Below are positions 1 through 59,914 of a stretch of DNA of 59,914 bases, piece by piece (position 1 is the first letter of the stretch; the number at the start of each line of letters is the position of its first letter). The notes below the pieces were generated by a model. That model searched no databases and was not told the origin of the DNA. It was given only the letters and a program-made list of their open reading frames with translations. The DNA is from an uncultured Verrucomicrobiota bacterium. Lineage in GTDB: Bacteria; Verrucomicrobiota; Kiritimatiellia; RFP12; UBA3636. The stretch covers positions 1 through 59,914 of the forward strand of contig CAMNCG010000001.1 in the NCBI GenBank assembly GCA_946534105.1, written 5' to 3'. The position numbers were made by a program, and so were the translations under genes.

Positions 1-33
1 GAACGCCCCGCGAGGCGTTTCGGCGCGCCCGCG

Positions 34-64
34 AAAAAAAATGGGGAATGTCCAGCGGCTCCCC
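34..64 (-). terminator. putative intrinsic terminator after the aldolase gene
   Basis: On the minus-strand RNA a short stem forms (GGGGA/UCCCC, plus 43-47 pairing with 60-64, 12-nt loop). It is followed by eight U (A34-A41 on plus). The stem is weak. Confidence 0.35.
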
Positions 65-119
65 CCGAAAACTCATCGAGAAAATAATGTCACATTACAA
101 ACAAAATCGAAATCTGCTT

Positions 120-971
120 TCAGGCGCGGGGGCTGCTTTCGCAGAACACGGCGATGGCGCGGGCGGCATCGTCGCGCATGGCGGCGGTCGCGTCGGCGGC
201 GAGGGCGTGGAAGAACGTGGTCTCGCCTGCGGCGAGGCGGGCCGAGACGGCGTTCAGGCCCGCGCGCGCCATGTAGGAGTAGTAGTTGATCTTGCGGATG
301 CCGCAGGAAATGGCCGTGCGGTAGTCTTCGGGGGACACGCCGCTGCCGCCGTGCATGACAAGCGGAATCCCGACGAGGGCGCGGATTTTCCGGATTCGGT
401 CGAAATCGAGCACCGGTTTGGCCTTGTAGATGCCGTGGGCGGTGCCGAACGACGCGGCGAGCGCGTCGATTCCCGTGTCCGCGACGAAGCGGCGCGCCAG
501 TTCCGGGTCGGTGTAAACCGCCGCTCCCGCGCCGCCCTCGCCGCCTTCGCGCGACGCGAGGGCGCCGATTTCGGCCTCCACGTCGATGCCGCGGGCGTGC
601 GCCTCTTCCACGACCTGGCACGTGAGGAACACGTTGTCGTCGTAAGGCTTGGCGGAGGCGTCGATCATGGCCGAGGTGAAGCCGAGGTCCATCGCGCGGC
701 GGATGTAATCCGCGTCCTCGCCGTGGTCGAGGTGTACGCAGACGGGAACGTTCGCGCGTTCCGCGGCCCAGACCATGAGCGGACCGATGTCGTGGAGGGG
801 GGCACCCTCCGTCTCGTGCAGCTGCGCGTGGGCGATGATGACCGGAACGCCGGCGCCTTCCGCCGCACCGAGAACCGCGCGGATGTTTTCGAAGGTGGGG
901 GTGTTGAACGCGCCGACTGCGCAGTTGCGCTTTTCGGCCCAGCCAAGTACGTTTTTGAGGGAGACTTTCAT
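120..971 (-). CDS. class II (metal-dependent) ketose/fructose-bisphosphate aldolase family protein
   Basis: 283-aa ORF. It carries family hallmarks: NCAVGAFN near the N-terminus, VCVHLDHG, AEIG, FGTAHG, LVMHGGSG and KINYYS. It is the last gene of the minus-strand sugar operon. Confidence 0.85.
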   Translation of the reverse strand: MKVSLKNVLGWAEKRNCAVGAFNTPTFENIRAVLGAAEGAGVPVIIAHAQLHETEGAPLHDIGPLMVWAAERANVPVCVHLDHGEDADYIRRAMDLGFTSAMIDASAKPYDDNVFLTCQVVEEAHARGIDVEAEIGALASREGGEGGAGAAVYTDPELARRFVADTGIDALAASFGTAHGIYKAKPVLDFDRIRKIRALVGIPLVMHGGSGVSPEDYRTAISCGIRKINYYSYMARAGLNAVSARLAAGETTFFHALAADATAAMRDDAARAIAVFCESSPRA

Positions 972-1053
972 CGGAGTTGAAACGTTGAGAGGTTGAAACG
1001 TTGAAAGGTAGGAAAGTTGGAAGGGCCGTGTTACATGGTGACGCGGGGCCGCT

Positions 1054-2475
1054 TTACACGAGCGGGCGGACGGCGGCGTAGAGCCGTTCGTATCGCGCGA
1101 AGACTTCGGAGTAGCGCGCGTGGCGCGCGGGGTCGGGATCGAAGCGTCCCACGCGGCGGACCATTTTCGCGGCCGCTTCGGCGATGGCGCCGAACGCGCC
1201 GCAGGCGAGCCCCGCCATCATGGCGCAGCCGACCGTGCCGGCGTCGTCCGTTTCGAGCGTTTCGATCGGGATGCCGAGGACGTCGGCCTTCATTTGCACC
1301 CAAAGGCGCGACTTCGCGCCGCCGCCCGTCGCGACGAGCCGGTCGAACGCGACGCCTGAGGCGGCGAGCCGCTCCCGGTTGAGCCGCATTTCGTAGGCGA
1401 CGGACTCCATGCACGCCAGGTAGATGTCGCGGTCCGTGGTGGCGAGCGAAAGCCCCACGATCGCGCCGCGAGAGCCGGAGTCCATGTAGGGCGTCGCGGC
1501 ACCGGCGAAGTGCGGCAGCACGAGCAGCCCCGTGGGGCCGTCGCAAGGCCCGGACTGAAGCTCCTCGTGGCTGCGGCGGCAGAGCGCGTCGCGGCACCAG
1601 CGCAGGAGTTCGCCGCCGGTGTAGGAGTAGGCGTAGGTGACGAAGCGCCCGAAATACGGGACGGCGCAGTAGTTGTCGCGGTGGAATCGCGGATTCGCGG
1701 GAATTTCGGCGAACACCGGCGTCATGCACTCCACGGTTCCGGCGCCCTCGGCGGCGACGCCCGGCTCGAAGACGCCCGCTCCGGCGGCGCACGCCACCTG
1801 GTCGTGTCCGGCGGCGACGACGAGCGTTCCGTCCGAGTCGGCCCCTACGGCCGCGCCGGTGGCGACGGGCTCGGAAAGGAGCCCCGCGTCGAGGCCGACC
1901 GCGTCGAGGATTTCGCGACTCCAGCGAAGGCGGCGGATGTCGAAGGCGCCGGTGCGCGCGGCGAGCGAATGGTCGATGGCGGCGCGTCCCGTGAGAAGCC
2001 AGATCACGTAGTCTTCGACGAGCATTACGCGGCGGGCGCGGGCGTATGTTTCCGGCTCGTGCGCCTTCACCCACATCAGCTTCGGGAACGAATACGACTC
2101 GCTTGGAAGCACGCCGGCGATTTCGGCGGCGCGGTCCGCTCCGAAGCGCTCGCGGAACGCGCGGCACTCCTCGGCGCCGCGCGCGTCGGTGCAAAGCAGG
2201 ATCGGGCGCAGCGGCCTTCCAGCCTCGTCGAGCATCACGAACGCCTCGCCGAAGCTCGTGACGCCGATGGCGTCCAGCGCGCCGAAGCGCGCCTTCGCGG
2301 CGCGGAGGCATTCGCGGACGCCCGAAGCGAGCGCCTCGGCGTCGATTTCCTGCGCGTCCGTTTCGCGCGTCACCGGGTAGTCGCGGTATTCGCGGCCGAG
2401 GTTTTCGCCCTCCGCCGAAAACACCGTGACCTTGCAGCCCGTGGTGCCTACGTCGAGCCCCGCGATTCTTTTCAT
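1054..2475 (-). CDS. FGGY-family sugar kinase (rhamnulokinase/xylulokinase-like)
   Basis: I trimmed the 1054..4227 track ORF to the ATG at 2475. The N-terminus MKRIAGLDVGTTGCK is the FGGY phosphate-1 motif, and ATGGGAKS occurs near the C-terminus. An ATGA overlap joins it to the upstream isomerase stop. Confidence 0.85.
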   Translation of the reverse strand: MKRIAGLDVGTTGCKVTVFSAEGENLGREYRDYPVTRETDAQEIDAEALASGVRECLRAAKARFGALDAIGVTSFGEAFVMLDEAGRPLRPILLCTDARGAEECRAFRERFGADRAAEIAGVLPSESYSFPKLMWVKAHEPETYARARRVMLVEDYVIWLLTGRAAIDHSLAARTGAFDIRRLRWSREILDAVGLDAGLLSEPVATGAAVGADSDGTLVVAAGHDQVACAAGAGVFEPGVAAEGAGTVECMTPVFAEIPANPRFHRDNYCAVPYFGRFVTYAYSYTGGELLRWCRDALCRRSHEELQSGPCDGPTGLLVLPHFAGAATPYMDSGSRGAIVGLSLATTDRDIYLACMESVAYEMRLNRERLAASGVAFDRLVATGGGAKSRLWVQMKADVLGIPIETLETDDAGTVGCAMMAGLACGAFGAIAEAAAKMVRRVGRFDPDPARHARYSEVFARYERLYAAVRPLV

Positions 2476-3872
2476 GCGTCGATGTCGGTCCAGTCGTAGC
2501 CCAGATACGTCGTGAACGCCTCGCGCAGGACGCTCTTCATGTGTCCGACGCCGACGGAGGTGTGGTGCTTGAAGCCGCCGCGCGCGAGCCGGACGAGCTT
2601 GTCCTGGAGGGCGGGGATCTTCGCCACGCCGCCGCAGCCGAAGAAGCCGTCCTCGATCCTGTCGTCCGTGAACTCGCCCTCGGAGGCATAGACGACGAGG
2701 CGGCCGTCCTTCGTCTGGCAGTTGGAGAACGTCATCGGGAACGCGGCGATGCGGCCCTCGTTGGAGCCCCAGCCGGATCCGGGATCGCCCTTCTCGAACA
2801 TCTTGTGCGCCGTCACGGTTCCCTTCGCCGCCATGAGCGACTGCGCCACCGGGCCGCAGTGGAAGAGGATGACCTTGTCGGGATCGTCGCCGTAGTTGTT
2901 GTTCCAGTCGAGGACGGCGGTGGGCTTTCCGGAGGCGAGCTGCATGGCGCGCATCGTGAGCGCCGAGCACAGGTCGATTTCGCACGAGGCGGGAACGCCG
3001 CGGTCGTTCAGCTCGGAAAGCAGGACGCACGGGCAGACGCGCAGGATCGTCTCCATCTCGTTCCAGCACCGCAGCGAAAGGGCGTCCAGGTGGTATTCCG
3101 CGATGTAGTCGTCGATCGTGCAGGAAATCTTCGCGAGCGTCTCCATGCGGTCCTGCGGCACGAGCGAGCAGTTCGTGTAGGCGCGCAGGCGCTCGATCTT
3201 CGCCTTCACGGCATCGTCCGCGCCGCGCTTCTGCACCTTGTGGACGAGTTCCGAGAGGTCGAACGACTCGACGGTGATGTCGTATTTCTGGAGCGCGATT
3301 TCGTCGAAGCGCGTGGTCTTGAACGCCGTGGTGCGGGCGCCGATGCAGCCGACGGAAAAGCGCTTCATGCCGCCCGCGACGCGGCAGATCGCGGCGAACT
3401 CCTCCAGGTTGGCGCGAAATGCCGTGGAGAGCGGATGCACGACGTGCGGCTTCATCACGGTGAACGGGATGCGGCACTGCGTGAAGACGTCGGTCACGGA
3501 GAACTTGCCGCAGTAGGCGTCGCGGCGGTGCGCGAAGTCCATCTTGCCGATTTCGTCGGGATAGGCCTGGAGGAGAATCGGAACGCCCGCGTCGCGCAGC
3601 GCCTCGAAAGCACCGTTTTCGTCGGCGAAGATCGGCATCGAGAAGATCACGCCGTCGAACTCCCCGCGATGCTCCGCGAGCCACTTGGCGTAGAGGCGTC
3701 CCTCGTCGCGCGTCTCGACGCCGCCGTAGCGCGTCGCCCTTTCGTCCATCGCGATCCAGCTGAAGCCGGCGTTTTCGACGGCCTGGGCGATTTCGCGGCG
3801 CGCGTCGAGGATGAGCTCGCCGGGCATGAATCCGCGGTTGCAGAAGCAGAGTGCGAACGTGGTCTTTTTCAT
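2472..3872 (-). CDS. L-fucose/L-arabinose isomerase family protein
   Basis: 466-aa ORF with the overall pattern of the short FucI/AraA-like isomerase family (CGKFSVTDV, LRCWNE, ASCEIDL, LFHCGP). It is translationally coupled on both sides by ATGA overlaps. Confidence 0.75.
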   Translation of the reverse strand: MKKTTFALCFCNRGFMPGELILDARREIAQAVENAGFSWIAMDERATRYGGVETRDEGRLYAKWLAEHRGEFDGVIFSMPIFADENGAFEALRDAGVPILLQAYPDEIGKMDFAHRRDAYCGKFSVTDVFTQCRIPFTVMKPHVVHPLSTAFRANLEEFAAICRVAGGMKRFSVGCIGARTTAFKTTRFDEIALQKYDITVESFDLSELVHKVQKRGADDAVKAKIERLRAYTNCSLVPQDRMETLAKISCTIDDYIAEYHLDALSLRCWNEMETILRVCPCVLLSELNDRGVPASCEIDLCSALTMRAMQLASGKPTAVLDWNNNYGDDPDKVILFHCGPVAQSLMAAKGTVTAHKMFEKGDPGSGWGSNEGRIAAFPMTFSNCQTKDGRLVVYASEGEFTDDRIEDGFFGCGGVAKIPALQDKLVRLARGGFKHHTSVGVGHMKSVLREAFTTYLGYDWTDIDA

Positions 3873-4816
3873 GGTCTGGTTCCTTCGGTTGTGAAGTCTT
3901 CGGTTGTGAGCGAGAGGGTGTGCGTCTCCGACGCGCCGGGCGCGAGCGTGGAATACGTGAGTTCGCCGTCGAGGTGGCTCGTGCAGGGTTCAAGTCCCAG
4001 CACGTAGTCGCCGCTGGCGCGGCTCTTCCACTGGACGAACTTCCGGAGCGAGCTGCGGACGGTGAAGCGCTTGCCGATGCGCGCGTTTTCGACGGACATC
4101 GCGCCGTCGCGCGTCTCGTGGAAGTAGCACGTTTCCTCAGCGCCCGGGACCGGATCCTCCATTTCGAGCATTCTTGCCATCTCGTGCTCCGCCCACGGGG
4201 TGCGCGGGCGCGACGAGACGAAGTCACCGACGATGCGGGCGCCGGCGTCGGCGATCGGCCAGCCGACGTTCACGTGGTAGAGAAGGCAGTATCGGGCGGC
4301 CGTGAAGGCGCGGTTGGAGATGCGGTCCGTCAGGCGGATTTCATCGGAAAGCGGCGCGCACTCGATCGTGCGCGTGACGACGAGGTTCTGCCCGAAGAGG
4401 GCGGTGTCGCGGATGTCGGCGACGACGCGGACGCCGTCCGCGCCGGCGGAGAGCTCGCGGATTTCGGCCGGGATGGAGTGGAAGCGCCCGTGCGGCGGGT
4501 GGCCCTCCACGGCGCCGATGGCGTCGAGCCCGCACGTGTAGAGCATGCCGGCGGGGAACGAGCGCAGGAAGTCAGGGTCGTCTGCGCGCAGTCCGTTTTT
4601 GGACAGGAAGCCGACATTCGTCCCACCGTGCCAGAGCTGGAGGATGTCGAGGGCGTTCGACTCCGACAGGACGAAGTTCAGGCGCCCGTTGGAGGCGCAT
4701 ACGAGCCGCGTCCCCGCGCCACGTCCGTCCAGCGCCTGGACCCGCCTCGCCGAGCAGACCTGCTCCGCGTTTCCGATTTTTCCGTCCGCAAAGGCCGAAG
4801 CCGCATTTCCGATCAT
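3869..4816 (-). CDS. aldose 1-epimerase-like protein (DUF4432-type)
   Basis: ORF 3869..4906 trimmed to the ATG at 4816 (MIGNAASAF). The segment GMLYTCGLDAIG...HGRFHSIPAE resembles the DUF4432/mutarotase-like family. It is the first gene of the operon. The functional assignment is tentative. Confidence 0.55.
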   Translation of the reverse strand: MIGNAASAFADGKIGNAEQVCSARRVQALDGRGAGTRLVCASNGRLNFVLSESNALDILQLWHGGTNVGFLSKNGLRADDPDFLRSFPAGMLYTCGLDAIGAVEGHPPHGRFHSIPAEIRELSAGADGVRVVADIRDTALFGQNLVVTRTIECAPLSDEIRLTDRISNRAFTAARYCLLYHVNVGWPIADAGARIVGDFVSSRPRTPWAEHEMARMLEMEDPVPGAEETCYFHETRDGAMSVENARIGKRFTVRSSLRKFVQWKSRASGDYVLGLEPCTSHLDGELTYSTLAPGASETHTLSLTTEDFTTEGTRP

Positions 4817-4870
4817 TGCAAGAAGTCTCCCGAACGAAAGGGAGCATAGCGCATCCGCGGAGGGTGTCAA

Positions 4871-4906
4871 TATCGAAAATCGCAACATCCGTATTGAAAA
4901 TCGCAA
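4871..4906. promoter_or_regulatory. 15-nt direct repeat pair, candidate AraC/XylR-type operator
   Basis: TATCGAAAATCGCAA (4871-4885) and TATTGAAAATCGCAA (4892-4906) match at 14 of 15 positions. Their starts are 21 nt apart. They sit in the divergent intergenic region between the regulator and the catabolic operon. Confidence 0.4.
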
Positions 4907-4929
4907 GGGGATGGCGTATCCTGCGCGAC

Positions 4930-6111
4930 ATGCAACGGATCGGGCTTCTCATCGAGCGGCATTGGCACTACGGGCGGCGGCTGTGCGAGGGCATCGCGTC
5001 GCGAGCGCGGGAGCTGGGCGGGATGTCGCTGGAATTCATCGACTGGGAAACCCCGGCCGCGGGGCGCGGCCTGCGCGGGTTCGCCGGCTTCATCGCGCGG
5101 GTGTGGAGCGCCGACATTGCCAGGCGGCTGAAGGCGACCGGCCGGCCCGTGGTGGACGTTTACGGCGGCGTCGCCGAAACGCCGTTCGTGGTCGCCGACC
5201 AGAACGCGGACCTCGTGGGGCGGCTCGCCGCGGAGCACTTCCTCGACCGCAGGTTCGAGCGCTTCGCATTCTGCGGCTACTCGTGCCAGCGCTATTCCGT
5301 GCTTCGGCGCAAGGCCTACGCGCGGGCGCTGCGCGAGGCCGGGTTCGAATGCGACGTCTTCGAGGACGCGTCGTTCACGGCGGAGAAGTTCGGGCGAAAG
5401 GTCATCGGCAGGGGCGACTACGACGCGGGGCTTGCCGCCAGGCCGCTCGCCGCGTGGCTCAAGTCGCTCGAAAAGCCGGTCGCCGTGTTCTGCGCGCACG
5501 ATCTCGTGGCGCTGCAGGTGGCCGAGACGTGCCGCAAGGCGGGGCTCGGCATCCCGCGCGAAGTCGCGGTTCTCGGAGTGGACGACGATCCGCTGCTCTG
5601 CGACTTCCGGGAACCGACGATTTCGTCGATCGATCCGAATCCGTTCGAGATCGGGCGCGAGGCCGTGGACGCGCTGGCGGAGTGGCTGGAGAACCCCGGG
5701 CGCCGCCCCGCCGACAGGCGTCCGGCCCCGGCGGGGCTCGTAGGGCGGGCCTCGACGCAGACCTGCCCCGCGCCCGAGCCGTGGCTCTCCGACGCGCTGT
5801 GCTACATCCGCGAAAACATCGGACGCAACATCAACGCCTCCGAAGTCATCGCGGCGCTCGGGCGCTCGCACACGACCGTCGAGGCGGCGTTCCGGGAAAA
5901 GCTGGGGACGACGGTGCGCAGGGAAATCGCGCGCGTCCGCATCGAGGAGGCCAAGACGCTCTTGCGGGACGCGGCGCTGCCGCTTGCGGAAGTGTGCAAG
6001 CGCGCGGGCTTCTCGTCAAAGGCCTATTTCACGGCTGCGTTCCGCGCGGCGACGGGGCTTGCTCCCGGCGCCTGGCGGCTTCGCCTGAACACCAAAACCA
6101 TTCGACATTGA
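4930..6111 (+). CDS. XylR-like transcriptional regulator (sugar-binding domain plus AraC-type HTH)
   Basis: ATG at 4930 (MQRIGLLIE). The N-terminal part is LacI/periplasmic-binding-like (VAVFCAHD, IPREVAVLGVDDD). The C-terminal part is an AraC HTH (AEVCKRAGFSSKAYFTAAFRAATGLAPGAWR). Confidence 0.8.
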   Translation: MQRIGLLIERHWHYGRRLCEGIASRARELGGMSLEFIDWETPAAGRGLRGFAGFIARVWSADIARRLKATGRPVVDVYGGVAETPFVVADQNADLVGRLAAEHFLDRRFERFAFCGYSCQRYSVLRRKAYARALREAGFECDVFEDASFTAEKFGRKVIGRGDYDAGLAARPLAAWLKSLEKPVAVFCAHDLVALQVAETCRKAGLGIPREVAVLGVDDDPLLCDFREPTISSIDPNPFEIGREAVDALAEWLENPGRRPADRRPAPAGLVGRASTQTCPAPEPWLSDALCYIRENIGRNINASEVIAALGRSHTTVEAAFREKLGTTVRREIARVRIEEAKTLLRDAALPLAEVCKRAGFSSKAYFTAAFRAATGLAPGAWRLRLNTKTIRH

Positions 6112-6199
6112 AATGCGCGGCGCGTTTTCGTATACTCTCCCTCAACGGCGCTCCCGGCGTTGTCCCGGCACGCGCGAAAATCCAACAGAGGAAACCAAA

Positions 6200-7369
6200 A
6201 TGTCCAACCGCATCGTCCTGAACAAGATCTCCTACCACGGCCCGGGCGCCATCGCCGAGATTCCCGGTCTCGTCAAGGCCCAAGGCTCGAAGAAGGTCTT
6301 CGTCGCTTCCGACCCGGATCTTGTCAAGTTCGGCGTCACCAAGAAGGTGACCGACCTGCTTGACAAGGCGAAAATCAAGTACGTCCTGTTCAGCGACATC
6401 AAGCCGAATCCCACGATCGAAAACGTCAAGGCCGGCGTGGCCGCGTTCAAGAAGGCGAAGGCCGACTCCATCGTCGCGATCGGCGGCGGCTCTTCGATGG
6501 ACACCGCCAAGGCGATCGGCATCATCGCCAACAACCCCAAGTTCGCGAACGTCCGTTCGCTCGAAGGCGTCGCGCCCACGAAGAACGACGCGGTCTTCAC
6601 GATCGCCGTCCCGACGACGGCCGGAACGGCCGCCGAAGTGACGATCAACTACGTCATCACCGACCGCCAGAAGGACCGCAAGTTCGTCTGCGTCGACATG
6701 CACGACATCCCGCTCGTCGCCGTCGTCGACCCCGACATGATGATGTCGATGCCGAAGGGCCTCTGCGCCAACACCGGCATGGACGCGCTCACGCACGCGA
6801 TCGAAGGCTTCACGACGAAGGGCGCGTGGGAGATGACCGACATGTTCCACCTCAAGGCGGTCGAACTCATCGCCGCGAACCTCCGCAAGAGCGTGAAGGG
6901 CGATCCCGAAGGCCGCAAGCAGATGGCGCTCGCGCAGTACGTCGCCGGCATGGGATTCTCCAACGTCGGCCTTGGCATCGCGCACTCGATGGCGCATCCG
7001 CTCTCCGCCTTCTACGACACGCCGCACGGCAAGGCCTGCGCGATTCTCCTGCCGCATGTCCTCAAGTACAACGCCGAGGACCCGAAGGCGGACGTGAAGA
7101 AGGTCGGCGCCCGCTACGCCCTGCTCGCCAAGGCGATGGGCGTCAAGGACGGCGACAAGCTCAAGGGCAAGGCCGCGATCAAGGCCGCCTGCGACGCCGT
7201 CGCGAAGCTCGGCAAGGACGTCGGCATCCCGGCGGACCTCAAGGGCATCGTCCAGGAGAAGGACATCCCCTTCCTCGCCCACTCCGCCTACGTCGACGCC
7301 TGCCGCCCCGGCAACCCGCGCGACGTCACGGAAGAGGACCTCGCGGCCCTCTACCGGAGCCTCATCTAG
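6200..7369 (+). CDS. fucO: lactaldehyde reductase / L-1,2-propanediol oxidoreductase (iron-containing alcohol dehydrogenase)
   Basis: It matches my recollection of E. coli FucO along nearly the whole length. Examples are PNPT, AIGGGS..D.AKAIGII.NNP.FA.VRSLEG, PTTAGTAAEVTINYVITD, RKFVCVD.HDIP, GMGFSNVGLG, TPHG and GNPR. Confidence 0.9.
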   Translation: MSNRIVLNKISYHGPGAIAEIPGLVKAQGSKKVFVASDPDLVKFGVTKKVTDLLDKAKIKYVLFSDIKPNPTIENVKAGVAAFKKAKADSIVAIGGGSSMDTAKAIGIIANNPKFANVRSLEGVAPTKNDAVFTIAVPTTAGTAAEVTINYVITDRQKDRKFVCVDMHDIPLVAVVDPDMMMSMPKGLCANTGMDALTHAIEGFTTKGAWEMTDMFHLKAVELIAANLRKSVKGDPEGRKQMALAQYVAGMGFSNVGLGIAHSMAHPLSAFYDTPHGKACAILLPHVLKYNAEDPKADVKKVGARYALLAKAMGVKDGDKLKGKAAIKAACDAVAKLGKDVGIPADLKGIVQEKDIPFLAHSAYVDACRPGNPRDVTEEDLAALYRSLI

Positions 7370-7379
7370 AAACGCGGCC

Positions 7380-7407
7380 GCGGGCGGCTCCGCGCGGAGC
7401 CGCCCGC
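7380..7407 (+). terminator. GC-rich hairpin after fucO
   Basis: A perfect 11-bp inverted repeat (GCGGGCGGCTC / GAGCCGCCCGC) sits 11 nt after the stop. No U-tract follows on the plus strand; an A-run follows instead. Terminator function is therefore uncertain. Confidence 0.35.
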
Positions 7408-7437
7408 ATCGTGAAAAAAACATCAGGAAAACCAGTC

Positions 7438-8274
7438 ATGAAATCCTCTCTTCTCGCCTCCCTCGCCGCGCTGGCCGCGGCGGCGGGCTGCTGCTGCCAG
7501 GCCCAAGCCGCGGACGCCGCCGCGCCCGCCCCCCAGCGCACGTTCACCGTCGGCTTTGACGCGGACTTTCCCCCCTACGGCTTCCGCGGGGATGACGGCC
7601 AGTTCGCCGGGTTCGACCTCGACCTCGCCCGCGAAGTCTGCAAGCGCAAGGGCTGGAAGTTCGTCGCAAAGCCCATCGAATGGGCCGCGAAGGACACCGA
7701 GCTCTCCGCCGGCACGATCGACTGCATCTGGAACGGCTTCACGATGTCGCCGGAGCGTCTCGACAAGTACACCTGGACCGTCCCGTACGTCCAGAACAAG
7801 CAGCTCGTGCTCGTGAAGGCCGACGGCGGCGTCAAGACGTTCGCCGACCTCAAGGGCAAGGCCGTCGCCGTGCAGGACGGATCGTCCGGCGCCGAGGCCA
7901 TGGAAGCGAAGCTCGAAGAGGCCAAGAAGGCCGACGCCTCGTTCGCCTTCTCCGACCTCAAGAAAGTCCCCGACTACGTGACCGCCTTCACGATGCTGCA
8001 GAGCGGCGCCGTGGACGCCCTCGGGCTCGACTCCGCCGTCGCCGGCGGTTTCGTCGAGAAGGGGGCCGGCGCGTTCGTCACGCTCGAGGAGCCCCTCATG
8101 CAGGAGCTGTACGGCGTCGGATTCAAGCTCGGCAACGTCGAACTGCGCGACATCGTCCAGACCACCCTGAAGGAGATGGTCGCCGACGGCACCGCCGCGA
8201 AGATCCTCGCCCACTGGGCCGAGGAGGAAATCTCCCACGGCGGAGACCAGATCGACTTCGTCCTGAAGCCGTAG
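7438..8274 (+). CDS. family-3 (polar amino acid type) ABC transporter substrate-binding lipoprotein
   Basis: The signal peptide carries a lipobox (LAAAAGC). The motifs FPPYGF, FDLDLA and DCIWNGF are typical of family-3 solute-binding proteins. No permease or ATPase gene is adjacent. Confidence 0.8.
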   Translation: MKSSLLASLAALAAAAGCCCQAQAADAAAPAPQRTFTVGFDADFPPYGFRGDDGQFAGFDLDLAREVCKRKGWKFVAKPIEWAAKDTELSAGTIDCIWNGFTMSPERLDKYTWTVPYVQNKQLVLVKADGGVKTFADLKGKAVAVQDGSSGAEAMEAKLEEAKKADASFAFSDLKKVPDYVTAFTMLQSGAVDALGLDSAVAGGFVEKGAGAFVTLEEPLMQELYGVGFKLGNVELRDIVQTTLKEMVADGTAAKILAHWAEEEISHGGDQIDFVLKP

Positions 8275-8286
8275 ACGGCGGTTTTC

Positions 8287-8357
8287 CCGGCGCGCCACGC
8301 GCGCGCCGGTTCCGCAAGGCCGCCGCACCCCCCCGGGCGCGGCGGCTCCATTTTTTT
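8287..8357 (+). terminator. tandem hairpins plus T-tract (intrinsic terminator)
   Basis: Hairpin 1 is CCGGCGCGC/GCGCGCCGG (8287-8309). Hairpin 2 is GCCGCCGC/GCGGCGGC (8319-8346), followed by TCCATTTTTTT (T-run 8351-8357). Confidence 0.6.
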
Positions 8358-8436
8358 CGGGCGTTCGCTTCCATTCCGGAGATTCCGTGATATGATGGGC
8401 GTTCTGGCAACAATCAACGCACAACACGTTTCTCAC

Positions 8437-9693
8437 ATGAAATCCGACAACCGCTACGCCTCCGCGAAGGCTCTCTACGCCTCGCTTGGAGTCGACACCG
8501 AAAAAGCGATCGAAACACTCGAAAAGTTCCACGTCTCCATGCACTGCTGGCAGGGCGACGACGTGATCGGCTTTGATCACGACGGAGCGCTCTCCGGCGG
8601 CATCCAGACGACCGGCAACTACCCGGGCCGAGCCCGCAACCCGAAGGAGCTCATGGCCGACATCGAGAAGGCCCTTTCGCTCATTCCCGGCACGCACCGC
8701 CTCAACCTCCACGCCAACTACGCCATCTTCGGCAAGGACGGATTCGTGGACCGCGACGCGCTGGAGCCGCGCCACTTCGCGCCGTGGGTGAAGTTCGCGA
8801 AGAAGCTCGGACTGGAAGGTCTCGATTTCAATCCCACCTACTTCTCCCACCCGTTCGCCGCTTCGGGCCGCACGCTTTCCTCGGAAGACGAAAAGATCCG
8901 GACATTCTGGGTCCGTCACACAATCGCGTGCCTCCGCATCGCCGAATCCTTCGCGAGGCAGATGGGAACCCCCTCGGCCCTCAACATCTGGATTCCCGAC
9001 GGGCTCAAGGACATTCCCGCCGACCGCACGACGCCGCGCGCGGTTTACAAGAAGTCGCTCGACGAAATCTTCGCGACGGACTACGACCGCTCGCTCGTCG
9101 AAGTGACGATCGAGAGCAAGCTCTTCGGAATCGGAATGGAGAGCTACACCGTCGGCTCGCACGAGTTCTACATGAACTACGCCGCGAAGAACAACCTTCT
9201 GTGCCTCCTCGACAGCGGCCACTTCCACCTCAGCGAAAACGTCGCGGACAAGATTTCCGCGATGCTGCTCTTCTCCGACAAGATCGCGTTCCACGTCTCG
9301 CGCCCGGTGCGCTGGGATTCGGACCACGTCCTGCGGCAGGACGACATGCTCTTCGACATCGCCCGCGAGATTGCCCTCGCCGGCCCGGACCGCGTGATCC
9401 TCGCGCTCGACTACTTCGACGCCTCGATCAACCGCGTCGCGGCGTGGGTGATCGGCATGCGCAACATGCTCAAGACGCTCCTCGCCGCGCTCCTGCAGCC
9501 CAACGCGAGGATGGCGAAACTCCAGTCCGAAGGCAAGTTCACCGAACTCCTGATGTTGCAGGAGGAGATCAAGAACTACCCGGTCGGAGACGTCTGGGCC
9601 GAATGGTGCGCCCGGAAGGGGCTCCCCGCCCGCGAAGACTGGTTCGTCGCGGTCGAGGACTACGAGAAGAAGGTCCTGAACAAGCGCAAATAG
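8437..9693 (+). CDS. rhaA: L-rhamnose isomerase
   Basis: It matches my recollection of E. coli RhaA along the full length. Examples are SMHCWQGDDV.GF, GGIQ.TGNYPG.ARN, LNLHA, ESKLFGIG.ESYTVGS.EFYM, GHFH, HVSRPVRWDSDHV and FFDASINR.AAWVIG.RN. The start is set at the ATG at 8437, giving 418 aa. Confidence 0.9.
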   Translation: MKSDNRYASAKALYASLGVDTEKAIETLEKFHVSMHCWQGDDVIGFDHDGALSGGIQTTGNYPGRARNPKELMADIEKALSLIPGTHRLNLHANYAIFGKDGFVDRDALEPRHFAPWVKFAKKLGLEGLDFNPTYFSHPFAASGRTLSSEDEKIRTFWVRHTIACLRIAESFARQMGTPSALNIWIPDGLKDIPADRTTPRAVYKKSLDEIFATDYDRSLVEVTIESKLFGIGMESYTVGSHEFYMNYAAKNNLLCLLDSGHFHLSENVADKISAMLLFSDKIAFHVSRPVRWDSDHVLRQDDMLFDIAREIALAGPDRVILALDYFDASINRVAAWVIGMRNMLKTLLAALLQPNARMAKLQSEGKFTELLMLQEEIKNYPVGDVWAEWCARKGLPAREDWFVAVEDYEKKVLNKRK

Positions 9694-9705
9694 GCGCGGA
9701 GTCCC

Positions 9706-10458
9706 GTGACGGCGGATGCGCTGGAACGCCTTCTCGGCGACGTGAAAAGCGGTGCGACGACGGTGGAGCAAGCCGTGGCCGCGCTCCGTCGCGCTCCGTT
9801 CGAGGACCTCGGTTTCGCGAAGATCGACCACCACCGCGCTCTCCGGCAGGGCGCGGCGGAAGTCGTGTACGGTGCCGGCAAAACGCCGGAGCAGCTCTGC
9901 GCGATCGTCCGCCGCCTCCGCAAAAGCGGGACGCGGACGGTTCTCGCGACGCGCCTCGGACCTGAAGCCTCGGCGGCGCTTCTCGCGAACGAGCCGGATG
10001 TCGATTTCGACCCGACCAGCCGTCTCGCCGTCGTCGGGGAAAGACCGAAGCCGGACGGACGCGGCGAAATCTGCGTCTGCTGCGCCGGCACGAGCGATCT
10101 GCCCGTCGCCGAGGAGGCGGCGCGCACGGCGGAGGCGCTCGGAAATCAAGTCGTGCGCCTGTTCGACGTTGGAGTCGCCGGACTGCACCGCCTTCTCGCG
10201 CACCTCGAAGAACTCCAGCGCGCCCGCGTTGTCATCGCGATTGCCGGCATGGAAGGAGCGCTCGCGAGCGTCGTGGGCGGCCTCGTCGCCGCCCCGGTCC
10301 TCGCCGTCCCGACGAGCGTCGGATACGGTGCGTCCTTCGGCGGCGTGTCCGCCCTGCTTTCCATGCTGAACAGCTGCGCGTCCGGCGTCGCCGTTCTGAA
10401 CATCGACAACGGCTTCGGCGCCGGCTTCCTCGCCTCCCGGATCAACCACCTCCCATGA
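9706..10458 (+). CDS. larB: nickel-pincer cofactor biosynthesis protein LarB (AIR-carboxylase-like)
   Basis: GTG start. The protein has the D.HR..R....EVV.G.GKT pattern and a PurE-like C-terminal half (CCAGTSDLPVAEEA, AGMEGALASVVGGL, VPTSVGYG). It overlaps larC by 4 nt. Confidence 0.8.
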   Translation: MTADALERLLGDVKSGATTVEQAVAALRRAPFEDLGFAKIDHHRALRQGAAEVVYGAGKTPEQLCAIVRRLRKSGTRTVLATRLGPEASAALLANEPDVDFDPTSRLAVVGERPKPDGRGEICVCCAGTSDLPVAEEAARTAEALGNQVVRLFDVGVAGLHRLLAHLEELQRARVVIAIAGMEGALASVVGGLVAAPVLAVPTSVGYGASFGGVSALLSMLNSCASGVAVLNIDNGFGAGFLASRINHLP

Positions 10459-11660
10459 CCATCCTTTTTCTCCAACTCGAATCGGGCGCGGCCGGCGACA
10501 TGCTCGCCGCCGCGATGCTTGGCCTCGTCCCCGATCCGGAAGCCTCGCTTGCGCGTCTGCGTAGCCTCGTGCCGCCGGGAATCGAACTGACGCTCCGCGA
10601 CGGCTTGCGCGGTGGTCTCGCCGGAAATCTCTTCGGCGTCACGGCAAATGGCCAAACCGAATGCTCCGCAGACGACCACGGACACGGACATGGCCACGAC
10701 CATGACCACGATCACGACCATGACCACGGACACCATCATGCCTCACTCGCGGACGTGCGAGCGCACATTCTCGCACTTCCGCTTGAAGAGCGCGTGAGGG
10801 AAAACGCTCTTGCGGTGTTCGATTCCATCGCGAAGGCGGAATCGAAGGCGCACGGCCGTCCGGTCGATCAAATCCACTTCCACGAAGTCGGCACGCTCGA
10901 CGCGATCGCGGACGTCATCTGCGTCTGCGCACTGGTGGCCGAACTCGCACCGGACCGGATCGTCGCGACGCCTCCAAACGTCGGCGGCGGCACGGTCCGA
11001 TGCGCGCACGGTGTGCTTCCCGTCCCCGCGCCCGCCACCGCCTACCTTCTCGAAGGCCTTCCGTGGCACGGCGACGATCCCTCGACCGGGGAGCTTCTCA
11101 CACCGACGGGCGCGGCGCTGCTGCGCCACTTCGTCGCGCACTGGGGGCCGCAGCCCGCGGCGCGCTGGCTCCGCACCGGCATCGGTCTTGGCCACCGCGA
11201 CACCCCCGGACGATCCAACGCGGTGCGCGCCTTCGTCGGGGACGCCCTCCCCTCCCCTGCCGCCCAGCCCTTCCCGGGCGGCCCCAACGGACGCGTCGCC
11301 GAACTGCTCTGCAACCTCGACGACATGACCGGCGAAGCGCTCGGCCGCGCCTGTGAACGCCTGCGAGCCGTGCCTGGCGTCCTCGACGCGGCGCTTTCGC
11401 CGCTCCAGATGAAAAAGAACCGGCCCGGGCACCTCCTCCGCGTCCTTGCGACGCCGGAATCGGCCGACGCCGCGGCCGCCGCGATTCTGCGCGAAACCTC
11501 CACGTTCGGCGTCCGGCGCGCAGACCTCGCTCGCTACGAGCTCGACCGCCGCTTCGAAGAACGCCCCGCTCCCGGCGGAAGCCGCGCGGTCCGCTGGAAA
11601 CGCGGAACCGGCTATGGCGTCGACAAGGCCAAGCCGGAATTCGAATCGATGTTCGAGTGA
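10455..11660 (+). CDS. larC: nickel insertion protein LarC
   Basis: The N-terminus G.AGDM and the motifs HFHEVG..D.I.D and LTPTGAAL match the family. An internal His/Asp-rich metal-binding tract is present. The gene is coupled to larB. Confidence 0.8.
   Translation: MTILFLQLESGAAGDMLAAAMLGLVPDPEASLARLRSLVPPGIELTLRDGLRGGLAGNLFGVTANGQTECSADDHGHGHGHDHDHDHDHDHGHHHASLADVRAHILALPLEERVRENALAVFDSIAKAESKAHGRPVDQIHFHEVGTLDAIADVICVCALVAELAPDRIVATPPNVGGGTVRCAHGVLPVPAPATAYLLEGLPWHGDDPSTGELLTPTGAALLRHFVAHWGPQPAARWLRTGIGLGHRDTPGRSNAVRAFVGDALPSPAAQPFPGGPNGRVAELLCNLDDMTGEALGRACERLRAVPGVLDAALSPLQMKKNRPGHLLRVLATPESADAAAAAILRETSTFGVRRADLARYELDRRFEERPAPGGSRAVRWKRGTGYGVDKAKPEFESMFE
10671..10739 (+). repeat. coding His/Asp dipeptide tract inside larC
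   Basis: The tract encodes DDHGHGHGHDHDHDHDHDHGHHH. It is built from CAC/GAC/CAT/GGA codon repeats. Confidence 0.9.
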
Positions 11661-11675
11661 GCGGCCAACCTCCGC

Positions 11676-12398
11676 CTACGCGAGGACGGAGAGGGGAAGA
11701 AGACGCGACGCAAGTTCCGCACGGGGCAGTGCGCGGAGAGCCTCCAGGGAAACGGCGTCCCCCACGTTGAACTTTCCGGAGCGGATGCGGCGGAGCGCCG
11801 CAAGGTGTCCGCCGCATCCGAGCGCTTCGCCGATATCGTTGCAGAGCGTGCGCACGTACGTGCCCTTCGTGCAGGAAACGGTGAACCGGGAGTCCGGAAT
11901 GCCGAATTCGTCGATCCGAAGCGAATAGACATGCACGAGGCGCGGGTCGCGAACGACCTCCTCGCCCTTGCGGGCCATTTTGTAGAGGGGGACGCCGCCG
12001 ACCTTGATCGCGGAAACCATTGGCGGAATCTGGAAAAGGTCGCCGGTGAAATCGGAACGGATGACGGATTCGAGCGCCTCGCGCGTGACGCCGGACGGAT
12101 CGGAGCCGCCGGTGCGCTCGCCCTCGGCGTCCTGGGTGCTGGTGCTCGCGCCAAGGCGGAGCACACCCTCGTAGACCTTGTCGCCGCCCATCACGGCCTG
12201 CGAGGCGCGGGTGGCCTTGCCGACGAGGATCGCGAGCAGACCGGTCGCCTGCGGATCGAGCGTTCCGCCGTGGCCCACCTTCTTGAGCTTGAACATGCGC
12301 CGCACGGCGACAACGACATCGCTCGACGTGACGCCGGCCGGCTTGTCGACGAGAAGGACCCCGTCGGGGTCCGGAAGGGAATCGACGTTGAAACGCAT
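11676..12398 (-). CDS. truB: tRNA pseudouridine(55) synthase
   Basis: The catalytic segment KVGHGGTLDP is present, preceded by LLVDKP.G.TS and followed by Y....LG..T...D, IPP..SA.K..G..LY and TYVR.L..D.G. Confidence 0.9.
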   Translation of the reverse strand: MRFNVDSLPDPDGVLLVDKPAGVTSSDVVVAVRRMFKLKKVGHGGTLDPQATGLLAILVGKATRASQAVMGGDKVYEGVLRLGASTSTQDAEGERTGGSDPSGVTREALESVIRSDFTGDLFQIPPMVSAIKVGGVPLYKMARKGEEVVRDPRLVHVYSLRIDEFGIPDSRFTVSCTKGTYVRTLCNDIGEALGCGGHLAALRRIRSGKFNVGDAVSLEALRALPRAELASRLLPLSVLA

Positions 12399-12401
12399 CG
12401 C

Positions 12402-13109
12402 CTACTGCTCTTCCGGGGCCGCGTTCTCGAGATCGTCGTTCTCGGGATTCCACTGGAATCCGCCGAAATTGTCCGTCGCGGAAAGTCCGTCGCGCCAGAC
12501 CGCGGCGCGGCGGAAAGCGGCGGCGTGACCGTCGGCGAACGCGAAGCAGACGCTGCCCGAATGGCGGAACGCGGACGATCCGTTTTTGGTTCTTCCGAGG
12601 GTCGAGAGATCAACGCCGGACTTTCCGCCGGTCGGCGTCTCGGAAAACACGACGAACCGGTCGGGGTTCTTGATCTGGTGCTGGTGTGTGGCGCCCTTGG
12701 TTCTGGAAACGTGGGTGTTGAACGTGTAGCTGGAGTAGTAGTCGCCGTGGTCGGTGCCGTCGCCGACGTCCGCCGGGCAGAGGAACATGCTCTTCTTTCC
12801 TCCGCCGGGAAACGCCACCGATTCGGACATCGGCGCCTGGTCGACGTAGGGAGGAAGTTCTTCGTACCAGAGCTTCGAGTTGCCCTGCCAGTTCGGGAAC
12901 TTGCCGCGGTTCTCGTCGAGGTACAGGTTGAGCGCAAGCCCCCACTGGCGAAGATTGTTGAGACAGCTGGTGCGCTGCGCCCTCGCTCGCACGGAACCGG
13001 CGAGAGGAAACATGAGACCGGCGAGAATGGCGATGACGGCGACGACGAACAGCATTTCGATGAGCGAGAAGCCGGTCCTCGAGACGGCGCGGGGAGTTTC
13101 GTTTTCCAT
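12402..13109 (-). CDS. prepilin-type N-terminal cleavage/methylation domain protein with H-X9-DG tail (DUF1559-like)
   Basis: The prepilin leader and hydrophobic helix GFSLIEMLFVVAVIAILAGL are present. The C-terminal HSGSVCFAFADGH fits the H-X9-DG motif. Confidence 0.8.
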   Translation of the reverse strand: MENETPRAVSRTGFSLIEMLFVVAVIAILAGLMFPLAGSVRARAQRTSCLNNLRQWGLALNLYLDENRGKFPNWQGNSKLWYEELPPYVDQAPMSESVAFPGGGKKSMFLCPADVGDGTDHGDYYSSYTFNTHVSRTKGATHQHQIKNPDRFVVFSETPTGGKSGVDLSTLGRTKNGSSAFRHSGSVCFAFADGHAAAFRRAAVWRDGLSATDNFGGFQWNPENDDLENAAPEEQ

Positions 13110-13157
13110 GGCGGTGGTTCTTTCGATTCGTTGTTTTCCGTTGGACGTCCGTTTCGT

Positions 13158-14588
13158 TCAGTTCCCGTTCCAGCAGCGGGTGCAGAGCCCGCAGCCGCGG
13201 GGCTCCGCGCCGCCGTCCGCGTCTCCGCGGACGGCGGCGAGAAGGTCCGGAAGGCGCTGGAACGCGAGCGACGTGAGCCCGAGGCGCTCGCGGATGCAGT
13301 CGACGAGCTTGCGGTACGGGGCGCCGTCCGGATCGAGGTAGCGAGAAACGTCGGCGTCCTCGCCGTCGAGATCGCGGATCACGCGGCGCGTGATGAGGTC
13401 CATGACGCTCTTGGAACGCGAAAAGTTAATGAAGGGACACGCGTAGAGCAGCGGCGGGCACGCGATGCGCACGTGGACCTCCTTCGCCCCGATGTCAAAA
13501 AGCCGCTTCGCCTGGTCACGGAGCTGGGTGCCGCGGACGATCGAATCGTCGCACAGGACGATGCGGCGGCCCTTCACGAGTTCCGGGATCGGGATGAGCT
13601 TCATCTGCGCGATGTGCTGGCGCTCCACCTGGTTCGACGGCATGAACGAACGCGGCCACGTGGGCGTGTACTTCACGTACGGACGGGCGTAGCGGATGCC
13701 GGAAGCGTCGGAATAGCCGAGCGCGTGGCCGATGCCGGAATCCGGGACGCCGGCCACGATGTCGGCGTCCGCCGGGGCCGACTTGGCGAGCGCAGCCCCG
13801 CACCGGTAGCGGGCGCGCTCCACGTTGAAGCCGCCGTAGGACGCCGCCGGATAACCGTAGTAGACGTGCAGGAACGTGCAAAGACGCTCTTCCGAGCGCG
13901 GCGGCACCACGGTCGAGGCGCCGTCCGGCGTGATCCGGACGACTTCCCCGGGACCGAGATCGCGCACCGGCGCGTAGCCGAGATTCGGAAACGCGGACGA
14001 TTCGAACGTCGCCGCCATGCCGCTTTCCTTGCGGCCGAGGACGACCGGCGTTCGCCCGTACCGGTCCCGCATCGCCCAGAGCACGCTGTCCGGCGCGAGC
14101 AGGAGAATCGAAATCGAGCCCTCGACCGTCTCCTGGACGTACTTCAGTCCGTCGGCGATCGAATTCTGCGTGTTGATCAGGGCCGCGACGATTTCCGTCT
14201 GCATGATTTCGCCGGACTGGAGCGACGAAAAGTGCGCGGCGTGCTTCTTCACCAGCCCCTCCACGAGCGCGGACGCATTCGCCACAAGGCCGACCGTGAC
14301 GATGGAATAGCGCCCAAGGTGCGAAAGGAAAATGTGCGGCTGATCGTCGGTGTCGCTGATGCAGCCGATGCCGGCCCGCGGATCAAGCGAATGGTACTTG
14401 GCGAAATCGTCCCCGAACCGGGTGCGGAACGGGGAATTGGAGATGTCGTGGATCGTCCGGTGGAAAACCCCGCCGGCCCAGAAGGCCATTCCCCCGCGAT
14501 GCGTGCCCAGATGGGAATGGTAGTCGGTACCGTAGAAAACGTCAGCCGCACAGTTTTCGCGCGAAACCGCGCCGAAGAAGCCGCCCAT
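13158..14588 (-). CDS. amidophosphoribosyltransferase-like protein (Ntn-type amidotransferase plus PRTase domains), lacking the N-terminal Cys
   Basis: The PRTase P-loop region is VLCDDSIVRGTQ. The Ntn-like N-terminal half is present, but the protein begins MGGFFG rather than MCG. Confidence 0.75.
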   Translation of the reverse strand: MGGFFGAVSRENCAADVFYGTDYHSHLGTHRGGMAFWAGGVFHRTIHDISNSPFRTRFGDDFAKYHSLDPRAGIGCISDTDDQPHIFLSHLGRYSIVTVGLVANASALVEGLVKKHAAHFSSLQSGEIMQTEIVAALINTQNSIADGLKYVQETVEGSISILLLAPDSVLWAMRDRYGRTPVVLGRKESGMAATFESSAFPNLGYAPVRDLGPGEVVRITPDGASTVVPPRSEERLCTFLHVYYGYPAASYGGFNVERARYRCGAALAKSAPADADIVAGVPDSGIGHALGYSDASGIRYARPYVKYTPTWPRSFMPSNQVERQHIAQMKLIPIPELVKGRRIVLCDDSIVRGTQLRDQAKRLFDIGAKEVHVRIACPPLLYACPFINFSRSKSVMDLITRRVIRDLDGEDADVSRYLDPDGAPYRKLVDCIRERLGLTSLAFQRLPDLLAAVRGDADGGAEPRGCGLCTRCWNGN

Positions 14589-14670
14589 GAGAGATGTCCG
14601 TCGATTCGTGCCCCAAAGCGGTGGCGGAGTCTACCAGAAAACCGACGCCGTGTCCAAGGAAAGCGCACGT

Positions 14671-14699
14671 TTGCGAAGATCGTCCGAAAGATGTATGAT
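14671..14699 (+). promoter_or_regulatory. sigma70-like promoter for the glycosyltransferase gene
   Basis: TTGCGA (14671-14676), a 17-nt spacer, then TATGAT (14694-14699). Only 8 nt separate the -10 box from the ATG at 14708. Confidence 0.35.
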
Positions 14700-14707
14700 C
14701 ATGCGAC

Positions 14708-16039
14708 ATGACAATCCTCGTGGTCCACAACCGGTACCGAATCAGGGGAGGCGAAGACAGCGTCTACGAATCGGAATGCGCGATGCTCGAAAACGCGGGT
14801 CATCGCGTCGTGCGCTATGAAAAGTCGAACGCCGACCTTTGCGAAAACGGACTCCTCCGGAAGATCGCGCTGGCGGCGCGCACGATCTGGAACCCGGCGA
14901 CGGTCCGGGACATCAGGGCGCTGATCCGCGCCGAGAAACCGGACGTCGTGCACTGCCACAACACGTTTCCGGTGATTTCCCCGTCGGTGTACTGGGCCGC
15001 GTCCGCGGAGGGCGTCCCGGTCGTGCAGACGCTCCACAACTACCGCCTCGCCTGCCTCAACGGCTACCTGTTCCGGGACGGCGCCGTCTGCGAGGACTGC
15101 CTCGGACGCGCCCCGTGGCGCGGCGTCCGCCGCGCGTGCTACCGCTCTTCGCGCCTCCAGTCCGCGGCCGTCGCGGCGATGCTGCTCGTCCACCGCGCGC
15201 TCGGCACGTACCGCCGCAAGGTTTCGCTCTACGTGGCGCTCACGGACTTCGCGAGGGGCAAGTTCGCCGTCGCGGGGCTCCCGCTCCGCAAGATCGCCGT
15301 CAAGCCCAACGCGCTCGACGCCAAGCGTTCGGCAACCATGGGACCGCCGGGCGGCGAAAAAGACGCCGCGCTCCGCATCGTCTACATCGGTCGGCTCTCA
15401 CGGGAAAAGGGCGTGGAAGTCCTCCTCCAGGCCTGGGCGATTCTGTTCGGGAGCATCCAACCGCGAACCGAACACGCAGGACCTCTTCCGACTGCGAAAA
15501 ATGCGCTCGCGAACGAACCAAGCCTAACACCCTCGGCGGACTGCGTGATCATCGGGGACGGACCCGAACGCGAGAACCTCGAACGGCTTTCCGCCTCCCT
15601 TGGCATCTCCTCTTCCCTGCATTTTCTCGGCTCCATTCCCCGCCCCGAGGCGCTCGACGAACTCGCCGCATCGAGTCTGCTGGTGTTGCCGTCCAAGTGC
15701 TATGAGCAATTTTCCACGACCATTCTGGAGTCGATGCGTGCGGGCATCCCCGCGTTGGTGTCGGATTGCGTCGTAAACTCCACGCTCCTCCGAGACGGCG
15801 TCACCGGGCGGTTTTTCGAATCCGGGAATCCGGACTCCCTCGCCAACGCGCTCCGCGAACTGCTCTCCGATCCGGAAACGTTGCGAAAAATGGGCGAGGC
15901 GGCCCGCGAGGCGTTCGAACGATCCGACTGCGTTCCGGAGCGCAACCTCGCAAAACTCCTCGATGCGTACCGGACAAGCCGCGAACGGGCCGCCGCCCCG
16001 GCCGCCCGGGGCGAATCGGCCTCGCACGCGGTTGATTGA
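14708..16039 (+). CDS. glycosyltransferase, GT4 (GT-B fold) family
   Basis: The N-terminus ILVVHNRYRIRGGED and the C-terminal E-X7-E-like region (PSKCYEQFSTTILESMRAGIP) are typical of GT4 enzymes. Confidence 0.8.
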   Translation: MTILVVHNRYRIRGGEDSVYESECAMLENAGHRVVRYEKSNADLCENGLLRKIALAARTIWNPATVRDIRALIRAEKPDVVHCHNTFPVISPSVYWAASAEGVPVVQTLHNYRLACLNGYLFRDGAVCEDCLGRAPWRGVRRACYRSSRLQSAAVAAMLLVHRALGTYRRKVSLYVALTDFARGKFAVAGLPLRKIAVKPNALDAKRSATMGPPGGEKDAALRIVYIGRLSREKGVEVLLQAWAILFGSIQPRTEHAGPLPTAKNALANEPSLTPSADCVIIGDGPERENLERLSASLGISSSLHFLGSIPRPEALDELAASSLLVLPSKCYEQFSTTILESMRAGIPALVSDCVVNSTLLRDGVTGRFFESGNPDSLANALRELLSDPETLRKMGEAAREAFERSDCVPERNLAKLLDAYRTSRERAAAPAARGESASHAVD

Positions 16040-16090
16040 ACGGGCAGGAAAAATTTGCGGAAAACGGCACCTCTTCCGTCGCAACCCGAA

Positions 16091-18505
16091 ATGCAGAAGC
16101 GTACAATCGCGCGCATGGACAACGTACGCAGGATTTTCCGGCCCGAACGCCTTTTGCGCGGGGACACGGGCGTGAACCCTCTCCAGCCGCTCGACGACGC
16201 CTCGTGGATCTGGGCTCCGGACGCGCCGGAACCGCCGCCCCGCGAGGGCGTTTTCCTGCGTTTCCGGCTGGAATTCGAAAGGAAACGCGGGGAATCCGCC
16301 CCCCGGATCGACGTCACGGCGGACGAGCGTTTCGTCCTTTTTCTCGACGGCGCCCCCATCGCTTCCGGGCCGCACCGCGGCACGCCGGAGCGCTGGACCT
16401 ACCAATCCTTCGAGCTCGCGTCCGGGCCGGGCCGGCACCGCCTCGAAGCCGTGGTCTGGCGGCTCGGCAACGCCGCCCCTTCCGAACAGCTTTCCGTCCG
16501 GGGCGGTTTCGCGCTCGCCGCGTCCGGCCCCTGGCACGAACGGCTCTCGACCGGCAAGGCGCCGTGGAGCGTCGCGCCCCTCTCCGGCACCCGGCCCGGC
16601 GGAAGCGATCCGGAGTCCGTTTCGGCATGCGTCGGAACGCCGTTCGAGGTCCGCGGAACGTCGGCTTTCGACGAAGAACCGCCCCCCGGATCGTGGACCG
16701 AAGCCGTCGCGGTCCGCGGCCCCGTCTGGCCGCATTCGGGACGCAACTTGTGGGGCGGCCGCTCCGTCGGTTGGCAATTGTACCCTTCCGTCCTGCCGGA
16801 CATGCTGGATCGGAGGCTCGTTCCCGGCCGGTTCCGGACGGGTCCGCTCGCCGGGTCCCGCCCGGGACCGTTCGCCGTTCCGGCTCGTTCGCGCGTAGAG
16901 GTCGTCTGGGATCTCGGCGAATACTTCTGCGCCCGGCCGGAACTCGTCATCGACGGCGGCGCCGGCGCGACGGTGCGGTGGGGATGGGCGGAAGGCCTCC
17001 GCGGAGCGGACGGCCTCAAACTCCGGAACCGGAACGAATGGAAGGGAGCCTCCTTTTCCGGTTTCACGGACGTGTTTCTCCCCGACGGGCGCAAGGGCGC
17101 CCGGTTCACGACTCCGTGGTGGCGGAGCGGACGCTGGTGCCGCATCGAAATCGAAACGGCCGGCGAACCGCTCCGCGCGGTCTCGGCGGCGATTCTCGAA
17201 ACGCGCTACCCCCTCGAACCGGAGGACCGGTTCGAGTGCGACGATCCGACCCTCGCCGACGTCCGGCGCATCTGCGTGCGCGGTCTCCAGATGTGCATGC
17301 ACGAAACGTTCTTCGACTGCCCGCACTACGAACAGCAGCAGTACGTCGGCGACACCCGGCTCCAGATGCTCGTCGCGGCCGCGATTTCGCCGGACGACCG
17401 CCTCGTGCGCCACGCCGCGGACCTCTTCGACCTCTCGCGCCGCGAGGACGGCATCCCCGCCATGCAGTTTCCGTCCCGCAAGCGTCAGGAATCCGGCACC
17501 TACGCGCTCGTATGGCCCCTGATCCTCCGCGACACGATGCTGCTGCACGACTGCAGGGAGTGGCTCCGCGCGAAGGCCCCGGGCATGCGGCAGTGCCTCC
17601 ACGGGCTCGCCCTCTACGAAAACGGAGCGGGGCTCCTCGAAGGAACCCCGGGCTGGAGTTTCGTCGACTGGTCGCCCGCGTGGAACGACCGCAAGGGCGT
17701 CCCTCCCGGCGGCAACGCCGGCGAGGGAGGAAGCGCGCCCGCGAACCTCTTCCGCGTCCTCGCGCTCCAGGCCGCGGCCGAGATCGAAAGCGCCCTCGGC
17801 GAAAACCGGCTCGCCGCGTACTGGCGCGCCGAAGCGCGGCGCGCCACCGCCGCGGTCCTGCGCTCGTTCTGGTGCGAAAGCCGCGGCCTCCTCTCGGACG
17901 ACCCGGCCCGCGCGTCATTCAGCGAACACGCCCAGAGCCTCGCGATCGTCGCCGGCATCCTCTCCCCCGCCCGCCGCCGGCGCGCCTTCGAGGGGCTCCT
18001 CGGCGCGCCGGACCTCGCGCGCGCCACGGTCTACTTCTCGCACTACCTGTTCGAAGCGTTCCTGCGTCTCGGCCGCGCGGACCTGTTCCTGCGCCGGCTC
18101 GATCTCTGGCGCGACTTCGCCGCGCGCGGCCTCCGCACGCCGCTCGAAGCCCCCGACTGCGGCAAAAACGGCCAGAAGGAGCCGCGCAGCGACTGCCATG
18201 CGTGGGGTTCCCACCCGCTCTGGCATCTCCACACGGGCGTCGCCGGCGTGCGTCCGGACGCGCCGTTCTACGGTGCGGTACGCGTCGCGCCCTGCCCGGG
18301 ACCGCTCCGCCGCATCTCGAGCGTGACCCCGACGCCGCGCGGCCCCGTGGCGCTCGACCTCGCGTTCGACGGCGCCGGCGGCGTCCGCGGCTCGGTGGCG
18401 CTGCCGCCCGGCCTTTCCGGCGTCTTCGCCTGGAACGGCCGCGAAACCCGGCTCGACCCGGGCTCCAACCGCATTTCGCGCATCGACCGGGCCGAAACGC
18501 GCTGA
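16091..18505 (+). CDS. six-hairpin glycoside hydrolase, alpha-L-rhamnosidase (GH78)-like
   Basis: The track ORF starts at a TTG at 16055; I prefer the ATG at 16091. The motif FFDCPHYEQQQYVGDTRLQ resembles the catalytic-domain signature I recall in GH78-like proteins. The family call is tentative. Confidence 0.55.
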   Translation: MQKRTIARMDNVRRIFRPERLLRGDTGVNPLQPLDDASWIWAPDAPEPPPREGVFLRFRLEFERKRGESAPRIDVTADERFVLFLDGAPIASGPHRGTPERWTYQSFELASGPGRHRLEAVVWRLGNAAPSEQLSVRGGFALAASGPWHERLSTGKAPWSVAPLSGTRPGGSDPESVSACVGTPFEVRGTSAFDEEPPPGSWTEAVAVRGPVWPHSGRNLWGGRSVGWQLYPSVLPDMLDRRLVPGRFRTGPLAGSRPGPFAVPARSRVEVVWDLGEYFCARPELVIDGGAGATVRWGWAEGLRGADGLKLRNRNEWKGASFSGFTDVFLPDGRKGARFTTPWWRSGRWCRIEIETAGEPLRAVSAAILETRYPLEPEDRFECDDPTLADVRRICVRGLQMCMHETFFDCPHYEQQQYVGDTRLQMLVAAAISPDDRLVRHAADLFDLSRREDGIPAMQFPSRKRQESGTYALVWPLILRDTMLLHDCREWLRAKAPGMRQCLHGLALYENGAGLLEGTPGWSFVDWSPAWNDRKGVPPGGNAGEGGSAPANLFRVLALQAAAEIESALGENRLAAYWRAEARRATAAVLRSFWCESRGLLSDDPARASFSEHAQSLAIVAGILSPARRRRAFEGLLGAPDLARATVYFSHYLFEAFLRLGRADLFLRRLDLWRDFAARGLRTPLEAPDCGKNGQKEPRSDCHAWGSHPLWHLHTGVAGVRPDAPFYGAVRVAPCPGPLRRISSVTPTPRGPVALDLAFDGAGGVRGSVALPPGLSGVFAWNGRETRLDPGSNRISRIDRAETR

Positions 18506-18558
18506 CAACCGGCCCCGCGGGGAATTCCGCAGGGCCTCTCCGCGCGCCGCGGGCGGCG

Positions 18559-19026
18559 TCAGCCTTCGAGCGAGGCGAGGACCGAGACCATCTCGATCGC
18601 GGCCATGGCCGCGTCCCACCCCTTGTTGCCCATCTTCGTGCCGGCCCGCTCCACGGCCTGCTCGATGTTGTTCGCTGCCACCAGTCCGCCGGTGACCGGA
18701 ACTCCCGTGTCGAGCGAAATCTGCGTGATGGCGCGGGAAACCTGCTGCTCGATGAGATCCGCGTGCGGCGTGGAGCCCTGGATCACGCACCCGAGCGCCA
18801 TCACGGCGTCGAACCGCCCGGATCGGGCGAGTTTCTGCACCGCGAGCGGAAGCTCCGCCGCTCCGGGAACGCGAACGAACACGATGTCGTCCGGCGAAGC
18901 GCCGTGCCGCAGGAGACAGTCCTCGGCACCCTGCAGCAACTGTTCGGTGAAGAACGAGTTGAAACGGCTCACCGCAATGCCGAACTTCCTGCCCGCCGCC
19001 GAGAGATTTCCGGAAATTTCCTTCAT
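18559..19026 (-). CDS. ribH: 6,7-dimethyl-8-ribityllumazine synthase
   Basis: 155 aa. The motifs FGIAVSRFN, VPGA.ELP, ALG.VI.G.T.H and G....N..QA..RAG match the family. Confidence 0.9.
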   Translation of the reverse strand: MKEISGNLSAAGRKFGIAVSRFNSFFTEQLLQGAEDCLLRHGASPDDIVFVRVPGAAELPLAVQKLARSGRFDAVMALGCVIQGSTPHADLIEQQVSRAITQISLDTGVPVTGGLVAANNIEQAVERAGTKMGNKGWDAAMAAIEMVSVLASLEG

Positions 19027-19421
19027 GGTCGTTCTGCCTTGTCTTTCTCGCCCGCATCCGCCGGACCGGGCTGGTTGGATTCAAGTTCTTCGAGAATGGC
19101 GAGCACCCGGTCGCCGCCGGCGATCGCCCCCGTCGCGCGAAAATCCAGCACCGGAGTGTACTTGAGGCCGACCTTGTCGGCGATCCGGCGCTGGAAATCC
19201 GCCCGGTGCGCCCGCAACCACGACATCGATCGGCGCGCCGCTGCCTCGTCTCCGAGGATGGAGACGAGCACGATGGCGTTGTGCAGGTCCGGCGCGACGC
19301 GGACTTCAACGAATGAAACGCGCGACGTTTCGACGCCCTCCCCGGGTGTCATGCGGTACAACGCCGCCGCGAGTTCCTCGCGGACCCGTTCGTTCACTCT
19401 GGCTAGCCGGTCGGTTTTCAT
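19023..19421 (-). CDS. rbfA: ribosome-binding factor A
   Basis: ORF 19023..19658 trimmed to the ATG at 19421 (MKTDRLARVNERVREELA). The motifs V.VS.DL..A.V and P.L.F are typical. It overlaps ribH by 4 nt. Confidence 0.8.
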   Translation of the reverse strand: MKTDRLARVNERVREELAAALYRMTPGEGVETSRVSFVEVRVAPDLHNAIVLVSILGDEAAARRSMSWLRAHRADFQRRIADKVGLKYTPVLDFRATGAIAGGDRVLAILEELESNQPGPADAGEKDKAERP

Positions 19422-19489
19422 GGTTTCGAGACATCCGCGACGCGACGGCCGTCCCGAAACAAAACGGCCGCCCGCGTGACGCGAGGGGC

Positions 19490-19498
19490 ATTCTAGCA
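19490..19498 (-). promoter_or_regulatory. extended -10 element (TGCTAGAAT) upstream of rbfA
   Basis: The minus strand reads TGCTAGAAT about 70 nt upstream of the rbfA ATG. The same TGnTAGAAT form is seen upstream of purM. Confidence 0.3.
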
Positions 19499-19726
19499 GA
19501 AACCCGCGGAAGATGCATCCCGTTCGACCACCTCGTAAAAGCCGGACGAGAGGCTCGTGGCGGGGTGCAGCCCCCGCCACGGATGGCGTTGATCCGCCGC
19601 GCCCCGCGTGGGCGTCACCGCGTCGCCGCGCTTCACGATTTCCGCAACCGCCTTCCACTTCTTCCGGATAGCGGGCGTCTTCGCGAACTTCGGGGGAATC
19701 TTCCCCTTGTGCTTCACGAAGAGCAT
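19493..19726 (-). CDS. hypothetical small basic protein (doubtful)
   Basis: 77-aa ORF with a Lys-rich N-terminal half (KGKIPPKFAKTPAIRKKWKAVAEIVKRG). I recognise no family. It could be a spurious ORF. Confidence 0.25.
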   Translation of the reverse strand: MLFVKHKGKIPPKFAKTPAIRKKWKAVAEIVKRGDAVTPTRGAADQRHPWRGLHPATSLSSGFYEVVERDASSAGFC

Positions 19727-19733
19727 GAAGGTC

Positions 19734-20555
19734 TCAACCCCTCGCCGCCTTGATGGTTTCGTATGCCTGGTTGATCTCCGCGCTCTTCTGGTTCGCGAGC
19801 TCCACCCATTCCGGGTCGAGGTCCTTGCCCTGGATTTTGTCCGGATGGAAGGCGGCGAGTTTCCTCTTCCACGCCTTCTTGACCTCGGCGTCGGAGGCGT
19901 CGGGGGAGACGCCGAGCGTCGCGTAGGCCTCGGCTAGAGCGGCGTCGCCGGAAGACCCCTCGTCCTCGTCGCCTCCGGCGAATTCCGCAACAACGAGGTC
20001 GAACACCTCCGGCTTGAAGCCGAGGGGATCCGGAATCCCGCGGAGCAAGGCGATTTCCGAGTCGTCGAGCGCCCCGTCCGCGAGAGCCATCAAAAACAGG
20101 TGGCGATAGATCTGAAGGCGGATGTCGAAGCCGCCGCTTTCATCGCCGGGATTCAGCTCGATCGCCGCCTGAAGGATGGCATTCGCCCACTCGGCGGCAT
20201 CGTCGATGTTCTTCTTCTGTTCGTTGAAGAAATTCTGAAGGTTCCTACGAACATCGATGTCGAGCTCCAGATCATCGAAGAAGGCCTTGACGAACCCAAT
20301 TTCGGACTTATCCACCCGTCCGTCCGCCTTGGCCATCTTTGCCAGCAAGGCAACTTCGCCCAACAGCAGAATGGTTCCTGGCTCCGACTTCTCGTCCCCG
20401 AGGCCAACCAGATTCAGCGCGCTGTCAACCGTTCGTCCGGCACCGTCGATCACGCCGCCCAGCACGTCGCCAACACCATCTATGATCTCGCCGTCAAAGA
20501 CTTTTCCAAGTCCTCCGCCGACCTTCTTGAAGAAGTCTCCGAGTATGGTTCCCAT
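19734..20555 (-). CDS. djlA: DjlA-like co-chaperone (TerB-like domain plus C-terminal J domain)
   Basis: Trimmed to the ATG at 20555 (MGTILGDFF). The C-terminus LGVSPDASDAEVKKAWKRKLAAFHPDKIQGKDLDPEWVELANQKSAEINQAYETIKAA matches the DjlA J-domain pattern, including HPD. The middle part is TerB-like (AKADGRVDKSEI, ALADGALDDSEI). Confidence 0.7.
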   Translation of the reverse strand: MGTILGDFFKKVGGGLGKVFDGEIIDGVGDVLGGVIDGAGRTVDSALNLVGLGDEKSEPGTILLLGEVALLAKMAKADGRVDKSEIGFVKAFFDDLELDIDVRRNLQNFFNEQKKNIDDAAEWANAILQAAIELNPGDESGGFDIRLQIYRHLFLMALADGALDDSEIALLRGIPDPLGFKPEVFDLVVAEFAGGDEDEGSSGDAALAEAYATLGVSPDASDAEVKKAWKRKLAAFHPDKIQGKDLDPEWVELANQKSAEINQAYETIKAARG

Positions 20556-20571
20556 GGTTTTGCTATTCTTG

Positions 20572-21387
20572 TTAATTACCGATTGAGGTTGAGTTGGAAA
20601 TGCGGATGTAATCGACGAGCATTTCGTTCGGGAACTGCGAATCGTCAATTTCAAAACCAGGCCAGTTGCCGCCAACGGCGACATTCAAGATCAGGAAGAA
20701 CGGCTTGTGGAAAGCATTGGTTCCACCAGCATTGTTTTCGATGATCATCTCGTTGTACTTGAAGTCATCAACATACATGGATATGACTTTTTCGTTCCAA
20801 ACGAGCCTGTAATCATGAAACTTCGTTACGTCCAGCGGGAATCTCGCTCCATAAAAGTCCGAAGTGCTTTTCCCATGTTGCGCATGACCATTGTTGAACC
20901 AGTGACATGTCCCATGCACGACATGCTCGTCATTGACGGCCTCGATGATGTCGATCTCACCGCATGCAGGCCAGCCAACGGAATCGATGTTTTCGCCTAG
21001 CATCCAGAAGGCGGGCCAGATTCCTTTGCCAGAGGGCAAGGCAATGCGTGCTTCTACCATGCCATAGGTGAAGGAGAATTTTCCCTTCGTGACCATGCGG
21101 GCGGAGGTGTAGTCCGATCCGTTGTATGATTCATTTACGGCGCGAATATGGAGGATACCGTCCTTCACATAGGCGTTTTGGGATTGGTCGGTATAAAACT
21201 CCTTCTCGTTGTTGCCCCAGCCATTGTTCCCCGTTCCTATTTCAAAACTCCACTTCGATAAGTCAATGGCGCTACCATCGAATTCGTCATGTCACAGGTA
21301 TGGACTCTTTGAATCGGGACTTATCAACTTCTTGAGATAGTCGTATTTTTCGCGAAACAGCGCCAGAACTTCTTCACGTGTTTTCAT
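20572..21387 (-). pseudogene. GH16 (laminarinase/beta-glucanase fold) gene interrupted by an in-frame TGA
   Basis: The frame opens at the ATG at 21387 (MKTREEVLALFREKYDYLKKLISPDSKSPYL). It hits a TGA at 21292-21294. It then continues in the same frame as HDEFDGSAIDLSKWSFEIGTGNNGWGNNEKEFYT...GEIDIIE (the ExDxxE catalytic motif). There is no signal peptide. Confidence 0.6.
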
Positions 21388-21414
21388 GGTCACAAGGTGA
21401 TGCAAGTTTGCTTA

Positions 21415-22431
21415 TTAGAGGATAGGTGGTTGCCCTTTGACAAGTTTTTGTCCCCAAAGACAGCGAGCGTCATCCTTCTGCACATCGGGACTGTTCGCGA
21501 CCAACTTCGAAAGGTATGTGTCGATTGGAGGAAAGTCGGCTAGTTCAGCATCCGTCAACACCTTAATACATCCTCCAAATCCAAACATTCGGACGAAAAC
21601 TATTCCATCTCCAATCCAAAAGAAGAGTTCTCTATCGGGGAAAGGATCAATTATTGCTGGAATACTAATGGGGAAAACGTAATGCAACTTCCTTAGCGCC
21701 ACCCCACCAGAGAAGATGGCTTCTCTGAAGGATCTTGCCGAATCTGATTTCAGGATGTAGGGATATCCATACATGCAGAATGCAAGTTCATACGCGATTT
21801 TTACATATTCTTGGACGCCAGTATCATTCCAAGCGATTTTCTCTTGGTGCAACAAGGGGCGTTCGGAATGATGCGTTGCTTTTTGCAGAGCTTCGTCAGC
21901 CATTGAAGCAACGAGCTTATTCAATTTGTCAGGTGCGTCCTCCAGCTGGGGATTGAGTTTAAGTTGAACACGACGTAACTCTTTCTTAACCATTTCAAGC
22001 TGTTCTTTACGCGAATATGTAGCGGGAATTACCATCGACACACTCGTAGCATCAAGGTCTTCTTTGATTGTAACTGTGGGCAATGTCTCGGGGCTACCAT
22101 TGACGATGCGGACCTTTTCTAGGCGAGAAGTCGGATCGTCCACGGCCCATACACCGGAAAATATATTGGGACAATGCCCTTTCTTTCCTTTGAGTCCGTA
22201 AATGTGTCGGTTCAGTATGAATGGAAAAAGCGCTTGGAAATTTCCATCAACGGTTGAACCGAGTTTAGAATTACAATCTTTGCAGACAAAAGGCATTTTC
22301 AGCCTTCCTCCGATTGATTCCGGAAATACATGCTCAATGGTTAACGGCTTCTCTTTTAGACAGAAGATGCATTGTTTGTTGTAATCCACGGCGTCTGAAG
22401 CGTGGCTCTGTTGAACATGAATGTTTTCCAT
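21415..22431 (-). CDS. HNH endonuclease domain protein with an unassigned C-terminal domain of about 250 aa
   Basis: The N-terminal HNH/zinc-finger motif is CIFCLKEKPLTIEHVFPESIGG...CKDCNSKLG. I prefer the ATG at 22431 because a GGAGG sits 9 nt upstream. That start lies 1 nt after the upstream TAG stop. Confidence 0.7.
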   Translation of the reverse strand: MENIHVQQSHASDAVDYNKQCIFCLKEKPLTIEHVFPESIGGRLKMPFVCKDCNSKLGSTVDGNFQALFPFILNRHIYGLKGKKGHCPNIFSGVWAVDDPTSRLEKVRIVNGSPETLPTVTIKEDLDATSVSMVIPATYSRKEQLEMVKKELRRVQLKLNPQLEDAPDKLNKLVASMADEALQKATHHSERPLLHQEKIAWNDTGVQEYVKIAYELAFCMYGYPYILKSDSARSFREAIFSGGVALRKLHYVFPISIPAIIDPFPDRELFFWIGDGIVFVRMFGFGGCIKVLTDAELADFPPIDTYLSKLVANSPDVQKDDARCLWGQKLVKGQPPIL

Positions 22432-22432
22432 G

Positions 22433-23698
22433 CTATTTTCCCTCCGCATTTCTTTTTTTGATTATGACATTTTTCTCCAAGAGCGAAAATCCCTTTTCAT
22501 CAGTATCAAACCTGTTAATTAGTTCTCCGTTATTGCGAATTTTAATGTCGGGTTCCCGAAAGAGAATGGTTCTTTGCAATGGTCTATCTTTCGGATTGCT
22601 ATTATTTTTGCTTTCCTTAACATATTTAGCCGCTTCTAAACAAAGTTTTATGACTTCTTTGCGATATTTTTCAAGCGCCTGCAATTCAATTGTCGCGCCA
22701 AAAAGCCTTTCGCAATAGGTCACGGCTTTCCACAGCAGCCAAACGTTTGTCGAATAGGCCCAGTGAATTGATGCCTGTGTCCAGCGATAAATCCGTTGAA
22801 TTGATTGGAAGCTGACAGGACGATCCTTGAAATGAAAATTCGTTTCAAACTCTTTCTCAATTATAGACTGGAATCTTCCACTACGGATCTCAAAGAGATC
22901 AAGGGGGACAACTCCACGGAAGCCGACAATCCGCATGAACCACGATTCCAGCATTTGGCGAATGGCAAAAATCGACAGCATCTCTCTTGACGGATTGTTT
23001 GGAATGCGATTGAAGAAAGCCAGATTCTCTATGTCGCAAAACAATGGAAGCGTGAACGATTGTCTTTCTCGTTGAGATGAGGATTTACAGAATCCAGAAA
23101 TTAACCCGGTCGACGAAAGGTCCTGAACAAAGTTGCAGACTGTTTCACATGGGAATACAACACGGGAAAAGCCATACAAGTCCGGCTTGTCAATACGTTC
23201 CAGAATCCACGCCAAAAACTCCTCGCAACAGCACAACGTAGCTTGTGCGAGTTCCAAATTATTCAAATAAGGATTTTTAGCAGGGCCAAGCCTTTGCGGT
23301 TGAACATCGTGTTCTTTGTCCGTGATGTTGTCGACAACTTCGGTTGTTCGAATAGCATATGTTTTCCCGTCTGCGAGCTGAAATTGCGTTTGACTTTCCC
23401 GTCTTTCAAATTCAATGTCTGGCTCAGAAAATAATCGGTCGATAAGTGTGTCTTCATCCAGATTTGATCCGTTTTGAAGCGCGGTATGCAACAGGGTTTT
23501 CAACTTGTGAATTGTTGCCTTTAACTCATCTTTGTCCCTTTGATGAGGAGCAAACCATTCGAGTAGCGTATCGCCACAATGCAGAGAATCAACAATTGGA
23601 AGTTGAAACTGTTTGGTCGCAGATTCGGTTTTCATCGGGTGTCCTTCCTGCTTGTGAACCCAAGCCATTTGGGATCGTTTTTCCTTATTCGAAAACAC
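22433..23698 (-). CDS. hypothetical protein (no recognisable domain)
   Basis: 421-aa ORF with non-repetitive, protein-like composition and no P-loop. The track start is a GTG at 23698. An alternative ATG at 23635 (MKTESATK) has a better Shine-Dalgarno sequence (GGAAGGA). Confidence 0.6.
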   Translation of the reverse strand: MFSNKEKRSQMAWVHKQEGHPMKTESATKQFQLPIVDSLHCGDTLLEWFAPHQRDKDELKATIHKLKTLLHTALQNGSNLDEDTLIDRLFSEPDIEFERRESQTQFQLADGKTYAIRTTEVVDNITDKEHDVQPQRLGPAKNPYLNNLELAQATLCCCEEFLAWILERIDKPDLYGFSRVVFPCETVCNFVQDLSSTGLISGFCKSSSQRERQSFTLPLFCDIENLAFFNRIPNNPSREMLSIFAIRQMLESWFMRIVGFRGVVPLDLFEIRSGRFQSIIEKEFETNFHFKDRPVSFQSIQRIYRWTQASIHWAYSTNVWLLWKAVTYCERLFGATIELQALEKYRKEVIKLCLEAAKYVKESKNNSNPKDRPLQRTILFREPDIKIRNNGELINRFDTDEKGFSLLEKNVIIKKRNAEGK

Positions 23699-23699
23699 A

Positions 23700-24056
23700 T
23701 CATGAGAATCGATGCTCGATTTCCGAATGGATGTTCTTGAGAATGCGGTTTGCGAACGACTTGACTACTATGCGCCCCAAAATGTCGCCAAGAGAGAAAG
23801 GAAGAATTGAAAGTGGCGGTGCCGGGTCGGCTAGAATTAAGAACTTTCTAGTTTTAGTTTTGGATTCTACGACGAGATCGTTCCCCACTTGATAAATGGA
23901 AAATGCCAAGTCACCATTGCCTGAGGAGATAGAAAAACTGTCATCCTGCTTCATCTGTTCGCAATTGAGGCTGAAACCATGTGCTTTGCATCGCTCTATA
24001 GCGAAATCGACGCATTCCTGCAATTGTTGAGACTTCCCAGTAATGACAGTTTTCAT
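23700..24056 (-). CDS. hypothetical small protein
   Basis: 118-aa ORF in the same tight gene string. It has AT-rich codon usage like its neighbours. I recognise no family. Confidence 0.5.
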   Translation of the reverse strand: MKTVITGKSQQLQECVDFAIERCKAHGFSLNCEQMKQDDSFSISSGNGDLAFSIYQVGNDLVVESKTKTRKFLILADPAPPLSILPFSLGDILGRIVVKSFANRILKNIHSEIEHRFS

Positions 24057-24083
24057 GTTTGTTCTCTTCGATTCACCAACGGA

Positions 24084-24482
24084 CTAATCGTGAAGCATTT
24101 CGAGAAAGGCGGAAAATGATTCCGCAACAAGCATGGTTCTGTCCTGCTCGTGCAACCACAGATGAATGGCCCCGTTTTTCACGACAAAGAAATTCCCTGC
24201 TGGATCGGTGGCAAAAGGAACAAGCTTCTTGTTCGCGGAATCCAGTGGATAGAAGGCGAACACGTTCTCGACATCGCCTCGGTTAAAGGAGAGGAGAGAC
24301 TTGAATTCCTTGTCCTTTTCCAACGCAAGGTCGTAATATTTCAATGACGGGCGACCGCCATTGTTCGTTCGGATCGTGTTCTTGAGGTCTTCCGGCAGCG
24401 TAGTGCCAACCAGGGATTCGTACTCTGCAATGCTTCCCGCATCGACAAGTGGTTTGACGTATTTCCAAGTGATGACCTTCAT
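24084..24482 (-). CDS. SMI1/KNR4 (SUKH-1) family immunity protein
   Basis: 132 aa. The motifs IAEYESLVGTTLPEDLKNTIRTNNGG, FATDPAGNFFVV and AESFSAFLEML give a textbook SUKH pattern. It lies 15 nt downstream of the nuclease gene. Confidence 0.85.
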   Translation of the reverse strand: MKVITWKYVKPLVDAGSIAEYESLVGTTLPEDLKNTIRTNNGGRPSLKYYDLALEKDKEFKSLLSFNRGDVENVFAFYPLDSANKKLVPFATDPAGNFFVVKNGAIHLWLHEQDRTMLVAESFSAFLEMLHD

Positions 24483-24497
24483 CGTCCGATTCCTTTC

Positions 24498-25328
24498 CTA
24501 AACACGAAAATCGCTTCCGCCGCCCCAGATGCTCCGACCGCCAGTATGGCCCGTCAATCCGTGCACATCAGATTTGACCAGTTGCATCTTTCCAAGTTCC
24601 TCGTTATGGTGCCACGTATATCCATCCGGGGTGTCGCCGTTTCTGACTTGATCCAATTGCTCGGCTGAAAACGAGCTAGTTGAATCAGGATTCTTTCCGA
24701 TGTGTTCCTGCAACTGATGGTTGCATTCGGCAAATTGCTCCTTGTCGGATGCCTTCAACATATCTTCAGGAAGTTTCGCATCGAAGGCAGATTCAAATTT
24801 TGGGAAAACACCTGTTACTTGGTTGCCGGCCGCGTCCACAACGGTCTTTTGTTCGAACGGTACGCCAGTTATGGGATGAACATCTCCTTCCAGAGCCTGA
24901 TTTCGCGTCAGAAGATTATAATGAATTGGGTTTGTCGCGCCGGCTTCAGCGGTTGGAGTCGCTTTGATCGCCTCCCGTACGCCTAAATCAGCATTTAGCA
25001 CTACAGAATCAGCCTTAAGCATCTCATCCGGCAAAATTTTTCCAGTTTTGAGATCCATGACGGCTTGTTCAAGGGTGGAGGCATTTCCGCCTTGCGTCAC
25101 CTGAGTGGCGAAAGTCTGGACGGCATTTGCCGTGTTCACCTCAGTCGCTACGACTGTTTTTTCCGCAGTGGTAGCAGTCTGCGCCATGATTGCAGCGGCT
25201 TGACCTCCTGTCTTAGCAGCCACGGCACCAGTTTCGGCAGCCGTCTTTGCTGTCACGGCAGCGGCTTTTGCGGCGGCCGCGCCTACTTCTGCGGTAGCAG
25301 CTCTCGCCGCAGCCAATATCGGTATCAT
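24498..25328 (-). CDS. WHH-type HNH/EndoVII-fold nuclease (toxin-like) protein
   Basis: The C-terminus is GYTWHHNEELGKMQLVKSDVHGLTGHTGG, which fits the WHH clade signature. It is preceded by HPITGVPF...GVFPKF. The N-terminal part (about 100 aa) is an Ala/Thr-rich helical region. I prefer the ATG at 25328 because AAGGAG sits 7 nt upstream. That start lies 1 nt after the ATPase TAA. Confidence 0.7.
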   Translation of the reverse strand: MIPILAAARAATAEVGAAAAKAAAVTAKTAAETGAVAAKTGGQAAAIMAQTATTAEKTVVATEVNTANAVQTFATQVTQGGNASTLEQAVMDLKTGKILPDEMLKADSVVLNADLGVREAIKATPTAEAGATNPIHYNLLTRNQALEGDVHPITGVPFEQKTVVDAAGNQVTGVFPKFESAFDAKLPEDMLKASDKEQFAECNHQLQEHIGKNPDSTSSFSAEQLDQVRNGDTPDGYTWHHNEELGKMQLVKSDVHGLTGHTGGRSIWGGGSDFRV

Positions 25329-25329
25329 C

Positions 25330-28300
25330 TTACGACTCCTTTCCACATAGCGCCTGGAGAATTGCGGAAATAGCGCCAAGTGTTTCCAGCTTGGAACACC
25401 CTGGAACCTTTCCCTTTAGGCAATCAAGAACGACAATGCAAACCGCCTTCTCAAACGAGATAAGGGTATCGCCTCTGAGGTCGAGCCTCGGAACAAAGAA
25501 AGCATCAGTTGCCTTTACGATGGAGTCAATTGCCGCCGGAAGATCGTCTCTCTGAAACGCGGCCGTGATCGCCTCCCGGTCAGTTTCGGTCGCAAGAATC
25601 GCGGCGGCCGTCTGCTTCGCTTCAGAATAGAATCCAACAACTGCTTCCAACGGGCGATCATACCATGTGGGCATGACGACTCGCATGCGAAGTTCATCCG
25701 ATTTTAGTAATTTATTACGCACTTCCTTGACGCATTGCGAATCCGGAGCAAAGCCGCCCGTAGGCAAAGAACGATTCCAGAGTCTCAGAATGTCATCACG
25801 TGTCCTTGGCGCATACTCGCTAAGGTATTTCCTCGACTTTAGCAACGCATAGACGGCACCGTGCAGAAGGTGGGCTCCCATCTCGCCGCGGGCCAGCGTA
25901 ATGTTAACACGCTCGGCAATCTGTGGAAGCTCTCCCGAGAGACATTCCTCCCAAATGTGAGTCCATCGTTCTTCTTTGCCCGTTCCGGCCACGACAAGGA
26001 CAGATGAGAGGTATCGGTCTGCCAGGCGTTCCAATTCTCGCGGCGCTTTTTGCTCGATTATGTTTCGCACTTGATCAAAATGCGATGGACGGCGATCCGT
26101 TGCATTTGGGCGTTCAAGGGCGCTGAGTTTCGCATCCGAGACCCCCTGCCCGGCTGAATTGAGTCGCTTGCGGATACGGACGTGCACGGGTTCCGACAAC
26201 GAGGAGCAGTGAACAAGCGCTTCGCCCACTTTCAGCCGATTCAGGAAAGCGGATTGTTCCGGGTCAAGGCCCAAGCTTCCGCCTATTTCCTCGGCATCCT
26301 CGCGCGCTCCAAGTCTGTGTGCGATTTTGAGATTCGTATTTTTGATGGCCCCTTCGCTGAGCCGTAGCGGCAGTTGGTCGGCAATGACGATGCCAAGGCC
26401 GTAAGCGCGCACCTCGGAGAGTATGTTTTCAAAAATCTCGACCGCATGTTGTGCCGTGTTGTTCCCGACAAGCGAGTTGTTTTTCACGGACTCCCGCTTG
26501 AACACCCTGTGCGCCTCTTCGACAACAAGCAGATTCCTGAGGTTTTCGGACTCGCCTTCGCTCTCGAAATACTTGTAAATCCGAAGCATCAGGATGCCCG
26601 TGAGAAACGCCTTGCTCTCATCGTTTCCGACTTTGCGCATCTCAATTACAGTCGGACGCGAGAGGAGTTCCGCCACGTCGAAGGGCGTCTCGCTGTTGAA
26701 AAGTCGCCCGCGCGGGCCGATCCGCAACGAGTTGATTCGTGTCAGCAGCGCTCCGCGAATGTTGCTCCCATAGTCGCCCGAAAGCTTTTGTTCGTCGATT
26801 ACGGCTGCCAGGTCGTTGTAAAAACTGTCCATCGTCGGGACGGCACCGCTTGCTGGTGGGGCGCCGCTCGCGATGTCCCAGCCTGCATTCTCATAGGCGC
26901 GAACAAGTCCCTGCTCCACAAGCGCCGCCATTGGCCCTTCCATGGGAAAGGCGGAATTGAGGATTGCCCCAAGCGCATCGATATGCGAGTGAACAGTGTC
27001 GCCAGGAGACAGCTCAAACGGATTGATTCTCAGCGGAACGACCAATTCGTCCCCTGCCGTATAGACACGGATTGGCTCCCCGTCGATTTGCAGATTGCGG
27101 TATTCGCTCTTGGCAGGTTCCAACACCAAAAACGGAACTCCCGCCTGTGAAAGAATCTCGCGAATCGTCGTGCTTTTGCCCATGCCGGTAAGACCGGTCA
27201 CGAGCGTATGAGCGCGAAGGTCGGCCGTCGTGATGCCAACCTCGTTCGCGATAGCCACTTCGCGATCGCAAAGAGCGCCCAGCACGATGTCCGGCTTGTC
27301 GTAAAGCGTCTCGGGATTGACCGAATAGCGGCGCGTAGAGCGGATATCAACACCTGGATGGCTCTCTGCGGGAAGGCACATGAGCGAAGCAAATTCGCTG
27401 CTCGTCAGGATGGTGCCAATCGCCTCTCCTTCAAGTGTCTGCGGAATTGACGACACGACACCAGACCAATCATCGGAACGATTGGCAAGCGGAACGATGC
27501 GAAAAGGTTCGTGAGCGTCAAAGCGTTCCGTCAAAGCCGTCTTGAACATGGACGCCGCAAATCGGAATGTGTCATCATCCTCCGCAAGAAGAAATGCGAC
27601 ACTCTTCCATGCGCCTTCTGATAGAGCCCGTTTCCAGCGCTCCTCTTCCTCCTTCAGAGCCTCTTCGTAGGCTTCGGCAAAACGGTTCAACCGTTCAAGG
27701 GAATTTGAATACGTTTGGCTCCGTGTGCGCGTGGTGGAGTAATTGACTCCGACTGCGCCGCCGCCGGTTAGGGCAGCCGTGGCCGGATTCCAAGCTCCGC
27801 CCATAAAATTGATCGCCGAGGCAGCTGGACGGACGATTCCGGCTAGCAATCCCCATTTGGGCAATTGCGCCAAAGCACCAAATCCAGTTAATGATGTTCC
27901 AAGCGTATTCGCTACGCTCTCACCGTATTGCTTTTGAATGTTGTTCTTGATTCGGTCGTGGTTCTCCCCGACAAGGCGGCGAATCTCGTCAAGTCGATTA
28001 TTGATTTCCGCTTCCGATAGTGATGCTCCGGAGACAAGCAACGTGAAGGTCTTTCCGCGCATTCCACGCAAAAGCCGGTCAAGCGAATAAAGGGGTTCCT
28101 GCTCGTTGTCAGAAAATGCCGGGACTCCCGTGACGATACCGCCTCGCGTCATGTTCTTGACAAGTGGCGCAAGCGGGGTTTCGTCACCGAAGAGGACTCC
28201 GGGAAACGCCGCTTCCAGCGAAGGGCGATGGTGAGCGGCATCCTCGACGCCAGCATAGAGTTCCACGGCGAGCGATGTCCCGCGAACAACGAACGAGATC

Positions 28301-28596
28301 CCGTTTCTGCATCCCGCTTCCTCTTTCACCCATGACTGCATGGCTGTCATGAGTTCGTGAATGACCTGGGCATGCTCGATTCGGTTAGAGTAAAAGAGGG
28401 ATCTGATGCGGATGAACCTTCCCGTTTTGTTCACTGAGAGTTCTGTGCCATCCTCGAATGTCGAACTCCCCGGAATCTCGGACAACCAGTCCCGTCGCAG
28501 TTGCGACAAGGCCGACTGGGCTTGTTCGTTCGTCTCGCGGTAGAGCGCAAGGAACTTTTCGTCCTCGCGTGTGATAATGTCGGTCTTTTCAGCCAT
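25330..28596 (-). CDS. large HerA/FtsK-superfamily (DUF87-like) P-loop ATPase
   Basis: 1088 aa. Walker A is TGLTGMGKST (27169-27195), followed by FLVLEPAKSEY. Walker B is LLVVEEAH (26509-26532). VIADQLP...NTNLKIAHRL is also present. The N-terminal region (about 440 aa) and the C-terminal region (about 270 aa) are unassigned. Confidence 0.75.
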   Translation of the reverse strand: MAEKTDIITREDEKFLALYRETNEQAQSALSQLRRDWLSEIPGSSTFEDGTELSVNKTGRFIRIRSLFYSNRIEHAQVIHELMTAMQSWVKEEAGCRNGISFVVRGTSLAVELYAGVEDAAHHRPSLEAAFPGVLFGDETPLAPLVKNMTRGGIVTGVPAFSDNEQEPLYSLDRLLRGMRGKTFTLLVSGASLSEAEINNRLDEIRRLVGENHDRIKNNIQKQYGESVANTLGTSLTGFGALAQLPKWGLLAGIVRPAASAINFMGGAWNPATAALTGGGAVGVNYSTTRTRSQTYSNSLERLNRFAEAYEEALKEEEERWKRALSEGAWKSVAFLLAEDDDTFRFAASMFKTALTERFDAHEPFRIVPLANRSDDWSGVVSSIPQTLEGEAIGTILTSSEFASLMCLPAESHPGVDIRSTRRYSVNPETLYDKPDIVLGALCDREVAIANEVGITTADLRAHTLVTGLTGMGKSTTIREILSQAGVPFLVLEPAKSEYRNLQIDGEPIRVYTAGDELVVPLRINPFELSPGDTVHSHIDALGAILNSAFPMEGPMAALVEQGLVRAYENAGWDIASGAPPASGAVPTMDSFYNDLAAVIDEQKLSGDYGSNIRGALLTRINSLRIGPRGRLFNSETPFDVAELLSRPTVIEMRKVGNDESKAFLTGILMLRIYKYFESEGESENLRNLLVVEEAHRVFKRESVKNNSLVGNNTAQHAVEIFENILSEVRAYGLGIVIADQLPLRLSEGAIKNTNLKIAHRLGAREDAEEIGGSLGLDPEQSAFLNRLKVGEALVHCSSLSEPVHVRIRKRLNSAGQGVSDAKLSALERPNATDRRPSHFDQVRNIIEQKAPRELERLADRYLSSVLVVAGTGKEERWTHIWEECLSGELPQIAERVNITLARGEMGAHLLHGAVYALLKSRKYLSEYAPRTRDDILRLWNRSLPTGGFAPDSQCVKEVRNKLLKSDELRMRVVMPTWYDRPLEAVVGFYSEAKQTAAAILATETDREAITAAFQRDDLPAAIDSIVKATDAFFVPRLDLRGDTLISFEKAVCIVVLDCLKGKVPGCSKLETLGAISAILQALCGKES

Positions 28597-31351
28597 AGAC
28601 AGGTTCCTTTCCTGGATTCAACTCCTCCAGCGACTGAACGGATGATTCGACAAAGGCCTTCACTTCCTCGCTGAATGATTCCAGTGACTTGATCTTTTCC
28701 TCTTTATCACCTTTAGCCTTCGCCACATCGGCTAGGATCTTTTCCTCCTGCTTGTCCAGGTTATATAAGTAGGTATCAAGATTATTCCGGTATTCCGCCA
28801 CTGTTCCTTTCACGAATTCATCGACCTTAGCGGTCATTTTCGATAAAACGGAAGAATCCTCATCACCAATAATTAGTTTCGTCAACTCCGCCTTGACTTT
28901 TTCAACAATCTTCTTGCGAATGATGTTTTTCGCAAAAGGAAGGCCGATGATTACAAAAACAGCCGCCAACCCTGCGACAATCGCTATGATCGGCCCCAAA
29001 CCCAACCCCCAGAAAGGCGCCGACGACACCACCGTTGAAGCCACAGTTCCAAGACCATGTGCAGCGCACCAAGTGGCGAGCGCTCCGCTTCCCAACAAGC
29101 CTGCAAGGCCTGTGCCCGCGCTTATTGTCGAGCTAGTGACAACTCCTACCGTAAGACCTAGAACTGCGGCCAAAGCTCCCCCGGATACTCCGGCGGCGGC
29201 TGTTGCCACCATAATATTCGTATTGGCATTTTCATCGATTCCCGTATAAGGCGTAGGATTCTCTATAATTCCTTCTCCAATGCTTTCGCATTGATGTTCA
29301 AGCGTAGTGTCGTCAATTATTTCGAGTATCGGACGAAGTCTTTTAACTAGATGTTCTCCCTGTCGGCGCAATTCTCCGGCCAATTCTGTTGAGATAGAAT
29401 CCATTCGGGCTGACACTTGTTTTATTAGCCATTTTTCCAATTCCTCACCTTTGTTTGCCGTGAGGCGTTTGAACTCGTTTTTGTCAGCCAGAGCCTTTTC
29501 GAGCTTTTCCGCCACTGCGTTTGGAATTGCCCTCAGTTTGATTTTCACTTTTGACATGACACCCTTTTCGGGCCTCAACGCAGACTCCTGAAAGTCTTTT
29601 AGAGCACTTCGCGCCTCTTTTGCACTTTGCTCGCGCAGACGATGAAGTTCTCGTTGTTTTTCTGCCAGCTCCTTGTCGCTTCTGTCCGCTCTCAAGGCCG
29701 CTATCGTTGCCCTGTTGATGGTATCCATCTCTTGGCCGTAAGCTTTTACGAGACTTTCGGCCCTCTCGCAAAAAGGGAGTTCTTTGTTCTCCTCGTGAAG
29801 GTAGGATTTGATTCTTTCACGGAGTTTGTTAAACTGGCTCTGTTCGCGGAGAAATCTTATTGCGGCGTCCTTGCGTTCCTGTTCATTCCCGGCCTTCGTC
29901 CATTCGTCCGACACAAGCAACTTTGAAATGGAAAGTTTCTTGTTGTCAATAAGATCGGCAATAGTGGCCGAACCATCCGAAAGCCGATTGGCAAAAGCCT
30001 CGCAAAGAGCGGAGCTTTTCAGAAATTCCGGCTTGGGCGGAATCGGATCTCCGTCGCCACCGGCTTTGACAGAGGGGATATGTTCCTTAAGTTCGGCAAG
30101 AGCGTCGTTGATCTCGTCATTGTTCTGTTGGTCTATTTTGTTGAGAATAAAAAAGACTTTTCGTCGATAACTGTTCACTATCCGATTGCAGAGCCATTCA
30201 TCGACAGAACTTCCCGCCTTGGGCGACTCGACCACATAAAGAACGAGTTGCGTTTTGGGAATGATGTCATCGATAATGGATTCATGCCCCTTGTAAACGG
30301 AACCGGCTCCGGGTGCATCAGTCAAGGTGATTTCGCCCAGCCATTCTGGAAGATTCGGAATGCCGAGTTGCAATACGGTGCAGGTTCCATCGTTAATCCG
30401 TTTTTTGAATCTGGAAAGACCTGTTTCATGACAGCTCTGCTGATCTGCTAGTTGTTCAATCACTTGATGGAACCCTTTTGAATCGTCTGGTTCAAAAGCC
30501 ACCCCTATGCCCGGAATCGTTTGGCCGTCGCGCTCCAGATTCTCCAGAAATGTCCCGCCGGATATTTCATTCGACACTTCATCTTGAAGCGCTTTGGCCT
30601 GAGCTTTCGTAATGTCGCAGTTCGGCATGAAAACATAGAACTGTTCTGAGCGAAAGATTTCGGTAGTGACATTTGTCGTTGGCAAATCGGCCGATGGAAG
30701 ATAATCGGCGCCCATCAGCGCATTGAGCAACGTTGATTTCCCGGCGCTGAAGGCCCCGAACACTGTCACGCGATAGCGGTCGTAGCAAACGCTCCGCTTA
30801 AGCGAGTCAATGTCCCTTTCCATATCCATGACTCGGGAATCCGTGAGACCGTTGCCCGGTCGTTTGACCAAACCGCGCAATCCTTCAAGCGGTTTGATGA
30901 TTTCTCGACGTTTTGGATTGAGTGCCTTCATTTCATCGATGCTCTTTTTGGTGGTTCGTGTTTCCTTCGTTTTCTCCGTCCAAATGATGTCGCCGTTTTC
31001 GAAATGCGAAATGCGGTCATTAGCATCGCCGTCGCCATCGTACACTTCTTCGTCGGAAACGGGATAGCCGAGCCAACCCCGCTTGCCGGTTTCGTCGTAA
31101 GCACCTCCTTCGCGATACCAACGCTTGCAAATCTCGCCGTGCGTTTCATGGGGTTCGGCGTCGCCCGGACGAAGCGTTATTGCGCAACCATATCCCCATG
31201 CTCCGTCGTAGTTGCATTGCCAGCCTCCGTCCGGGGTTTTGTAGATGCCGGGCTCGATTGCGCCTTCAACGGTCGGAAAGCGCTCTTGTTTGAGCCAGTC
31301 GTATTTGGCTTGGAACTTGGTCGCGATGTCTGCTGGAATGTTGGTGTTCAT
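28589..31351 (-). CDS. bacterial dynamin-like GTPase with an LGFP-like N-terminal module and a hydrophobic paddle
   Basis: The GTPase motifs are G1 GAFSAGKST (30731-30757), G2 PTTNVTT, G3 DAPG and G4 NKID. Long heptad-rich helical regions follow. A Gly/Ala-rich hydrophobic block of about 93 aa lies at 28937-29215. I prefer the ATG at 31351 over the TTG at 31402. The gene overlaps the ATPase gene by 8 nt. Confidence 0.8.
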   Translation of the reverse strand: MNTNIPADIATKFQAKYDWLKQERFPTVEGAIEPGIYKTPDGGWQCNYDGAWGYGCAITLRPGDAEPHETHGEICKRWYREGGAYDETGKRGWLGYPVSDEEVYDGDGDANDRISHFENGDIIWTEKTKETRTTKKSIDEMKALNPKRREIIKPLEGLRGLVKRPGNGLTDSRVMDMERDIDSLKRSVCYDRYRVTVFGAFSAGKSTLLNALMGADYLPSADLPTTNVTTEIFRSEQFYVFMPNCDITKAQAKALQDEVSNEISGGTFLENLERDGQTIPGIGVAFEPDDSKGFHQVIEQLADQQSCHETGLSRFKKRINDGTCTVLQLGIPNLPEWLGEITLTDAPGAGSVYKGHESIIDDIIPKTQLVLYVVESPKAGSSVDEWLCNRIVNSYRRKVFFILNKIDQQNNDEINDALAELKEHIPSVKAGGDGDPIPPKPEFLKSSALCEAFANRLSDGSATIADLIDNKKLSISKLLVSDEWTKAGNEQERKDAAIRFLREQSQFNKLRERIKSYLHEENKELPFCERAESLVKAYGQEMDTINRATIAALRADRSDKELAEKQRELHRLREQSAKEARSALKDFQESALRPEKGVMSKVKIKLRAIPNAVAEKLEKALADKNEFKRLTANKGEELEKWLIKQVSARMDSISTELAGELRRQGEHLVKRLRPILEIIDDTTLEHQCESIGEGIIENPTPYTGIDENANTNIMVATAAAGVSGGALAAVLGLTVGVVTSSTISAGTGLAGLLGSGALATWCAAHGLGTVASTVVSSAPFWGLGLGPIIAIVAGLAAVFVIIGLPFAKNIIRKKIVEKVKAELTKLIIGDEDSSVLSKMTAKVDEFVKGTVAEYRNNLDTYLYNLDKQEEKILADVAKAKGDKEEKIKSLESFSEEVKAFVESSVQSLEELNPGKEPVYG

Positions 31352-31460
31352 GGGGGCCTGTTCTTGAATGAATGAAAAGATTGCTGTCGGCAGGAAAGCC
31401 AAACGAATACTTCAAAGACGAGGTTTTGTTCAAAAGGGAGTTTGTTGTGTGAATGGGTGG

Positions 31461-32822
31461 TTACGAGAAAGCGAGGAGGAGGCCGGCGATGGCGCCGAGG
31501 ACATAGCCGAGAACCTGGATGGCACCGAGGTGCTCGGCCATGATTTCGTTGAGCATTCCGTGGAACTCGGCCATGTCCATCTTGTCCACGGCGGTCTTGA
31601 CGCGGCCTTCGACGTCGAGCTTTTCGACGATGGCCTTGGTGCCGATGTCGCGGATCATGCGCTCGACGCCGGGGCGGACGGCGGGGATCGCCTTGGCGAC
31701 CCACTCCCACGTGGCTTCGCTCTTGAGGAGCCGCGAGGCGGCCGGGGCGAGGTTCTCGCGCAGATAGGCGCGAAGGTAGTCCTTGAACCGGGCGCGGATG
31801 TCGCCGGCGAAGCCGCCGACGCGCTCGACGCCTTCCGGCGAAGCGAGCCACGCGCGGAAGGACTCGACGAATCCGGCGAGCTCGTCGCGCAGCGCCACCG
31901 CCGTCTCGGGGCGCTTGATCCAGTCGCGGATGCCGCTCTCGATCGTCTTCTCGTCGAGGAACCAATCCGCGAGGGAATCGGCGGAGGAGGCGAAGAAGGA
32001 GGCCAGGGAGTCGCTGACGGTCTTCCCGACCAGCGGGATGCCTTCAAGAAGGGAGCCGTCGAACTTCTCCTTGACCCAGCGGCGGACGGCGCGGGAGATC
32101 GCGGGCCTGGCCTTGGCGGCGATGTCCGGGGCTCGCTGGCGGATCGCGCGAAGGGCGAGCTTCGCGATCTCCTCGCGGTTTTCCTCCGATTCGAGACGGG
32201 GCATGATCTCCGCATCCCAGAAGGACTTGATCCGGGCCGGGGTGACGAGGCGGTCGATCTCGCGGACGAGGGCGCCCTCGATGCGGGGAACGAGGAATTC
32301 GACGATCTCCGCGTCGTGCGCGGCGACCTGCTCCTGGAGGAGCGCCTGCGCGGCGCGGAGCGTGGCGGGGTCCTGGAGCGCGCCGCCGACCATCGCACAG
32401 AGGTCGTCCGCGAGCTTTTCGGGCTGGAGGAGTTTCGTCGCAACCTGGTCGGCGAGGACTTCGGCGATCCGCGCCTTGTTCTTCGGGAGAAGACCCTGGC
32501 GCCACGCGCCGAACGTCGCCCACGGAAGCCAGTGCCGCCATGTGGGCTCATAGGGTTCGAAAAGCATCGTAATCGCGATCCAGTTCGTACCATAGCCAAC
32601 GGCGGCGGAAACGAAAACCGGCACGAGCCACTTCGACAGGGCGGGCGGCGGCTCCCAGACGCCGAATCGGCGCAGAACGGCAAGGACGACGACGCCGAGG
32701 ATCGTGAGGAGGCTCGCCGGCGCGCAGAACATCTCGGCGGCGGCGAACGCGCGCACGGATCCGGGACGTCTGCGGTCGCGGACGATGGAAAGCTCGGTGC
32801 CGAGGTCGGAAACGGGAAACAT
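31461..32822 (-). CDS. DUF445-family membrane protein
   Basis: Trimmed to the ATG at 32822 (MFPVSDLG). The motif GYGTNWIAITMLFEP and the C-terminal hydrophobic LGAIQVLGYVLGAIAGLLLAF are typical of DUF445. Confidence 0.6.
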   Translation of the reverse strand: MFPVSDLGTELSIVRDRRRPGSVRAFAAAEMFCAPASLLTILGVVVLAVLRRFGVWEPPPALSKWLVPVFVSAAVGYGTNWIAITMLFEPYEPTWRHWLPWATFGAWRQGLLPKNKARIAEVLADQVATKLLQPEKLADDLCAMVGGALQDPATLRAAQALLQEQVAAHDAEIVEFLVPRIEGALVREIDRLVTPARIKSFWDAEIMPRLESEENREEIAKLALRAIRQRAPDIAAKARPAISRAVRRWVKEKFDGSLLEGIPLVGKTVSDSLASFFASSADSLADWFLDEKTIESGIRDWIKRPETAVALRDELAGFVESFRAWLASPEGVERVGGFAGDIRARFKDYLRAYLRENLAPAASRLLKSEATWEWVAKAIPAVRPGVERMIRDIGTKAIVEKLDVEGRVKTAVDKMDMAEFHGMLNEIMAEHLGAIQVLGYVLGAIAGLLLAFS

Positions 32823-33148
32823 GGGGCGGAAAAGAGGGTCGGGTTGGCGAACGCTGGGGGGCCAACTGACTTTATACGGATTTCCGCTTGAAATCTGACA
32901 AAGGAAAATCGGCCTCTTCCCGTGTCCCACTCTTGGCTCGTCGGAAAGGGCCGTCCTGAAAACACGAAAAGAGGCACGCGCCGGAGCGCGGAGCCTTCTT
33001 GCATCGTGTCGTTCAGTGAAAAGTTTCCGACGATTCAGAGTGGCGACTTCTATGCAGAAGCGAAAAGCATGTTGGCGTGGTGGACTGGGTGGCGGTGTTC
33101 CCTGTGGTTGGCGTGATCGGCCCTGCGGGCCGAAACAAGGGGTTCGGG

Positions 33149-34318
<1,170 letters not shown>

Positions 34319-34366
34319 GTTGCTTGGACCTTGTGGTGTTGCGCGGGAGACGCCGCGGAGGCGGCG

Positions 34367-37970
<3,604 letters not shown>

Positions 37971-38055
37971 GGCGTTGGAGGGAAAGGCGACGGAAGGTCG
38001 CGTGTCGGAGTGAAGGGGGGGGCGGTGCGGCGGAAGGGACCGGATCGGGGAACGG

Positions 38056-38505
38056 CTACTTGGTTTTCCAAACACCGTCGGCGTCCTTGTACCAGACGCC
38101 GGCGGGAAGGCGCTCGCGAATCATCTTCGCGCGCTTGAGCTCGACGTCCTTGCGGCTCGCGCCGGTCTCGGCGGCGATTTCCGCCATGCGGACGCGCCGG
38201 GCGGCGTTGGCGTCCTCGACGGCGTCCGCCTCCTCTTCGCCCAGCGTCTCGCGGGCGACGAGGTAGCCGCGTTCGTCGACGCCGACCTTGCCGGCGAGGG
38301 AAAGCGCCTTCACGGCCTCGAACGACTTGCCCTGCTTGCGCTGTTCGTTCTCCAGCTCCTGCTCCAGGGCCTTGTCGACCTTGAGATTCACGTCCATCGT
38401 GATCTGGATGGGCTTCACCTCGTGTTCCGTCTTGATGGCGAGACAGCCGGCCGCGAGAGCGGCCGCCGAAAGCGCGGCGAACGTGCCGAAAAATCCGTTT
38501 TTCAT
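38056..38505 (-). CDS. YdbL-like (DUF1318) periplasmic lipoprotein
   Basis: This is the 3' end of track ORF 38056..41553, trimmed to the ATG at 38505. The signal peptide has a lipobox (LAAGC). The motifs GKVGVDERGYL and N..R......IA...G match the family. Confidence 0.6.
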   Translation of the reverse strand: MKNGFFGTFAALSAAALAAGCLAIKTEHEVKPIQITMDVNLKVDKALEQELENEQRKQGKSFEAVKALSLAGKVGVDERGYLVARETLGEEEADAVEDANAARRVRMAEIAAETGASRKDVELKRAKMIRERLPAGVWYKDADGVWKTK

Positions 38506-38610
38506 CTGGCGTACCTCGTCCGCGCCCGTGCATCCGGTCGCGGAAACGGCGGCGGATTCTAGCAAACGCCGCCGACGGCGGCAAGCGCCCGCGCGGGAGG
38601 GGTCGCCGTG

Positions 38611-38619
38611 TGGTATACT
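38611..38619 (+). promoter_or_regulatory. extended -10 element (TGGTATACT) just upstream of cpaB
   Basis: TGGTATACT ends 6 nt before the ATG at 38626. No good -35 box is present. Confidence 0.3.
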
Positions 38620-38625
38620 GGAGGC

Positions 38626-39453
38626 ATGAAGCAGAAAATCCTCCTCCTTGCGTCGATCGCCGCCGGGCTCGCCGCAGCGGCGCTCGCGCACGCCTGGTTC
38701 GTCGCGAAAACCGGCGAAGTGGACGAGACGAAGCGCCGCATCCTCGCGGCGACGCGCAAGGTGACCGTGCTCGGTGCGGCGCGCACGATCCCGCGGGGCG
38801 CGACGATCCGGGCCGACGACGTGCTGCCGCTCGTCCTTTTCGAAAGCGGCACGACGGGCGACAACATCCCGGCCGAAGAGCGGCTTTCCGTGGTCGGCCG
38901 CGTCGCGGCCCACACGATCGGCGAAGGCGACCCGGTCCTCTGGACGTACCTCGACGGCGGGCGCGGAGCCGGGCGGGGTCTCGCGGACGACGTGCCGGAC
39001 GGCATGCGCGCGGTGTCGATCCCGGTCTCCGGCGCGGCGGCGGTTTCGGGGCTCGTCCGGCCGGGCGACCACGTGGACGTGCTCGGCTCGTTCGCCCTTC
39101 CGGGCGAAGAACCGGCTTCGGAGGCGCGGTTCGTGACGATGACGGTCCTCCAGAACGTCACGGTCCTCGCGACGGGCACCGCCACGGCGCGCTCGCGCGA
39201 CCCGCTCGGCGATCCCGGCGGCGCCGACGGTTCCTACGCCACGGTCACGCTCTGCTCGACCCCCCGCGAAGCCGAGGTGCTCGTCTTCGCCCAGCAGATG
39301 CGCGGCCGCCTTTTCCTCACGCTCCGGAACGGCTCCGACGTCTACTACGAGGAAGAACTCCCGCGGATCGATTTCTCGAAGATCGAAGGGGAACTCGGCG
39401 ACCTCAACCGCCAGCGCCAGTCGAAACTCCGCGGCCTGCCCTCGCGGAAATAG
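38626..39453 (+). CDS. cpaB: Flp/Tad pilus assembly protein CpaB (RcpC)
   Basis: There is an N-terminal transmembrane helix. A SAF-like domain is indicated by V.VL.AAR.I..G..I...D, and DGMRAVSIPV...GLVRPGDHVDVL is present. Confidence 0.8.
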   Translation: MKQKILLLASIAAGLAAAALAHAWFVAKTGEVDETKRRILAATRKVTVLGAARTIPRGATIRADDVLPLVLFESGTTGDNIPAEERLSVVGRVAAHTIGEGDPVLWTYLDGGRGAGRGLADDVPDGMRAVSIPVSGAAAVSGLVRPGDHVDVLGSFALPGEEPASEARFVTMTVLQNVTVLATGTATARSRDPLGDPGGADGSYATVTLCSTPREAEVLVFAQQMRGRLFLTLRNGSDVYYEEELPRIDFSKIEGELGDLNRQRQSKLRGLPSRK

Positions 39454-39480
39454 GGCGGACGGACCGGGAGGCGCGAAACG

Positions 39481-41178
39481 ATGTACGAACTCGACATTTT
39501 CCGGGACGGGGAACCGGCGCGCGGCGCCGAGCTGCCGCCCGGCGTCTACGTCGCGGGCTCCGGCCAGCGGTGCAGGATCCGGCTCGACGGCCCGGGCGTC
39601 TCGGAGCGCCACGCCGCGTTTTCGGTGTCGCCGGCGGGCGTGACGGTGGAGGACCTCGGGTCCGACACCGGCACGTTCGTGAACGCGGAACCGATTTCGC
39701 GCGCGGTCCGGGTCCTGCCCACGACGCCGGTGACCATCGGACCCTACACGATCGTGATCGCCCCGGCGGCCGCGCCGGAAACCGTGCCGGAAACCCCGAG
39801 CGGCGCCGCCGCGCCGCACCCGGAGCCGGTCCCGGAGCCGGTTCCGGAGTCCCGACCGACTCCGCCCTCCCCTTCTCCTCCCACGGTTCGCGAAGAGGAC
39901 GCCGCCACGCGCAGCGTCAAGCGCCAGCTTCACGCGGCGCTCGTCGAACGGCTCGACATCAAGCGCCTTGCGGCCGCGCGGACGAGTCCCGAGGAACTCC
40001 GCCGCCGAGCCGCCGACACGCTTGCGACGCTTGTGGACGAAGTGCGCGGCCGCCTTCCGCCCGGCATGGACGTGGCGGTCGTCAGCCGCGAGATTCTCGA
40101 CGAGGCGCTCGGTCTCGGCCCGCTCGAAGCGCTTCTCGCGGACGATTCGGTGACGGAAATCATGGTCAACGGACCGAAAAACGTCTATGTCGAGCGCGGC
40201 GGACGCCTCGAACGGACGGGACGCTCGTTCGCGGACGAGGCGTCGCTCGTTTCGGCGATCGAGCGCATCGTGTCGCCCCTCGGGCGCAGGGTGGACGAAT
40301 CGCAGCCGTACGTCGACGCCCGCCTGCCGGACGGCTCGCGCGTGAACGTGGTGATCCACCCGCTTTCGCTCGTCGGACCCTGCATCACGATCCGCAAGTT
40401 CGCCAAACGGCGCCTCTACGACCGCGATTTGATCGCGAAGGGCACGTTCACCGCGGACATGGCGGCGTTTCTCCGCGCCTGCGTCCTCGTGCGCAAGAAC
40501 ATCGTGGTTTCGGGCGGCACGGGCTCGGGCAAGACGACGCTGCTCAACGTGCTTTCGAACTACCTGCCGCCGACGGAGCGCATCCTCACGATCGAGGACG
40601 CCGCCGAACTGCGGCTCGCCCAGCCGCACGTCGTGCGGCTGGAAGCCCGCCCGCCCAATCTGGAAGGGCGCGGCGCCGTGACGATCCGTGACCTCGTCCG
40701 CAACGCGCTGCGCATGCGCCCGGACCGCATCATCGTCGGCGAATGCCGCGGCGGGGAGGCGCTCGACATGCTCCAGGCGATGAACACGGGGCACGACGGC
40801 TCGCTCACGACCGTGCACGCCAATTCGCCGCGCGATGTCGTGTCGCGTCTCGAAACGATGGTGCTCATGTCCGGCATTGAACTGCCGTCGCGCGCCATCC
40901 GCGAACAGATCGCCTCGGCCGTGGACGTCGTGGTGCACGAGGCGCGCCTTCCCGACGGGTCGCGCAAGGTGACGTGCATCTCGGAACTGACCGGCCTCGA
41001 AGGGCAGCAAATCACGATGCAGGACCTCTTCGTCTTCCGCCAGACCGGCGTGGATCCAGACGGGCGCGTCGACGGCGTCTTCGAACCCACCGGGGCCGTG
41101 CCGACGTTCTTCCGGGAACTCGCTGCGCGCGGAATTCCCCTGGACGTCTCGATTTTCTCCAAGCCGCCGGAGCGGTAG
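39481..41178 (+). CDS. cpaF: CpaF/TadA-type secretion ATPase with an N-terminal FHA domain
   Basis: The FHA signature is [22 protein letters not shown]...[11 protein letters not shown]. The ATPase core has [28 protein letters not shown] and GH.G...T.HAN. Confidence 0.9.
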
Positions 41179-41191
41179 CGCGGCCGTGGCG

Positions 41192-42076
41192 CTAGTGCAG
41201 GAGCCCGACGATCCGCTCGGGCCCGATTTCCCATTCCCGTCCGCACAGATGGCAGCGAAAAACGCGCGGCCGGAGGGGTTTGAGCATCCCCTCCAGCTCC
41301 TCGCGGGGAAGATCCTTCCACGCCTGGAGGATGCGCTCCGCGGAACAGGTGCAACCGAACGCCACCGCTCGCGTGGGACCTGTGAAGAGATCCGGGAGCC
41401 CGAGCACGTCGCGCATCGCGTCCAGCGTCGGATCGGACGAGAGCTGCTCGGCGAGCGTCCCGTCGTCCACAAGGCCCGCAATGCGGTTGTAGACCATTTC
41501 CGATCCGCCGGGAACGCGCTGGGCGGCGAGGGCGCGAACGCGCTCCGGCACACCGTTCCACTCGCCCGCGCTCGTGCAGACTTTCGACGGCACCGCCGCC
41601 GAAAGCAGTTCCGAAAAGAGAAACTCCGGCGTCGCCGGGCGGCCTTTCGCCGTTTCCATCGACACCTGGGACCGGATCGATCCGTCCCCGCGGCGGACGC
41701 GCGTCACCTTGACGCGCGAACCCATGCCGAAAAAGTCGTCCCCGGCGGAGCCGCGCGGCGCCGGCAAGGTCTCCGGCCGGGGTTCGAACGGCGCTCCGCG
41801 GAGAAAGCCCCGGCCGTCGTATTCGATGTGGAAGCCGCCAAGCCGGCCCGTCAGGTCGGCCGAAACGACCAGCGTCTCGTCGGGGTCGACGAAATCGACC
41901 TGCATGAGCGCCGTGCAGGCGAGGATGCGCGAAAAGGCGGGCGCCGCCGCGGCGGAAACGCCGTGGCCGGCGACGAGCCGGCGCGCGACGCCCGTCACGT
42001 CCGCATACACGAACCGGACGCCCGACTCCGGGCTGAACGCCTCCACGACGGCGTCGTTGCTGCGCGGCATCACCAT
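41192..42076 (-). CDS. hslO: Hsp33-family redox-regulated chaperone
   Basis: The C-terminal zinc-centre cysteines are present (FGCTCS and CHLCGREW). An Hsp33-like N-terminal domain is also present. Confidence 0.8.
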
Positions 42077-42082
42077 GTCGTC

Positions 42083-42553
42083 CTACCCGAAATCCGGCAC
42101 GATCCGCAACGACCGCACCGGGCACGCCGCCCCGATTTCCCCGAACGACCGGCGGAGCCGGGGCAGGATTTCCGCAGGCCCCTCGCGGCGAAGCTCGGAA
42201 AGCCATGCCGAACCGCGCACCCGGACGGTCAGGACTCCGTCCCGGAGCGCCCCCGGGCGGGCATGCGCGGCGACGTCGGGCCCGGCCGCGTCGGGCCAGA
42301 TTCTTTCCACGAGCGCGGCGTCGGCGTCTTCCCGGGGCAGGTCGAGCGCGCGCATCACGCGCACCGCCGCCTCGCCGACCGGTTCGGCGTCCTTGAACGG
42401 CGGCGGAGGGAGGCGGTCCGGGATCCGCCCGAACTCGCGCCGCACGCGCCAGGCTTCGGGACGAAACCCCTTCGGCAGCGACCGCCGGGCCGCCGCCTCC
42501 CGCTTTTCGCGCCACGGATCCGGGACGAACCCGGCGTTTCCGTCCGCTTCCAC
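42083..42553 (-). CDS. DUF721 (DciA-like) protein
   Basis: The segment W......G..VA.HA.P..L.DGVL.V.V..SAW..EL.....EIL..L is typical of DUF721. Confidence 0.6.
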
Positions 42554-42574
42554 CGCCGCGCCCCGCGCCCGGTC

Positions 42575-43618
42575 CTACAGGTTTTCCAGCCGCGTCCGGC
42601 CCCGGCCTCGGGCGATTTCGCCCACGACGACAGGACGGGCCTTTGCCCCGGCGAGCGCCTCCATCGTGCGGGAAAGATCTTTCGCACGGACGCAAAGGAC
42701 GTAGCCGACGCCCATGTTGAAGACGCGGTGCATTTCAAGCGGATCGATGCCGCCCGTCTCCTGAAAGAAGCGGAAAATCGGCGGCGTCTTCCACGTCCGG
42801 CAGTCGAACACGGCGTCCACCGTCTTCGGGAGCATGCGCGGAACGTTGTCCACGAGGCCGCCGCCGGTGATGTGCGCCATGCCGCGGATCTTCACGCCGG
42901 CCTCGCGCACGGCGAGAACGGGCTTGAGGAACGAACCGTGGACGGCGAGAAGCGCGTCCTTGAACGTCGTCTTCGTGCCCGGCACGAGGTCCGAAAGCGT
43001 CTTGCCCGCGGTTTCGAACACGAGTTTGCGCGCGAGCGAGTAGCCGTTCGTCTGGAGCCCGGTCGAGGGCAGTCCCACGAGCATGTCCCCCTCGCGGATG
43101 TCTTCGCCGGTCACCAGGTCGCGTTTCGAGACCTTCCCGACGATCGTTCCGCAAAGGTCGTATTCGCCGCTTTGCGGGTAGAGGCCGGGCATTTCGGCCG
43201 TTTCGCCCCCCAGGAGGGCGAGTCCGTTGCGACGGCACCCGCGGCAAAAGCCGGAAATCACCTTCGCGAAAACGGAAGCGTCGAGCTTGGCGGTGCCGAG
43301 GTAGTCGAGGAAAAACAACGGCGTCGCGCCCTGCGTGAGGATGTCGTTCACGCAATGGTTCACAAGGTCTTCGCCGACGGTGTCGTGCACGCCGGCCAGG
43401 AAGGCGACCTTGAGCTTCGTGCCCACGCCGTCGGTCGAAGCCACGAGGATGTCGCCGGCGCCCGGCGAGCGGAAGAGGCCGCCGAAGCGCCCGATGTCCG
43501 AAAGGACGCCGGCCGTCTTCGTGCTCTTCACGTCGGCTTTGATCTTGGCGAGGCCGCGGTCCATTTCGTCGATGTCGACGCCCGCCGCGGCATAGGCGGA
43601 TGGTTTCCTGTTCTGCAT
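42575..43618 (-). CDS. purM: phosphoribosylformylglycinamidine cyclo-ligase (AIR synthetase)
   Basis: Trimmed to the ATG at 43618. The motifs [29 protein letters not shown]...GA.PLFFLDY and GGETAEMPG are present. Confidence 0.9.
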
Positions 43619-43626
43619 GGTTTTGT

Positions 43627-43672
43627 GGCGCGTTCGGTCTGCTGAGTCCGGCGGAGAACCGTCGAACGCGCC
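43627..43672 (-). promoter_or_regulatory. 5'-proximal stem-loop in the purM leader
   Basis: Perfect 10-bp inverted repeat GGCGCGTTCG / CGAACGCGCC enclosing 26 nt. It ends 8 nt before the purM ATG and lies just downstream of a TGGTAGAAT box. Confidence 0.4.
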
Positions 43673-43674
43673 GC

Positions 43675-43683
43675 ATTCTACCA
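43675..43683 (-). promoter_or_regulatory. extended -10 element (TGGTAGAAT) upstream of purM
   Basis: The minus strand reads TGGTAGAAT about 57 nt upstream of the purM ATG. Confidence 0.35.
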
Positions 43684-43727
43684 CGGGTTCCCCCTCCGCG
43701 AACGGGCGCTCCGCCGCGGAGTCAGCG

Positions 43728-45404
43728 TCATGGAAGCGTCCTGCCGGCGAGGCCGTCCAGCAGGGCGCGCTTGCGGGGCGTGTCGGCCGGGGCGTCGATC
43801 AGCAGCTTGCTGTTGCCGGTGGTGGGCTCGATGCCTTCCGGCAGGATTTTCTCGACATCCCAGCACGGCGCTTCGCGGAAGGCGTGGTACGTCCAGTCCC
43901 AGCCGTACTCCTCGAAGAGGTCGATGCAGTCGCGCAGGTAGTTCTCCGCCCCCAGCGCCCAGGCCGCCGCGCTGAATTCGCCCACGAAGATCCGGGCCTT
44001 GTGCCGCAGTTGGAAGTCGCGCACCGGCTGGAGCTTTTTCCGCAGCCAGTCCTTGTTCCAGACTTCGCCGGTGCGCGGATCGACGCCCGGCCAAGTGATC
44101 GGGTGCTCGGCTGTGGAAAACGCATTTCCGGAGACGCCCTGGTGCGTGAAGGCGTGCGGATGGTAGCAGTGCACCTGGTAGATGACGTTCTCCAGAGGAA
44201 TCGGCACGAGGTAGCGGAAGTCGTCGGCGTGCGAGGCGTTGTTGCCCGCGAAGACGATCGGCGTCACGGTGTCGATTTCGCGGATGGCGCGCGCGGCGTC
44301 GAGCTGGAGTTGCCAGAAGCTGTGCTTGAGGGGACGGCGCTGCGTCGGCTCGTTCACGAGGTCGTAGCCGTAGATGACCGGTCCCGTCGTTTGCACGACG
44401 GGCGCGCAGCGCGTCGCGATGCGCCGCCAGGTATCGACGAAGGCGGCGGCGTAGCGGTCGTCGCTGAACATGTTCATTTCCAGCGGCTCGCGTTCGCGCT
44501 CGCCCCACTTGCCGCCCGGCAGGGCGTGCAGGTCGATGCAGACCTTCATGCCGCGCGCCTCGCACCAGCGCAGCACGTCCATCAGATTGTCGAGGCGTCG
44601 ATCCACCCAGCGCGCGTATTCGTCGAGGTCCTGATTGTCGTCCAGCTTCCACCAGTTGCGGTTGATCTGGAAGCGGACGAGGGTCGCGCCCCACTGGTGG
44701 AGCGTTTCAATGTCGTCCTCGGTCATGTCGCGCCCCGGCGACATGAAGCCGCGCCAGCGCCGGCGGCCGGGGTCGTCCGGTCCTTCGCCTTCCGGATATT
44801 CGACCTCGTAGTCGCGGTATTCGGCGAACGGGACGCCCACGTCCTCGGAGACGATGGAGAGCGACGAAAGGTCGAACTCGGCGCGGCCCGAGCAGCCCTG
44901 GAGGCCGAGGACGAGCGTAGCCTTGCCGTCGACGGGCAGGCCGTGGGTGTTGAGGAAATTCAAGTGCAGGTCGGCCGTGCGCCAGTCGAACGAGCCGATC
45001 GGCAGCACGGCGCCGGGGTGCGCGAGCTGGCCGGAAATGTCGGAAACATACCGGAACATGCACTTGACGCCGTTCCAGCGGTAGTCGGGCTTGGTGACGT
45101 CGCTGGCGCGAACGCGGACGGAGAGATGCAGGCCACGCCCGCCGGCGAGAAAGGGCGAGAGGTCGAGCTGCGCCGTGCACTGCGCGTGCGCCTCCACCAG
45201 TCGCTCCGGGTCGCCCTTCGGCACTTCCACGATCAGCCGCTCGCCCTCGATGCGGGCGGTGGGGGGAAGCGACCAGGCGAGCGTTGTGCCGTCGATTCGT
45301 TGCGTTGCCGCGCCGTCGGGGACGGCCTGGTCGGCGGTCTGGTCAGATGCCGCGGCGAGGGCGGCGAGGGTGCCTGCGAGAAGCGCGAGAGAGAAGTTTT
45401 TCAT
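43728..45404 (-). CDS. secreted glycoside hydrolase family 5 protein
   Basis: Trimmed to MKNFSLALLAGTLAALAAA, which is a signal peptide. The acid/base motif is YDLVNEP, the motif HCYHPHAFTHQG is present, and the nucleophile region is FVGEFS. The start coordinate comes from ORF-track arithmetic; my own count on the printed sequence came out 1 nt higher (45405). Confidence 0.75.
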   Translation of the reverse strand: MKNFSLALLAGTLAALAAASDQTADQAVPDGAATQRIDGTTLAWSLPPTARIEGERLIVEVPKGDPERLVEAHAQCTAQLDLSPFLAGGRGLHLSVRVRASDVTKPDYRWNGVKCMFRYVSDISGQLAHPGAVLPIGSFDWRTADLHLNFLNTHGLPVDGKATLVLGLQGCSGRAEFDLSSLSIVSEDVGVPFAEYRDYEVEYPEGEGPDDPGRRRWRGFMSPGRDMTEDDIETLHQWGATLVRFQINRNWWKLDDNQDLDEYARWVDRRLDNLMDVLRWCEARGMKVCIDLHALPGGKWGEREREPLEMNMFSDDRYAAAFVDTWRRIATRCAPVVQTTGPVIYGYDLVNEPTQRRPLKHSFWQLQLDAARAIREIDTVTPIVFAGNNASHADDFRYLVPIPLENVIYQVHCYHPHAFTHQGVSGNAFSTAEHPITWPGVDPRTGEVWNKDWLRKKLQPVRDFQLRHKARIFVGEFSAAAWALGAENYLRDCIDLFEEYGWDWTYHAFREAPCWDVEKILPEGIEPTTGNSKLLIDAPADTPRKRALLDGLAGRTLP

Positions 45405-45423
45405 GGTCGTTTCGTGAGAAAAA

Positions 45424-48252
45424 TCAGGGCCTGCAGATTTCGTAGAGGAAGGTCGCCGCATCCGGATCGTAGTCGGTGCGGGCGGTGAAGCGGAGAATGC
45501 CGGAACCGGAGTCGAACTGCGATGGAATGCGGCCAAGCCTGCGTCCGGAAGGGGAGAGCCGCCAGACGACCGGCGGCTCCGCCCCGCCGCCCGCCGGCGC
45601 AAGCGCGATGGAAACCACGGCCGCGCCGTTGCGCATGAGGTGCGGAAGTCCTCCCCATTTCAGGAGTGTCGTGAGCTCCGGGTCGGCGTATTCGATGCCG
45701 CAGTTCTGCACGTCGGTGAGGTGCGTCACCAGGATGCGGGAAGACTCGGCGATCGGAGCGCCGTCAAGCGACGAGGCCCAGACGGTCGCCGGAACGGCCG
45801 GCGAATTGCCCACAAATTGCAATTGCTCACCATTGTCCACAAGTGGCAAATCCAAAGGTTCCTCCGTGTGCCCTGCCGCCTTGCGCAACCCCGTCCCGCC
45901 GACGATCTCGAAGCGCAGCGGGCCGCAATCGAGGGCGCCGCTTTCGGCGAAGCCGCCGGCCGTGCGGGGCGTGTCGATGACGAACGTCCCGGCGGCGGGA
46001 TTGACGCGGACGGAGCCGTCGCCGGCGGTCGCGGCTGGCGGCCGCCGTCCGCCAAGGACCGTTCCAACGCGGCTGCGCCACGCATCGGCGAGGCGGACTT
46101 GCGAGCCGATCTTGGGGGCGCCGGAGGCGGGGTCGCGCAGGGAGGCCTCGTCGAGGGCCAGCGGCGCTTCGGCGCCAAGCGGCGCCTGGTCCGCCCGGAG
46201 GAAGAGGCAGAGCGCCGCGCGCTCGGCGGCGAGCGAAAGCGGGTCGCCCGCCATGTCGAAGTAGCCCATGCGCTTCGTTTCGGGAGACTCGACGCCTTCC
46301 CGGCCGTGGCACCATGCGAAGCGCCACATCCCGGACCAGTCCTGGAGCGCCCCCAGCGTTCCGAATGCAATCCCGCCGAGTCCCCGGTAGCGGCCGGGGC
46401 CGCTGTAGTTCCATTCCGTGATGCAGAAGGGCTTGCCCATCAGGCGCCGGAACGCCACTGGCGGCACGCCGGCGGCGGCGCCGCCCACGGGGTTCGCGTT
46501 GGGGCAGCGCGAGGGCAGTTTCCACTGCTCGTCGAGAAAGGAAGGGTGGTCGACGTAGGAATGGCCGTCCACGTAATCGAAGCGCGAGCGCGGGAGCTGG
46601 TACTGGACGGGGTCGTACCACGAGGACAGGTTCGAAAGGGGCGCGGCGCAGCGCAGTTCGTCGCGGACGAAGGCGGATAGCCGGTCGAAGAGGCGGATTT
46701 CGCGGTCCGCGAGGAACTGCGCGAACGCGGCGGCGTGGCGGCCCTCAGGCGTGGAGCCGTCGTCGGCGTAGAGGTCCGCCGGGAACGACTGCGGGATTCC
46801 GGCGAACGCCGGGTCGCCGGACTTCGCCGCAAGCCACTCCTCCCACGCCTCCTTGACGCCGGGCAGTTTGCGGAGGGCGCCGGAGCCGTGGTTGCCGAGG
46901 TTGCCCTCGTTGATGAGCGCCAAGGTGCAGAGTGCGGGTTCGTCGGCGAGGCTGCGCCCGGTGTAGGGATTCACGTGGCAGAGGAAATTCCGCGACCAGG
47001 CGCAGAGGTTGGAGTAGGCGGGTTCCCAGAACGAGCAAAGGCCCTTGTAGTCGTGGATGCGCGTGATGTAGCCGTCGCGGTCGATGCCGAGCGAACGCCA
47101 CTTGACGTAGTGCGAGCGCGAGACGCAGAGGTCGGTGGTGAGGTAGATGCCGTGGCGGACGCACGCGGCGACGAGCGCGTCGAAGCGGTCCATGGCGGCA
47201 GGGTCCGGCCGGGTATCGTCCGCGCAGCGGTCCGGTTCGTTGACGTGGCCCGGCTCCGAGAGCAGCGCGCGCCCGTGGTGGTGGATGCGGAGCGCGTTGT
47301 AGCCCATGCGGGCGAGATTGGCGGCGAAGCGCTCGGCGGCCTCGGGGGTCGAGGGCGTGTTGGCTTCCCCGTTGATGTTCACGCCGTAGAAGCGCTGCGG
47401 GACGCCGGGAAGGCCCTCGAACTCGAAGTGGTCGCCCACGGCGACGACGCGGCCGAACTTCCCGGCGGGCGCGTGGTGCGGAACGACGCCGGAGAAGTCG
47501 AGGGCGCTGCCCGGCTCGATCCAGGGCTCCGTCGCGACGGGGGTCCAGTCGGGACCGGGTTCCGCCTTCCACGTGCGCTTCGGGCCGAGCGCGAGAAGCC
47601 CGGCGGAGGGCGTGCGGAACGTCGCGGCGAGCGCGGCCCGTTCGCCGGCGCGCAGGGTCGAGCCACACCCGGCGAACAGCCGGAGGGTGAAGGTCTCGTT
47701 CCCCCATTTGCGGTTGTCCTGGAGAAGGATTTCGGACGGCGCGTCGAAGGCGACGGCGAGGCGTTCCGCGCCGTCGCGGCCGAAGAGGGCCAGGGCCGAC
47801 ACCTTGCCGCGGAAAAGATGCGGCTCGTCCGCCATTCCGGCGGGAAGCGCGACGTCGCGCGCCCCGCCGTCGAGGACGGCCCGGCCGCCGCCGAAGTCCG
47901 CCACCGGGAAGTTCGCCGCGACGAAGAACTCACCCACGCGCACGTCGGAGTCGGCGGCGGCGTTCCACTCGGCGCGGACGCCGCCGCCGGACGCTTCGGA
48001 GAAGGCGGCGCTTCCGCGGACGTAGACGGGATCGGAGCAGACGCGGACGCGAAAGGCGCCGGGGCCTTGCCGCGCGTCGTCCACGCCGCCGTGCGTGGCT
48101 TTCCAGCCGGGCTCCGCGAACCCAAGCGCGAACGTCGCGCCGGGAAGGACCAGCGATCCGCCGAATCCGGGGTGCGCCGCGGCTTCGGCGGCCGTGCCGG
48201 CGGAGGCGGTGGCGGCAAGGGCCGCCACCGCGAGGAACAAGGGTGCGTTCAT
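45424..48252 (-). CDS. secreted TIM-barrel glycoside-hydrolase-like protein (family uncertain)
   Basis: A signal peptide is present (MNAPLFLAVAALAATASA). The central segment YGVNINGE...MGYNALRIHHH...LINEGN looks like a clan GH-A hydrolase. The gene lies in the same operon as the GH5 gene. Confidence 0.5.
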   Translation of the reverse strand: MNAPLFLAVAALAATASAGTAAEAAAHPGFGGSLVLPGATFALGFAEPGWKATHGGVDDARQGPGAFRVRVCSDPVYVRGSAAFSEASGGGVRAEWNAAADSDVRVGEFFVAANFPVADFGGGRAVLDGGARDVALPAGMADEPHLFRGKVSALALFGRDGAERLAVAFDAPSEILLQDNRKWGNETFTLRLFAGCGSTLRAGERAALAATFRTPSAGLLALGPKRTWKAEPGPDWTPVATEPWIEPGSALDFSGVVPHHAPAGKFGRVVAVGDHFEFEGLPGVPQRFYGVNINGEANTPSTPEAAERFAANLARMGYNALRIHHHGRALLSEPGHVNEPDRCADDTRPDPAAMDRFDALVAACVRHGIYLTTDLCVSRSHYVKWRSLGIDRDGYITRIHDYKGLCSFWEPAYSNLCAWSRNFLCHVNPYTGRSLADEPALCTLALINEGNLGNHGSGALRKLPGVKEAWEEWLAAKSGDPAFAGIPQSFPADLYADDGSTPEGRHAAAFAQFLADREIRLFDRLSAFVRDELRCAAPLSNLSSWYDPVQYQLPRSRFDYVDGHSYVDHPSFLDEQWKLPSRCPNANPVGGAAAGVPPVAFRRLMGKPFCITEWNYSGPGRYRGLGGIAFGTLGALQDWSGMWRFAWCHGREGVESPETKRMGYFDMAGDPLSLAAERAALCLFLRADQAPLGAEAPLALDEASLRDPASGAPKIGSQVRLADAWRSRVGTVLGGRRPPAATAGDGSVRVNPAAGTFVIDTPRTAGGFAESGALDCGPLRFEIVGGTGLRKAAGHTEEPLDLPLVDNGEQLQFVGNSPAVPATVWASSLDGAPIAESSRILVTHLTDVQNCGIEYADPELTTLLKWGGLPHLMRNGAAVVSIALAPAGGGAEPPVVWRLSPSGRRLGRIPSQFDSGSGILRFTARTDYDPDAATFLYEICRP

Positions 48253-48276
48253 CGGGTTTTCCGGAACTCGCCGGGA

Positions 48277-50715
48277 CTAGCGAAAAACGATGACGAAGGC
48301 CTGCGGCGCGATTGAGGCCAGGACCGTGACGGTGCCGTCACCGTTTGTGCGCGTCGAATAGGTCGCCCTGAGGCCGCGCATCTTGCGTGTGTTCGCCGCC
48401 GCCGAAACGGCCAGCGCATTGGCAGTCTCTTCGTTGGCGACGGTGCAGACGGCTATGTCGCGCACGGCGTAGTTGGAACCGGCCCCCTCCGGGAGGTTGA
48501 AGGCTACGGGCAGTTCGTCGCCGAAGGGGTTGGCGACGAGATTCACCGCGCCGAACCTCGCGAGGTCGGTGTCCGTCGTCGCCGGATCGACCAGCAGATA
48601 CGCGCCGTCATCGAACGTGACCGCAACGCCATTCAACGCGTTCGTGGAAAGCGCCTGAAGGAAACCTTCCTTCACCTCAAGCGCGGCGTTGGCGCCGGCG
48701 GCGATGCGCGGGGCGCCGCCGAGGGCGAGCGTTCCGGCGCCGGTCTTGCGGGCCGTGCCGTTCCAGGTGATGTCGTTCGAGATCGCGAGCGTGACGTCCT
48801 CCGGCGCGGCGAAGCCGGCGTTGCCGGTCACCTTCACGCCGCGGTTCGCGACGTTGAGGTCCACGTCGTTGCGGGCCTCCAGGACGGAGTAGTCGGCCAG
48901 CTCCAGCGCGTCGGCGCGGAACTCGTCGAGCGCCCCGCCGAGGTTGCGGGCGTCCCTCACGAAGATGCGCTCGTGAGCGTAGTCAGACTCCGATGGAGGA
49001 AGTTTCGAAGAGTATGTTTCGGTCGGCCCCACGGCGCAAATTTTGATCTTGCCCGTAAAATTCGTGTTGAACTCAGTAAACTCGATGTCGCCGTAGGGGT
49101 TGTTCGAACTGCCTCGGCCCGTGACGAAGAGCGTTCCCGGACCCGAGACCTCGGCGGCCACGGTGTTGAGGCCTTTCATGTAGGCTTGGATCTTCTGCGG
49201 GAAGTTGTCGCTCTTCTGGAGGAGGAAGAGTTCGCCGCGCAGGAACGACGGACAGGAGGCGAGCGAAAGGACGTAGGTGCTGTTGGCGGAAAGGACAAGC
49301 CGGGGGAACGTGACATCCTTCGAGCATGGAAGCAGGATTCCGCCCTGCCCTAGGACGAGGCTGTCACCGGCGAAGACGAACGGCGTCGAGGTGTCTGAAT
49401 AGTAGGGGGTGCGGATCACCGGCCACGTTTTCGACGGGAGGCCGCCTTTGCCGTCTTCGGCCACGTAGTCGAATCCGGCGCGCGGCGCCACTCCGTCCAT
49501 CCAGGAGTCGGCGGTTTCCAGCGCCGAGGGGAGATTGTCTTTGATGGTCGTGGACGTTTCGTCGTTCTGTTTGAGAAATACGTGCGGAGTCTTCCGGCAG
49601 ATGAGCTGCAAGACGTTGTCCACGGCATTCGTGACCAGAGTGTAGCGGGGATATGCGTTCGGGAAATTGGCGTTGTTGGAATCGGTCAGAACGAGATGGA
49701 GTTTTTCCAGAGGAATCGTCCCCTTGTTCTGCGGGAGCGTCAGCACCACCCAGTCTATGCCGTTGGTATTGGTGGCTGGCGGCACCGAGTTGAGAATCAC
49801 GGTCACATCACCGCCGACAACGAGTGATTCGGTGACGTTGATTCGACCGCAGGTCGCCTCCGCCGCCTTGTTCCAGATCCGCAGTTTCGATCCGTCCTGC
49901 AGTTCAAGTCCGGCTGTCGTGAACGTGCTGCCCGTCCACGCGGCGCGGATCGTGCCGCCTTTTTCGACAACAGCCGTGCCGCCGAGCGTGGCGTAAGTGG
50001 CTACCTCAACCGGCTCGTAGTCCCAGAAGCGGTTTTTGTTGCCGTTGCCATTGCCGCCGCAGACGAACCACTTGCCCTTGAAGCCGCTCCAGTTTCCACC
50101 TATGATGAACGACTTGTTGTCGCCCGGCTGCGTGATGGCGCGGGAGCTGAACTGGACGGCCGTTCCGACTTCGCCGACAGTCGTGGTGGCGATCTGGAGC
50201 GTGTTGCTCGCGTTGGTGCCGTCTCCCGGGCAGAACACGAACGGTTCGGATTCCGGCGAAAGAACCGTCATTTTTCCAGACACCGCCGGAAAGAGCGTAC
50301 GCGTTGCCCATCCCACCCAGTATCCGGCAACGAGGATGAGTCCGTTGGCCGACTCGGAGAAGTCGAGTCCCTTGTTGGCGTTGAAGATGAAACGGCCCGT
50401 CTTGCTGGCACTCGTGTACGAACCATGCTGGTTGTGGCCGCCGGTTTCGCCGAGCGTAAGCGAATTGCCCTTGAAGAAGATCTTGTCCTTGCTGGAGACT
50501 CGGGCATGAAGCTGATCGGTGATGAGGTAGTCGTTGCCGGGTACAGGAGCCCCCTTTGGCGAGGAACTGCAGGCGTCCCAGTTCACGAGGCTCGAATTGT
50601 TGCTGGCGTCTTTCGTCGTGAGTTTGAGCGTTTCGCCGGTGGCGGCAAGGGGGGCTGCTGTTTGCAGGGCGAGCGCGGACGCGAGGACCGCCGCGGTTTT
50701 TGCTGTAGCGTTCAT
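48277..50715 (-). CDS. large secreted hypothetical protein (beta-strand-rich, Asn/Thr/Gly-rich)
   Basis: Trimmed to the ATG at 50715 (MNATAKTAAVLASALALQTAA, a signal peptide). An ATGA overlap joins it to the sigma-factor stop. G+C looks lower than in its neighbours; one line counted by hand gave about 52%. Confidence 0.6.
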   Translation of the reverse strand: MNATAKTAAVLASALALQTAAPLAATGETLKLTTKDASNNSSLVNWDACSSSPKGAPVPGNDYLITDQLHARVSSKDKIFFKGNSLTLGETGGHNQHGSYTSASKTGRFIFNANKGLDFSESANGLILVAGYWVGWATRTLFPAVSGKMTVLSPESEPFVFCPGDGTNASNTLQIATTTVGEVGTAVQFSSRAITQPGDNKSFIIGGNWSGFKGKWFVCGGNGNGNKNRFWDYEPVEVATYATLGGTAVVEKGGTIRAAWTGSTFTTAGLELQDGSKLRIWNKAAEATCGRINVTESLVVGGDVTVILNSVPPATNTNGIDWVVLTLPQNKGTIPLEKLHLVLTDSNNANFPNAYPRYTLVTNAVDNVLQLICRKTPHVFLKQNDETSTTIKDNLPSALETADSWMDGVAPRAGFDYVAEDGKGGLPSKTWPVIRTPYYSDTSTPFVFAGDSLVLGQGGILLPCSKDVTFPRLVLSANSTYVLSLASCPSFLRGELFLLQKSDNFPQKIQAYMKGLNTVAAEVSGPGTLFVTGRGSSNNPYGDIEFTEFNTNFTGKIKICAVGPTETYSSKLPPSESDYAHERIFVRDARNLGGALDEFRADALELADYSVLEARNDVDLNVANRGVKVTGNAGFAAPEDVTLAISNDITWNGTARKTGAGTLALGGAPRIAAGANAALEVKEGFLQALSTNALNGVAVTFDDGAYLLVDPATTDTDLARFGAVNLVANPFGDELPVAFNLPEGAGSNYAVRDIAVCTVANEETANALAVSAAANTRKMRGLRATYSTRTNGDGTVTVLASIAPQAFVIVFR

Positions 50716-51551
50716 GTTTTGCTCCTGGTTGGTTCGGTCGAAGGTCGAAAGGTTGAAAAGTTCAAGGCCTGGGACGGAAGGACTTGCGGGACTGGCGGGA
50801 CTGGCGCCGTCCCGCCGGTCTCGTTCGTCCCGCTCGTCCCGCCGGTCTCGCTCGTCCCGCCGGTCTCGCTCGTCCCGCCGGTCCAAACGGGGGCGGCGGT
50901 CTCCTGCGCCGGCACGTTCCGCCTGACGCGGCTGTAAGCCGCATCCCCGACGATGGCCACCGCCGCACCGAGGGCGGTGAGGCCGCAGAGGGCGAGCGCG
51001 ACGAGCAGCGCCTTGCCGCCGGGCTTCTTGACGGCGGCGCCGAGCTTCACCGCGAGAATCTGGCGCGCGTAGAGGAGTCGCCACTTCACGGTTCCCACCG
51101 GGATCGCAAGGAGCCGCGCCACATCCTTCACGGAAAGGTCCATGAAGTAGTGCATCATGAGCGTTTTGCGGATGTCGGCGGGGAGCGTCGAGATCGCGTC
51201 GCGCAACGCCTTGGCGTCGAGCGCCTTGTACACCGCGTCATTCGCGGAATCGTCAGCGACGTCGGGCAGCTCGCCGGGGTAGATTTCGTTGGTGCAGGAC
51301 TTGCGGCGCGTGTCGTTGGCGTTGAGATTCACGAGAATCTGGCAAAGCCAGGTGAAGAACGACGACTGCGCGAGAAAGCCGTCGATGCCGTCGATCGCGG
51401 CGGCGAACGTGCGGTTCACCAGCTCCTCGGCGTCGCCGGCGTCGTTGCAGAGGCGCTGCGCCAGGACGAGCAGACCGGCCCTGTATTCGCCGACCAGCCT
51501 TTTGGCGCCGAGCTCCTTGTTTTGCTTCAGTTCTTCGATGATGTCCGTCAC
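50712..51551 (-). CDS. ECF-type sigma-70 factor with a fused C-terminal transmembrane helix and a repeat tail
   Basis: GTG start. The sigma region 2-like part includes FFTWLCQILVN. The region 4 HTH is DLSVKDVARLLAIPVGTVKWRLLYAR. A transmembrane helix (ALLVALALCGLTALGAAVAIV) follows, then TGGTSE repeats. Confidence 0.75.
   Translation of the reverse strand: MTDIIEELKQNKELGAKRLVGEYRAGLLVLAQRLCNDAGDAEELVNRTFAAAIDGIDGFLAQSSFFTWLCQILVNLNANDTRRKSCTNEIYPGELPDVADDSANDAVYKALDAKALRDAISTLPADIRKTLMMHYFMDLSVKDVARLLAIPVGTVKWRLLYARQILAVKLGAAVKKPGGKALLVALALCGLTALGAAVAIVGDAAYSRVRRNVPAQETAAPVWTGGTSETGGTSETGGTSGTNETGGTAPVPPVPQVLPSQALNFSTFRPSTEPTRSKT
50809..50884. repeat. 18-nt tandem repeat (about 4 units plus one 9-nt half unit) inside the sigma-factor gene
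   Basis: GTCCCGCCGGTCTCG(C/T)TC is iterated and encodes TGGTSE/TGGTSG. An adjacent 9-nt duplication (GCGGGACTG twice) lies at about 50786-50803. Confidence 0.8.
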
Positions 51552-51656
51552 GTTCCGACAACAACCTCTCTATTTTTATTTGTAACGGATCGGAGCGAAA
51601 AGGTTGGATCCCTTTTTTTCATGCGTCCCCTCTGGCGAACGGAGGCGACCGGAACG

Positions 51657-51692
51657 AAAAAGGGGCCCGCGCGGTGCGCGGACCCCTTTTTT
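51657..51692 (-). terminator. bidirectional-type intrinsic terminator after hydA
   Basis: AAAAA, then GGGGCCCGCGC GGT GCGCGGACCCC (10 of 11 bp paired), then TTTTTT. On the minus strand the stem is followed by U5, 18 nt after the hydA stop. Confidence 0.7.
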
Positions 51693-51709
51693 CCCGGTCA
51701 CGGGAGCGA

Positions 51710-53524
51710 CTAGTCGCGGAGGTTCTCGTGGTAGACCGTGTGGAGGAGGTGGTGGGCCTTCTCCGAACCGGGCTCGCCGAGGTATTCGGCGTAGAGCTTC
51801 TTGATGTCCGGGTTCTCGTGCGAGAGGCGGATCGGCTTGCCGGCATCCTCCGCGTAGATCCCCTCCATCCGGCGCTTGAGCGATTCGGCGCGGTCGCCGT
51901 TGATGTAGGGCTGGCCGCCGCCGTTGATGCACCCGCCGGGGCAGGCCATGATTTCGATGGCCTGGAAGCGCGTGCGGTCGGCGCGGACCATCTCGAGCAC
52001 CTTGCGGGCGCTGCCGAGACCGGAGCACACCGCCACGTTCACGGAGAGGCCGGGAGCGACCTCGACCTTCGCCTCCTTCACGCCGTCGAGACCGCGGACC
52101 GCGCGGAAGTTGATCGCGTCGCCCGTGAGGTTCTCGCCGGTGAGGATGGTGTGGACGCTGCGGAGCGCCGCTTCGAGCACGCCGCCCGTGACGCCGAAGA
52201 TGACGCCGGCGCCGGTGGATTCGCCGAGCGGGCTGTCGTACTCTTCGTCTTCGCGGTTGGCGAGGTTGATGCCGGCCTCGTTGAGGAGGCGGACGAGCTC
52301 GCGGGTCGTGATGACGTAATCGACGTCCTTCACGCCGTCGTGCGCGAATTCGGGGCGAGCGGCCTCGTACTTCTTGGCCTGGCAGGGCATGACGGAGACG
52401 ACCACGAGGTCCTCGGGCTTCACGCCGGTCTTCTCGGCGTAGTAGCTCTTCGCGACCGCGCCGAACATCTGCTGCGGGCTCTTGCAGGAGCTCGGGATGT
52501 CCAGGAGGTCGGGGAAGTGGTGCTCGAGGAAGTTGATCCAGCCCGGGCAGCAGCTCGTGAGGATCGGCAGGTGGGCCTCCTTCTGGGCCTCGGCGGCGGA
52601 CTTGCCGGCCTTCGAGAGCTCCAGGAACTTCTTCACGCGGCCGACGAGCTCGTTGCCTTCCTCCATGATCGTGAGGTCGGCGGAGAAGTCGGTGTCGAAC
52701 ACCTTGTCGAAGCCGAGCATGCGGAGCGCGGCGACGAGCTTGCCGGTCACGGGCTCGCCCGGCTTGAAGCCGAACTCCTGCCCGATCGCGACGCGGACCG
52801 CGGGGGCGGTCTGGACGATCACGGTCTTCTTCGGGTCGTGGATCGCGGCCATGACCTTCTTCGTGTAGGACACGCCGACGATGGCGCCGACGGGGCAGAC
52901 GTTGACGCACTGGCCGCAGAACGTGCAGGAAGAGTCCGCAAGCGGGATCATCGACGCCGTGCCGACCTTGGCGGGGAAGCCGCGGCCGTTGCCGGTGAGG
53001 GCGCCCACCGTCTGCACCTTGTTGCACACCGTTTCGCAGCGGCGGCACATGATGCACTTGGTAAGGTCGCGCATGATCGCCGCGCTCTCGTCCACCGGGT
53101 AGTAGTTCTTTTCGCCCTGGTAGGTGATTTCGCGGATGCCGAACTCGGCGGCGAGCTTCTGCAGCTCGCACTCCTGGTTCTTGGCGCAGGTGAGGCAGTT
53201 CTGCGGGTGGTCCGAAAGGAGCAGCTCCAGGACCGTGCGGCGGGCCTTCATCGCGCGGGCGCTGTTCGTCCAGACCTCGACGCCGTCGCGGGCGAGCGGT
53301 GTCGCGCAGGCGGGCACGAGGATGTGGCGCGGGCCGCGGATGCCGCTCGCCTCGACGAGGCAGAGGCGGCAGGAGGCGGGCTTGTTCGCGACGCCGCAGC
53401 CCACGTCGGGGCAGTAGCAGAGCGTCGGAATGTGGATGTTGAGCTTGTTGGCGGCGTCGAGAATCGTGGAGCCGGCGGGGACTTCGACCTTCTTGCCGTT
53501 GATCGTGACGGTGATGTTAGCCAT
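51710..53524 (-). CDS. hydA: [FeFe] hydrogenase catalytic subunit (group A, multimeric type)
   Basis: Trimmed to MANITVTINGKKV. An N-terminal 2Fe-2S domain and ferredoxin-like cysteine clusters are present. All three H-cluster motifs are present: TSCCPGW, MPCQAKKYE and EIMACPGGCINGGGQP. Confidence 0.9.
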   Translation of the reverse strand: MANITVTINGKKVEVPAGSTILDAANKLNIHIPTLCYCPDVGCGVANKPASCRLCLVEASGIRGPRHILVPACATPLARDGVEVWTNSARAMKARRTVLELLLSDHPQNCLTCAKNQECELQKLAAEFGIREITYQGEKNYYPVDESAAIMRDLTKCIMCRRCETVCNKVQTVGALTGNGRGFPAKVGTASMIPLADSSCTFCGQCVNVCPVGAIVGVSYTKKVMAAIHDPKKTVIVQTAPAVRVAIGQEFGFKPGEPVTGKLVAALRMLGFDKVFDTDFSADLTIMEEGNELVGRVKKFLELSKAGKSAAEAQKEAHLPILTSCCPGWINFLEHHFPDLLDIPSSCKSPQQMFGAVAKSYYAEKTGVKPEDLVVVSVMPCQAKKYEAARPEFAHDGVKDVDYVITTRELVRLLNEAGINLANREDEEYDSPLGESTGAGVIFGVTGGVLEAALRSVHTILTGENLTGDAINFRAVRGLDGVKEAKVEVAPGLSVNVAVCSGLGSARKVLEMVRADRTRFQAIEIMACPGGCINGGGQPYINGDRAESLKRRMEGIYAEDAGKPIRLSHENPDIKKLYAEYLGEPGSEKAHHLLHTVYHENLRD

Positions 53525-53573
53525 GGAAATTGCCTTTGCGGGGGTTCGGGGGGGCGGCCCCCCCGTTCGTTGG

Positions 53574-55502
53574 TTACTCCTTGACGATGGCCTTGAACGG
53601 GCAGTTGTCGATGCACGCGCCGCACTTGATGCACTTGGCCTGATCGATGACGTGCCGCTCCTTGATCTTGCCCGAGATCGCGCCGACGGGGCAGTTGCGG
53701 GCGCACTTGGTGCACCCCTTGCACTTGTCGGTGATCGTGAGCTGGAAGAGCTTCGTGCAGGTCCCGGCCGGGCACTTCTTGTCGCGCACGTGGGCGATGT
53801 ACTCGTCCTTGAAGTAGCGCAGCGTCGAGAGGATCGGGTTCGGCGCCGTCTGGCCAAGGCCGCAGAGCGCGGTGTCCTTGATGGTGTTCGCGAGGTCCTC
53901 CAGCTCCACGAGCATCTCCTCGGTGCCCTTGCCGTCGCAGATCTTCTCGAGCATTTCGAGCATGCGACGGGTGCCGATGCGGCAGGGCGTGCACTTGCCG
54001 CACGACTCGTCCTTCGTGAAGCCGAGGTAGAACTTCGCCATCGCGGGCATGCAGTCCTTGTCGGACAGCACGATCATGCCGCCGGAGCCCATCATGGAGC
54101 CGATCTTCATGAGCGCGCCGTAGTCGATCGGCGTGTCGAGGTCCTGCTTCGTGATGCAGCCGCCGGAAGGACCTCCCGTCTGGACTGCCTTGAACTCGTG
54201 GCCGCCGGAGATGCCGCCGCCGATGTCGTAGATGATCTCGCGCAGCGTCGTGCCCATCGGGACTTCGACGAGGCCGACGTTGTTCACCTGGCCGGCGAGG
54301 GCGAAGACCTTGGTGCCGGAGTTGCCGGAGACGGTCTTCACCCAGTGGCCGTTTTCGTCGCGCTCGGTCACCCAGTTGCCGATCTTGGCGTACCACGCGG
54401 CGCCCTTGCGCAGGATCACCGGGATGGAGGCGTAGGTTTCGACGTTGTTCACGTTCGTCGAGCACCCCCAGTAGCCGCCGCCGATGTTGGCGGGGAACGG
54501 AGGCTTCGTCGTGGGCTCGCCGCGCTGGCCTTCCATCGAGTGGATGAGGGCCGTCTCCTCGCCGCAGACGAACGCGCCGGCGCCGAGCTTGATCTCGATG
54601 TCGAACGAGAAGTCCGTGCCGAGGATGTTCTTGCCGAGGAGGCCGCAGGCGCGGGCCTGGTCGATCGCCATCTGGAGGCGGGACACGGCGAGCGGGTATT
54701 CGGCGCGGATGTACACGAGACCGTGCGAGGCGCCGATCGCGTAGGCGCCGATCGCCATCGCCTCGACGACGCTGGAGGGGTCGCCCTCCATGATCGAGCG
54801 GTCCATGAACGCGCCCGGGTCGCCCTCGTCGGCGTTGCAGACGATGTACTTTTCCTCGGCCTTCACGCCGGCGGCGATCTTCCACTTCATGCCGGTGGGG
54901 AAGCCGGCGCCGCCGCGGCCGCAGATGCCGGAGTCGAGCACCTCCTGCACGACCTCGTCGGGCGTCATTTCCGTGAGCGCCTTGGCGAGGCCCTGATAGC
55001 CTTCGTTCGCGATGTACTCCTCCAGGTTCTCGGCTTCGATGAGGCCGCAGTTGCGCAGCGCGATGCGTTCCTGCTTGGCGTAGAACGGCATCTTCGCGTA
55101 GTCGTGGATCTTCTCCTTGAGCGTGGGCTCCACGTAGAGCAGGCGCTCGACGACCTCGTGGCCGACGACGTGCTTCTCGACGATCTCCTTCGCGTCCTCG
55201 GGCGTGACCTGCACGTAGAAGACGTTGTCGGGCATGACCTTCACGATCGGGCCCTGCGCGCAGAAGCCGAAGCAGCCGGACTGGATCACACGCACGTCGT
55301 TTTCGAGCCCGGCCTTCCGGATCTCCTCGCGCAGGTTCGCCATGAGATCCTGCGAGTTCGACGCGTGGCAGCCGGTGCCGCCGCAGCAGACAATGTCCTT
55401 TTTCTTCGAATCGATCGAGCCGGCGGCGAGGCGGAGGGCGAGCTTGCCCTTGGCGGCCTCGTAGGCGGCCATGAGATCGGCTTTGGTCTTGATGGGATTC
55501 AT
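53574..55502 (-). CDS. hydB: NuoF-like flavoprotein subunit of NAD(P)-linked hydrogenase
   Basis: Trimmed to MNPIKTK. The motifs GRGGAGFPTG.KW, CNADEGDPGAF.DR and ESCGKCTPCR are present. Two C-terminal 4Fe-4S ferredoxin motifs are present (CKGCTKCARNCP, CIKCGACIDNCP). Confidence 0.9.
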   Translation of the reverse strand: MNPIKTKADLMAAYEAAKGKLALRLAAGSIDSKKKDIVCCGGTGCHASNSQDLMANLREEIRKAGLENDVRVIQSGCFGFCAQGPIVKVMPDNVFYVQVTPEDAKEIVEKHVVGHEVVERLLYVEPTLKEKIHDYAKMPFYAKQERIALRNCGLIEAENLEEYIANEGYQGLAKALTEMTPDEVVQEVLDSGICGRGGAGFPTGMKWKIAAGVKAEEKYIVCNADEGDPGAFMDRSIMEGDPSSVVEAMAIGAYAIGASHGLVYIRAEYPLAVSRLQMAIDQARACGLLGKNILGTDFSFDIEIKLGAGAFVCGEETALIHSMEGQRGEPTTKPPFPANIGGGYWGCSTNVNNVETYASIPVILRKGAAWYAKIGNWVTERDENGHWVKTVSGNSGTKVFALAGQVNNVGLVEVPMGTTLREIIYDIGGGISGGHEFKAVQTGGPSGGCITKQDLDTPIDYGALMKIGSMMGSGGMIVLSDKDCMPAMAKFYLGFTKDESCGKCTPCRIGTRRMLEMLEKICDGKGTEEMLVELEDLANTIKDTALCGLGQTAPNPILSTLRYFKDEYIAHVRDKKCPAGTCTKLFQLTITDKCKGCTKCARNCPVGAISGKIKERHVIDQAKCIKCGACIDNCPFKAIVKE

Positions 55503-56071
55503 GCCTGGGCCTCCTTGGCCTTGATTTCTTCGACGACCTTGACGGCCGCGGCCGGGGTGATCTTGCCGTAGACCTTGTCGTCCACGAGCATGACGGGCGC
55601 GAGGCCGCAGGCGCCGACGCAGCGGAGCGAACCGAGCGAGAAGAGCCCGTCGGCCGTCGGCGTGGTGTCCGCCTTGATGCCGAGCACGCGCTCGAGCTCG
55701 CGCAGGACCCCCTCGGAGCCCTTCACGTAGCAGGCCGTGCCGAGGCACACGTTGATGACGTGCTTGCCCTTGGGCTTGGTGGTGAAGTAGTTGTAGAACG
55801 AGACGACGCCGGAGACCGCGCTTTCCGGGATGTTCATCTTCTCGGCAACGTGCTGCTGCACTTCGCGCGGGAGATACCCGAAAACGTGCTGCGCGCGGTG
55901 GAGGATCTGGATCAGGCGGCCGCGGCGGCGCTCGTCGGCGGGATCCAGGCCGAGCGAATCGATGAACGCATCGAGCTCGGCGAACTTGGCTTCCGCCGCG
56001 GAAGAGAACTTCCTGCAGCCGCAACAGGCGGCGCCCTTCTCTTCGGGGGCGGTTGGGGTGGGTTCGCTCAC
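55499..56071 (-). CDS. hydC: NuoE-like [2Fe-2S] subunit of the hydrogenase
   Basis: The motifs VCLGTACYVKG and CVGACGLAP are present. I prefer the GTG at 56071 because AAGGA sits 9 nt upstream. An alternative in-frame ATG lies at 56122. It overlaps hydB by 4 nt. Confidence 0.8.
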   Translation of the reverse strand: MSEPTPTAPEEKGAACCGCRKFSSAAEAKFAELDAFIDSLGLDPADERRRGRLIQILHRAQHVFGYLPREVQQHVAEKMNIPESAVSGVVSFYNYFTTKPKGKHVINVCLGTACYVKGSEGVLRELERVLGIKADTTPTADGLFSLGSLRCVGACGLAPVMLVDDKVYGKITPAAAVKVVEEIKAKEAQA

Positions 56072-56181
56072 TGGGGATTTTCCTTCGTTGGTTGCGTAGG
56101 GTTCTTGCGCGGACGGGCCCATGTTCCCGGGCCCGCCGCAACGCGCGGACGGCAAGCCGACCGCAAGCGCGTACGGCTCTC

Positions 56182-56210
56182 ATTATGCCACCGACTCGGA
56201 TTCCCGGCAA
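56182..56210 (-). promoter_or_regulatory. sigma70-like promoter for hydCBA
   Basis: The minus strand reads TTGCCG, a 17-nt spacer, then CATAAT. Confidence 0.3.
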
Positions 56211-56221
56211 GAAAAAAGTCC

Positions 56222-56250
56222 TTGAACGCCGGAACGGAACATGGTATATA
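56222..56250 (+). promoter_or_regulatory. sigma70-like promoter for the DAHP synthase gene
   Basis: TTGAAC (56222-56227), a 17-nt spacer, then TATATA (56245-56250). It lies about 40 nt upstream of the ATG at 56290. Confidence 0.4.
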
Positions 56251-56289
56251 CTGGAGTTGCTTGCAAAATGTTAGTCTGAACTTACAATC

Positions 56290-57369
56290 ATGGCCGCCCC
56301 CTTCCGTCCGGACCGATGCGTGAGATCCGTCGATCCCCTTCCATCCCCCGCCGACCTGAAGCGATTCGATCCGCTCCTGCCCCAGCAGGAAAAGCTCGTC
56401 GCGGGGTTCCGCAACGCCATTCGCGCGATTCTCGACGGCACGGACGCGCGGCTCCTCGCGGTCGTGGGCCCGTGTTCGATCCACGATGTCGTGGAGGCGG
56501 ACGAATACGCCCAACGGCTCTCCGGCCTCGCGCACGAGCTCTCGGAGTCTCTCTTCGTCATCATGCGCGTGTACTTCGAGAAGCCGCGCGGGGCGTCGGA
56601 CTGGAGCGGATTCCTCACGGACCCGTTCATGGACGGGATGTTCCACGTCGAGGAGGGGCTGAAGGCGTCGCGCAAGTTCCTGCACCACCTCGTTCGCATG
56701 GAGCTTCCGGCCGGAACGGAGGCGCTCGACCCGATCCTTCCGGCGTACCTCGGGGACATGTTCTCGTGGATGGCGATCGGGCAGCGCGCGAGCGAATCGA
56801 ACGCCCACCGCTGGATCGCGAGCGGGCTTCCGGTGCCCGTGGGCTTCAAGAACGGACCGCGCGAAGACGGGCTCTCGAAGGCCGCCGCCGCGATCCGGGC
56901 GGCGACGCGCCCGCAGGACTACCTCGGACTCGCCGACGACGGACGGCTCTCGGTGATCCACACCTGCGGCAACGAGTACGCCCACCTCGTCCTGCGCGGT
57001 TCGGGCGACAGCCCGAACTACGGGGCGGCGTCGATTTCCCGAGCGGAGGAGGCGCTTGACGCGGCCGGTCAGCCCCAGCATGTCGTCGTGGACTGTTCGC
57101 ACGGCAACTCGCACTACGATCCGGCGAGGCAGGGGGACGTCCTGCGCGACGTGCTCGCGCAGATCGAAAACGGAAACACGTCGATCGCGGGCTTCATGCT
57201 CGAAAGCTACCTCGAATGGGGCAACCAGCAGCCGCGGATCGGGCGCGCGCACCTCCAGCCCGGCGTCTCGGTCACCGACCCGTGCATCGACTGGCCGACG
57301 ACCGAGATCCTCCTGCGCGAGGCGGCGGAGCGCTTCCAGAAGGTCCGCGAGGACCTCGGACTGGCGTAG
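56290..57369 (+). CDS. aroG: 3-deoxy-7-phosphoheptulonate (DAHP) synthase, class I
   Basis: It aligns by eye with E. coli AroG. Examples are GPCSIHD, IMRVYFEKPR, W.AIG.R..ES..HR..ASGL..PVGFKNG and ILRG. Which isozyme (F, G or H) it is cannot be told. Confidence 0.85.
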   Translation: MAAPFRPDRCVRSVDPLPSPADLKRFDPLLPQQEKLVAGFRNAIRAILDGTDARLLAVVGPCSIHDVVEADEYAQRLSGLAHELSESLFVIMRVYFEKPRGASDWSGFLTDPFMDGMFHVEEGLKASRKFLHHLVRMELPAGTEALDPILPAYLGDMFSWMAIGQRASESNAHRWIASGLPVPVGFKNGPREDGLSKAAAAIRAATRPQDYLGLADDGRLSVIHTCGNEYAHLVLRGSGDSPNYGAASISRAEEALDAAGQPQHVVVDCSHGNSHYDPARQGDVLRDVLAQIENGNTSIAGFMLESYLEWGNQQPRIGRAHLQPGVSVTDPCIDWPTTEILLREAAERFQKVREDLGLA

Positions 57370-57371
57370 GC

Positions 57372-59903
57372 GTGGGCCTCCCGCTGCCAGACCTTCCGGC
57401 CGTCGCGGCCGTGCCGGAACTCCGGGCCGCGCTCTCGGCGCCAGGTTCCGCCGCGGTCTTTTCCGCGCCGCCCGGATCCGGAAAAACGACCGCGCTGCCG
57501 CTTTCGCTTCTGGACGAGCCGTGGATGCGCGGCGCCCAAATGCTCCTTCTGGAGCCGCGCCGCGTCGCGGCGCGCGCCGCCGCGTGGCGGATGTCGGACC
57601 TCGCCGGAGACGCGCCGGGCGGTCTCGTCGGCTACCGGATGCGGCTCGAGGGCCGGTCCTCGGCGGCGACGCGCGTCCTCGTCCTCACGGAGGGCATGCT
57701 CGCGCGGATGGTCCTTTCCGACCCGGAGCTCCGCGGCGTCGCCCTCGTCGTGTTCGACGAATTCCACGAACGTTCGCTCCAGGCGGACTTCGGGCTCGCG
57801 CTCGCGCTCGACGCCCGCCGCGGCCTCCGGCCCGACCTGCGGATTCTCGTGATGTCCGCGACGATCGACGAATCGGCCGTCGCGGCGAAGCTCGGTCCCG
57901 GCACGGCCGCCCTCCGCGCCGGCGGCCGTCTCTACCCGGTCGAAACGGAGTTCGCGGCGTTCCCGCAGGAGCCGTCGATCGCCCGCAAGACGGCGCTCGG
58001 CGTCCGCCGGGCCCTCGCCGCCCGCGCCGGCTCGGTGCTCGCGTTCCTCCCCGGCGAGGGCGAAATCCGGACCTGCGTCTCGGTCCTCTCGGAGAGCGGC
58101 TCCCTGCCGCGCGACGTCGACCTGCGCCCGCTTTTCGCCGCGCTGCCGCGCGCGGAGCAGGACGCCGCGCTCGCGCCGGCCCCGCCCGGGCGGCGGAAGG
58201 TCGTCCTCGCGACCTCGATCGCCGAGTCGTCGCTCACCATCGACGGCGTCGGATGCGTCGTCGATTCCGGCTGGGCCCGGGTCTCGCGCTTTTCGCCCGA
58301 CACCGGCATGAGCCATCTCGAAACGGTCCGCGTCTCCCGGGACCGCGCCGACCAGCGCACCGGCCGCGCCGGCCGTCTCGGCCCGGGCTGGTGCCTGCGG
58401 CTCTGGGACGAAGGAACGGACCGCCGGCTCGCCTCCTCCTCCCCCCCCGAAATCCTCGACGCCGACCTCGCGCCGGTCGCCCTCGCCTGCGCCGACTGGG
58501 GCGTGTCGGCGCCCGGCGGCCTGCCGTGGCCGACCCTCCCGCCCGCCGATTCCTGGCGCGCCGCGCGCGAAACGCTCGCCGCGCTCGGCGCCCTCGGGCG
58601 CGACGGCGCCGTGACGCCGCTCGGCCGCGAAATGGCCGCCCTCGGGGTCCACCCGCGCCTCGCGCGCATGGTCCTCGGAGCGAGGGCGCTCGGGGACGCG
58701 GCGTTTTCGGAAGCCTGCCTCCTCGCCGCCGCGCTTTCCGAAAACCTCCCGTCTTCGGCGAGGCCGTCTTCCAACGCCGAACACCTCGTGCGAGACCTCC
58801 AGGAGGGCGGAGGCCCCGTGCCGCCGCCGCTCCGCGCCCGCATCCGCGAACTCGCGCGTTCGATCGCGCGATCGGCTTCCGGCCGCGGCGCCAGCCCCGC
58901 CCCGGCGCCGGGCGGCGCGCCGGAGCGCGCCGTCCCGACCGGCGAAATCCTCGCCCTCGCCTACCCCGACCGCGTCGCGCGCCGCCGCGCCCTCGCGAAG
59001 AGCGAAGGCCGGTACCGCATGGTCGGCGGGCGCGGCGCCTGCCTCGCGCCCGGCGACGGCCTCGCGCGCAGCGAGTGGATCGTCGTCGCGGAAATCGACG
59101 GAGCGGAGGCCGACGGCGCGATCCGCCTCGCCGCCCCGCTCCGCGGCGAGGACGTGGAACGCCTCTTTTCGGACCGGTTCGAAACCGCCCGGATCCTCGA
59201 ATGGAACGCCCGGACCGAACGCGTGGACGCCGTGACGCGCACCTCCCTCGGCGCCGTGCCGGTCCGCGAAACGCCGCTTCCCGACCCCGACCCCGAGGCC
59301 GTGCTCGCCGCGCTCTGCGCGGGGATCCGCGCGGCGGGGATTTCCCGGCTCGGATGGACCGACGCCGCCGCGCGCCTCCGCGAGCGCGTCGCCTTCGCCC
59401 GAAGCGCCGCGCCGGACGAGGGCTTTCCGGACTGGTCGGACGAAGCCCTCGCGCGCGATCTCGAATCGTGGCTCGGGCCGCGCCTGTTCGGCCTGCATTC
59501 GCTCGCCCAGGCCGCCAAGGCCGACCTCGCGTCCGCGCTGCGCGACTCGCTCGGCGCGCTCGCCCGCCGGCTCGACGCCCTCGCGCCGGCCGCGATCGTC
59601 GTGCCGACCGGCACGCACGTCGCCGTGGACTACTCCGGGAACGCCCCGGTGGCGTCCGTCCGGCTCCAGGAATGCTTCGGCATGACCGAGACCCCGCGCG
59701 TCGCCGGCGGCCGCGTGCCGGTGCTCCTGCAGCTGCTCTCGCCCGCCATGCGGCCCGTCCAGACGACGTCGGACATCACGTCGTTCTGGCGCGGAGGATA
59801 CGCGCTCGTGCGCAAGGAAATGCGCGGCCGCTATCCCCGCCACTACTGGCCCGAAGACCCGCTCTCCGCCACCCCGACGCGCCGCGCGAAGCCCCGCTCG
59901 TAG
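57372..59903 (+). CDS. hrpB: ATP-dependent RNA helicase HrpB (DEAH-box)
   Basis: GTG at 57372, 2 nt after the aroG stop. The motifs APPGSGKTT, the DEFHER box, MSAT, LATSIAE.SLTI.GV and QR.GRAGR are present. The characteristic HrpB C-terminal domain is also present (YPRHYWPEDP). Confidence 0.9.
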   Translation: MGLPLPDLPAVAAVPELRAALSAPGSAAVFSAPPGSGKTTALPLSLLDEPWMRGAQMLLLEPRRVAARAAAWRMSDLAGDAPGGLVGYRMRLEGRSSAATRVLVLTEGMLARMVLSDPELRGVALVVFDEFHERSLQADFGLALALDARRGLRPDLRILVMSATIDESAVAAKLGPGTAALRAGGRLYPVETEFAAFPQEPSIARKTALGVRRALAARAGSVLAFLPGEGEIRTCVSVLSESGSLPRDVDLRPLFAALPRAEQDAALAPAPPGRRKVVLATSIAESSLTIDGVGCVVDSGWARVSRFSPDTGMSHLETVRVSRDRADQRTGRAGRLGPGWCLRLWDEGTDRRLASSSPPEILDADLAPVALACADWGVSAPGGLPWPTLPPADSWRAARETLAALGALGRDGAVTPLGREMAALGVHPRLARMVLGARALGDAAFSEACLLAAALSENLPSSARPSSNAEHLVRDLQEGGGPVPPPLRARIRELARSIARSASGRGASPAPAPGGAPERAVPTGEILALAYPDRVARRRALAKSEGRYRMVGGRGACLAPGDGLARSEWIVVAEIDGAEADGAIRLAAPLRGEDVERLFSDRFETARILEWNARTERVDAVTRTSLGAVPVRETPLPDPDPEAVLAALCAGIRAAGISRLGWTDAAARLRERVAFARSAAPDEGFPDWSDEALARDLESWLGPRLFGLHSLAQAAKADLASALRDSLGALARRLDALAPAAIVVPTGTHVAVDYSGNAPVASVRLQECFGMTETPRVAGGRVPVLLQLLSPAMRPVQTTSDITSFWRGGYALVRKEMRGRYPRHYWPEDPLSATPTRRAKPRS

Positions 59904-59914
59904 CGGCGCCCGCC

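Follow-up and report, generated by a model that had tools for sequence, protein, structure and literature searches.

A stretch of 59,914 nucleotides of DNA from an uncultured Verrucomicrobiota bacterium (hereafter the window) is interrupted by an AT-richer segment of about 11 kb, which the original prediction took for a foreign defence or toxin island without visible insertion machinery. The locus raises the question of whether this segment is indeed foreign to its host and what its genes may do together.

A compositionally foreign island in a variable hotspot

In this study, positions 20557-31460 of the window were shown to be compositionally foreign cargo in a variable hotspot beside a conserved DUF445 gene. 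The G+C content in 1-kb windows was 0.42-0.57 from ~20.5 to 31.5 kb, compared with 0.65-0.72 on both sides. The GC3 of the island genes (0.43-0.62) lay 0.2-0.35 below the host value, as given by DnaJ-TerB, rbfA and DUF445 (0.76-0.80), and the tetranucleotide L1 distance to the flanks was 0.50-0.83 inside the island and 0.14-0.28 elsewhere, the outliers being all 3-kb windows between 19 and 32 kb. The sliding-window G+C, tetranucleotide and codon-usage checks that had been proposed thus deviated clearly from the host and confirmed the AT-richer island. Moreover, the island is itself mosaic, with at least three blocks that differ in composition. All of its real genes lie on the minus strand with intergenic gaps of -8 to +64 nt, in agreement with the strand and the minimal spacing originally described; canonical Shine-Dalgarno sites, said to precede several genes, are present but only before two, the toxin gene (AAGGAG) and the HNH_5 gene (GGAGG). 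The flanking genes ribH, rbfA and metK had been named correctly. The borders of the island and the genes outside its core are as follows:

19613-19735, minus strand: Peptidase_Mx-like remnant (last 41 codons), a deletion scar; tblastn, 83% identity to the C-terminus of L144 17357-17938
19734-20555, minus strand: DnaJ-TerB protein, 273 aa; Pfam TerB 7.6e-14, DnaJ 5.3e-10; host-like GC3 of 0.76
20556-20572, no strand: left junction; 20556 is the exact end of the homology with DnaJ-TerB genes in relatives
20572-21387, minus strand: GH5-GH16 glycoside hydrolase pseudogene; Pfam Glyco_hydro_16 3.4e-19
21415-22431, minus strand: HNH_5 endonuclease, ~338 aa from the M7 codon; Pfam HNH_5 1.5e-13; GGAGG ahead of the start at 22431
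22433-23635, minus strand: orf421, probably 400 aa from M22, of an orphan helical protein family; sequence search and AF2
23700-24056, minus strand: orf118, small protein; homologue L126_117 in a sister lineage, 52% aa identity
31445-31460, no strand: right junction; flank homology with L126, L127 and L128 stops at 31445, and the DUF445 stop codon begins at 31461
31461-32822, minus strand: DUF445 membrane protein, 453 aa; homologues all ~453 aa, matching PF04286

The left end of the island is a decaying glycoside hydrolase gene and not a conflict gene. Its GH5 half is deleted and an in-frame TGG has become TGA ahead of the GH16 domain; alignment to L138 (related loci carry L numbers here) placed a deletion of ~1 kb between 21390 and 21436, in addition to the stop codon, and an intact 599-aa GH5-GH16 gene is present in L126, L144 and L145. 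Furthermore, a DUF7910-like gene that occupies the left-junction position in L046 and L144 is missing from the window. The pseudogene, this lost gene and the Peptidase_Mx remnant mark the window copy as decaying. The DnaJ-TerB gene, which is 72.6% nucleotide-identical to the sister copy, is itself embedded in the variable region, which reaches to the gene remnant at ~19613; downstream of it synteny breaks again.

We take orf118, orf421 and the HNH_5 gene to be separately acquired conflict-type cargo. Neither orf118 nor orf421 matched a family in Pfam, PADLOC, NCBIfam or PHROG. The relatives of orf421 amounted to 34 representatives at E<=1e-3 among 1.84 billion, and its AF2 model (pTM 0.77) gave no fold match in the PDB or BFVD. 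The HNH_5 protein has a further C-terminal region of ~270 aa without functional assignment. Its family is small, and one homologue elsewhere adjoins an RHS toxin locus.

The site downstream of the DUF445 gene was shown to be a variable hotspot, for which this conserved host gene is the marker. The same gene string lies beside DUF445 in the nearest relatives (L126, L127 and L144), the DUF445 genes of island-carrying relatives being 90-95% identical in nucleotides to that of the window, and different cargo follows DUF445 in L129/L130, L132, L134 and L136, where DUF445 is 67-88% identical. The proposed alignment to relatives defined the junctions at 20556 and 31445 but revealed no truly empty site among those relatives. 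Because the sister lineages hold the same string in the same place (island identity 77-87%, flanking genes 73-95%), the acquisition was not recent. No tRNA or tmRNA was found within the whole window, no integrase or transposase domain in the island proteins by domain search, and no direct repeat of at least 9 nt common to both borders, as the first reading of the borders had it. The exchange route was likely recombination at the hotspot and not site-specific insertion.

That the segment is instead a low-G+C region native to the genome, or a chimera of the metagenome assembly, is very improbable and has largely been refuted already. In favour of this count the origin of the window as a metagenome contig, the synteny of the string in the closest relatives and the lack of an independent copy of the window's own left junction, at which GH16 directly adjoins DnaJ-TerB and the conspecific contig L046 is different. 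However, the DUF445 junction and the internal gene order are reproduced in the independent assemblies L126, L127/L144, L128, L138 and L145, and the island is therefore not an assembly artefact. A syntenic string with host-like codon usage throughout the lineage would speak for a native region; the string is syntenic in the sisters, but the more distant relatives carry other cargo and the codons are not host-like. In addition, the four-gene module described below occurs in an unrelated genomic context in L001 (~83% nucleotide identity) and in distant phyla, and it is AT-richer than its own flanks in every PVC locus examined. The original reading of a foreign conflict island is thus supported by non-host composition, gene content, the copy elsewhere in L001 and the alternative cargo, and we consider it highly probable that the segment is a horizontally acquired conflict island carrying a dynamin–HerA–toxin–SUKH module.

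A four-gene operon shared by many phyla and plasmids

The core of the island (24084-31351) was shown to be a four-gene operon, whose members are as follows:

24084-24482, minus strand: SUKH-1 (SMI1/KNR4) immunity protein, 132 aa; Pfam SMI1_KNR4 5e-16, SUKH_6 2.5e-13
24498-25328, minus strand: nuclease toxin, 276 aa; Pfam Colicin-DNase 2.3e-30, WHH 1.6e-15
25330-28596, minus strand: HerA/VirB4-class P-loop ATPase, 1088 aa; Pfam DUF87 7.7e-06
28589-31351, minus strand: membrane-anchored dynamin-like GTPase, 920 aa; Pfam Dynamin_N 3.5e-20, LGFP 2.7e-07

These four proteins and the HNH_5 protein as a second HNH nuclease bear out the conflict-type content that had been claimed. The dynamin-like GTPase begins at the ATG at 31351, where homology to relatives also begins, and comprises an N-terminal LGFP-repeat region (~aa 60-146), a GTPase domain with intact motifs (GAFSAGKS at aa 199, DAPG at aa 345 and NKID at aa 404) and a membrane hairpin of hydrophobic segments (aa 714-813). 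It was matched, in both cases partially, by the PADLOC models LeoA (6.8e-21, 73 bits) and LeoBC (2.3e-19, 68 bits), and it scored 15.8 bits against the NCBIfam LeoA/HP0731 model, whose cut-off is 325. Its sequence matches in the PDB were the C. jejuni DLP (5owv), BDLP (2j68) and Fzo1.

The ATPase gene, whose start overlaps the dynamin stop by 8 nt, encodes a core at ~aa 440-820, preceded by a large N-terminal alpha/beta region and followed by an all-helical C-terminal domain (aa 830-1088). The DUF87 match exceeded its cut-off (26.6 bits versus 23.2), and both the Walker A (GLTGMGKS, aa 468) and Walker B (LLVVEEAH, aa 689) motifs of the HerA P-loop core are present. PADLOC returned 12 matches, namely eleven HerA models (best 3.8e-15) and mad8, and the PDB profile matches were HerA proteins. 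The top fold matches of the AF2 model (pLDDT 73) were TrwK/VirB4, HerA and TrwB, the best over the whole chain being VirB4/TrwK (8rtd, 7o42; E ~1e-10), a resemblance at fold level only, with low TM-scores of 0.2-0.27. The NCBIfam anti-phage HerA models gave 26-32 bits against cut-offs of 800-850 (HerA_antiphage, 32 versus 800), and the DNA-translocating ATPase CedD matched well under its cut-off. The protein has no transmembrane (TM) segment. In other loci, in most lineages, a small TM protein with a weak match to a conjugal-transfer membrane protein family of ICEs is encoded between the dynamin and ATPase genes.

The toxin gene was shown to be translationally coupled to the ATPase gene. In the window its start lies 1 nt past the ATPase stop, and in all nuclease-bearing loci the distance is -7 to +6 nt. 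In the protein, moreover, the N-terminal leader was shown to stay constant and the nuclease domain to be exchangeable, with an immunity gene to match. The Ala/Thr-rich leader (aa 1 to ~103; 25020-25328) precedes a Colicin-DNase/WHH domain of the HNH superfamily with the WHH motif at aa 239; a near-identical 103-aa leader is found in L001, where the C-terminus is Endonuclea_NS_2 and the DNA homology with the window ends at 25020. Across loci the effector domains are WHH, LHH, Endonuclea_NS_2 and CdiA-CT RNase A-like, with SUKH following. The SUKH gene lies 15 nt downstream of the toxin in the window, and 12 of 32 related loci likewise have a SUKH gene after the toxin gene.

Furthermore, the operon was shown to be a discrete, horizontally mobile module present across many phyla and on plasmids. 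The same gene order occurs in PVC bacteria, Bacilli, Clostridia, Bacteroides, and E. coli and Lactococcus plasmids; the plasmids are E. coli pTW10590_133, Lactococcus cremoris dairy plasmids and an Exiguobacterium plasmid. In 27 of the 34 species-representative loci that could be assessed, a dynamin gene comes directly upstream in the same orientation. There is one dynamin gene in the window, and related loci have one to three together with the ATPase and effector, most with two adjacent. In L006 and on the Lactococcus plasmids the operon is directly preceded by a gene for a WYL/WCX regulator, and the neighbours of the module include GajB-like UvrD helicases, PD-T4-6-like kinases, PDC-S01 ATPases, an Abi gene and toxin-antitoxin pairs, counted as occurrences without a control set. 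No description of the dynamin–HerA–toxin–immunity architecture was found in the literature searched.

Defence, export or addiction

Tentatively, and with a little less than even confidence, we read the module as an anti-invader defence of the abortive-infection type, in which an Eleos-like dynamin is combined with a HerA motor and a SUKH-restrained toxin effector. The dynamin would be located in the cytoplasmic membrane and may sense envelope or cell-wall damage via its LGFP region, and a HerA-class hexamer may bind the toxin via the toxin leader. In resting cells the nuclease would be kept silent by the SUKH protein; upon infection, NTP hydrolysis by both motors would free or position the nuclease, which could then cut invading or cellular nucleic acid. 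This reading is suggested by the partial LeoA/LeoBC (Eleos) matches of the dynamin and the defence-system HerA matches of the ATPase, since Eleos is an anti-phage dynamin pair shown by experiment (bioRxiv 10.1101/2022.05.11.491447). The upstream WYL/WCX regulator and the defence-type neighbours point the same way, as do the tight coupling of effector and HerA, resembling Sir2-HerA and HerA-nuclease complexes in sequence and fold searches, and the occurrence of one gene set in single- and double-membrane bacteria without an outer-membrane or cell-wall-spanning component. Against defence, a dedicated SUKH immunity protein, like the WHH, LHH, NS_2 and CdiA-CT RNase families, is the signature of secreted polymorphic toxins, no phage-sensing component was identified in the module, and the best fold match of the ATPase, VirB4, is a secretion ATPase. 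Moreover, we know of no immunity gene in the characterised HerA- or dynamin-based defence systems. The single dynamin gene of the window also argues against likeness to Eleos, which requires two.

The main rival, which we hold to be unlikely, is that the module exports or delivers polymorphic toxins used by bacteria against one another. Both its toxin and its immunity families are known from polymorphic toxin systems (Zhang et al. 2012, PMC3482391). The defining architecture of such systems is an N-terminus that stays constant while the C-terminus and the immunity gene are exchanged. On this explanation, for which the chances appear rather low, the ATPase would recognise the toxin leader and expel the toxin, the dynamin would remodel or fuse membrane (in vesicles or cell-to-cell contact), and SUKH would protect the producer and its kin. 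Pumping ATPases of the same superfamily power T4SS and T7SS, and the TrwK/VirB4 fold match, the membrane hairpin of the dynamin and the small TM protein with its conjugal-transfer match fit such a role; LeoA of ETEC, too, was reportedly first linked to heat-labile toxin release. It is likewise doubtful that dynamin and ATPase, with the small TM partner in most lineages, form an unrecognised apparatus by which polymorphic nuclease toxins with short leaders are exported or delivered from cell to cell, one that would work in single- and double-membrane bacteria, perhaps via membrane fusion or vesicles. Against export stand a gene set that is common to monoderms and diderms and includes no outer-membrane, cell-wall or channel component, a toxin with neither a signal peptide nor any known trafficking domain, an ATPase without a TM segment of its own, the WYL regulators and the neighbours of defence type, and the absence of a clear downstream array of orphan toxin cassettes. 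Still more improbable is that toxin and immunity protein act chiefly as a selfish addiction module that stabilises the island or plasmid, with dynamin and ATPase serving other membrane or DNA handling (e.g., DNA uptake or exclusion). Plasmid carriage, the persistence of the island in sister lineages despite decay of neighbouring genes, and the CedD match would suit addiction, but two large NTPases are not needed for it, and the toxin-ATPase coupling kept across phyla and the conserved leader argue for joint action of the four genes.

What bacterial dynamin-like proteins do is still little understood, and for the Eleos anti-phage pair no mechanism is known. In the present module, dynamins are tied genetically to a motor of the HerA/VirB4 class and to an exchangeable, immunity-paired nuclease toxin, an arrangement that provides a concrete and testable effector arm. 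Cloning and direct testing are feasible, as an E. coli plasmid, Lactococcus dairy plasmids and cultivable Bacilli all carry the operon. If the defence reading is true, dynamin-based sensing would be linked to a toxin-immunity effector; if export is true, the module would be a new route for polymorphic toxins and a new type of secretion system. In addition, the island illustrates the turnover of an integrase-free conflict hotspot in a little-studied PVC lineage.

Comparison with known systems

The module shares with polymorphic toxin systems, such as the T7SS LXG toxins with their FtsK-like EssC/YueA ATPase (Zhang et al. 2012), the WHH/LHH/NS_2/CdiA-CT RNase domains, a SUKH gene immediately downstream and an adjacent ATPase of the FtsK-HerA superfamily. 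It differs in that the leader is only ~60-110 aa, the ATPase is of the HerA/VirB4 type with one P-loop domain and is not EssC, and the toxin has no LXG, WXG, PAAR, RHS, TPS or other known trafficking domain; no secretion pathway (T2, T5, T6, T7, PVC, TcdB or others) was recognised in the toxin or its neighbours. Dynamin is mentioned nowhere in that survey (PMC3482391). The order of an N-terminal domain and a RecA-like C-terminal domain is common to the ATPase and VirB4/TrwK of T4SS, but the island contains no other VirB/Tra component, no relaxase and no pilus gene.

As in the HerA-effector complexes (Sir2-HerA, DUF4297-HerA, other anti-phage HerA and archaeal HerA-NurA), the gene for an ATPase with a HerA-class core is tightly coupled to that of a nuclease or other toxic effector. 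The window ATPase, however, is about twice as long, with extra N- and C-terminal domains, its effector has a dedicated SUKH immunity protein and a polymorphic C-terminus, and the module includes a dynamin partner; the ATPase did not reach the equivalog level of known anti-phage HerA systems, and the island has neither a Sir2 nor a DUF4297 gene. With Eleos (LeoA/LeoBC; LeoABC of ETEC H10407) the module has in common dynamin-like GTPase(s) with a membrane-binding element, partial matches of the window protein to the PADLOC LeoA and LeoBC models (E 7e-21 and 2e-19), two adjacent dynamin genes in most of its relatives and a location in variable or defence-type regions. Unlike Eleos, in which two adjacent dynamin-like genes are the whole system, the window has a single dynamin with an LGFP N-terminus, and the module always adds three obligatory genes, for the 1088-aa HerA-class ATPase, the nuclease toxin and its immunity protein.

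Composition and gene content of the island

The main value of this analysis lies in the core operon of the island, which combines a dynamin-like GTPase, a HerA/VirB4-class ATPase, a polymorphic nuclease toxin and an immunity protein. The original prediction of an AT-richer island in the window was confirmed. In 1-kb windows, the G+C content was 0.42-0.57 at approximately 20.5-31.5 kb versus 0.65-0.72 outside; GC3 was 0.43-0.62 in the island genes versus 0.76-0.80 in the adjoining DnaJ-TerB, rbfA and DUF445 genes; and the tetranucleotide distance to the remaining contig was 0.50-0.83 within the island versus 0.14-0.28 elsewhere. The window is apparently one whole contig, and the sources of homologues of its host and island proteins assign them to Kiritimatiellae/Kiritimatiellia. 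The flanking genes were those originally named (ribH, rbfA, DUF445 and metK), all real island genes lay on the minus strand, and the intergenic gaps were as minimal as predicted (-8 to +64 nt). Canonical Shine-Dalgarno sites, which had been claimed for several genes, were found before two. The predicted lack of mobility genes held, as the tRNA/tmRNA scan was empty and no integrase or transposase domain occurred in the island proteins. Likewise, no repeat of 9 nt or longer in direct orientation that could mark a target-site duplication was found at the borders. The search for inverted repeats at the borders gave a single 9-nt match at chance level, no Rfam families were found, and the promoter/terminator scan gave no signal above shuffled expectation. 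Elsewhere in the window, a milder G+C dip (0.59) was observed at approximately 49000-50500, and the G+C content was very high (0.77) near the contig end at 58000-59500. The island genes, in transcription order, were as follows:

28589-31351, minus strand: dynamin-like GTPase, 920 aa; LGFP-repeat N-terminus, intact G1, G3 and G4 motifs, hydrophobic hairpin at aa 714-813
25330-28596, minus strand: HerA-class ATPase, 1088 aa; 8-nt overlap with the dynamin gene
24498-25328, minus strand: toxin, 276 aa; start 1 nt past the ATPase stop, Ala/Thr-rich leader and Colicin-DNase/WHH nuclease domain
24084-24482, minus strand: SUKH-1 immunity protein
Fifth gene, after the SUKH-1 gene, minus strand: orf118
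22433-23635, minus strand: orf421, orphan family with no Pfam match
Seventh gene, after orf421, minus strand: HNH_5 endonuclease
20572-21387, minus strand: GH5-GH16 pseudogene (GH16 fragment)

By composition, these genes formed three blocks: dynamin to SUKH (49-55% G+C), orf118 to HNH_5 (43-45%) and the GH16 fragment (48%).

Sequence profiles grouped the ATPase with HerA. Its AF2 model (pLDDT 73) contained an alpha/beta N-terminal region, one P-loop core and a helical C-terminal domain, with a disordered loop rich in Gly, Ala and Thr at aa 225-303, and no transmembrane segments were found in the protein. The fold search placed TrwK/VirB4 of the R388 type IV secretion system (T4SS) on top, with an E-value of about 1e-10 and a low TM-score, followed at lower ranks by HerA, VirB4 C-terminal domains and TrwB.

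LGFP repeats are usually extracellular and bind the cell wall. In variable clusters of Kiritimatiellia, they were observed at the N-termini of apparently cytoplasmic proteins, namely the dynamin, a 678-aa LGFP and ROK-like protein and small stand-alone proteins. In the dynamin of the homologous loci L127/L144, the module was tandemly duplicated (1055 aa versus 913 aa). The LGFP module may sense peptidoglycan fragments. The LGFP sites in the window and in the other clusters were as follows:

Window 30930-31351
L046 112-2148
L134 3669-4481
L144 16159-16671
L127 5371-5800 and 5810 onward

The family of orf421 had 34 representatives among 1.84 billion, with the invariant residues R247, Q248, E251, H312 and W323. 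The confident AF2 model was helical (pTM 0.77), and the fold search found no structural neighbours in PDB or BFVD. A two-gene system of orf421 and HNH_5 is not claimed because orf421 is not retained beside homologues of HNH_5. A phage origin of the island was also rejected: IMG/VR contained only three distant relatives of the ATPase and none of orf421, and PHROG matches were marginal.

History of the island and its site

At the same site, sister lineages with a DUF445 nucleotide identity of 90-95% (L126, L127/L144, L128, L138 and L145) have a string made up, in this order, of DUF445, dynamin, ATPase, WHH, SUKH, a small ORF, an ORF of 394 aa, HNH_5, an intact GH5-GH16 gene of 599 aa, a DUF7910-like gene and TerB-DnaJ. 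In nucleotide identity to these sisters, the window's dynamin gene reached 77%, the stretch from the ATPase to HNH_5 85%, GH16 87% and DnaJ-TerB 72.6%. This syntenic string and these identities suggest that the island was most likely already present in the common ancestor of the window and its sister lineages, with its low G+C content retained.

The window copy of the island is eroding. The hydrolase gene that is intact in the sisters is a pseudogene here: approximately 1 kb with the GH5 domain has been deleted, and immediately upstream of the GH16 domain a TGG codon has changed to TGA. The window lacks the DUF7910-like gene, and a related gene is still there in L046, a contig whose DnaJ-TerB is 99% identical and which departs from the window sequence precisely at 20556. 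Moreover, the final 41 codons of a Peptidase_Mx-like gene (19613-19735, minus strand; 83% amino acid identity to L144 17357-17938) lie directly past the DnaJ-TerB stop. This remnant is a deletion scar, and the variable region therefore reaches beyond the predicted left border of the island.

In relatives with a DUF445 gene of 67-88% identity, entirely different cargo was found past DUF445, and two of these other cargoes were dynamin-containing clusters. We read the DUF445-adjacent site as a probable recombination hotspot for conflict cargo, a mechanism that we infer and that would account for the lack of integration machinery. The original interpretation of a foreign conflict island was supported and can be refined to a probably old acquisition, mosaic and partly decaying, at a putative hotspot. 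Searches with DnaJ-TerB and DUF445 gave sites with the same or other cargo and none that was empty, and a look-up of the window's own ATPase gave no match. Past DUF445, L129 7063-15980 (also L130) encoded Dyn572, a 758-aa protein, Dyn970, GTPase251 and further genes ending with a Peptidase_M48, and L132 13477-21362 encoded a sigma70/kinase pair and, after it, proteins of 370, 55 and 185 aa, Dyn789, a 272-aa transmembrane protein and DUF87.

Distribution and effector position of the core operon

Close homologues of the ATPase were found in many metagenome contigs. In L001, the block of dynamin, ATPase and toxin leader was 83% identical to the window and lay between unrelated genes (MurJ and Fic-like), and in all PVC loci examined the block was AT-richer than its flanks. 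When one genome of each species was scanned, at least 38 loci were found, a lower bound that depends on the search pattern. Upstream sequence was sufficient in 34 loci, and in 27 of them iterative profile searches detected a co-directional dynamin-like gene immediately before the ATPase. The hosts of the dynamin-ATPase loci included Lentisphaerota (Oligosphaeraceae), Akkermansia, a rumen bacterium, a deltaproteobacterial MAG, Bacteroides, many Clostridia and, among Bacilli, Anoxybacillus, Ureibacillus, Bacillus cereus, Paenibacillus, Marinococcus, Jeotgalibacillus and Anaerobacillus. A cultivable source among the Bacilli is Anoxybacillus mongoliensis DSM 19169. Furthermore, the operon was carried by an Exiguobacterium plasmid and by five dairy plasmids of Lactococcus cremoris/Lactococcus sp.; on the dairy plasmids it is preceded by a WYL regulator and has an Abi gene in its vicinity. 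The copy on L. cremoris pB26B (NZ_CP032437) lies at 40013-48796. The IncI plasmid of E. coli TW10590 encoded two dynamins, a hypothetical protein, an ATP-binding protein, an HNH/ENDO VII nuclease and SMI1/KNR4. On this plasmid, pTW10590_133 (NZ_CP035852), the operon spans 49932-58331. Of 5426 complete E. coli genomes, one carried this type of operon, and a DNA search for a link to the E. coli Leo locus matched only the TW10590 plasmid itself. Most versions of the module have two dynamins, the second of which is separated from the ATPase by a small transmembrane protein, and the window has a single long dynamin. Taken together, the core module is a conserved, mobile system.

A WYL (+WCX) regulator gene was observed immediately upstream of the operon in a rumen bacterium and on Lactococcus plasmids, and it also adjoins a related dynamin-less ATPase on an Acinetobacter plasmid. 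Its sites were as follows:

L006 4707-5705
L147 244-1170
L146 5619-6527

The gene after the ATPase is polymorphic. In nuclease-bearing loci, it starts -7 to +6 nt from the ATPase stop codon. Among 32 loci, this gene encoded WHH (6), LHH (5), Endonuclea_NS_2 (1) or a CdiA-CT RNase A-like domain (1, Streptomyces); the others had an HNH-like domain (Akkermansia), unassigned domains or, in a Clostridia branch, Sel1/TPR proteins. The gene next after the effector was SUKH in 12 of the 32. The toxins of the window and L001 share a near-identical 103-aa leader up to DLKTGKILPDE, followed by WHH versus NS_2 domains, and DNA homology between the two ends at window 25020, within the toxin gene. Across distant phyla, the leader starts alike with a short hydrophobic, Ala-rich segment (MIPILAAA, MIETLAAAGA, MELLTLAGA, MVVIEAVAITAE and MAVQALGAVALEG).

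Several variants were also observed. Downstream of the NS_2 toxin locus, L001 15957-23267 contains arrays of paralogous small genes, one set of about 190 aa (50-81% identical) and one of about 200 aa (membrane-type, 89% identical), which could be immunity-like arrays. A Clostridia/Bacteroides branch (L020, L022-L026, L028-L032, L034 and L039) has one long dynamin and the ATPase, with a Sel1/TPR-repeat protein in place of the nuclease in 7 loci and, in many loci, two similar-sized same-strand ORFs (about 310 and 250 aa) upstream. Among the Streptomyces relatives of the ATPase (L035-L038), none has a dynamin gene upstream, and in L037 a toxin gene of the CdiA-CT RNase A-like type (11731-12333) is still overlapped by the ATPase stop. 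The association of ATPase and toxin therefore extends further than that with the dynamin.

Possible function and relation to known systems

Gene order, translational coupling, intact catalytic motifs, a membrane anchor in the dynamin, swapping of effector and immunity genes, and mobility can all be read from the sequences. In the mechanism that we propose, the two NTPases would deploy the toxin, the toxin leader would dock it onto the NTPase machine, and SUKH would hold it silent. We tentatively favour a role in defence, in which an Eleos-like system would have been extended by HerA and a toxin-immunity effector. PADLOC models of LeoA/LeoBC and HerA match island proteins, and the anti-phage role of the Eleos dynamin pair has been shown experimentally (bioRxiv 10.1101/2022.05.11.491447); these two points together argue for defence. 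So do the WYL/WCX regulators directly upstream in several loci, the defence-type neighbours in individual loci and the carriage on dairy plasmids, and the coupling of effector and HerA, as in Sir2-HerA and HerA-nuclease complexes.

The competing reading, export of a polymorphic toxin by the dynamin and the ATPase, is less likely, and it draws on toxin and immunity families and an architecture that are those of polymorphic toxins, on the VirB4-like fold of the ATPase and on the membrane association of the module. The lack of any envelope-spanning part alongside the module, in monoderms and diderms alike, is a further point for defence. That the toxin and immunity genes constitute an addiction module, or that the operon has some other role, seems improbable, and a native region or an assembly artefact is very improbable indeed.

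In a full-text search, with most subscription journals outside its reach, no paper was found describing the dynamin/HerA/toxin/SUKH architecture, and within the searchable papers DUF87 and dynamin never occurred together, nor did Eleos and HerA. The polymorphic-toxin survey of Zhang et al. 2012 (PMC3482391) never mentions dynamin, and papers on the lactococcal plasmidome and plasmid defence do not describe the system. A footnote in that survey concerns a YueA-like ATPase of three domains accompanied by a solo WXG protein. A reading of this T7SS-like kind was rejected, since the ATPase model has a single HerA/VirB4-type P-loop core and no WXG gene is present; unlike YueA/EssC, the window ATPase is not of the three-domain type. 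The module is neither a T4SS nor a T7SS. By gene number it falls outside Eleos, a two-gene system whose NCBIfam LeoA model was matched below its cut-off, and it does not belong to the known anti-phage HerA systems. It has the architecture of polymorphic toxin systems but is without any recognised trafficking route. We rate the core operon, a widely distributed combination that is apparently undescribed, as a variation on known kinds of conflict system.

Follow-up and report, generated by a model that had tools for sequence, protein, structure and literature searches.

SUKH immunity proteins and polymorphic toxin systems have been described by Zhang, Iyer and Aravind (2011; PMC3113570) and by Zhang et al. 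(2012; PMC3482391), who bring in HerA/FtsK ATPases only for the type VII and type IV secretion systems (T7SS and T4SS) and dynamins never. Polymorphic toxins, especially the LXG/WXG toxins of T7SS, carry C-terminal WHH, LHH, NucA, deaminase, or TNT domains on a constant N terminus, a SUKH or YezG gene lies directly downstream, and the toxin C terminus and the immunity gene are replaced together. In T7SS, a gene for an ATPase of the HerA/FtsK superfamily also stands beside the toxin gene (compare EssC/YueA). The same traits recur in a module of dynamin-like GTPase, ATPase, toxin, and immunity genes, one example of which lies in a 59,914-nucleotide stretch of DNA from an uncultured Verrucomicrobiota bacterium (contig CAMNCG010000001.1; hereafter the window). 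Polymorphic toxins, however, possess a recognized trafficking domain (LXG, WXG, RHS, PAAR, filamentous, or a signal peptide), whereas the module toxin has none, and, unlike in polymorphic toxin systems, dynamin-like GTPases are core components of the module. T7SS are marked by FHA domains, transmembrane segments, three FtsK-like P-loop domains, and WXG100/LXG substrates, a set that the module does not show; in contrast to EssC/EccC, its ATPase contains a single P-loop domain and lacks both an FHA domain and transmembrane segments. The fold of this ATPase is VirB4-like as much as HerA-like, and no other T4SS gene was seen in any locus examined. Unlike CDI/Rhs loci, module loci usually hold one cassette and no orphan array.

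Three further groups of systems resemble the module. Eleos (LeoA and LeoBC) likewise consists of paired dynamin-like GTPases on mobile or defence islands, but it is a two-gene system without ATPase, toxin, or immunity protein (Millman et al. 2022), whereas the module always carries extra genes; moreover, the window locus has only one dynamin, which contains a transmembrane hairpin and whose Leo matches are partial and weak. For LeoABC of enterotoxigenic E. coli (ETEC), a passage in Michie et al. (2014; PMC4159319) links LeoA to enhanced toxin release, possibly via vesicles. In Sir2-HerA and DUF4297-HerA (PDB 8wod and 8ziq), the gene for a HerA-fold hexameric ATPase adjoins that of a toxic effector, as in the module; the module ATPase, however, has about double the length, its N- and C-terminal domains are unrelated to theirs, and its effector, encoded downstream, is polymorphic, tethered through a disordered tail, and paired with an immunity protein of its own. 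Colicins and pyocins (E2/E7/E9 and AP41) share with the module toxin the HNH DNase fold predicted for it, a disordered N-terminal region, and a tightly linked immunity gene, and share with the module plasmid carriage and possibly a stress-induced regulator. Unlike them, the module toxin is much shorter and has no receptor-binding coiled coil, its immunity protein is of the SUKH rather than the Im type, and an ATPase and a dynamin take the place of a lysis gene. No published description of a dynamin-ATPase-toxin-immunity module was found in the full-text literature searched, and PADLOC and NCBIfam returned only generic HerA or Leo matches on it.

In the window, the genes for the dynamin, the ATPase, the nuclease, and the SUKH protein all lie on the minus strand (Table 1). 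The earlier note had placed the nuclease open reading frame (ORF) 1 nt past the TAA stop of the ATPase gene, an AAGGAG 7 nt upstream of its ATG, and an SMI1/KNR4 gene 15 nt downstream, and each of these readings held: the junction is TAA-G-ATG, with the toxin ATG at 25326-25328 and a single spacer base at 25329, and the nuclease ORF (24498-25328 as a whole) is separated by 15 nt from the SUKH ATG at 24482. This junction, with the AAGGAG lying within the final ATPase codons, is by its sequence an arrangement of translational coupling. On two points the note needs correction, since the nuclease has 276 residues and not 277, and does not end at GHTGG but goes on with RSIWGGGSDFRV. A longer alternative ORF with a TTG start at 25379 exists, although the ATG is favored because homologues start at MIPIL. 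The region is a low-GC island. At its borders, neither a tRNA nor any convincing direct repeat was found, and promoter and terminator scans at the locus gave no excess over the shuffle expectation (at or below it).

Table 1. Features of the dynamin-ATPase-toxin-immunity locus in the window
Feature	Position	Strand	Remarks
Dynamin-like GTPase	28589..31402	-	937 aa; stop overlaps ATPase start by 8 nt
HerA/VirB4-like P-loop ATPase	25330..28596	-	1088 aa; TAA at 25330-25332
Shine-Dalgarno AAGGAG	25336..25341	-	Within 3' end of ATPase gene, 7 nt upstream of toxin ATG
Toxin N-terminal region, residues 1-140	24909..25328	-	Alignment, AF2
WHH/colicin-DNase-type HNH-EndoVII nuclease domain, residues 141-276 and stop	24498..24908	-	Pfam, alignment, AF2
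SUKH (SMI1/KNR4) immunity protein	24084..24482	-	132 aa; Pfam

Profile searches confirmed the proposed identity of both members of the pair. The nuclease matched Pfam Colicin-DNase (PF12639; 2e-30, 105.9 bits against a cut-off of 25, residues 170-263) and WHH (PF14414; 1.5e-15, 57.1 bits against 25.1, residues 231-270), in accordance with a WHH-type nuclease of HNH/EndoVII fold, and the immunity protein matched SMI1_KNR4 (5e-16, 59.9 bits against 25.4) and SUKH_6 (2.5e-13, 51 bits against 27). These are not chance matches, because all of them exceed the gathering thresholds. In an alignment with 15 homologues, W239-H240-H241 (24606-24614), H256, and H261 were invariant; the WHH triplet is the predicted catalytic motif, and the two histidines downstream of it are the putative metal-binding ones. 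As to the beta-beta-alpha-metal fold expected of such nucleases, the AF2 model gave a pLDDT of 75 to 96 for residues 150-260 and below 50 for residues 1-140, and a Foldseek search with the toxin domain returned colicin E2/E7/E9 and pyocin AP41 DNases as the top 15 matches, with probabilities of 0.9 to 0.95 for the first seven, falling to 0.44 by rank 15, and E values of only about 0.1 to 1. As modeled, the toxin is a disordered 140-residue N terminus followed by a folded colicin-like DNase. A class of "TWHE" toxins was considered as a new fold and rejected, as hhalign links them to WHH at 96.5% probability.

The N terminus begins with a conserved MIPILAAAGAA, followed in the alignment by an Ala/Thr-rich stretch of variable length, a conserved DLKTGKxLPDE motif (T95, G96, K97, and D101), and a variable linker. 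Toxins of other lineages have similar short N-terminal helices (MIExxxxAxE and FKEVAEA). Apart from this short conserved helix and motif, the first 140 residues contain no Pfam or NCBIfam domain. Pfam showed no LXG, WXG, RHS, PAAR, or filamentous trafficking domain in the toxin, and the observation in the earlier note that it lacks a signal peptide or known trafficking module is valid within Pfam, NCBIfam, and PADLOC. Residues 1-140, we propose, serve as a constant adaptor or recognition element through which the toxin is coupled to the ATPase machine.

A SUKH gene comes next after a WHH or LHH gene in many loci (L001, L002-L014, L030, L095, and L099), as well as on E. coli, Treponema, Bacillus, and Exiguobacterium plasmids, and locus comparison showed that it is replaced when the toxin is replaced. 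SUKH is a putative neutralizer of the WHH nuclease inside the producer cell. Among 5,426 E. coli genomes, no orphan immunity or toxin copies were detected at the DNA level.

The two upstream genes, named in the earlier note as a GTPase and an ATPase, could be specified further. Residues 1-450 of the ATPase make up family-specific N-terminal domains and include a disordered Gly/Ser/Thr-rich loop (225-302); they are followed by a core (about 450-810) with Walker A GLTGMGKST (468-476) and Walker B VVEEAH (691-696), and a helical C-terminal domain (about 820-1088); family alignments yield invariant residues, and module ATPases are about 1,050 to 1,200 residues long. It matched Pfam DUF87 (7.7e-06) and, in its C-terminal half only, PADLOC HerA models (1e-15 to 1e-8), and its PDB profile matches were HerA. 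NCBIfam gave "serine-rich protein" (3.9e-26) and CedD (9.6e-26), both far under the cut-off, as well as HerA_antiphage (32.1 bits against a cut-off of 800) and HerA_antiphage_2 (26.1 against 850). With the AF2 model (pLDDT 82), the best Foldseek matches were HerA (4d2i), VirB4/TrwK (8rtd and 4ag5), and Sir2-HerA, among which a HerA-like (DNA) and a VirB4-like (secretion) ancestry are not separable. The modeled fold matches HerA/VirB4, a superfamily whose members drive export in T4SS and T7SS. As hydropathy gave no convincing transmembrane segment, a membrane pore formed by the ATPase itself was no longer considered.

The GTPase is a dynamin-family protein (Dynamin_N, 3.5e-20; LGFP, 2.7e-07) with an N-terminal LGFP-type repeat and a GTPase domain that contains the P-loop GAFSAGKST, DAPG, and NKID. 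Its hydropathy profile has two strong hydrophobic segments (730-762 and 791-829), which form a membrane hairpin, and a coiled region follows at the C terminus. Transmembrane hairpins were seen in the dynamins of PVC bacteria, and tail anchors in the small proteins; the predicted membrane anchor of the module is a small tail-anchored protein or, in the window, the hairpin inside the dynamin. Against PADLOC models, the window dynamin matched LeoA (6.8e-21, partial, in three stretches) and LeoBC (2.3e-19).

The gene order dynamin(s), optional small tail-anchored protein, ATPase, toxin, and immunity protein recurred in hundreds of metagenome contigs, with at least 533 tblastn-confirmed ATPase relatives among the 600 metagenome pattern matches listed. 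It was the alignment-based metagenome scan that proved productive; a scan of GTDB genomes with a single ATPase sequence gave one locus only, because the patterns were too specific. In gut Firmicutes, the order is WYL, dynamin, dynamin, a 184-aa protein, ATPase, WHH, and SUKH, and the order of the module is also kept in close relatives and one Clostridia metagenome-assembled genome. PVC relatives carry the module too, one of them (L097) as a minimal four-gene insertion between housekeeping genes. Cultured hosts include Lactococcus cremoris (pF27B), E. coli TW10590 (plasmid pTW10590_133), Treponema saccharophilum (pTS2), and Bacillus sp. PGP15, the first two of which are tractable; the module was present in 1 of 5,426 E. 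coli genomes. Both monoderm and diderm hosts are represented, and comparison of the loci shows the predicted module to be conserved across Bacillota, Spirochaetota, Pseudomonadota, and PVC phyla, at least five phyla in all.

The spacing of the genes is conserved as well. The start of the gene that follows the ATPase falls between -35 and +30 nt from the ATPase stop in 85 of 87 loci (median, -4), and in related loci the immunity gene lies directly 3' of the toxin gene with a median gap of 11 nt. Dynamin genes adjoin the ATPase gene in 24 of the 36 loci whose flanks are complete; among cultured hosts, only the loci of Exiguobacterium and Acinetobacter lack this adjacency. These observations are best explained by a mobile module of four to seven genes: an optional WYL regulator, one or two dynamin-like GTPases, an anchor, the ATPase, the toxin, and the immunity protein.

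What varies within the module is the toxin. Among 69 non-redundant proteins encoded downstream of the ATPase, Pfam identified WHH (20), Colicin-DNase (19), Endonuclea_NS_2 (7), and LHH (6) domains and one each of deaminase, TNT, and transglutaminase. At least seven toxin families occupy this position, and HExxH-containing proteins also occur. The gene after the toxin encodes SUKH in 17 cases, DUF6985 in 7, and YezG in 2, with matched pairs such as WHH-type and DUF6985, LHH and SUKH, and NucA-type and YezG. The exchange is seen between the loci L027 and L030, whose ATPase genes, together with the initial ~164 nt of the toxin gene, are 89% identical; the toxin N termini are 92% identical, the toxin C termini and the immunity genes are unrelated, and homology returns in the dynamin gene. 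Of 109 pairs of ATPases that share at least 60% identity, 16 come with unrelated toxin C termini, and between loci with related ATPases the toxin N terminus is kept at 47 to 92% identity while the C terminus is replaced. The alignments show that the toxin C-terminal domain and the next immunity gene are replaced together, while the short N-terminal helix/motif region stays constant; the toxin also has a predicted disordered linker. Module loci usually have one toxin-immunity pair, and a search for orphan arrays of toxin C termini or immunity genes found only four loci (L050, L057, L067, and L072) with an extra toxin or immunity homologue. Besides, the same WHH-SUKH cassette is found in Bacillus: more than 200 plasmids of this genus encode proteins annotated as T7SS LXG and WXG100 toxins that end in the same WHH domain (about 41% identity), with SMI1/KNR4 next. 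The earlier note had named confinement of homologous pairs to classical T5/T6/T7 contexts as contrary to its proposal; such pairs are not so confined, but occur in T7SS contexts and also, as far closer relatives, beside the NTPases. The claim in that note of a pair wired to the NTPase genes upstream, and not standing alone, is strongly supported by the conserved order, the abutting starts, and the swapping as a unit, and the WHH-SUKH pair is best explained as an exchangeable toxin-immunity cassette of a conserved dynamin-ATPase module.

As to what the module does, the reading we prefer, at a confidence just short of an even call, is that the ATPase-dynamin machine handles the toxin as cargo, via its disordered N terminus, for export or release. 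SUKH would bind and neutralize the nuclease within the producer cell. The hexameric ATPase would recognize the N-terminal region, which would stand in for the LXG/WXG domains of T7SS, and would pull the disordered tail, stripping the toxin from its immunity protein. The toxin would then be passed to a dynamin-remodeled membrane for vesicle release or another membrane-crossing step, and the exported nuclease would kill competitors without the matching immunity gene. A wider form of this proposal, which we put forward tentatively and with somewhat greater reserve, is that the module represents an unrecognized pathway of protein-toxin export or delivery, plasmid- or island-borne in monoderms and diderms, in which the ATPase threads toxins by their N-terminal tails, leaving the immunity protein behind, and membrane-anchored dynamins provide crossing by budding or fusion. 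Export is favored because the cassette is common to T7SS LXG/WXG toxins and because dedicated immunity genes are present. It is weakened by the WYL regulators, the defence-gene neighbors, the single toxin-immunity pair, and the weak-to-moderate Leo matches of the window dynamin. No recognizable membrane channel was found in the module, and its presence in both monoderm and diderm hosts makes a single export route awkward.

Those weaknesses point to an abortive-infection system, an extended relative of Eleos, which we consider possible but on balance doubtful. Here the dynamins would sense phage-induced membrane or capsid events, and the ATPase would free the nuclease from SUKH in the infected cell by pulling its N-terminal tail, so that the cell and the phage DNA are destroyed. 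In 9 of 20 diverse loci, the gene immediately upstream encodes an HTH-WYL (HTH-WYL-WCX) regulator, and the same applies to L006-L014 and most plasmid examples; WYL regulators of the BrxR/CapW type are typical of phage-defence systems. Frequent neighbors are Abi_2/Abi family genes, type I restriction-modification (RM) systems, McrBC-like genes, HicB, YoeB/RelB, and other toxin-antitoxin modules, and on IMG/VR contigs with relatives the adjoining genes are RM/McrBC-like or recombinases. Conjugative plasmids of dairy Lactococcus, a plasmid group with many phage-resistance genes, also carry the module. HerA ATPases pair with effectors in the solved Sir2-HerA and DUF4297-HerA complexes, although we know of no dedicated immunity proteins described for these two defence systems, which counts against this interpretation. 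A single effector per locus, variable between loci, is normal in defence systems, yet SUKH, YezG, and DUF6985 accompany the toxin just as in secreted polymorphic toxins, with which, in the T7SS LXG/WXG case, the whole cassette is shared. A two-gene dynamin system protects Bacillus against jumbo phages (bioRxiv 10.1101/2022.05.11.491447), and the window dynamin does match LeoA and LeoBC, but the module dynamins of Firmicutes barely match the Leo models (1.6e-4 or no match), and the ATPase score is far from the HerA_antiphage cut-off. Furthermore, no SUKH homologue was found among 50,697 phage records with one SUKH variant as the query, though one would be expected for an anti-defence gene.

That the WHH-SUKH pair is an independent addiction or toxin-antitoxin cassette, a chance neighbor of unrelated NTPase genes on a mobile island, is very improbable. 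The toxin-then-immunity order is toxin-antitoxin-like, the island is low in GC, relatives lie on plasmids, and a lactococcal integrative and conjugative element (ICE) has been annotated with "dynamins LeoABC and a toxin-antitoxin system" side by side (PMC13335696). However, the overlapping or abutting start persists in nearly all loci across the phyla despite changing cassette content, the toxin N terminus stays with related ATPases while the toxin domain changes, and the four-gene insertion L097 moves as one unit. Since that ICE annotation treats dynamins and toxin-antitoxin genes as separate, it may be one example of annotation pipelines splitting the module into the two. A DNA-handling machine, such as HerA-NurA end resection or CedD/TdtA-like DNA export or import with the nuclease as partner and SUKH as regulator, would fit DNA pumping by HerA, CedD, and FtsK relatives, the sub-threshold CedD match, and the prevalence of nucleases among the effectors, but is equally remote, given effectors with a TNT NAD-glycohydrolase, deaminase, or transglutaminase-like domain or HExxH, the swapping of unrelated nuclease folds along with their immunity genes, and a nuclease joined to its N terminus by a long disordered linker rather than by a rigid domain suited to complex formation.

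The functions of bacterial dynamins are largely unsettled. Dynamins locked genetically to an ATPase and a swappable cassette offer a concrete, testable output, namely, the destination of the toxin and its victim. Because it occurs in at least five phyla and is undescribed in the literature searched, the dynamin-ATPase-toxin module may be a new bacterial way to deploy toxins. If abortive infection is the true function, it would be, to our knowledge, the first known defence system with immunity-coupled polymorphic toxins released by a HerA-type motor, and the "Eleos/dynamin" annotation would need revising. If the toxin is exported, as we prefer, bacterial dynamins would get a defined cargo-linked function and polymorphic toxins a new trafficking class, and there would be a new secretion or delivery route in gut Firmicutes, spirochaetes, PVC bacteria, lactococcal dairy plasmids, and an ETEC plasmid, relevant to microbiome competition and starter-culture ecology.

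The toxin–immunity pair of the window had been described in the earlier note as wired directly to the ATPase gene, and this held on a wider sample: the same gene order recurs in other genomes, with the toxin start coupled to the ATPase stop. In the window, the TAA of the ATPase gene is followed by one base and then the ATG of the nuclease gene, an AAGGAG lies 7 nt 5' of this ATG, and the SUKH ORF begins 15 nt past the nuclease stop, all as originally read. The WHH-type nuclease and SUKH identities were likewise borne out by profile search, since the nuclease protein matched Colicin-DNase (2e-30) and WHH (1.5e-15) and the 132-aa protein matched SMI1_KNR4/SUKH (5e-16), all above the curated Pfam thresholds. 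Two details were corrected: the nuclease has 276 aa rather than 277, and its ORF runs 12 residues beyond the GHTGG at which it had been said to end. The WHH triad and two histidines downstream of it were invariant in nuclease homologues (n = 15). Its C-terminal domain was modelled confidently by AlphaFold, the best structural matches being the DNases of colicins E2, E7, and E9 and pyocin AP41, and residues 1 to 140 were low-confidence or disordered.

Features of the window discussed in the text
Feature	Coordinates	Strand	Remarks
Dynamin-family GTPase, 937 aa	28589-31402	-	Dynamin_N 3.5e-20 (Pfam)
ATPase ORF, 1088 aa	25330-28596	-	ends in TAA
ATPase disordered Gly/Ser/Thr-rich loop, residues 225-302	27691-27924	-	
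WHH nuclease ORF, 276 aa	ATG at 25328, stop at 24498	-	read from sequence; Pfam
DLKTGKxLPDE, window's clade	25026-25058	-	toxin linker
SUKH ORF, 132 aa	24084-24482	-	read from sequence; Pfam
118-aa gene	23700-24056	-	no family match
421-aa gene	22433-23698	-	no family match
HNH_5 protein, 344 aa	21415-22449	-	family match HNH_5
GH16 fragment, 198 aa	20572-21168	-	
TerB–DnaJ (DjlA-like) protein	19734-20684	-	adjoins GH16 fragment; also in L002, L003

Upstream, the dynamin gene overlaps the ATPase gene by 8 nt. The dynamin has two strong hydrophobic segments (residues 730 to 762 and 791 to 829) and, at its N terminus (residues about 40 to 150), an LGFP-type repeat. Such repeats are seen mostly in cell wall-associated actinobacterial proteins; on this presumably cytoplasmic GTPase head, the repeat may serve to bind a ligand or as a sensor. 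The ATPase core is HerA/VirB4-like according to DUF87, PADLOC HerA models, PDB profile matches to HerA, and Foldseek matches to HerA, VirB4/TrwK, and Sir2-HerA; the N- and C-terminal domains are family specific, and a hydropathy scan gave no convincing transmembrane segment. Its Gly/Ser/Thr-rich loop, which probably underlies a sub-threshold match to the NCBIfam "serine-rich protein" model NF033849, varies greatly in length among homologues; in some (comparison loci L001, L011, and L033), it takes the form of a hydrophobic stretch resembling a glycine zipper, and in others, such as L006, it is nearly missing. The nearest named homologues are from metagenome-assembled genomes (MAGs) of Kiritimatiellae (82% identity) and Oligosphaeraceae (39%); judged by these names, the window is probably from a member of the PVC group. 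A single-sequence search with the first 450 residues of the ATPase, which are family specific, matched at least 188 clusters (50% identity) among 1.84 billion representatives.

Close WHH homologues keep the order dynamin–ATPase–WHH–SUKH within differing flanks. In gut metagenomes, hundreds of WHH homologues of about 200 aa are encoded in an extended operon that runs WYL regulator, dynamin, dynamin, 184-aa tail-anchored protein, ATPase, WHH, and SUKH, and a Clostridia MAG has a small membrane protein, ATPase, WHH, and SUKH. In PVC relatives, the pairs are LHH and SUKH, WHH and SUKH, or of unknown types, and a four-gene unit (dynamin, ATPase, 201 aa, and 121 aa) sits between housekeeping genes. 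Of the first 600 candidates from a profile scan of metagenomes, 533 were confirmed as relatives of the ATPase, and 80 loci were fetched. With genes called by simple ORF heuristics, and in a sample that is skewed by the choice of ATPase patterns and includes related contigs, the gene after the ATPase started −35 to +30 nt from the ATPase stop in 85 of 87 loci (median, −4), and dynamin genes stood beside the ATPase in 24 of the 36 loci with complete flanks. The dynamin-less loci among these 36 are members of different ATPase subfamilies, whose partners also differ. Sister subfamilies of the ATPase without dynamin comprise L018 to L024 and L031; L043, L063, L072, L073, and L089; and L015, L017, L034, L038, L074, and L092. 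One has 1,233- to 1,330-aa proteins upstream and 170- to 250-aa proteins sharing an "ADELGI" motif downstream; another has Big_2-domain proteins of about 550 aa downstream.

The cassette behind the ATPase is exchanged. Per-member Pfam scans of 69 nonredundant proteins encoded directly after the ATPase found WHH in 20, Colicin-DNase in 19, Endonuclea_NS_2 in 7, LHH in 6, and a Pput2613 deaminase, TNT, and transglutaminase core in one each; a "TWHE" toxin group proved to be a WHH variant (hhalign, 96.5%). The gene behind the toxin encoded SUKH (17 cases), DUF6985 (7), YezG-like (2), or DUF7832 (2) proteins, and the matched pairs (WHH-type with DUF6985, LHH with SUKH, and NucA-type with YezG) were individually consistent. 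Loci L027 and L030 are the clearest case: their DNA is 89% identical through the ATPase gene and for ~164 nt into the toxin gene, no homology was found over the toxin C terminus and immunity gene, and homology returns in the dynamin gene downstream. At the protein level, the toxin N termini are 92% identical, whereas the C termini and immunities are unrelated. The same behavior was seen in 16 of 109 ATPase pairs at ≥60% identity. Swapped toxin C termini beside related ATPases are the signature of polymorphic toxins.

The module toxins are short (170 to 400 aa), and no known trafficking domain was detected by Pfam in the window toxin, as the earlier note had held, or in the 69 toxin-position proteins. 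The N terminus is a short helix (MIExxxxAxE, FKEVAEA, or MIPILAAAGAA, the last in the window's clade), and a disordered, compositionally biased linker with lineage-specific short motifs comes next. The linker motif of the window's clade, DLKTGKxLPDE, and F[DN]PDK[KR][IV], repeated in the linkers of Firmicutes and Treponema toxins (L006, L011, L065, L070, and L126), are candidate docking motifs.

A WHH domain of the module type (~41% identity over the domain) also ends a Bacillus velezensis "T7SS effector LXG polymorphic toxin" and "WXG100 family type VII secretion targets" encoded by over 200 Bacillus plasmids; an SMI1/KNR4 gene follows in every case. Thus, one and the same WHH–SUKH cassette is borne either by a T7SS trafficking domain or by the short N terminus linked to the dynamin and ATPase. 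No description of a module of dynamin, HerA-like ATPase, and polymorphic toxin and immunity genes was found in the full texts searched, few subscription papers being among them, and the founding polymorphic-toxin papers do not mention dynamin (PMC3113570 and PMC3482391). A 2026 lactococcal genomics paper names "dynamins LeoABC and a toxin-antitoxin system" next to each other (PMC13335696), which suggests that annotation pipelines split the module into these two parts.

The cluster lies in a low-GC island (~20,000 to 31,400; GC, 0.43 to 0.57 versus about 0.67 on both sides), which points to horizontal acquisition; a search of the island for a tRNA, an integrase, and a convincing flanking direct repeat found none. 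Three co-directional genes 3' of SUKH (21415 to 24056) are tightly packed, their starts overlapping or lying at most 27 nt past the preceding stops. This set, which may be a conflict module in its own right or an addition particular to the lineage, is kept in L002 to L004 and in the NCBI contig of comparison entry P0003 and is missing from L005. At the position of the GH16 fragment, L002 and L003 encode a 599-aa protein with cellulase and GH16 domains and a DUF7910 protein; judged against them, the window has undergone a deletion here.

Complete modules are annotated on plasmids of Lactococcus cremoris (pF27B), Escherichia coli TW10590, Treponema saccharophilum, and Bacillus sp. PGP15, and in Exiguobacterium acetylicum the ATPase, toxin, and SUKH genes are present with no dynamin annotated. 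In E. coli, the module occurs in 1 of 5,426 complete genomes, that of the ETEC strain TW10590. The Lactococcus (L124; NZ_CP068513.1) and E. coli (L125; NZ_CP035852.1) plasmids are conjugative and their hosts cultivable and genetically tractable; the E. coli copy carries an LHH toxin with SUKH and adjoins IS66. About five viral-classed IMG/VR contigs (L106 to L111) hold a full module. The flanks are McrBC-like genes and a type I RM methylase/specificity gene in L111 and two serine recombinases in L106; these contigs resemble islands or mobile elements more than they do phage cores.

The coupled and conserved gene order, the cassette exchange, and the disordered N-terminal tail of the toxin are established, as are membrane anchoring of the dynamin or the small protein and the HerA/VirB4-type motor. 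Tentatively, and as close to an even call, we propose that the ATPase recognizes and pulls the N-terminal tail of the toxin and so strips SUKH from it, and that the toxin, with a dynamin-remodelled membrane, is released or delivered to competitors; SUKH would protect the producer and its kin. The main rival, abortive infection, in which the same stripping would take place within an infected cell, is a serious possibility that we consider somewhat less probable. WYL regulators directly 5' of the module, defence-type neighbors, and the precedent of a two-gene dynamin defence system (bioRxiv 10.1101/2022.05.11.491447) support it, as do the lack of a visible channel and the presence of one module in both monoderm and diderm hosts. 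Against it stand immunity genes dedicated to the toxin and a cassette pool common to module and T7SS toxins; moreover, most module dynamins are only weakly related to the Leo models (PADLOC models of Eleos dynamin defence), and the HerA_antiphage score of the ATPase is sub-threshold. That the toxin and immunity genes are a hitch-hiking toxin–antitoxin pair, or the module a DNA-processing machine, is poorly supported.

What the first reader, a model, noticed from the sequence alone, without database searches (positions are those of the whole stretch)
25330..31351. Dynamin-like GTPase translationally coupled to a giant HerA/FtsK-type ATPase: candidate undescribed conflict system
**Seen in the sequence**
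- Two very large ORFs overlap by 8 nt (ATGGCTGA at 28589-28596), and an AAGGA sits 8 nt before the second ATG. They are therefore almost certainly expressed as a unit.
- The first ORF has a complete dynamin-type motif set (GAFSAGKST, PTTNVTT, DAPG, NKID), long helical stalk regions and a hydrophobic paddle.
- The second ORF (1088 aa) has a HerA/FtsK-type core (GLTGMGKST, LVLEPAKSEY, LLVVEEAH, VIADQLP..NTNLKIAHRL). Large regions on both sides of the core are unassigned.

**Established knowledge**
- To my recollection, dynamin-like GTPases on their own form an anti-phage system (the Dynamins/Eleos LeoA-LeoBC system), and B. subtilis DynA delays phage lysis.
- HerA-type ATPases partner with Sir2 or DUF4297 effectors in defence systems.
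- FtsK/HerA/VirB4-class ATPases drive DNA or protein translocation.

**Inference**
- I know of no described system that pairs a dynamin-like GTPase with a HerA-like ATPase.
- The pair sits in an AT-rich island directly upstream of a nuclease/immunity pair. This suggests a membrane-associated NTPase machine that senses or counteracts invaders, or that delivers the nuclease.
Basis: partly seen in the sequence, partly recalled or inferred. Interest (0 to 1): 0.9.

Follow-up and report, generated by a model that had tools for sequence, protein, structure and literature searches.

The report
Dynamin–giant ATPase–nuclease toxin conflict cassette
A low-GC island carries a tightly coupled operon (membrane dynamin-like GTPase, 1088-aa VirB4/HerA-type ATPase, swappable nuclease toxin, immunity protein) that recurs in many bacterial phyla, including E. 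coli, Pseudomonas, Bacillus and dairy Lactococcus plasmids, and that no paper or annotation library I could search names as a system.

Summary
On the minus strand, a dynamin-like GTPase gene (28589-31351) overlaps a 1088-aa HerA/VirB4-type ATPase gene (25330-28596) by 8 nt. A WHH/colicin-DNase toxin gene starts 1 nt after the ATPase stop, and a SUKH immunity gene follows.

The linkage is not chance. All 15 fetched loci with 39-90% identical ATPases carry a dynamin gene, as do 20 of 80 distant loci in three operon layouts. The recurrent full cassette is a WYL regulator (often), one to three dynamins, sometimes a tail-anchored membrane protein, then ATPase, nuclease and SUKH.

Among six close relatives the toxin keeps its first ~105 residues. 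After a TGKxLPDE junction it switches between three different C-terminal domains.

PADLOC, NCBIfam and Pfam give only family-level matches. Ten literature searches found no description of the cassette.

Best reading (about 0.45): a membrane-associated anti-phage or anti-plasmid system. The ATPase holds and releases an immunity-masked nuclease after a dynamin-sensed trigger.

Main rival (about 0.3): a new ATPase- and dynamin-driven toxin export machine.

It is an experimentally tractable, apparently undescribed conflict system.

The parts
28589..31351 (-). Dynamin-like GTPase (DLP), 920 aa from the first ATG (the ORF is open from TTG at 31402).
   Evidence: Pfam Dynamin_N 3e-20 and PADLOC LeoA/LeoBC 1e-19 to 1e-21. 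The nearest solved relatives by sequence are Campylobacter DLP1/2, Nostoc BDLP and mitofusin Fzo1.
30962..31330 (-). N-terminal LGFP-repeat-like module of the DLP (about residues 8-130), a mobile accessory and candidate sensor module.
   Evidence: Pfam LGFP 2.5e-7. The module is duplicated in the L011 DLP. It is absent from the L093 DLP but heads two separate ~300-aa proteins in L093.
30134..30769 (-). GTPase domain of the DLP (residues 195-406) with G1-G4 motifs GAFSAGKST, PTTNVTT, DAPG and NKID.
28916..29215 (-). Two hydrophobic Gly/Ala-rich segments of the DLP (residues 713-745 and 774-812), a predicted membrane-inserting hairpin.
   Evidence: Kyte-Doolittle scan, maxima 1.9 and 2.8. The same feature is in the L011, L012 and L003 DLPs.
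28589..28596 (-). 8-nt overlap ATGGCTGA between the DLP stop and the ATPase start. AAGGA lies 8 nt upstream of the ATG.
25330..28596 (-). Giant HerA/VirB4-type P-loop ATPase, 1088 aa.
   Evidence: Pfam DUF87, PADLOC HerA, and NCBIfam CedD and serine-rich family. AlphaFold model with mean pLDDT 83.4. Foldseek matches to HerA 5e-13, TrwK/VirB4 1e-12, VirB4 C-terminal domain TM 0.73 and DndH-C TM 0.70.
27277..28596 (-). N-terminal 440 residues of the ATPase, a VirB4-N-terminal-domain-like alpha/beta region.
   Evidence: The separate model has mean pLDDT 72.6. Its only significant PDB matches are the TrwK/VirB4 N-terminal halves (E 8e-4, probability 0.99-1.0, TM 0.32-0.37).
27691..27924 (-). Low-complexity Gly/Ala/Ser/Thr-rich insertion in the ATPase (residues 225-302), disordered in the model.
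   Evidence: pLDDT is below 50. The insertion is 55-291 aa only in the DLP-, HSP70- or c1-linked ATPase clade and 2-28 aa in the other clade. It often has a glycine-zipper-like hydrophobic core.
26152..27234 (-). RecA-like ATPase core (about residues 455-815) with Walker A GLTGMGKST, Walker B LLVVEEAH, and invariant R730 and Q741.
25333..26079 (-). All-helical C-terminal domain of the ATPase (about residues 840-1088). It is conserved only among closer relatives. That it docks the toxin N-terminus is inference only.
   Evidence: Helices in the model. Distant homologues align only to about residue 810-830.
24498..25328 (-). Nuclease toxin, 276 aa. The ATG lies 1 nt after the ATPase stop. It has no signal peptide and no transmembrane segment.
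   Evidence: Pfam Colicin-DNase 2e-30 and WHH 1.5e-15. Hydrophobicity scan.
25014..25328 (-). Constant Ala-rich N-terminal region of the toxin (residues 1-105), ending in the junction motif LKTGKILPDEML.
   Evidence: It is conserved in six loci whose C-termini belong to three unrelated types (A9; A2).
24519..24821 (-). WHH (HNH/EndoVII-fold) nuclease domain of the toxin (about residues 170-270).
24084..24482 (-). SUKH (SMI1/KNR4) immunity protein, 132 aa.
   Evidence: Pfam SMI1_KNR4 5e-16 and SUKH_6 2.5e-13. It is 98% identical in L093 and 51% identical in L003.
21415..24056 (-). Three further co-directional, tightly packed genes: E (118 aa), F (421 aa) and G (344 aa, HNH_5). They are probably island cargo or a second module, not core.
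   Evidence: E and F are conserved at the same position in L093 (77% and 90%). They are absent from L011, L012 and L003. G matches HNH_5 at 1.5e-13. None matches a PADLOC or NCBIfam family.

Best explanation
The locus is a membrane-associated, NTPase-driven conflict system that most likely acts inside the producing cell against phages or other incoming DNA. The steps below are marked as shown or inferred.

**Shown**
- The cassette is co-expressed: genes overlap or abut.
- A dynamin-like GTPase is anchored in the cytoplasmic membrane by a hydrophobic hairpin. In other lineages the membrane anchor is a tail-anchored partner protein.
- The ATPase is a HerA/VirB4-type enzyme of the kind that forms hexamers.
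- The toxin is a small HNH-fold nuclease with a lineage-constant N-terminal region.
- A cognate SUKH inhibitor gene follows the toxin gene.

**Inferred**
- In the resting state the nuclease is tethered to the ATPase through its N-terminal region and kept inactive by SUKH.
- Infection is sensed at the membrane by the dynamin, or through its variable LGFP-like module.
- GTP-dependent dynamin assembly then switches on the ATPase.
- The ATPase acts in one of two ways. It may strip the immunity protein from the nuclease. Alternatively it may feed DNA to the nuclease, as HerA does for NurA.
- Invading DNA, and possibly host DNA, is then degraded. The outcome is abortive infection or destruction of entering DNA.
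- Swapping of the nuclease and immunity pair reflects an arms race with inhibitors.
For: **Conserved linkage across phyla**
- The same gene order occurs in an E. coli ETEC IncI plasmid, Lactococcus cremoris conjugative plasmids, a Bacillus plasmid, Pseudomonas islands, and Clostridium, Megasphaera, Latescibacterota, Lentisphaerota and Kiritimatiellia.
- The cassette crosses between single-membrane and double-membrane bacteria with unchanged composition. The Lactococcus ATPase is sister to the E. coli and Pseudomonas ones. That is expected for a cytoplasmic system.

**No envelope-crossing parts**
- No protein in the scanned cassettes has a transmembrane segment except the DLP hairpin, the tail-anchored protein or its 190-aa counterpart in L001, and the Lactococcus ATPase insertion loop. 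Signal peptides were judged by eye from the N-terminal sequences and none was seen. No outer-membrane or periplasmic component was recognised.

**Defence-type context**
- A co-directional WYL regulator sits directly upstream in at least 9 loci from different phyla. WYL regulators are associated with phage-resistance loci (PMC8565348, citing Makarova 2014).
- Neighbours include AbiEi/AbiEii, an Abi family protein, YoeB/RelB, integrases and recombinases. The Pseudomonas copy lies next to a YqaJ gene, as in a reported defence hotspot (PMC12629846).

**Precedents**
- Two-dynamin Eleos protects against phage (Millman preprint).
- HerA hexamers scaffold and activate Sir2 or DUF4297 effectors. Those solved complexes are among the structural matches.
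- The ATPase core also matches the defence ATPases mad8 and DndH.

**Coupling to the toxin**
- The toxin start overlaps or abuts the ATPase stop (offsets -3 to +7 nt) in 12 further loci. This fits a stoichiometric complex.
- Only one immunity gene is recognised per locus. No tandem immunity arrays were seen.
Against: - WHH, LHH and Endonuclea_NS_2 toxins with SUKH immunity are, in the literature read here, hallmarks of secreted polymorphic toxins (PMC3113570, PMC3482391). I know of no reported anti-phage system that uses them.
- The constant N-terminus, variable C-terminus and cognate immunity swap is the signature of inter-bacterial toxins.
- The ATPase resembles the secretion ATPase VirB4 in both halves.
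- The ATPase insertion often has a glycine-zipper-like hydrophobic core, which suggests membrane insertion.
- Neighbourhood evidence is anecdotal. No formal defence-island enrichment score was computed.
- This window lacks the WYL gene and the second dynamin.
- No experiment exists for any member.
Confidence: 0.45

Rival explanations
1. The locus is a new toxin-export or toxin-delivery machine for inter-bacterial competition. The VirB4/HerA-type hexamer docks on the membrane through the dynamin hairpin, the tail-anchored protein or its own Gly-zipper insertion. It recognises the toxin's constant N-terminal region, strips the SUKH immunity protein and translocates the nuclease across the cytoplasmic membrane or into membrane vesicles. 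The dynamins shape or pinch off those vesicles.
For: - The toxin shows a polymorphic architecture with a sharp recombination junction (TGKxLPDE). It has three unrelated C-terminal domains and matching immunity swaps among loci with 79-86% identical ATPases.
- The toxin and immunity families are those catalogued for secreted polymorphic toxins (PMC3482391, PMC3113570).
- FtsK/HerA/VirB4 ATPases drive type IV and type VII secretion (PMC3482391). The ATPase N-terminal domain matches only the VirB4 N-terminal domain.
- Proteins encoded directly after the ATPase in this clade share an Ala/Gly/Val-rich N-terminus (fraction 0.54 against 0.38 in background ORFs, p = 2e-8).
- All cassettes have a membrane anchor.
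- ETEC LeoABC dynamins were proposed to aid vesicle-associated toxin release. That proposal is Michie 2014, as cited.
Against: - No outer-membrane or periplasmic component and no signal peptide were found.
- The same parts list occurs in single-membrane and double-membrane hosts.
- The toxins are only 195-300 aa and have no receptor-binding or entry domain.
- No orphan toxin or immunity arrays were seen.
- The WYL regulator and Abi or toxin-antitoxin neighbours point to defence.
- The dynamin can be replaced by HSP70 with the same ATPase, WHH and SUKH module.
Confidence: 0.3
2. The toxin and immunity pair is an ordinary addiction or toxin-antitoxin module of the mobile island. It merely sits beside an unrelated dynamin-ATPase membrane-maintenance or DNA-handling module.
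For: - The island is mobile and its flanks differ between relatives.
- Type B and Type C dynamin-ATPase operons in other phyla have no recognisable nuclease or SUKH gene.
Against: - The toxin start overlaps or abuts the ATPase stop in 12 further loci from several phyla.
- The nuclease and SUKH pair follows the ATPase in three separate ATPase subclades, and also when HSP70 replaces the dynamin.
- The toxin N-terminus is conserved with the ATPase lineage while the toxin domain is exchanged.
Confidence: 0.08
3. The locus is a DNA-transfer or DNA-uptake accessory, that is, a conjugation- or Ced-like DNA translocase, and not a conflict system.
For: - The best named NCBIfam match is the DNA-translocating ATPase CedD (1e-25, far below its cutoff).
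- The fold is VirB4-like.
- Several copies are on conjugative plasmids.
Against: - The cassette has no relaxase, coupling protein, pilin or VirB3/6/8/9/10 genes.
- A nuclease toxin with an immunity protein is hard to reconcile with productive DNA transfer.
- The cassette also sits on chromosomal islands without conjugation genes.
Confidence: 0.05

Closest known systems
Eleos (formerly 'Dynamins'; LeoA + LeoBC) anti-phage system, and ETEC LeoABC
   Same: - Both use membrane-associated bacterial dynamin-like GTPases, usually encoded as two adjacent genes, on mobile or defence islands.
- The window DLP matches the PADLOC LeoA and LeoBC models at 1e-19 to 1e-21.
   Different: - Eleos is a stand-alone two-dynamin operon.
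- Here the dynamin or dynamins are always followed by a ~1100-aa ATPase, a nuclease and an immunity gene.
- The window has one dynamin only.
- The dynamins of the E. coli cassette barely match the Leo models (5e-6 or nothing).
HerA-effector defence systems (Sir2-HerA, DUF4297-HerA) and archaeal HerA-NurA
   Same: - Both pair a HerA-type hexameric ATPase core with a small effector or nuclease. Solved complexes of this kind are among the best structural matches.
- The plausible logic is the same: the ATPase scaffolds the effector or feeds it substrate.
   Different: - The ATPase here is about twice as long. It has a VirB4-like N-terminal domain, a low-complexity insertion and a helical C-terminal domain.
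- The effector is an HNH-fold polymorphic toxin with a dedicated SUKH inhibitor.
- Dynamin or HSP70 partners are present.
- There is no Sir2, DUF4297 or NurA gene.
Type VIIb secretion (EssC ATPase + LXG toxins + immunity) and the polymorphic toxin paradigm
   Same: - Both combine an FtsK/HerA-superfamily ATPase with toxins that have a constant N-terminal region, exchangeable C-terminal nuclease domains and a downstream cognate (SUKH) immunity gene (PMC3113570, PMC3482391).
   Different: - The ATPase has a single P-loop domain of the HerA/VirB4 branch and no transmembrane helices. It is not a triple-domain EssC.
- No WXG100, LXG or EsaC genes were found.
- Dynamins are present.
- The cassette also occurs unchanged in double-membrane bacteria.
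VirB4 (TrwK) of type IV secretion systems
   Same: - Both have a two-domain layout: an N-terminal alpha/beta domain plus a C-terminal RecA-like ATPase.
- VirB4 C-terminal domain TM-score 0.73. The N-terminal model matches only TrwK.
   Different: - No other type IV secretion genes are present.
- Sequence identity is about 10-18%.
- The extra insertion and the C-terminal helical domain are absent from VirB4.
'EccE3-HerA' ATPase with a small helical protein noted in Type III-A CoCoNuT loci (PMC11090510), and the DO-GTPase conflict systems (PMC7159879)
   Same: [quoted passage not shown] That resembles the insertion-bearing clade and its c1 partner here.
- DO-GTPase systems share the theme of paired GTPases near the membrane with variable effectors.
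   Different: - Identity with the CoCoNuT ATPase was not tested because no sequence was available.
- Those papers mention no dynamin, no WHH or LHH toxin and no SUKH gene in that context.
- DO-GTPases are a different GTPase family and have a GAP1 partner.

Membership tests
Bacterial dynamin-like proteins | Dynamin-type GTPase domain with G1-G4 motifs. | tested here: met
   Dynamin_N scores 73 bits against a cutoff of 27. GAFSAGKST, PTTNVTT, DAPG and NKID are present.
Bacterial dynamin-like proteins | Helical stalk plus a membrane-binding paddle. | tested here: inconclusive
   Two hydrophobic segments lie at residues 713-812. PADLOC LeoA stalk regions align. The DLP was not modelled.
FtsK-HerA superfamily (HerA/VirB4 branch) | RecA-like P-loop core with Walker A, Walker B, and conserved Arg and Gln. 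| tested here: met
   K474, E693/E694, R730 and Q741 are invariant. Solved HerA structures match at 1e-17. Foldseek matches HerA at 5e-13 and the VirB4 C-terminal domain at TM 0.73.
Eleos / Dynamins defence system | Two adjacent Leo-type dynamin genes (LeoA + LeoBC) that form the whole system. | tested here: not met
   The window has one DLP gene, and a host DUF445 gene lies upstream. In relatives the operon always continues into ATPase, nuclease and SUKH genes. Leo HMM matches are weak in the E. coli and Lactococcus copies.
Sir2-HerA / DUF4297-HerA defence systems | A HerA gene paired with a Sir2 or DUF4297 effector gene. | tested here: not met
   No Sir2 or DUF4297 match was found in any cassette protein.
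Sir2-HerA / DUF4297-HerA defence systems | HerA of about 550-700 aa matching the family models at full length. | tested here: not met
   The protein is 1088 aa. NCBIfam HerA_antiphage scores 32 bits against a cutoff of 800. Only the C-terminal part of the core aligns.
Type IV secretion system | VirB4 together with VirB3/6/8/9/10, a coupling protein and a relaxase or pilin. | tested here: not met
   Only the VirB4-like fold is present. No other type IV secretion family matched in the island or in the E. coli, Lactococcus or Bacillus cassettes.
Type VII secretion (ESX / T7SSb) | Multi-domain EssC/EccC ATPase with transmembrane helices, and WXG100 or LXG substrates. | tested here: not met
   The ATPase has a single P-loop domain and no transmembrane segment. 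The toxin gave no WXG or LXG Pfam match.
Polymorphic toxin systems | A constant N-terminal part with C-terminal toxin domains that differ between close relatives. | tested here: met
   Six loci share about 105 N-terminal residues. They then carry WHH, Endonuclea_NS_2 or an unassigned domain.
Polymorphic toxin systems | A cognate immunity gene immediately downstream that changes together with the toxin. | tested here: met
   A SUKH gene follows WHH and LHH toxins. Different, unassigned genes follow the NS_2 and unknown toxins.
Polymorphic toxin systems | A recognised secretion or trafficking domain or signal on the toxin, and actual export. | tested here: inconclusive
   No known trafficking domain, signal peptide or transmembrane segment was found. 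Export itself cannot be tested with these tools.
Anti-phage defence system (generic) | Enrichment next to known defence genes, and protection in a phage challenge. | not testable with these tools
   Support is anecdotal: a WYL gene upstream in at least 9 loci, and AbiE, Abi and toxin-antitoxin neighbours. No statistical enrichment was computed and no experiment was possible.

The most novel reading that the evidence does not exclude
The cassette could be a previously unrecognised secretion or delivery system that does not depend on envelope type. A VirB4/HerA-type hexamer would insert its glycine-zipper or beta-rich insertion into the cytoplasmic membrane. It would load N-terminally tagged polymorphic toxins after stripping their immunity protein. 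Dynamin-like GTPases, or HSP70 in some lineages, would remodel the membrane or the cargo, for example to produce toxin-filled vesicles. It would be the first toxin-export pathway built on bacterial dynamins.
Probability: 0.27. Interest if true: 0.95.

Novelty: new variant of a known kind. Interest (0 to 1): 0.78.

Why it matters
- **Dynamins.** Bacterial dynamins have few established functions. Here they are locked by gene order, in several phyla, to a giant VirB4/HerA-type ATPase and a swappable nuclease-immunity pair. That gives them a concrete partner and an output to test.
- **If it is a defence system.** It would join two known defence themes, Eleos dynamins and HerA-effector complexes. 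It would also be, to my knowledge, the first to use a polymorphic-toxin and SUKH pair as its effector.
- **If it is an export machine.** It would be a new secretion principle.
- **Tractability.** Natural copies exist on an E. coli ETEC IncI plasmid, on Lactococcus dairy plasmids, on a Bacillus plasmid and in Pseudomonas islands. Phage, conjugation and competition assays are routine in these hosts.
- **Wider family.** The ATPase superfamily has about 2,400 clusters at 50% identity with E <= 1e-30. Its alternative partners (HSP70, a second ATPase, unknown proteins) suggest a larger unexplored set of systems.

Tried and rejected
- **Named systems.** PADLOC, NCBIfam and Pfam gave only partial, family-level matches, and no system rule is satisfied.
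- **Literature.** Ten full-text searches combined dynamin, HerA, VirB4, DUF87, SUKH, WYL and toxin terms. I also read the polymorphic-toxin, SUKH, Eleos, lactococcal plasmidome, WYL/CARF, NTP-dependent conflict-system and CoCoNuT papers. None describes the cassette. Subscription-only papers were not searchable.
- **Shared toxin tag.** I asked whether the toxin N-terminus is homologous to the c1 small helical protein of the Type C operons. hhalign gave probability 0.2%, so I rejected this. Only a shared Ala/Gly/Val-rich composition remains.
- **Breadth of toxin polymorphism.** A search with the toxin N-terminal 115 aa found one fragment only, because the sequence is low-complexity.
- **Metagenome scan.** A scan with the ATPase found only one further locus, L093.
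- **Phage carriage.** Only two unannotated metagenomic fragments matched.
- **E. coli prevalence.** One of 5,426 complete genomes carries the cassette.
- **Island ends.** No tRNA genes and no convincing flanking direct repeats were found.
- **Promoters and terminators.** The scan found no more sites than shuffled sequence.
- **Full-length structural superposition.** Alignment on TrwK/VirB4 has a poor TM-score (0.2-0.3). The VirB4 likeness of the N-terminal domain is therefore a lead, not proof.


Full report
**1. What is in the window**

All genes of the finding lie on the minus strand, in a low-GC island of about 20.5-31.5 kb. GC there is 0.40-0.57, against 0.64-0.70 in the flanks.

Reading 5' to 3' on the minus strand:
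- A: dynamin-like GTPase, 31351-28589, 920 aa.
- B: ATPase, 28596-25330, 1088 aa.
- C: nuclease toxin, 25328-24498, 276 aa.
- D: SUKH immunity protein, 24482-24084, 132 aa.
- E (118 aa), F (421 aa) and G (344 aa), down to 21415.

A and B overlap by ATGGCTGA, and AAGGA lies 8 nt before the B start. The C start codon lies 1 nt after the B stop. All later gaps are 27 nt or less. Upstream of A is a high-GC DUF445 membrane-protein gene of the host. I found no tRNA gene, flanking repeat, promoter or terminator signal that defines the island ends.

**2. Family assignments**

*Protein A.* It is a bona fide dynamin-family GTPase. Dynamin_N scores 3e-20 with all four G motifs present, and PADLOC LeoA/LeoBC match at about 1e-20. 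By sequence, its nearest solved relatives are Campylobacter DLP1/2, Nostoc BDLP and mitofusin Fzo1. It has an N-terminal LGFP-repeat-like module and two hydrophobic Gly/Ala-rich segments at residues 713-812.

*Protein B.* It belongs to the HerA/VirB4 branch of the FtsK-HerA superfamily.
- Pfam DUF87, several PADLOC HerA models, NCBIfam CedD and a 'serine-rich protein' family all match, all far below the family cutoffs.
- Solved HerA structures match at 1e-17.
- The AlphaFold model has mean pLDDT 83.4.
- Foldseek matches Sulfolobus HerA (5e-13), TrwK/VirB4 (1e-12), the VirB4 C-terminal domain (TM 0.73), DndH-C (TM 0.70) and the Sir2-HerA and DUF4297-HerA complexes.

A separate model of residues 1-440 has mean pLDDT 72.6. 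Its only significant matches are the N-terminal halves of TrwK/VirB4 (E 8e-4, probability up to 1.0, TM 0.32-0.37). Residues 225-302 form a disordered Gly/Ala/Ser/Thr-rich insertion. Residues 840-1088 form an all-helical domain that is conserved only among closer relatives.

*Proteins C and D.* C is a Colicin-DNase/WHH nuclease (2e-30). D is an SMI1_KNR4/SUKH immunity protein (5e-16). The ATPase, toxin and immunity protein have no transmembrane segment, and no signal peptide was seen in their N-terminal sequences.

**3. The linkage is conserved**

Fifty-eight homologues of B were found in the 5.8-billion-protein collection. Every context I could fetch for ATPases 39-90% identical to B has a dynamin gene directly upstream. 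In most of them a small nuclease gene is fused to the ATPase stop and an immunity gene follows.

These contexts are:
- L001, an Oligosphaeraceae MAG.
- L003, L008, L011, L012, L093 and L097-L100, from metagenomes.
- L007, Pseudomonas type.
- L009, the E. coli TW10590 IncI plasmid.
- L010, Lactococcus cremoris conjugative plasmids.
- L094, a Bacillus plasmid.

The usual form has a small dynamin (about 300-420 aa) and a large one (about 750 aa). In gammaproteobacteria and Bacillota it also has a ~290-aa protein, sometimes split in two, with a C-terminal transmembrane anchor. The Kiritimatiellia clade, which includes this window, has a single long dynamin that carries its own hydrophobic hairpin.

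A scan of one genome per species found at least 577 relatives and returned the 80 best loci. I built HMMs from the fetched sequences and clustered the neighbouring genes. This gave the following operon types:

| Type | Gene order | Where found |
|---|---|---|
| A | DLP(s) - ATPase - WHH/LHH nuclease - SUKH | Clostridium, Megasphaera, Anaerovoracaceae, Latescibacterota, plus the taxa listed above |
| A' | HSP70 - ATPase - WHH/SUKH | Victivallales, Synergistaceae, Verrucomicrobia |
| B | three unknown genes - DLP - DLP - 400-aa protein - ATPase | Actinomycetota, Acidobacteriota, Chloroflexota, Cyanobacteria, Abditibacteriota |
| C | ATPase - c1 (210-aa helical protein) - 154-aa protein - DLP - two unknown genes | Lachnospiraceae, Eubacteriaceae, Selenomonadaceae, Treponema |
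| no DLP | ATPase with a 275-aa protein, or with a second 1265-aa ATPase | Streptomyces and others; Obscuribacter/Melainabacteria |

Twenty of the 80 distant loci have a co-directional DLP gene. In a neighbour-joining tree the DLP-linked ATPases fill one deep half and the DLP-free ones fill the other.

The low-complexity insertion is 55-291 aa in the DLP-, HSP70- or c1-linked half and 2-28 aa in the other half. It often has a glycine-zipper-like hydrophobic core.

Against 1.84 billion representative proteins the ATPase has 5,534 relatives at E <= 1e-3 and 2,402 at E <= 1e-30.

**4. The toxin behaves like a polymorphic toxin**

In six loci with 79-86% identical ATPases, the toxin keeps its first ~105 residues (MIPILAAA...LKTGKxLPDExL). 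After that junction it continues as WHH in four loci, as Endonuclea_NS_2 in L011, or as an unassigned 125-aa domain in L100. The downstream gene changes with it.

More distant loci use LHH or other HNH-fold nucleases. Gammaproteobacterial and Lactococcus toxins share a short ELDKP-type motif instead.

In the DLP-, HSP70- or c1-linked clade, the protein encoded right after the ATPase has an Ala/Gly/Val-rich N-terminus (0.54 against 0.38 in background ORFs, p = 2e-8). Profile comparison shows no homology between the toxin N-terminus and c1.

The toxin start overlaps or abuts the ATPase stop, with offsets of -3 to +7 nt, in 12 further loci.

**5. Context**

- A WYL-domain regulator gene lies directly upstream and co-directional in at least nine loci: Bacillus, Lactococcus, Pseudomonas, Clostridium, a Bacillus MAG, L001, L099, a Victivallales HSP70 variant and an Acinetobacter variant without DLP. 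It is absent from this window.
- Neighbours include AbiEi/AbiEii, an Abi-family protein, YoeB/RelB, AAA_14/DUF4143 genes, integrases and recombinases.
- The cassette is rare in E. coli (1 of 5,426 complete genomes).
- It is essentially absent from phage genomes.

**6. Interpretation**

*Shown.* This is a real, co-expressed multi-gene cassette that is conserved across phyla. It contains membrane-anchored dynamin(s), a HerA/VirB4-type ATPase, an exchangeable nuclease and a cognate inhibitor.

*Inferred.* The nuclease N-terminus docks on the ATPase. The immunity protein masks the nuclease. NTP hydrolysis controls release or translocation.

Two readings remain.

I favour intracellular defence (about 0.45), for these reasons:
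- The parts list is identical in single-membrane and double-membrane hosts.
- All parts face the cytoplasm, and no envelope-crossing component was found.
- A WYL regulator is frequently the first gene. WYL regulators are linked to phage-resistance loci (PMC8565348).
- Neighbours are of the defence or toxin-antitoxin type.
- Both NTPase families have anti-phage precedents: Eleos and the HerA-effector complexes.

The toxin-export reading (about 0.3) is supported by these points:
- The toxin and immunity show the polymorphic-toxin signature.
- The toxin and immunity families are those known from secreted toxins (PMC3113570, PMC3482391).
- The ATPase has a VirB4-like architecture.
- The insertion looks able to insert into a membrane.

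Simple adjacency of an addiction module is unlikely, given the translational coupling and co-evolution described above.

**7. Novelty**

No library or paper available here names this cassette.

Two papers may have touched it:
- The CoCoNuT paper notes an 'EccE3-HerA' ATPase with a beta-strand insertion and a small helical partner. It may belong to the same superfamily, but this is untested.
- A Pseudolactococcus paper mentions 'dynamins LeoABC and a toxin-antitoxin system' in one island. This could be the same cassette seen piecemeal.

I rate the locus a new variant of known kinds, namely HerA-effector and dynamin conflict systems and polymorphic toxin logic. There is a realistic chance (about 0.27) that it is a categorically new export machine.

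Caveats:
- Subscription literature was not searchable.
- Gene calls in the distant loci are my own ORF calls.
- The neighbour families were defined with HMMs built ad hoc.
- The tree is a simple neighbour-joining tree without support values.

Noticed in passing
window 21415-24056 (-): Three more tightly packed genes follow the SUKH gene: E (118 aa) and F (421 aa), with no family match, and G (344 aa), with an N-terminal HNH_5 domain. E and F recur at the same position in L093 (77% and 90% identity). G does not. They may form a second small conflict module carried by the island.
   Followed up: partly
window 30962-31330 (-); L011:6793-10008; L093:10938-11867 and 11880-12776: The LGFP-repeat-like N-terminal module of the dynamin is mobile. 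It is duplicated in the L011 dynamin. It is missing from the L093 dynamin, but there it heads two separate ~300-aa proteins further down the operon.
   Followed up: partly
window 19734-21168 (-): At the low-GC edge of the island lie a TerB + DnaJ-domain protein (316 aa) and a 198-aa glycoside hydrolase family 16 ORF. The GH16 ORF looks truncated and overlaps the start of the TerB-DnaJ ORF.
   Followed up: no
L006, L057, L069, L084, L091 (genes directly upstream of the ATPase): In one ATPase subclade an HSP70-like protein replaces the dynamin. In L006 it is fused to DnaJ_C and an FGE-sulfatase domain. Three of these five loci keep a WHH toxin or a SUKH gene downstream.
   Followed up: partly
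L032, L033, L042, L044, L047, L051-L053, L070: In Obscuribacter/Melainabacteria-type genomes the giant ATPase pairs with a second ~1265-aa HerA/TrwB-like ATPase that has an N-terminal zinc ribbon, and usually with a ~190-aa downstream protein. There is no dynamin, and the ATPase lacks the low-complexity insertion.
   Followed up: no
protein cluster of P0057: Two short E. coli fragments of this ATPase cluster are named 'isopentenyl-diphosphate delta-isomerase, partial' in NCBI (HDS0834356.1, EFG5973467.1). This is probably an annotation error.
   Followed up: no
L096 (Acinetobacter piscicola plasmid NZ_CP048660.1, 33722-42525): A WYL gene and a giant ATPase are followed by six co-directional hypothetical genes, with no dynamin. 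This is another uncharacterised operon type of the same ATPase superfamily on a mobilizable plasmid.
   Followed up: no
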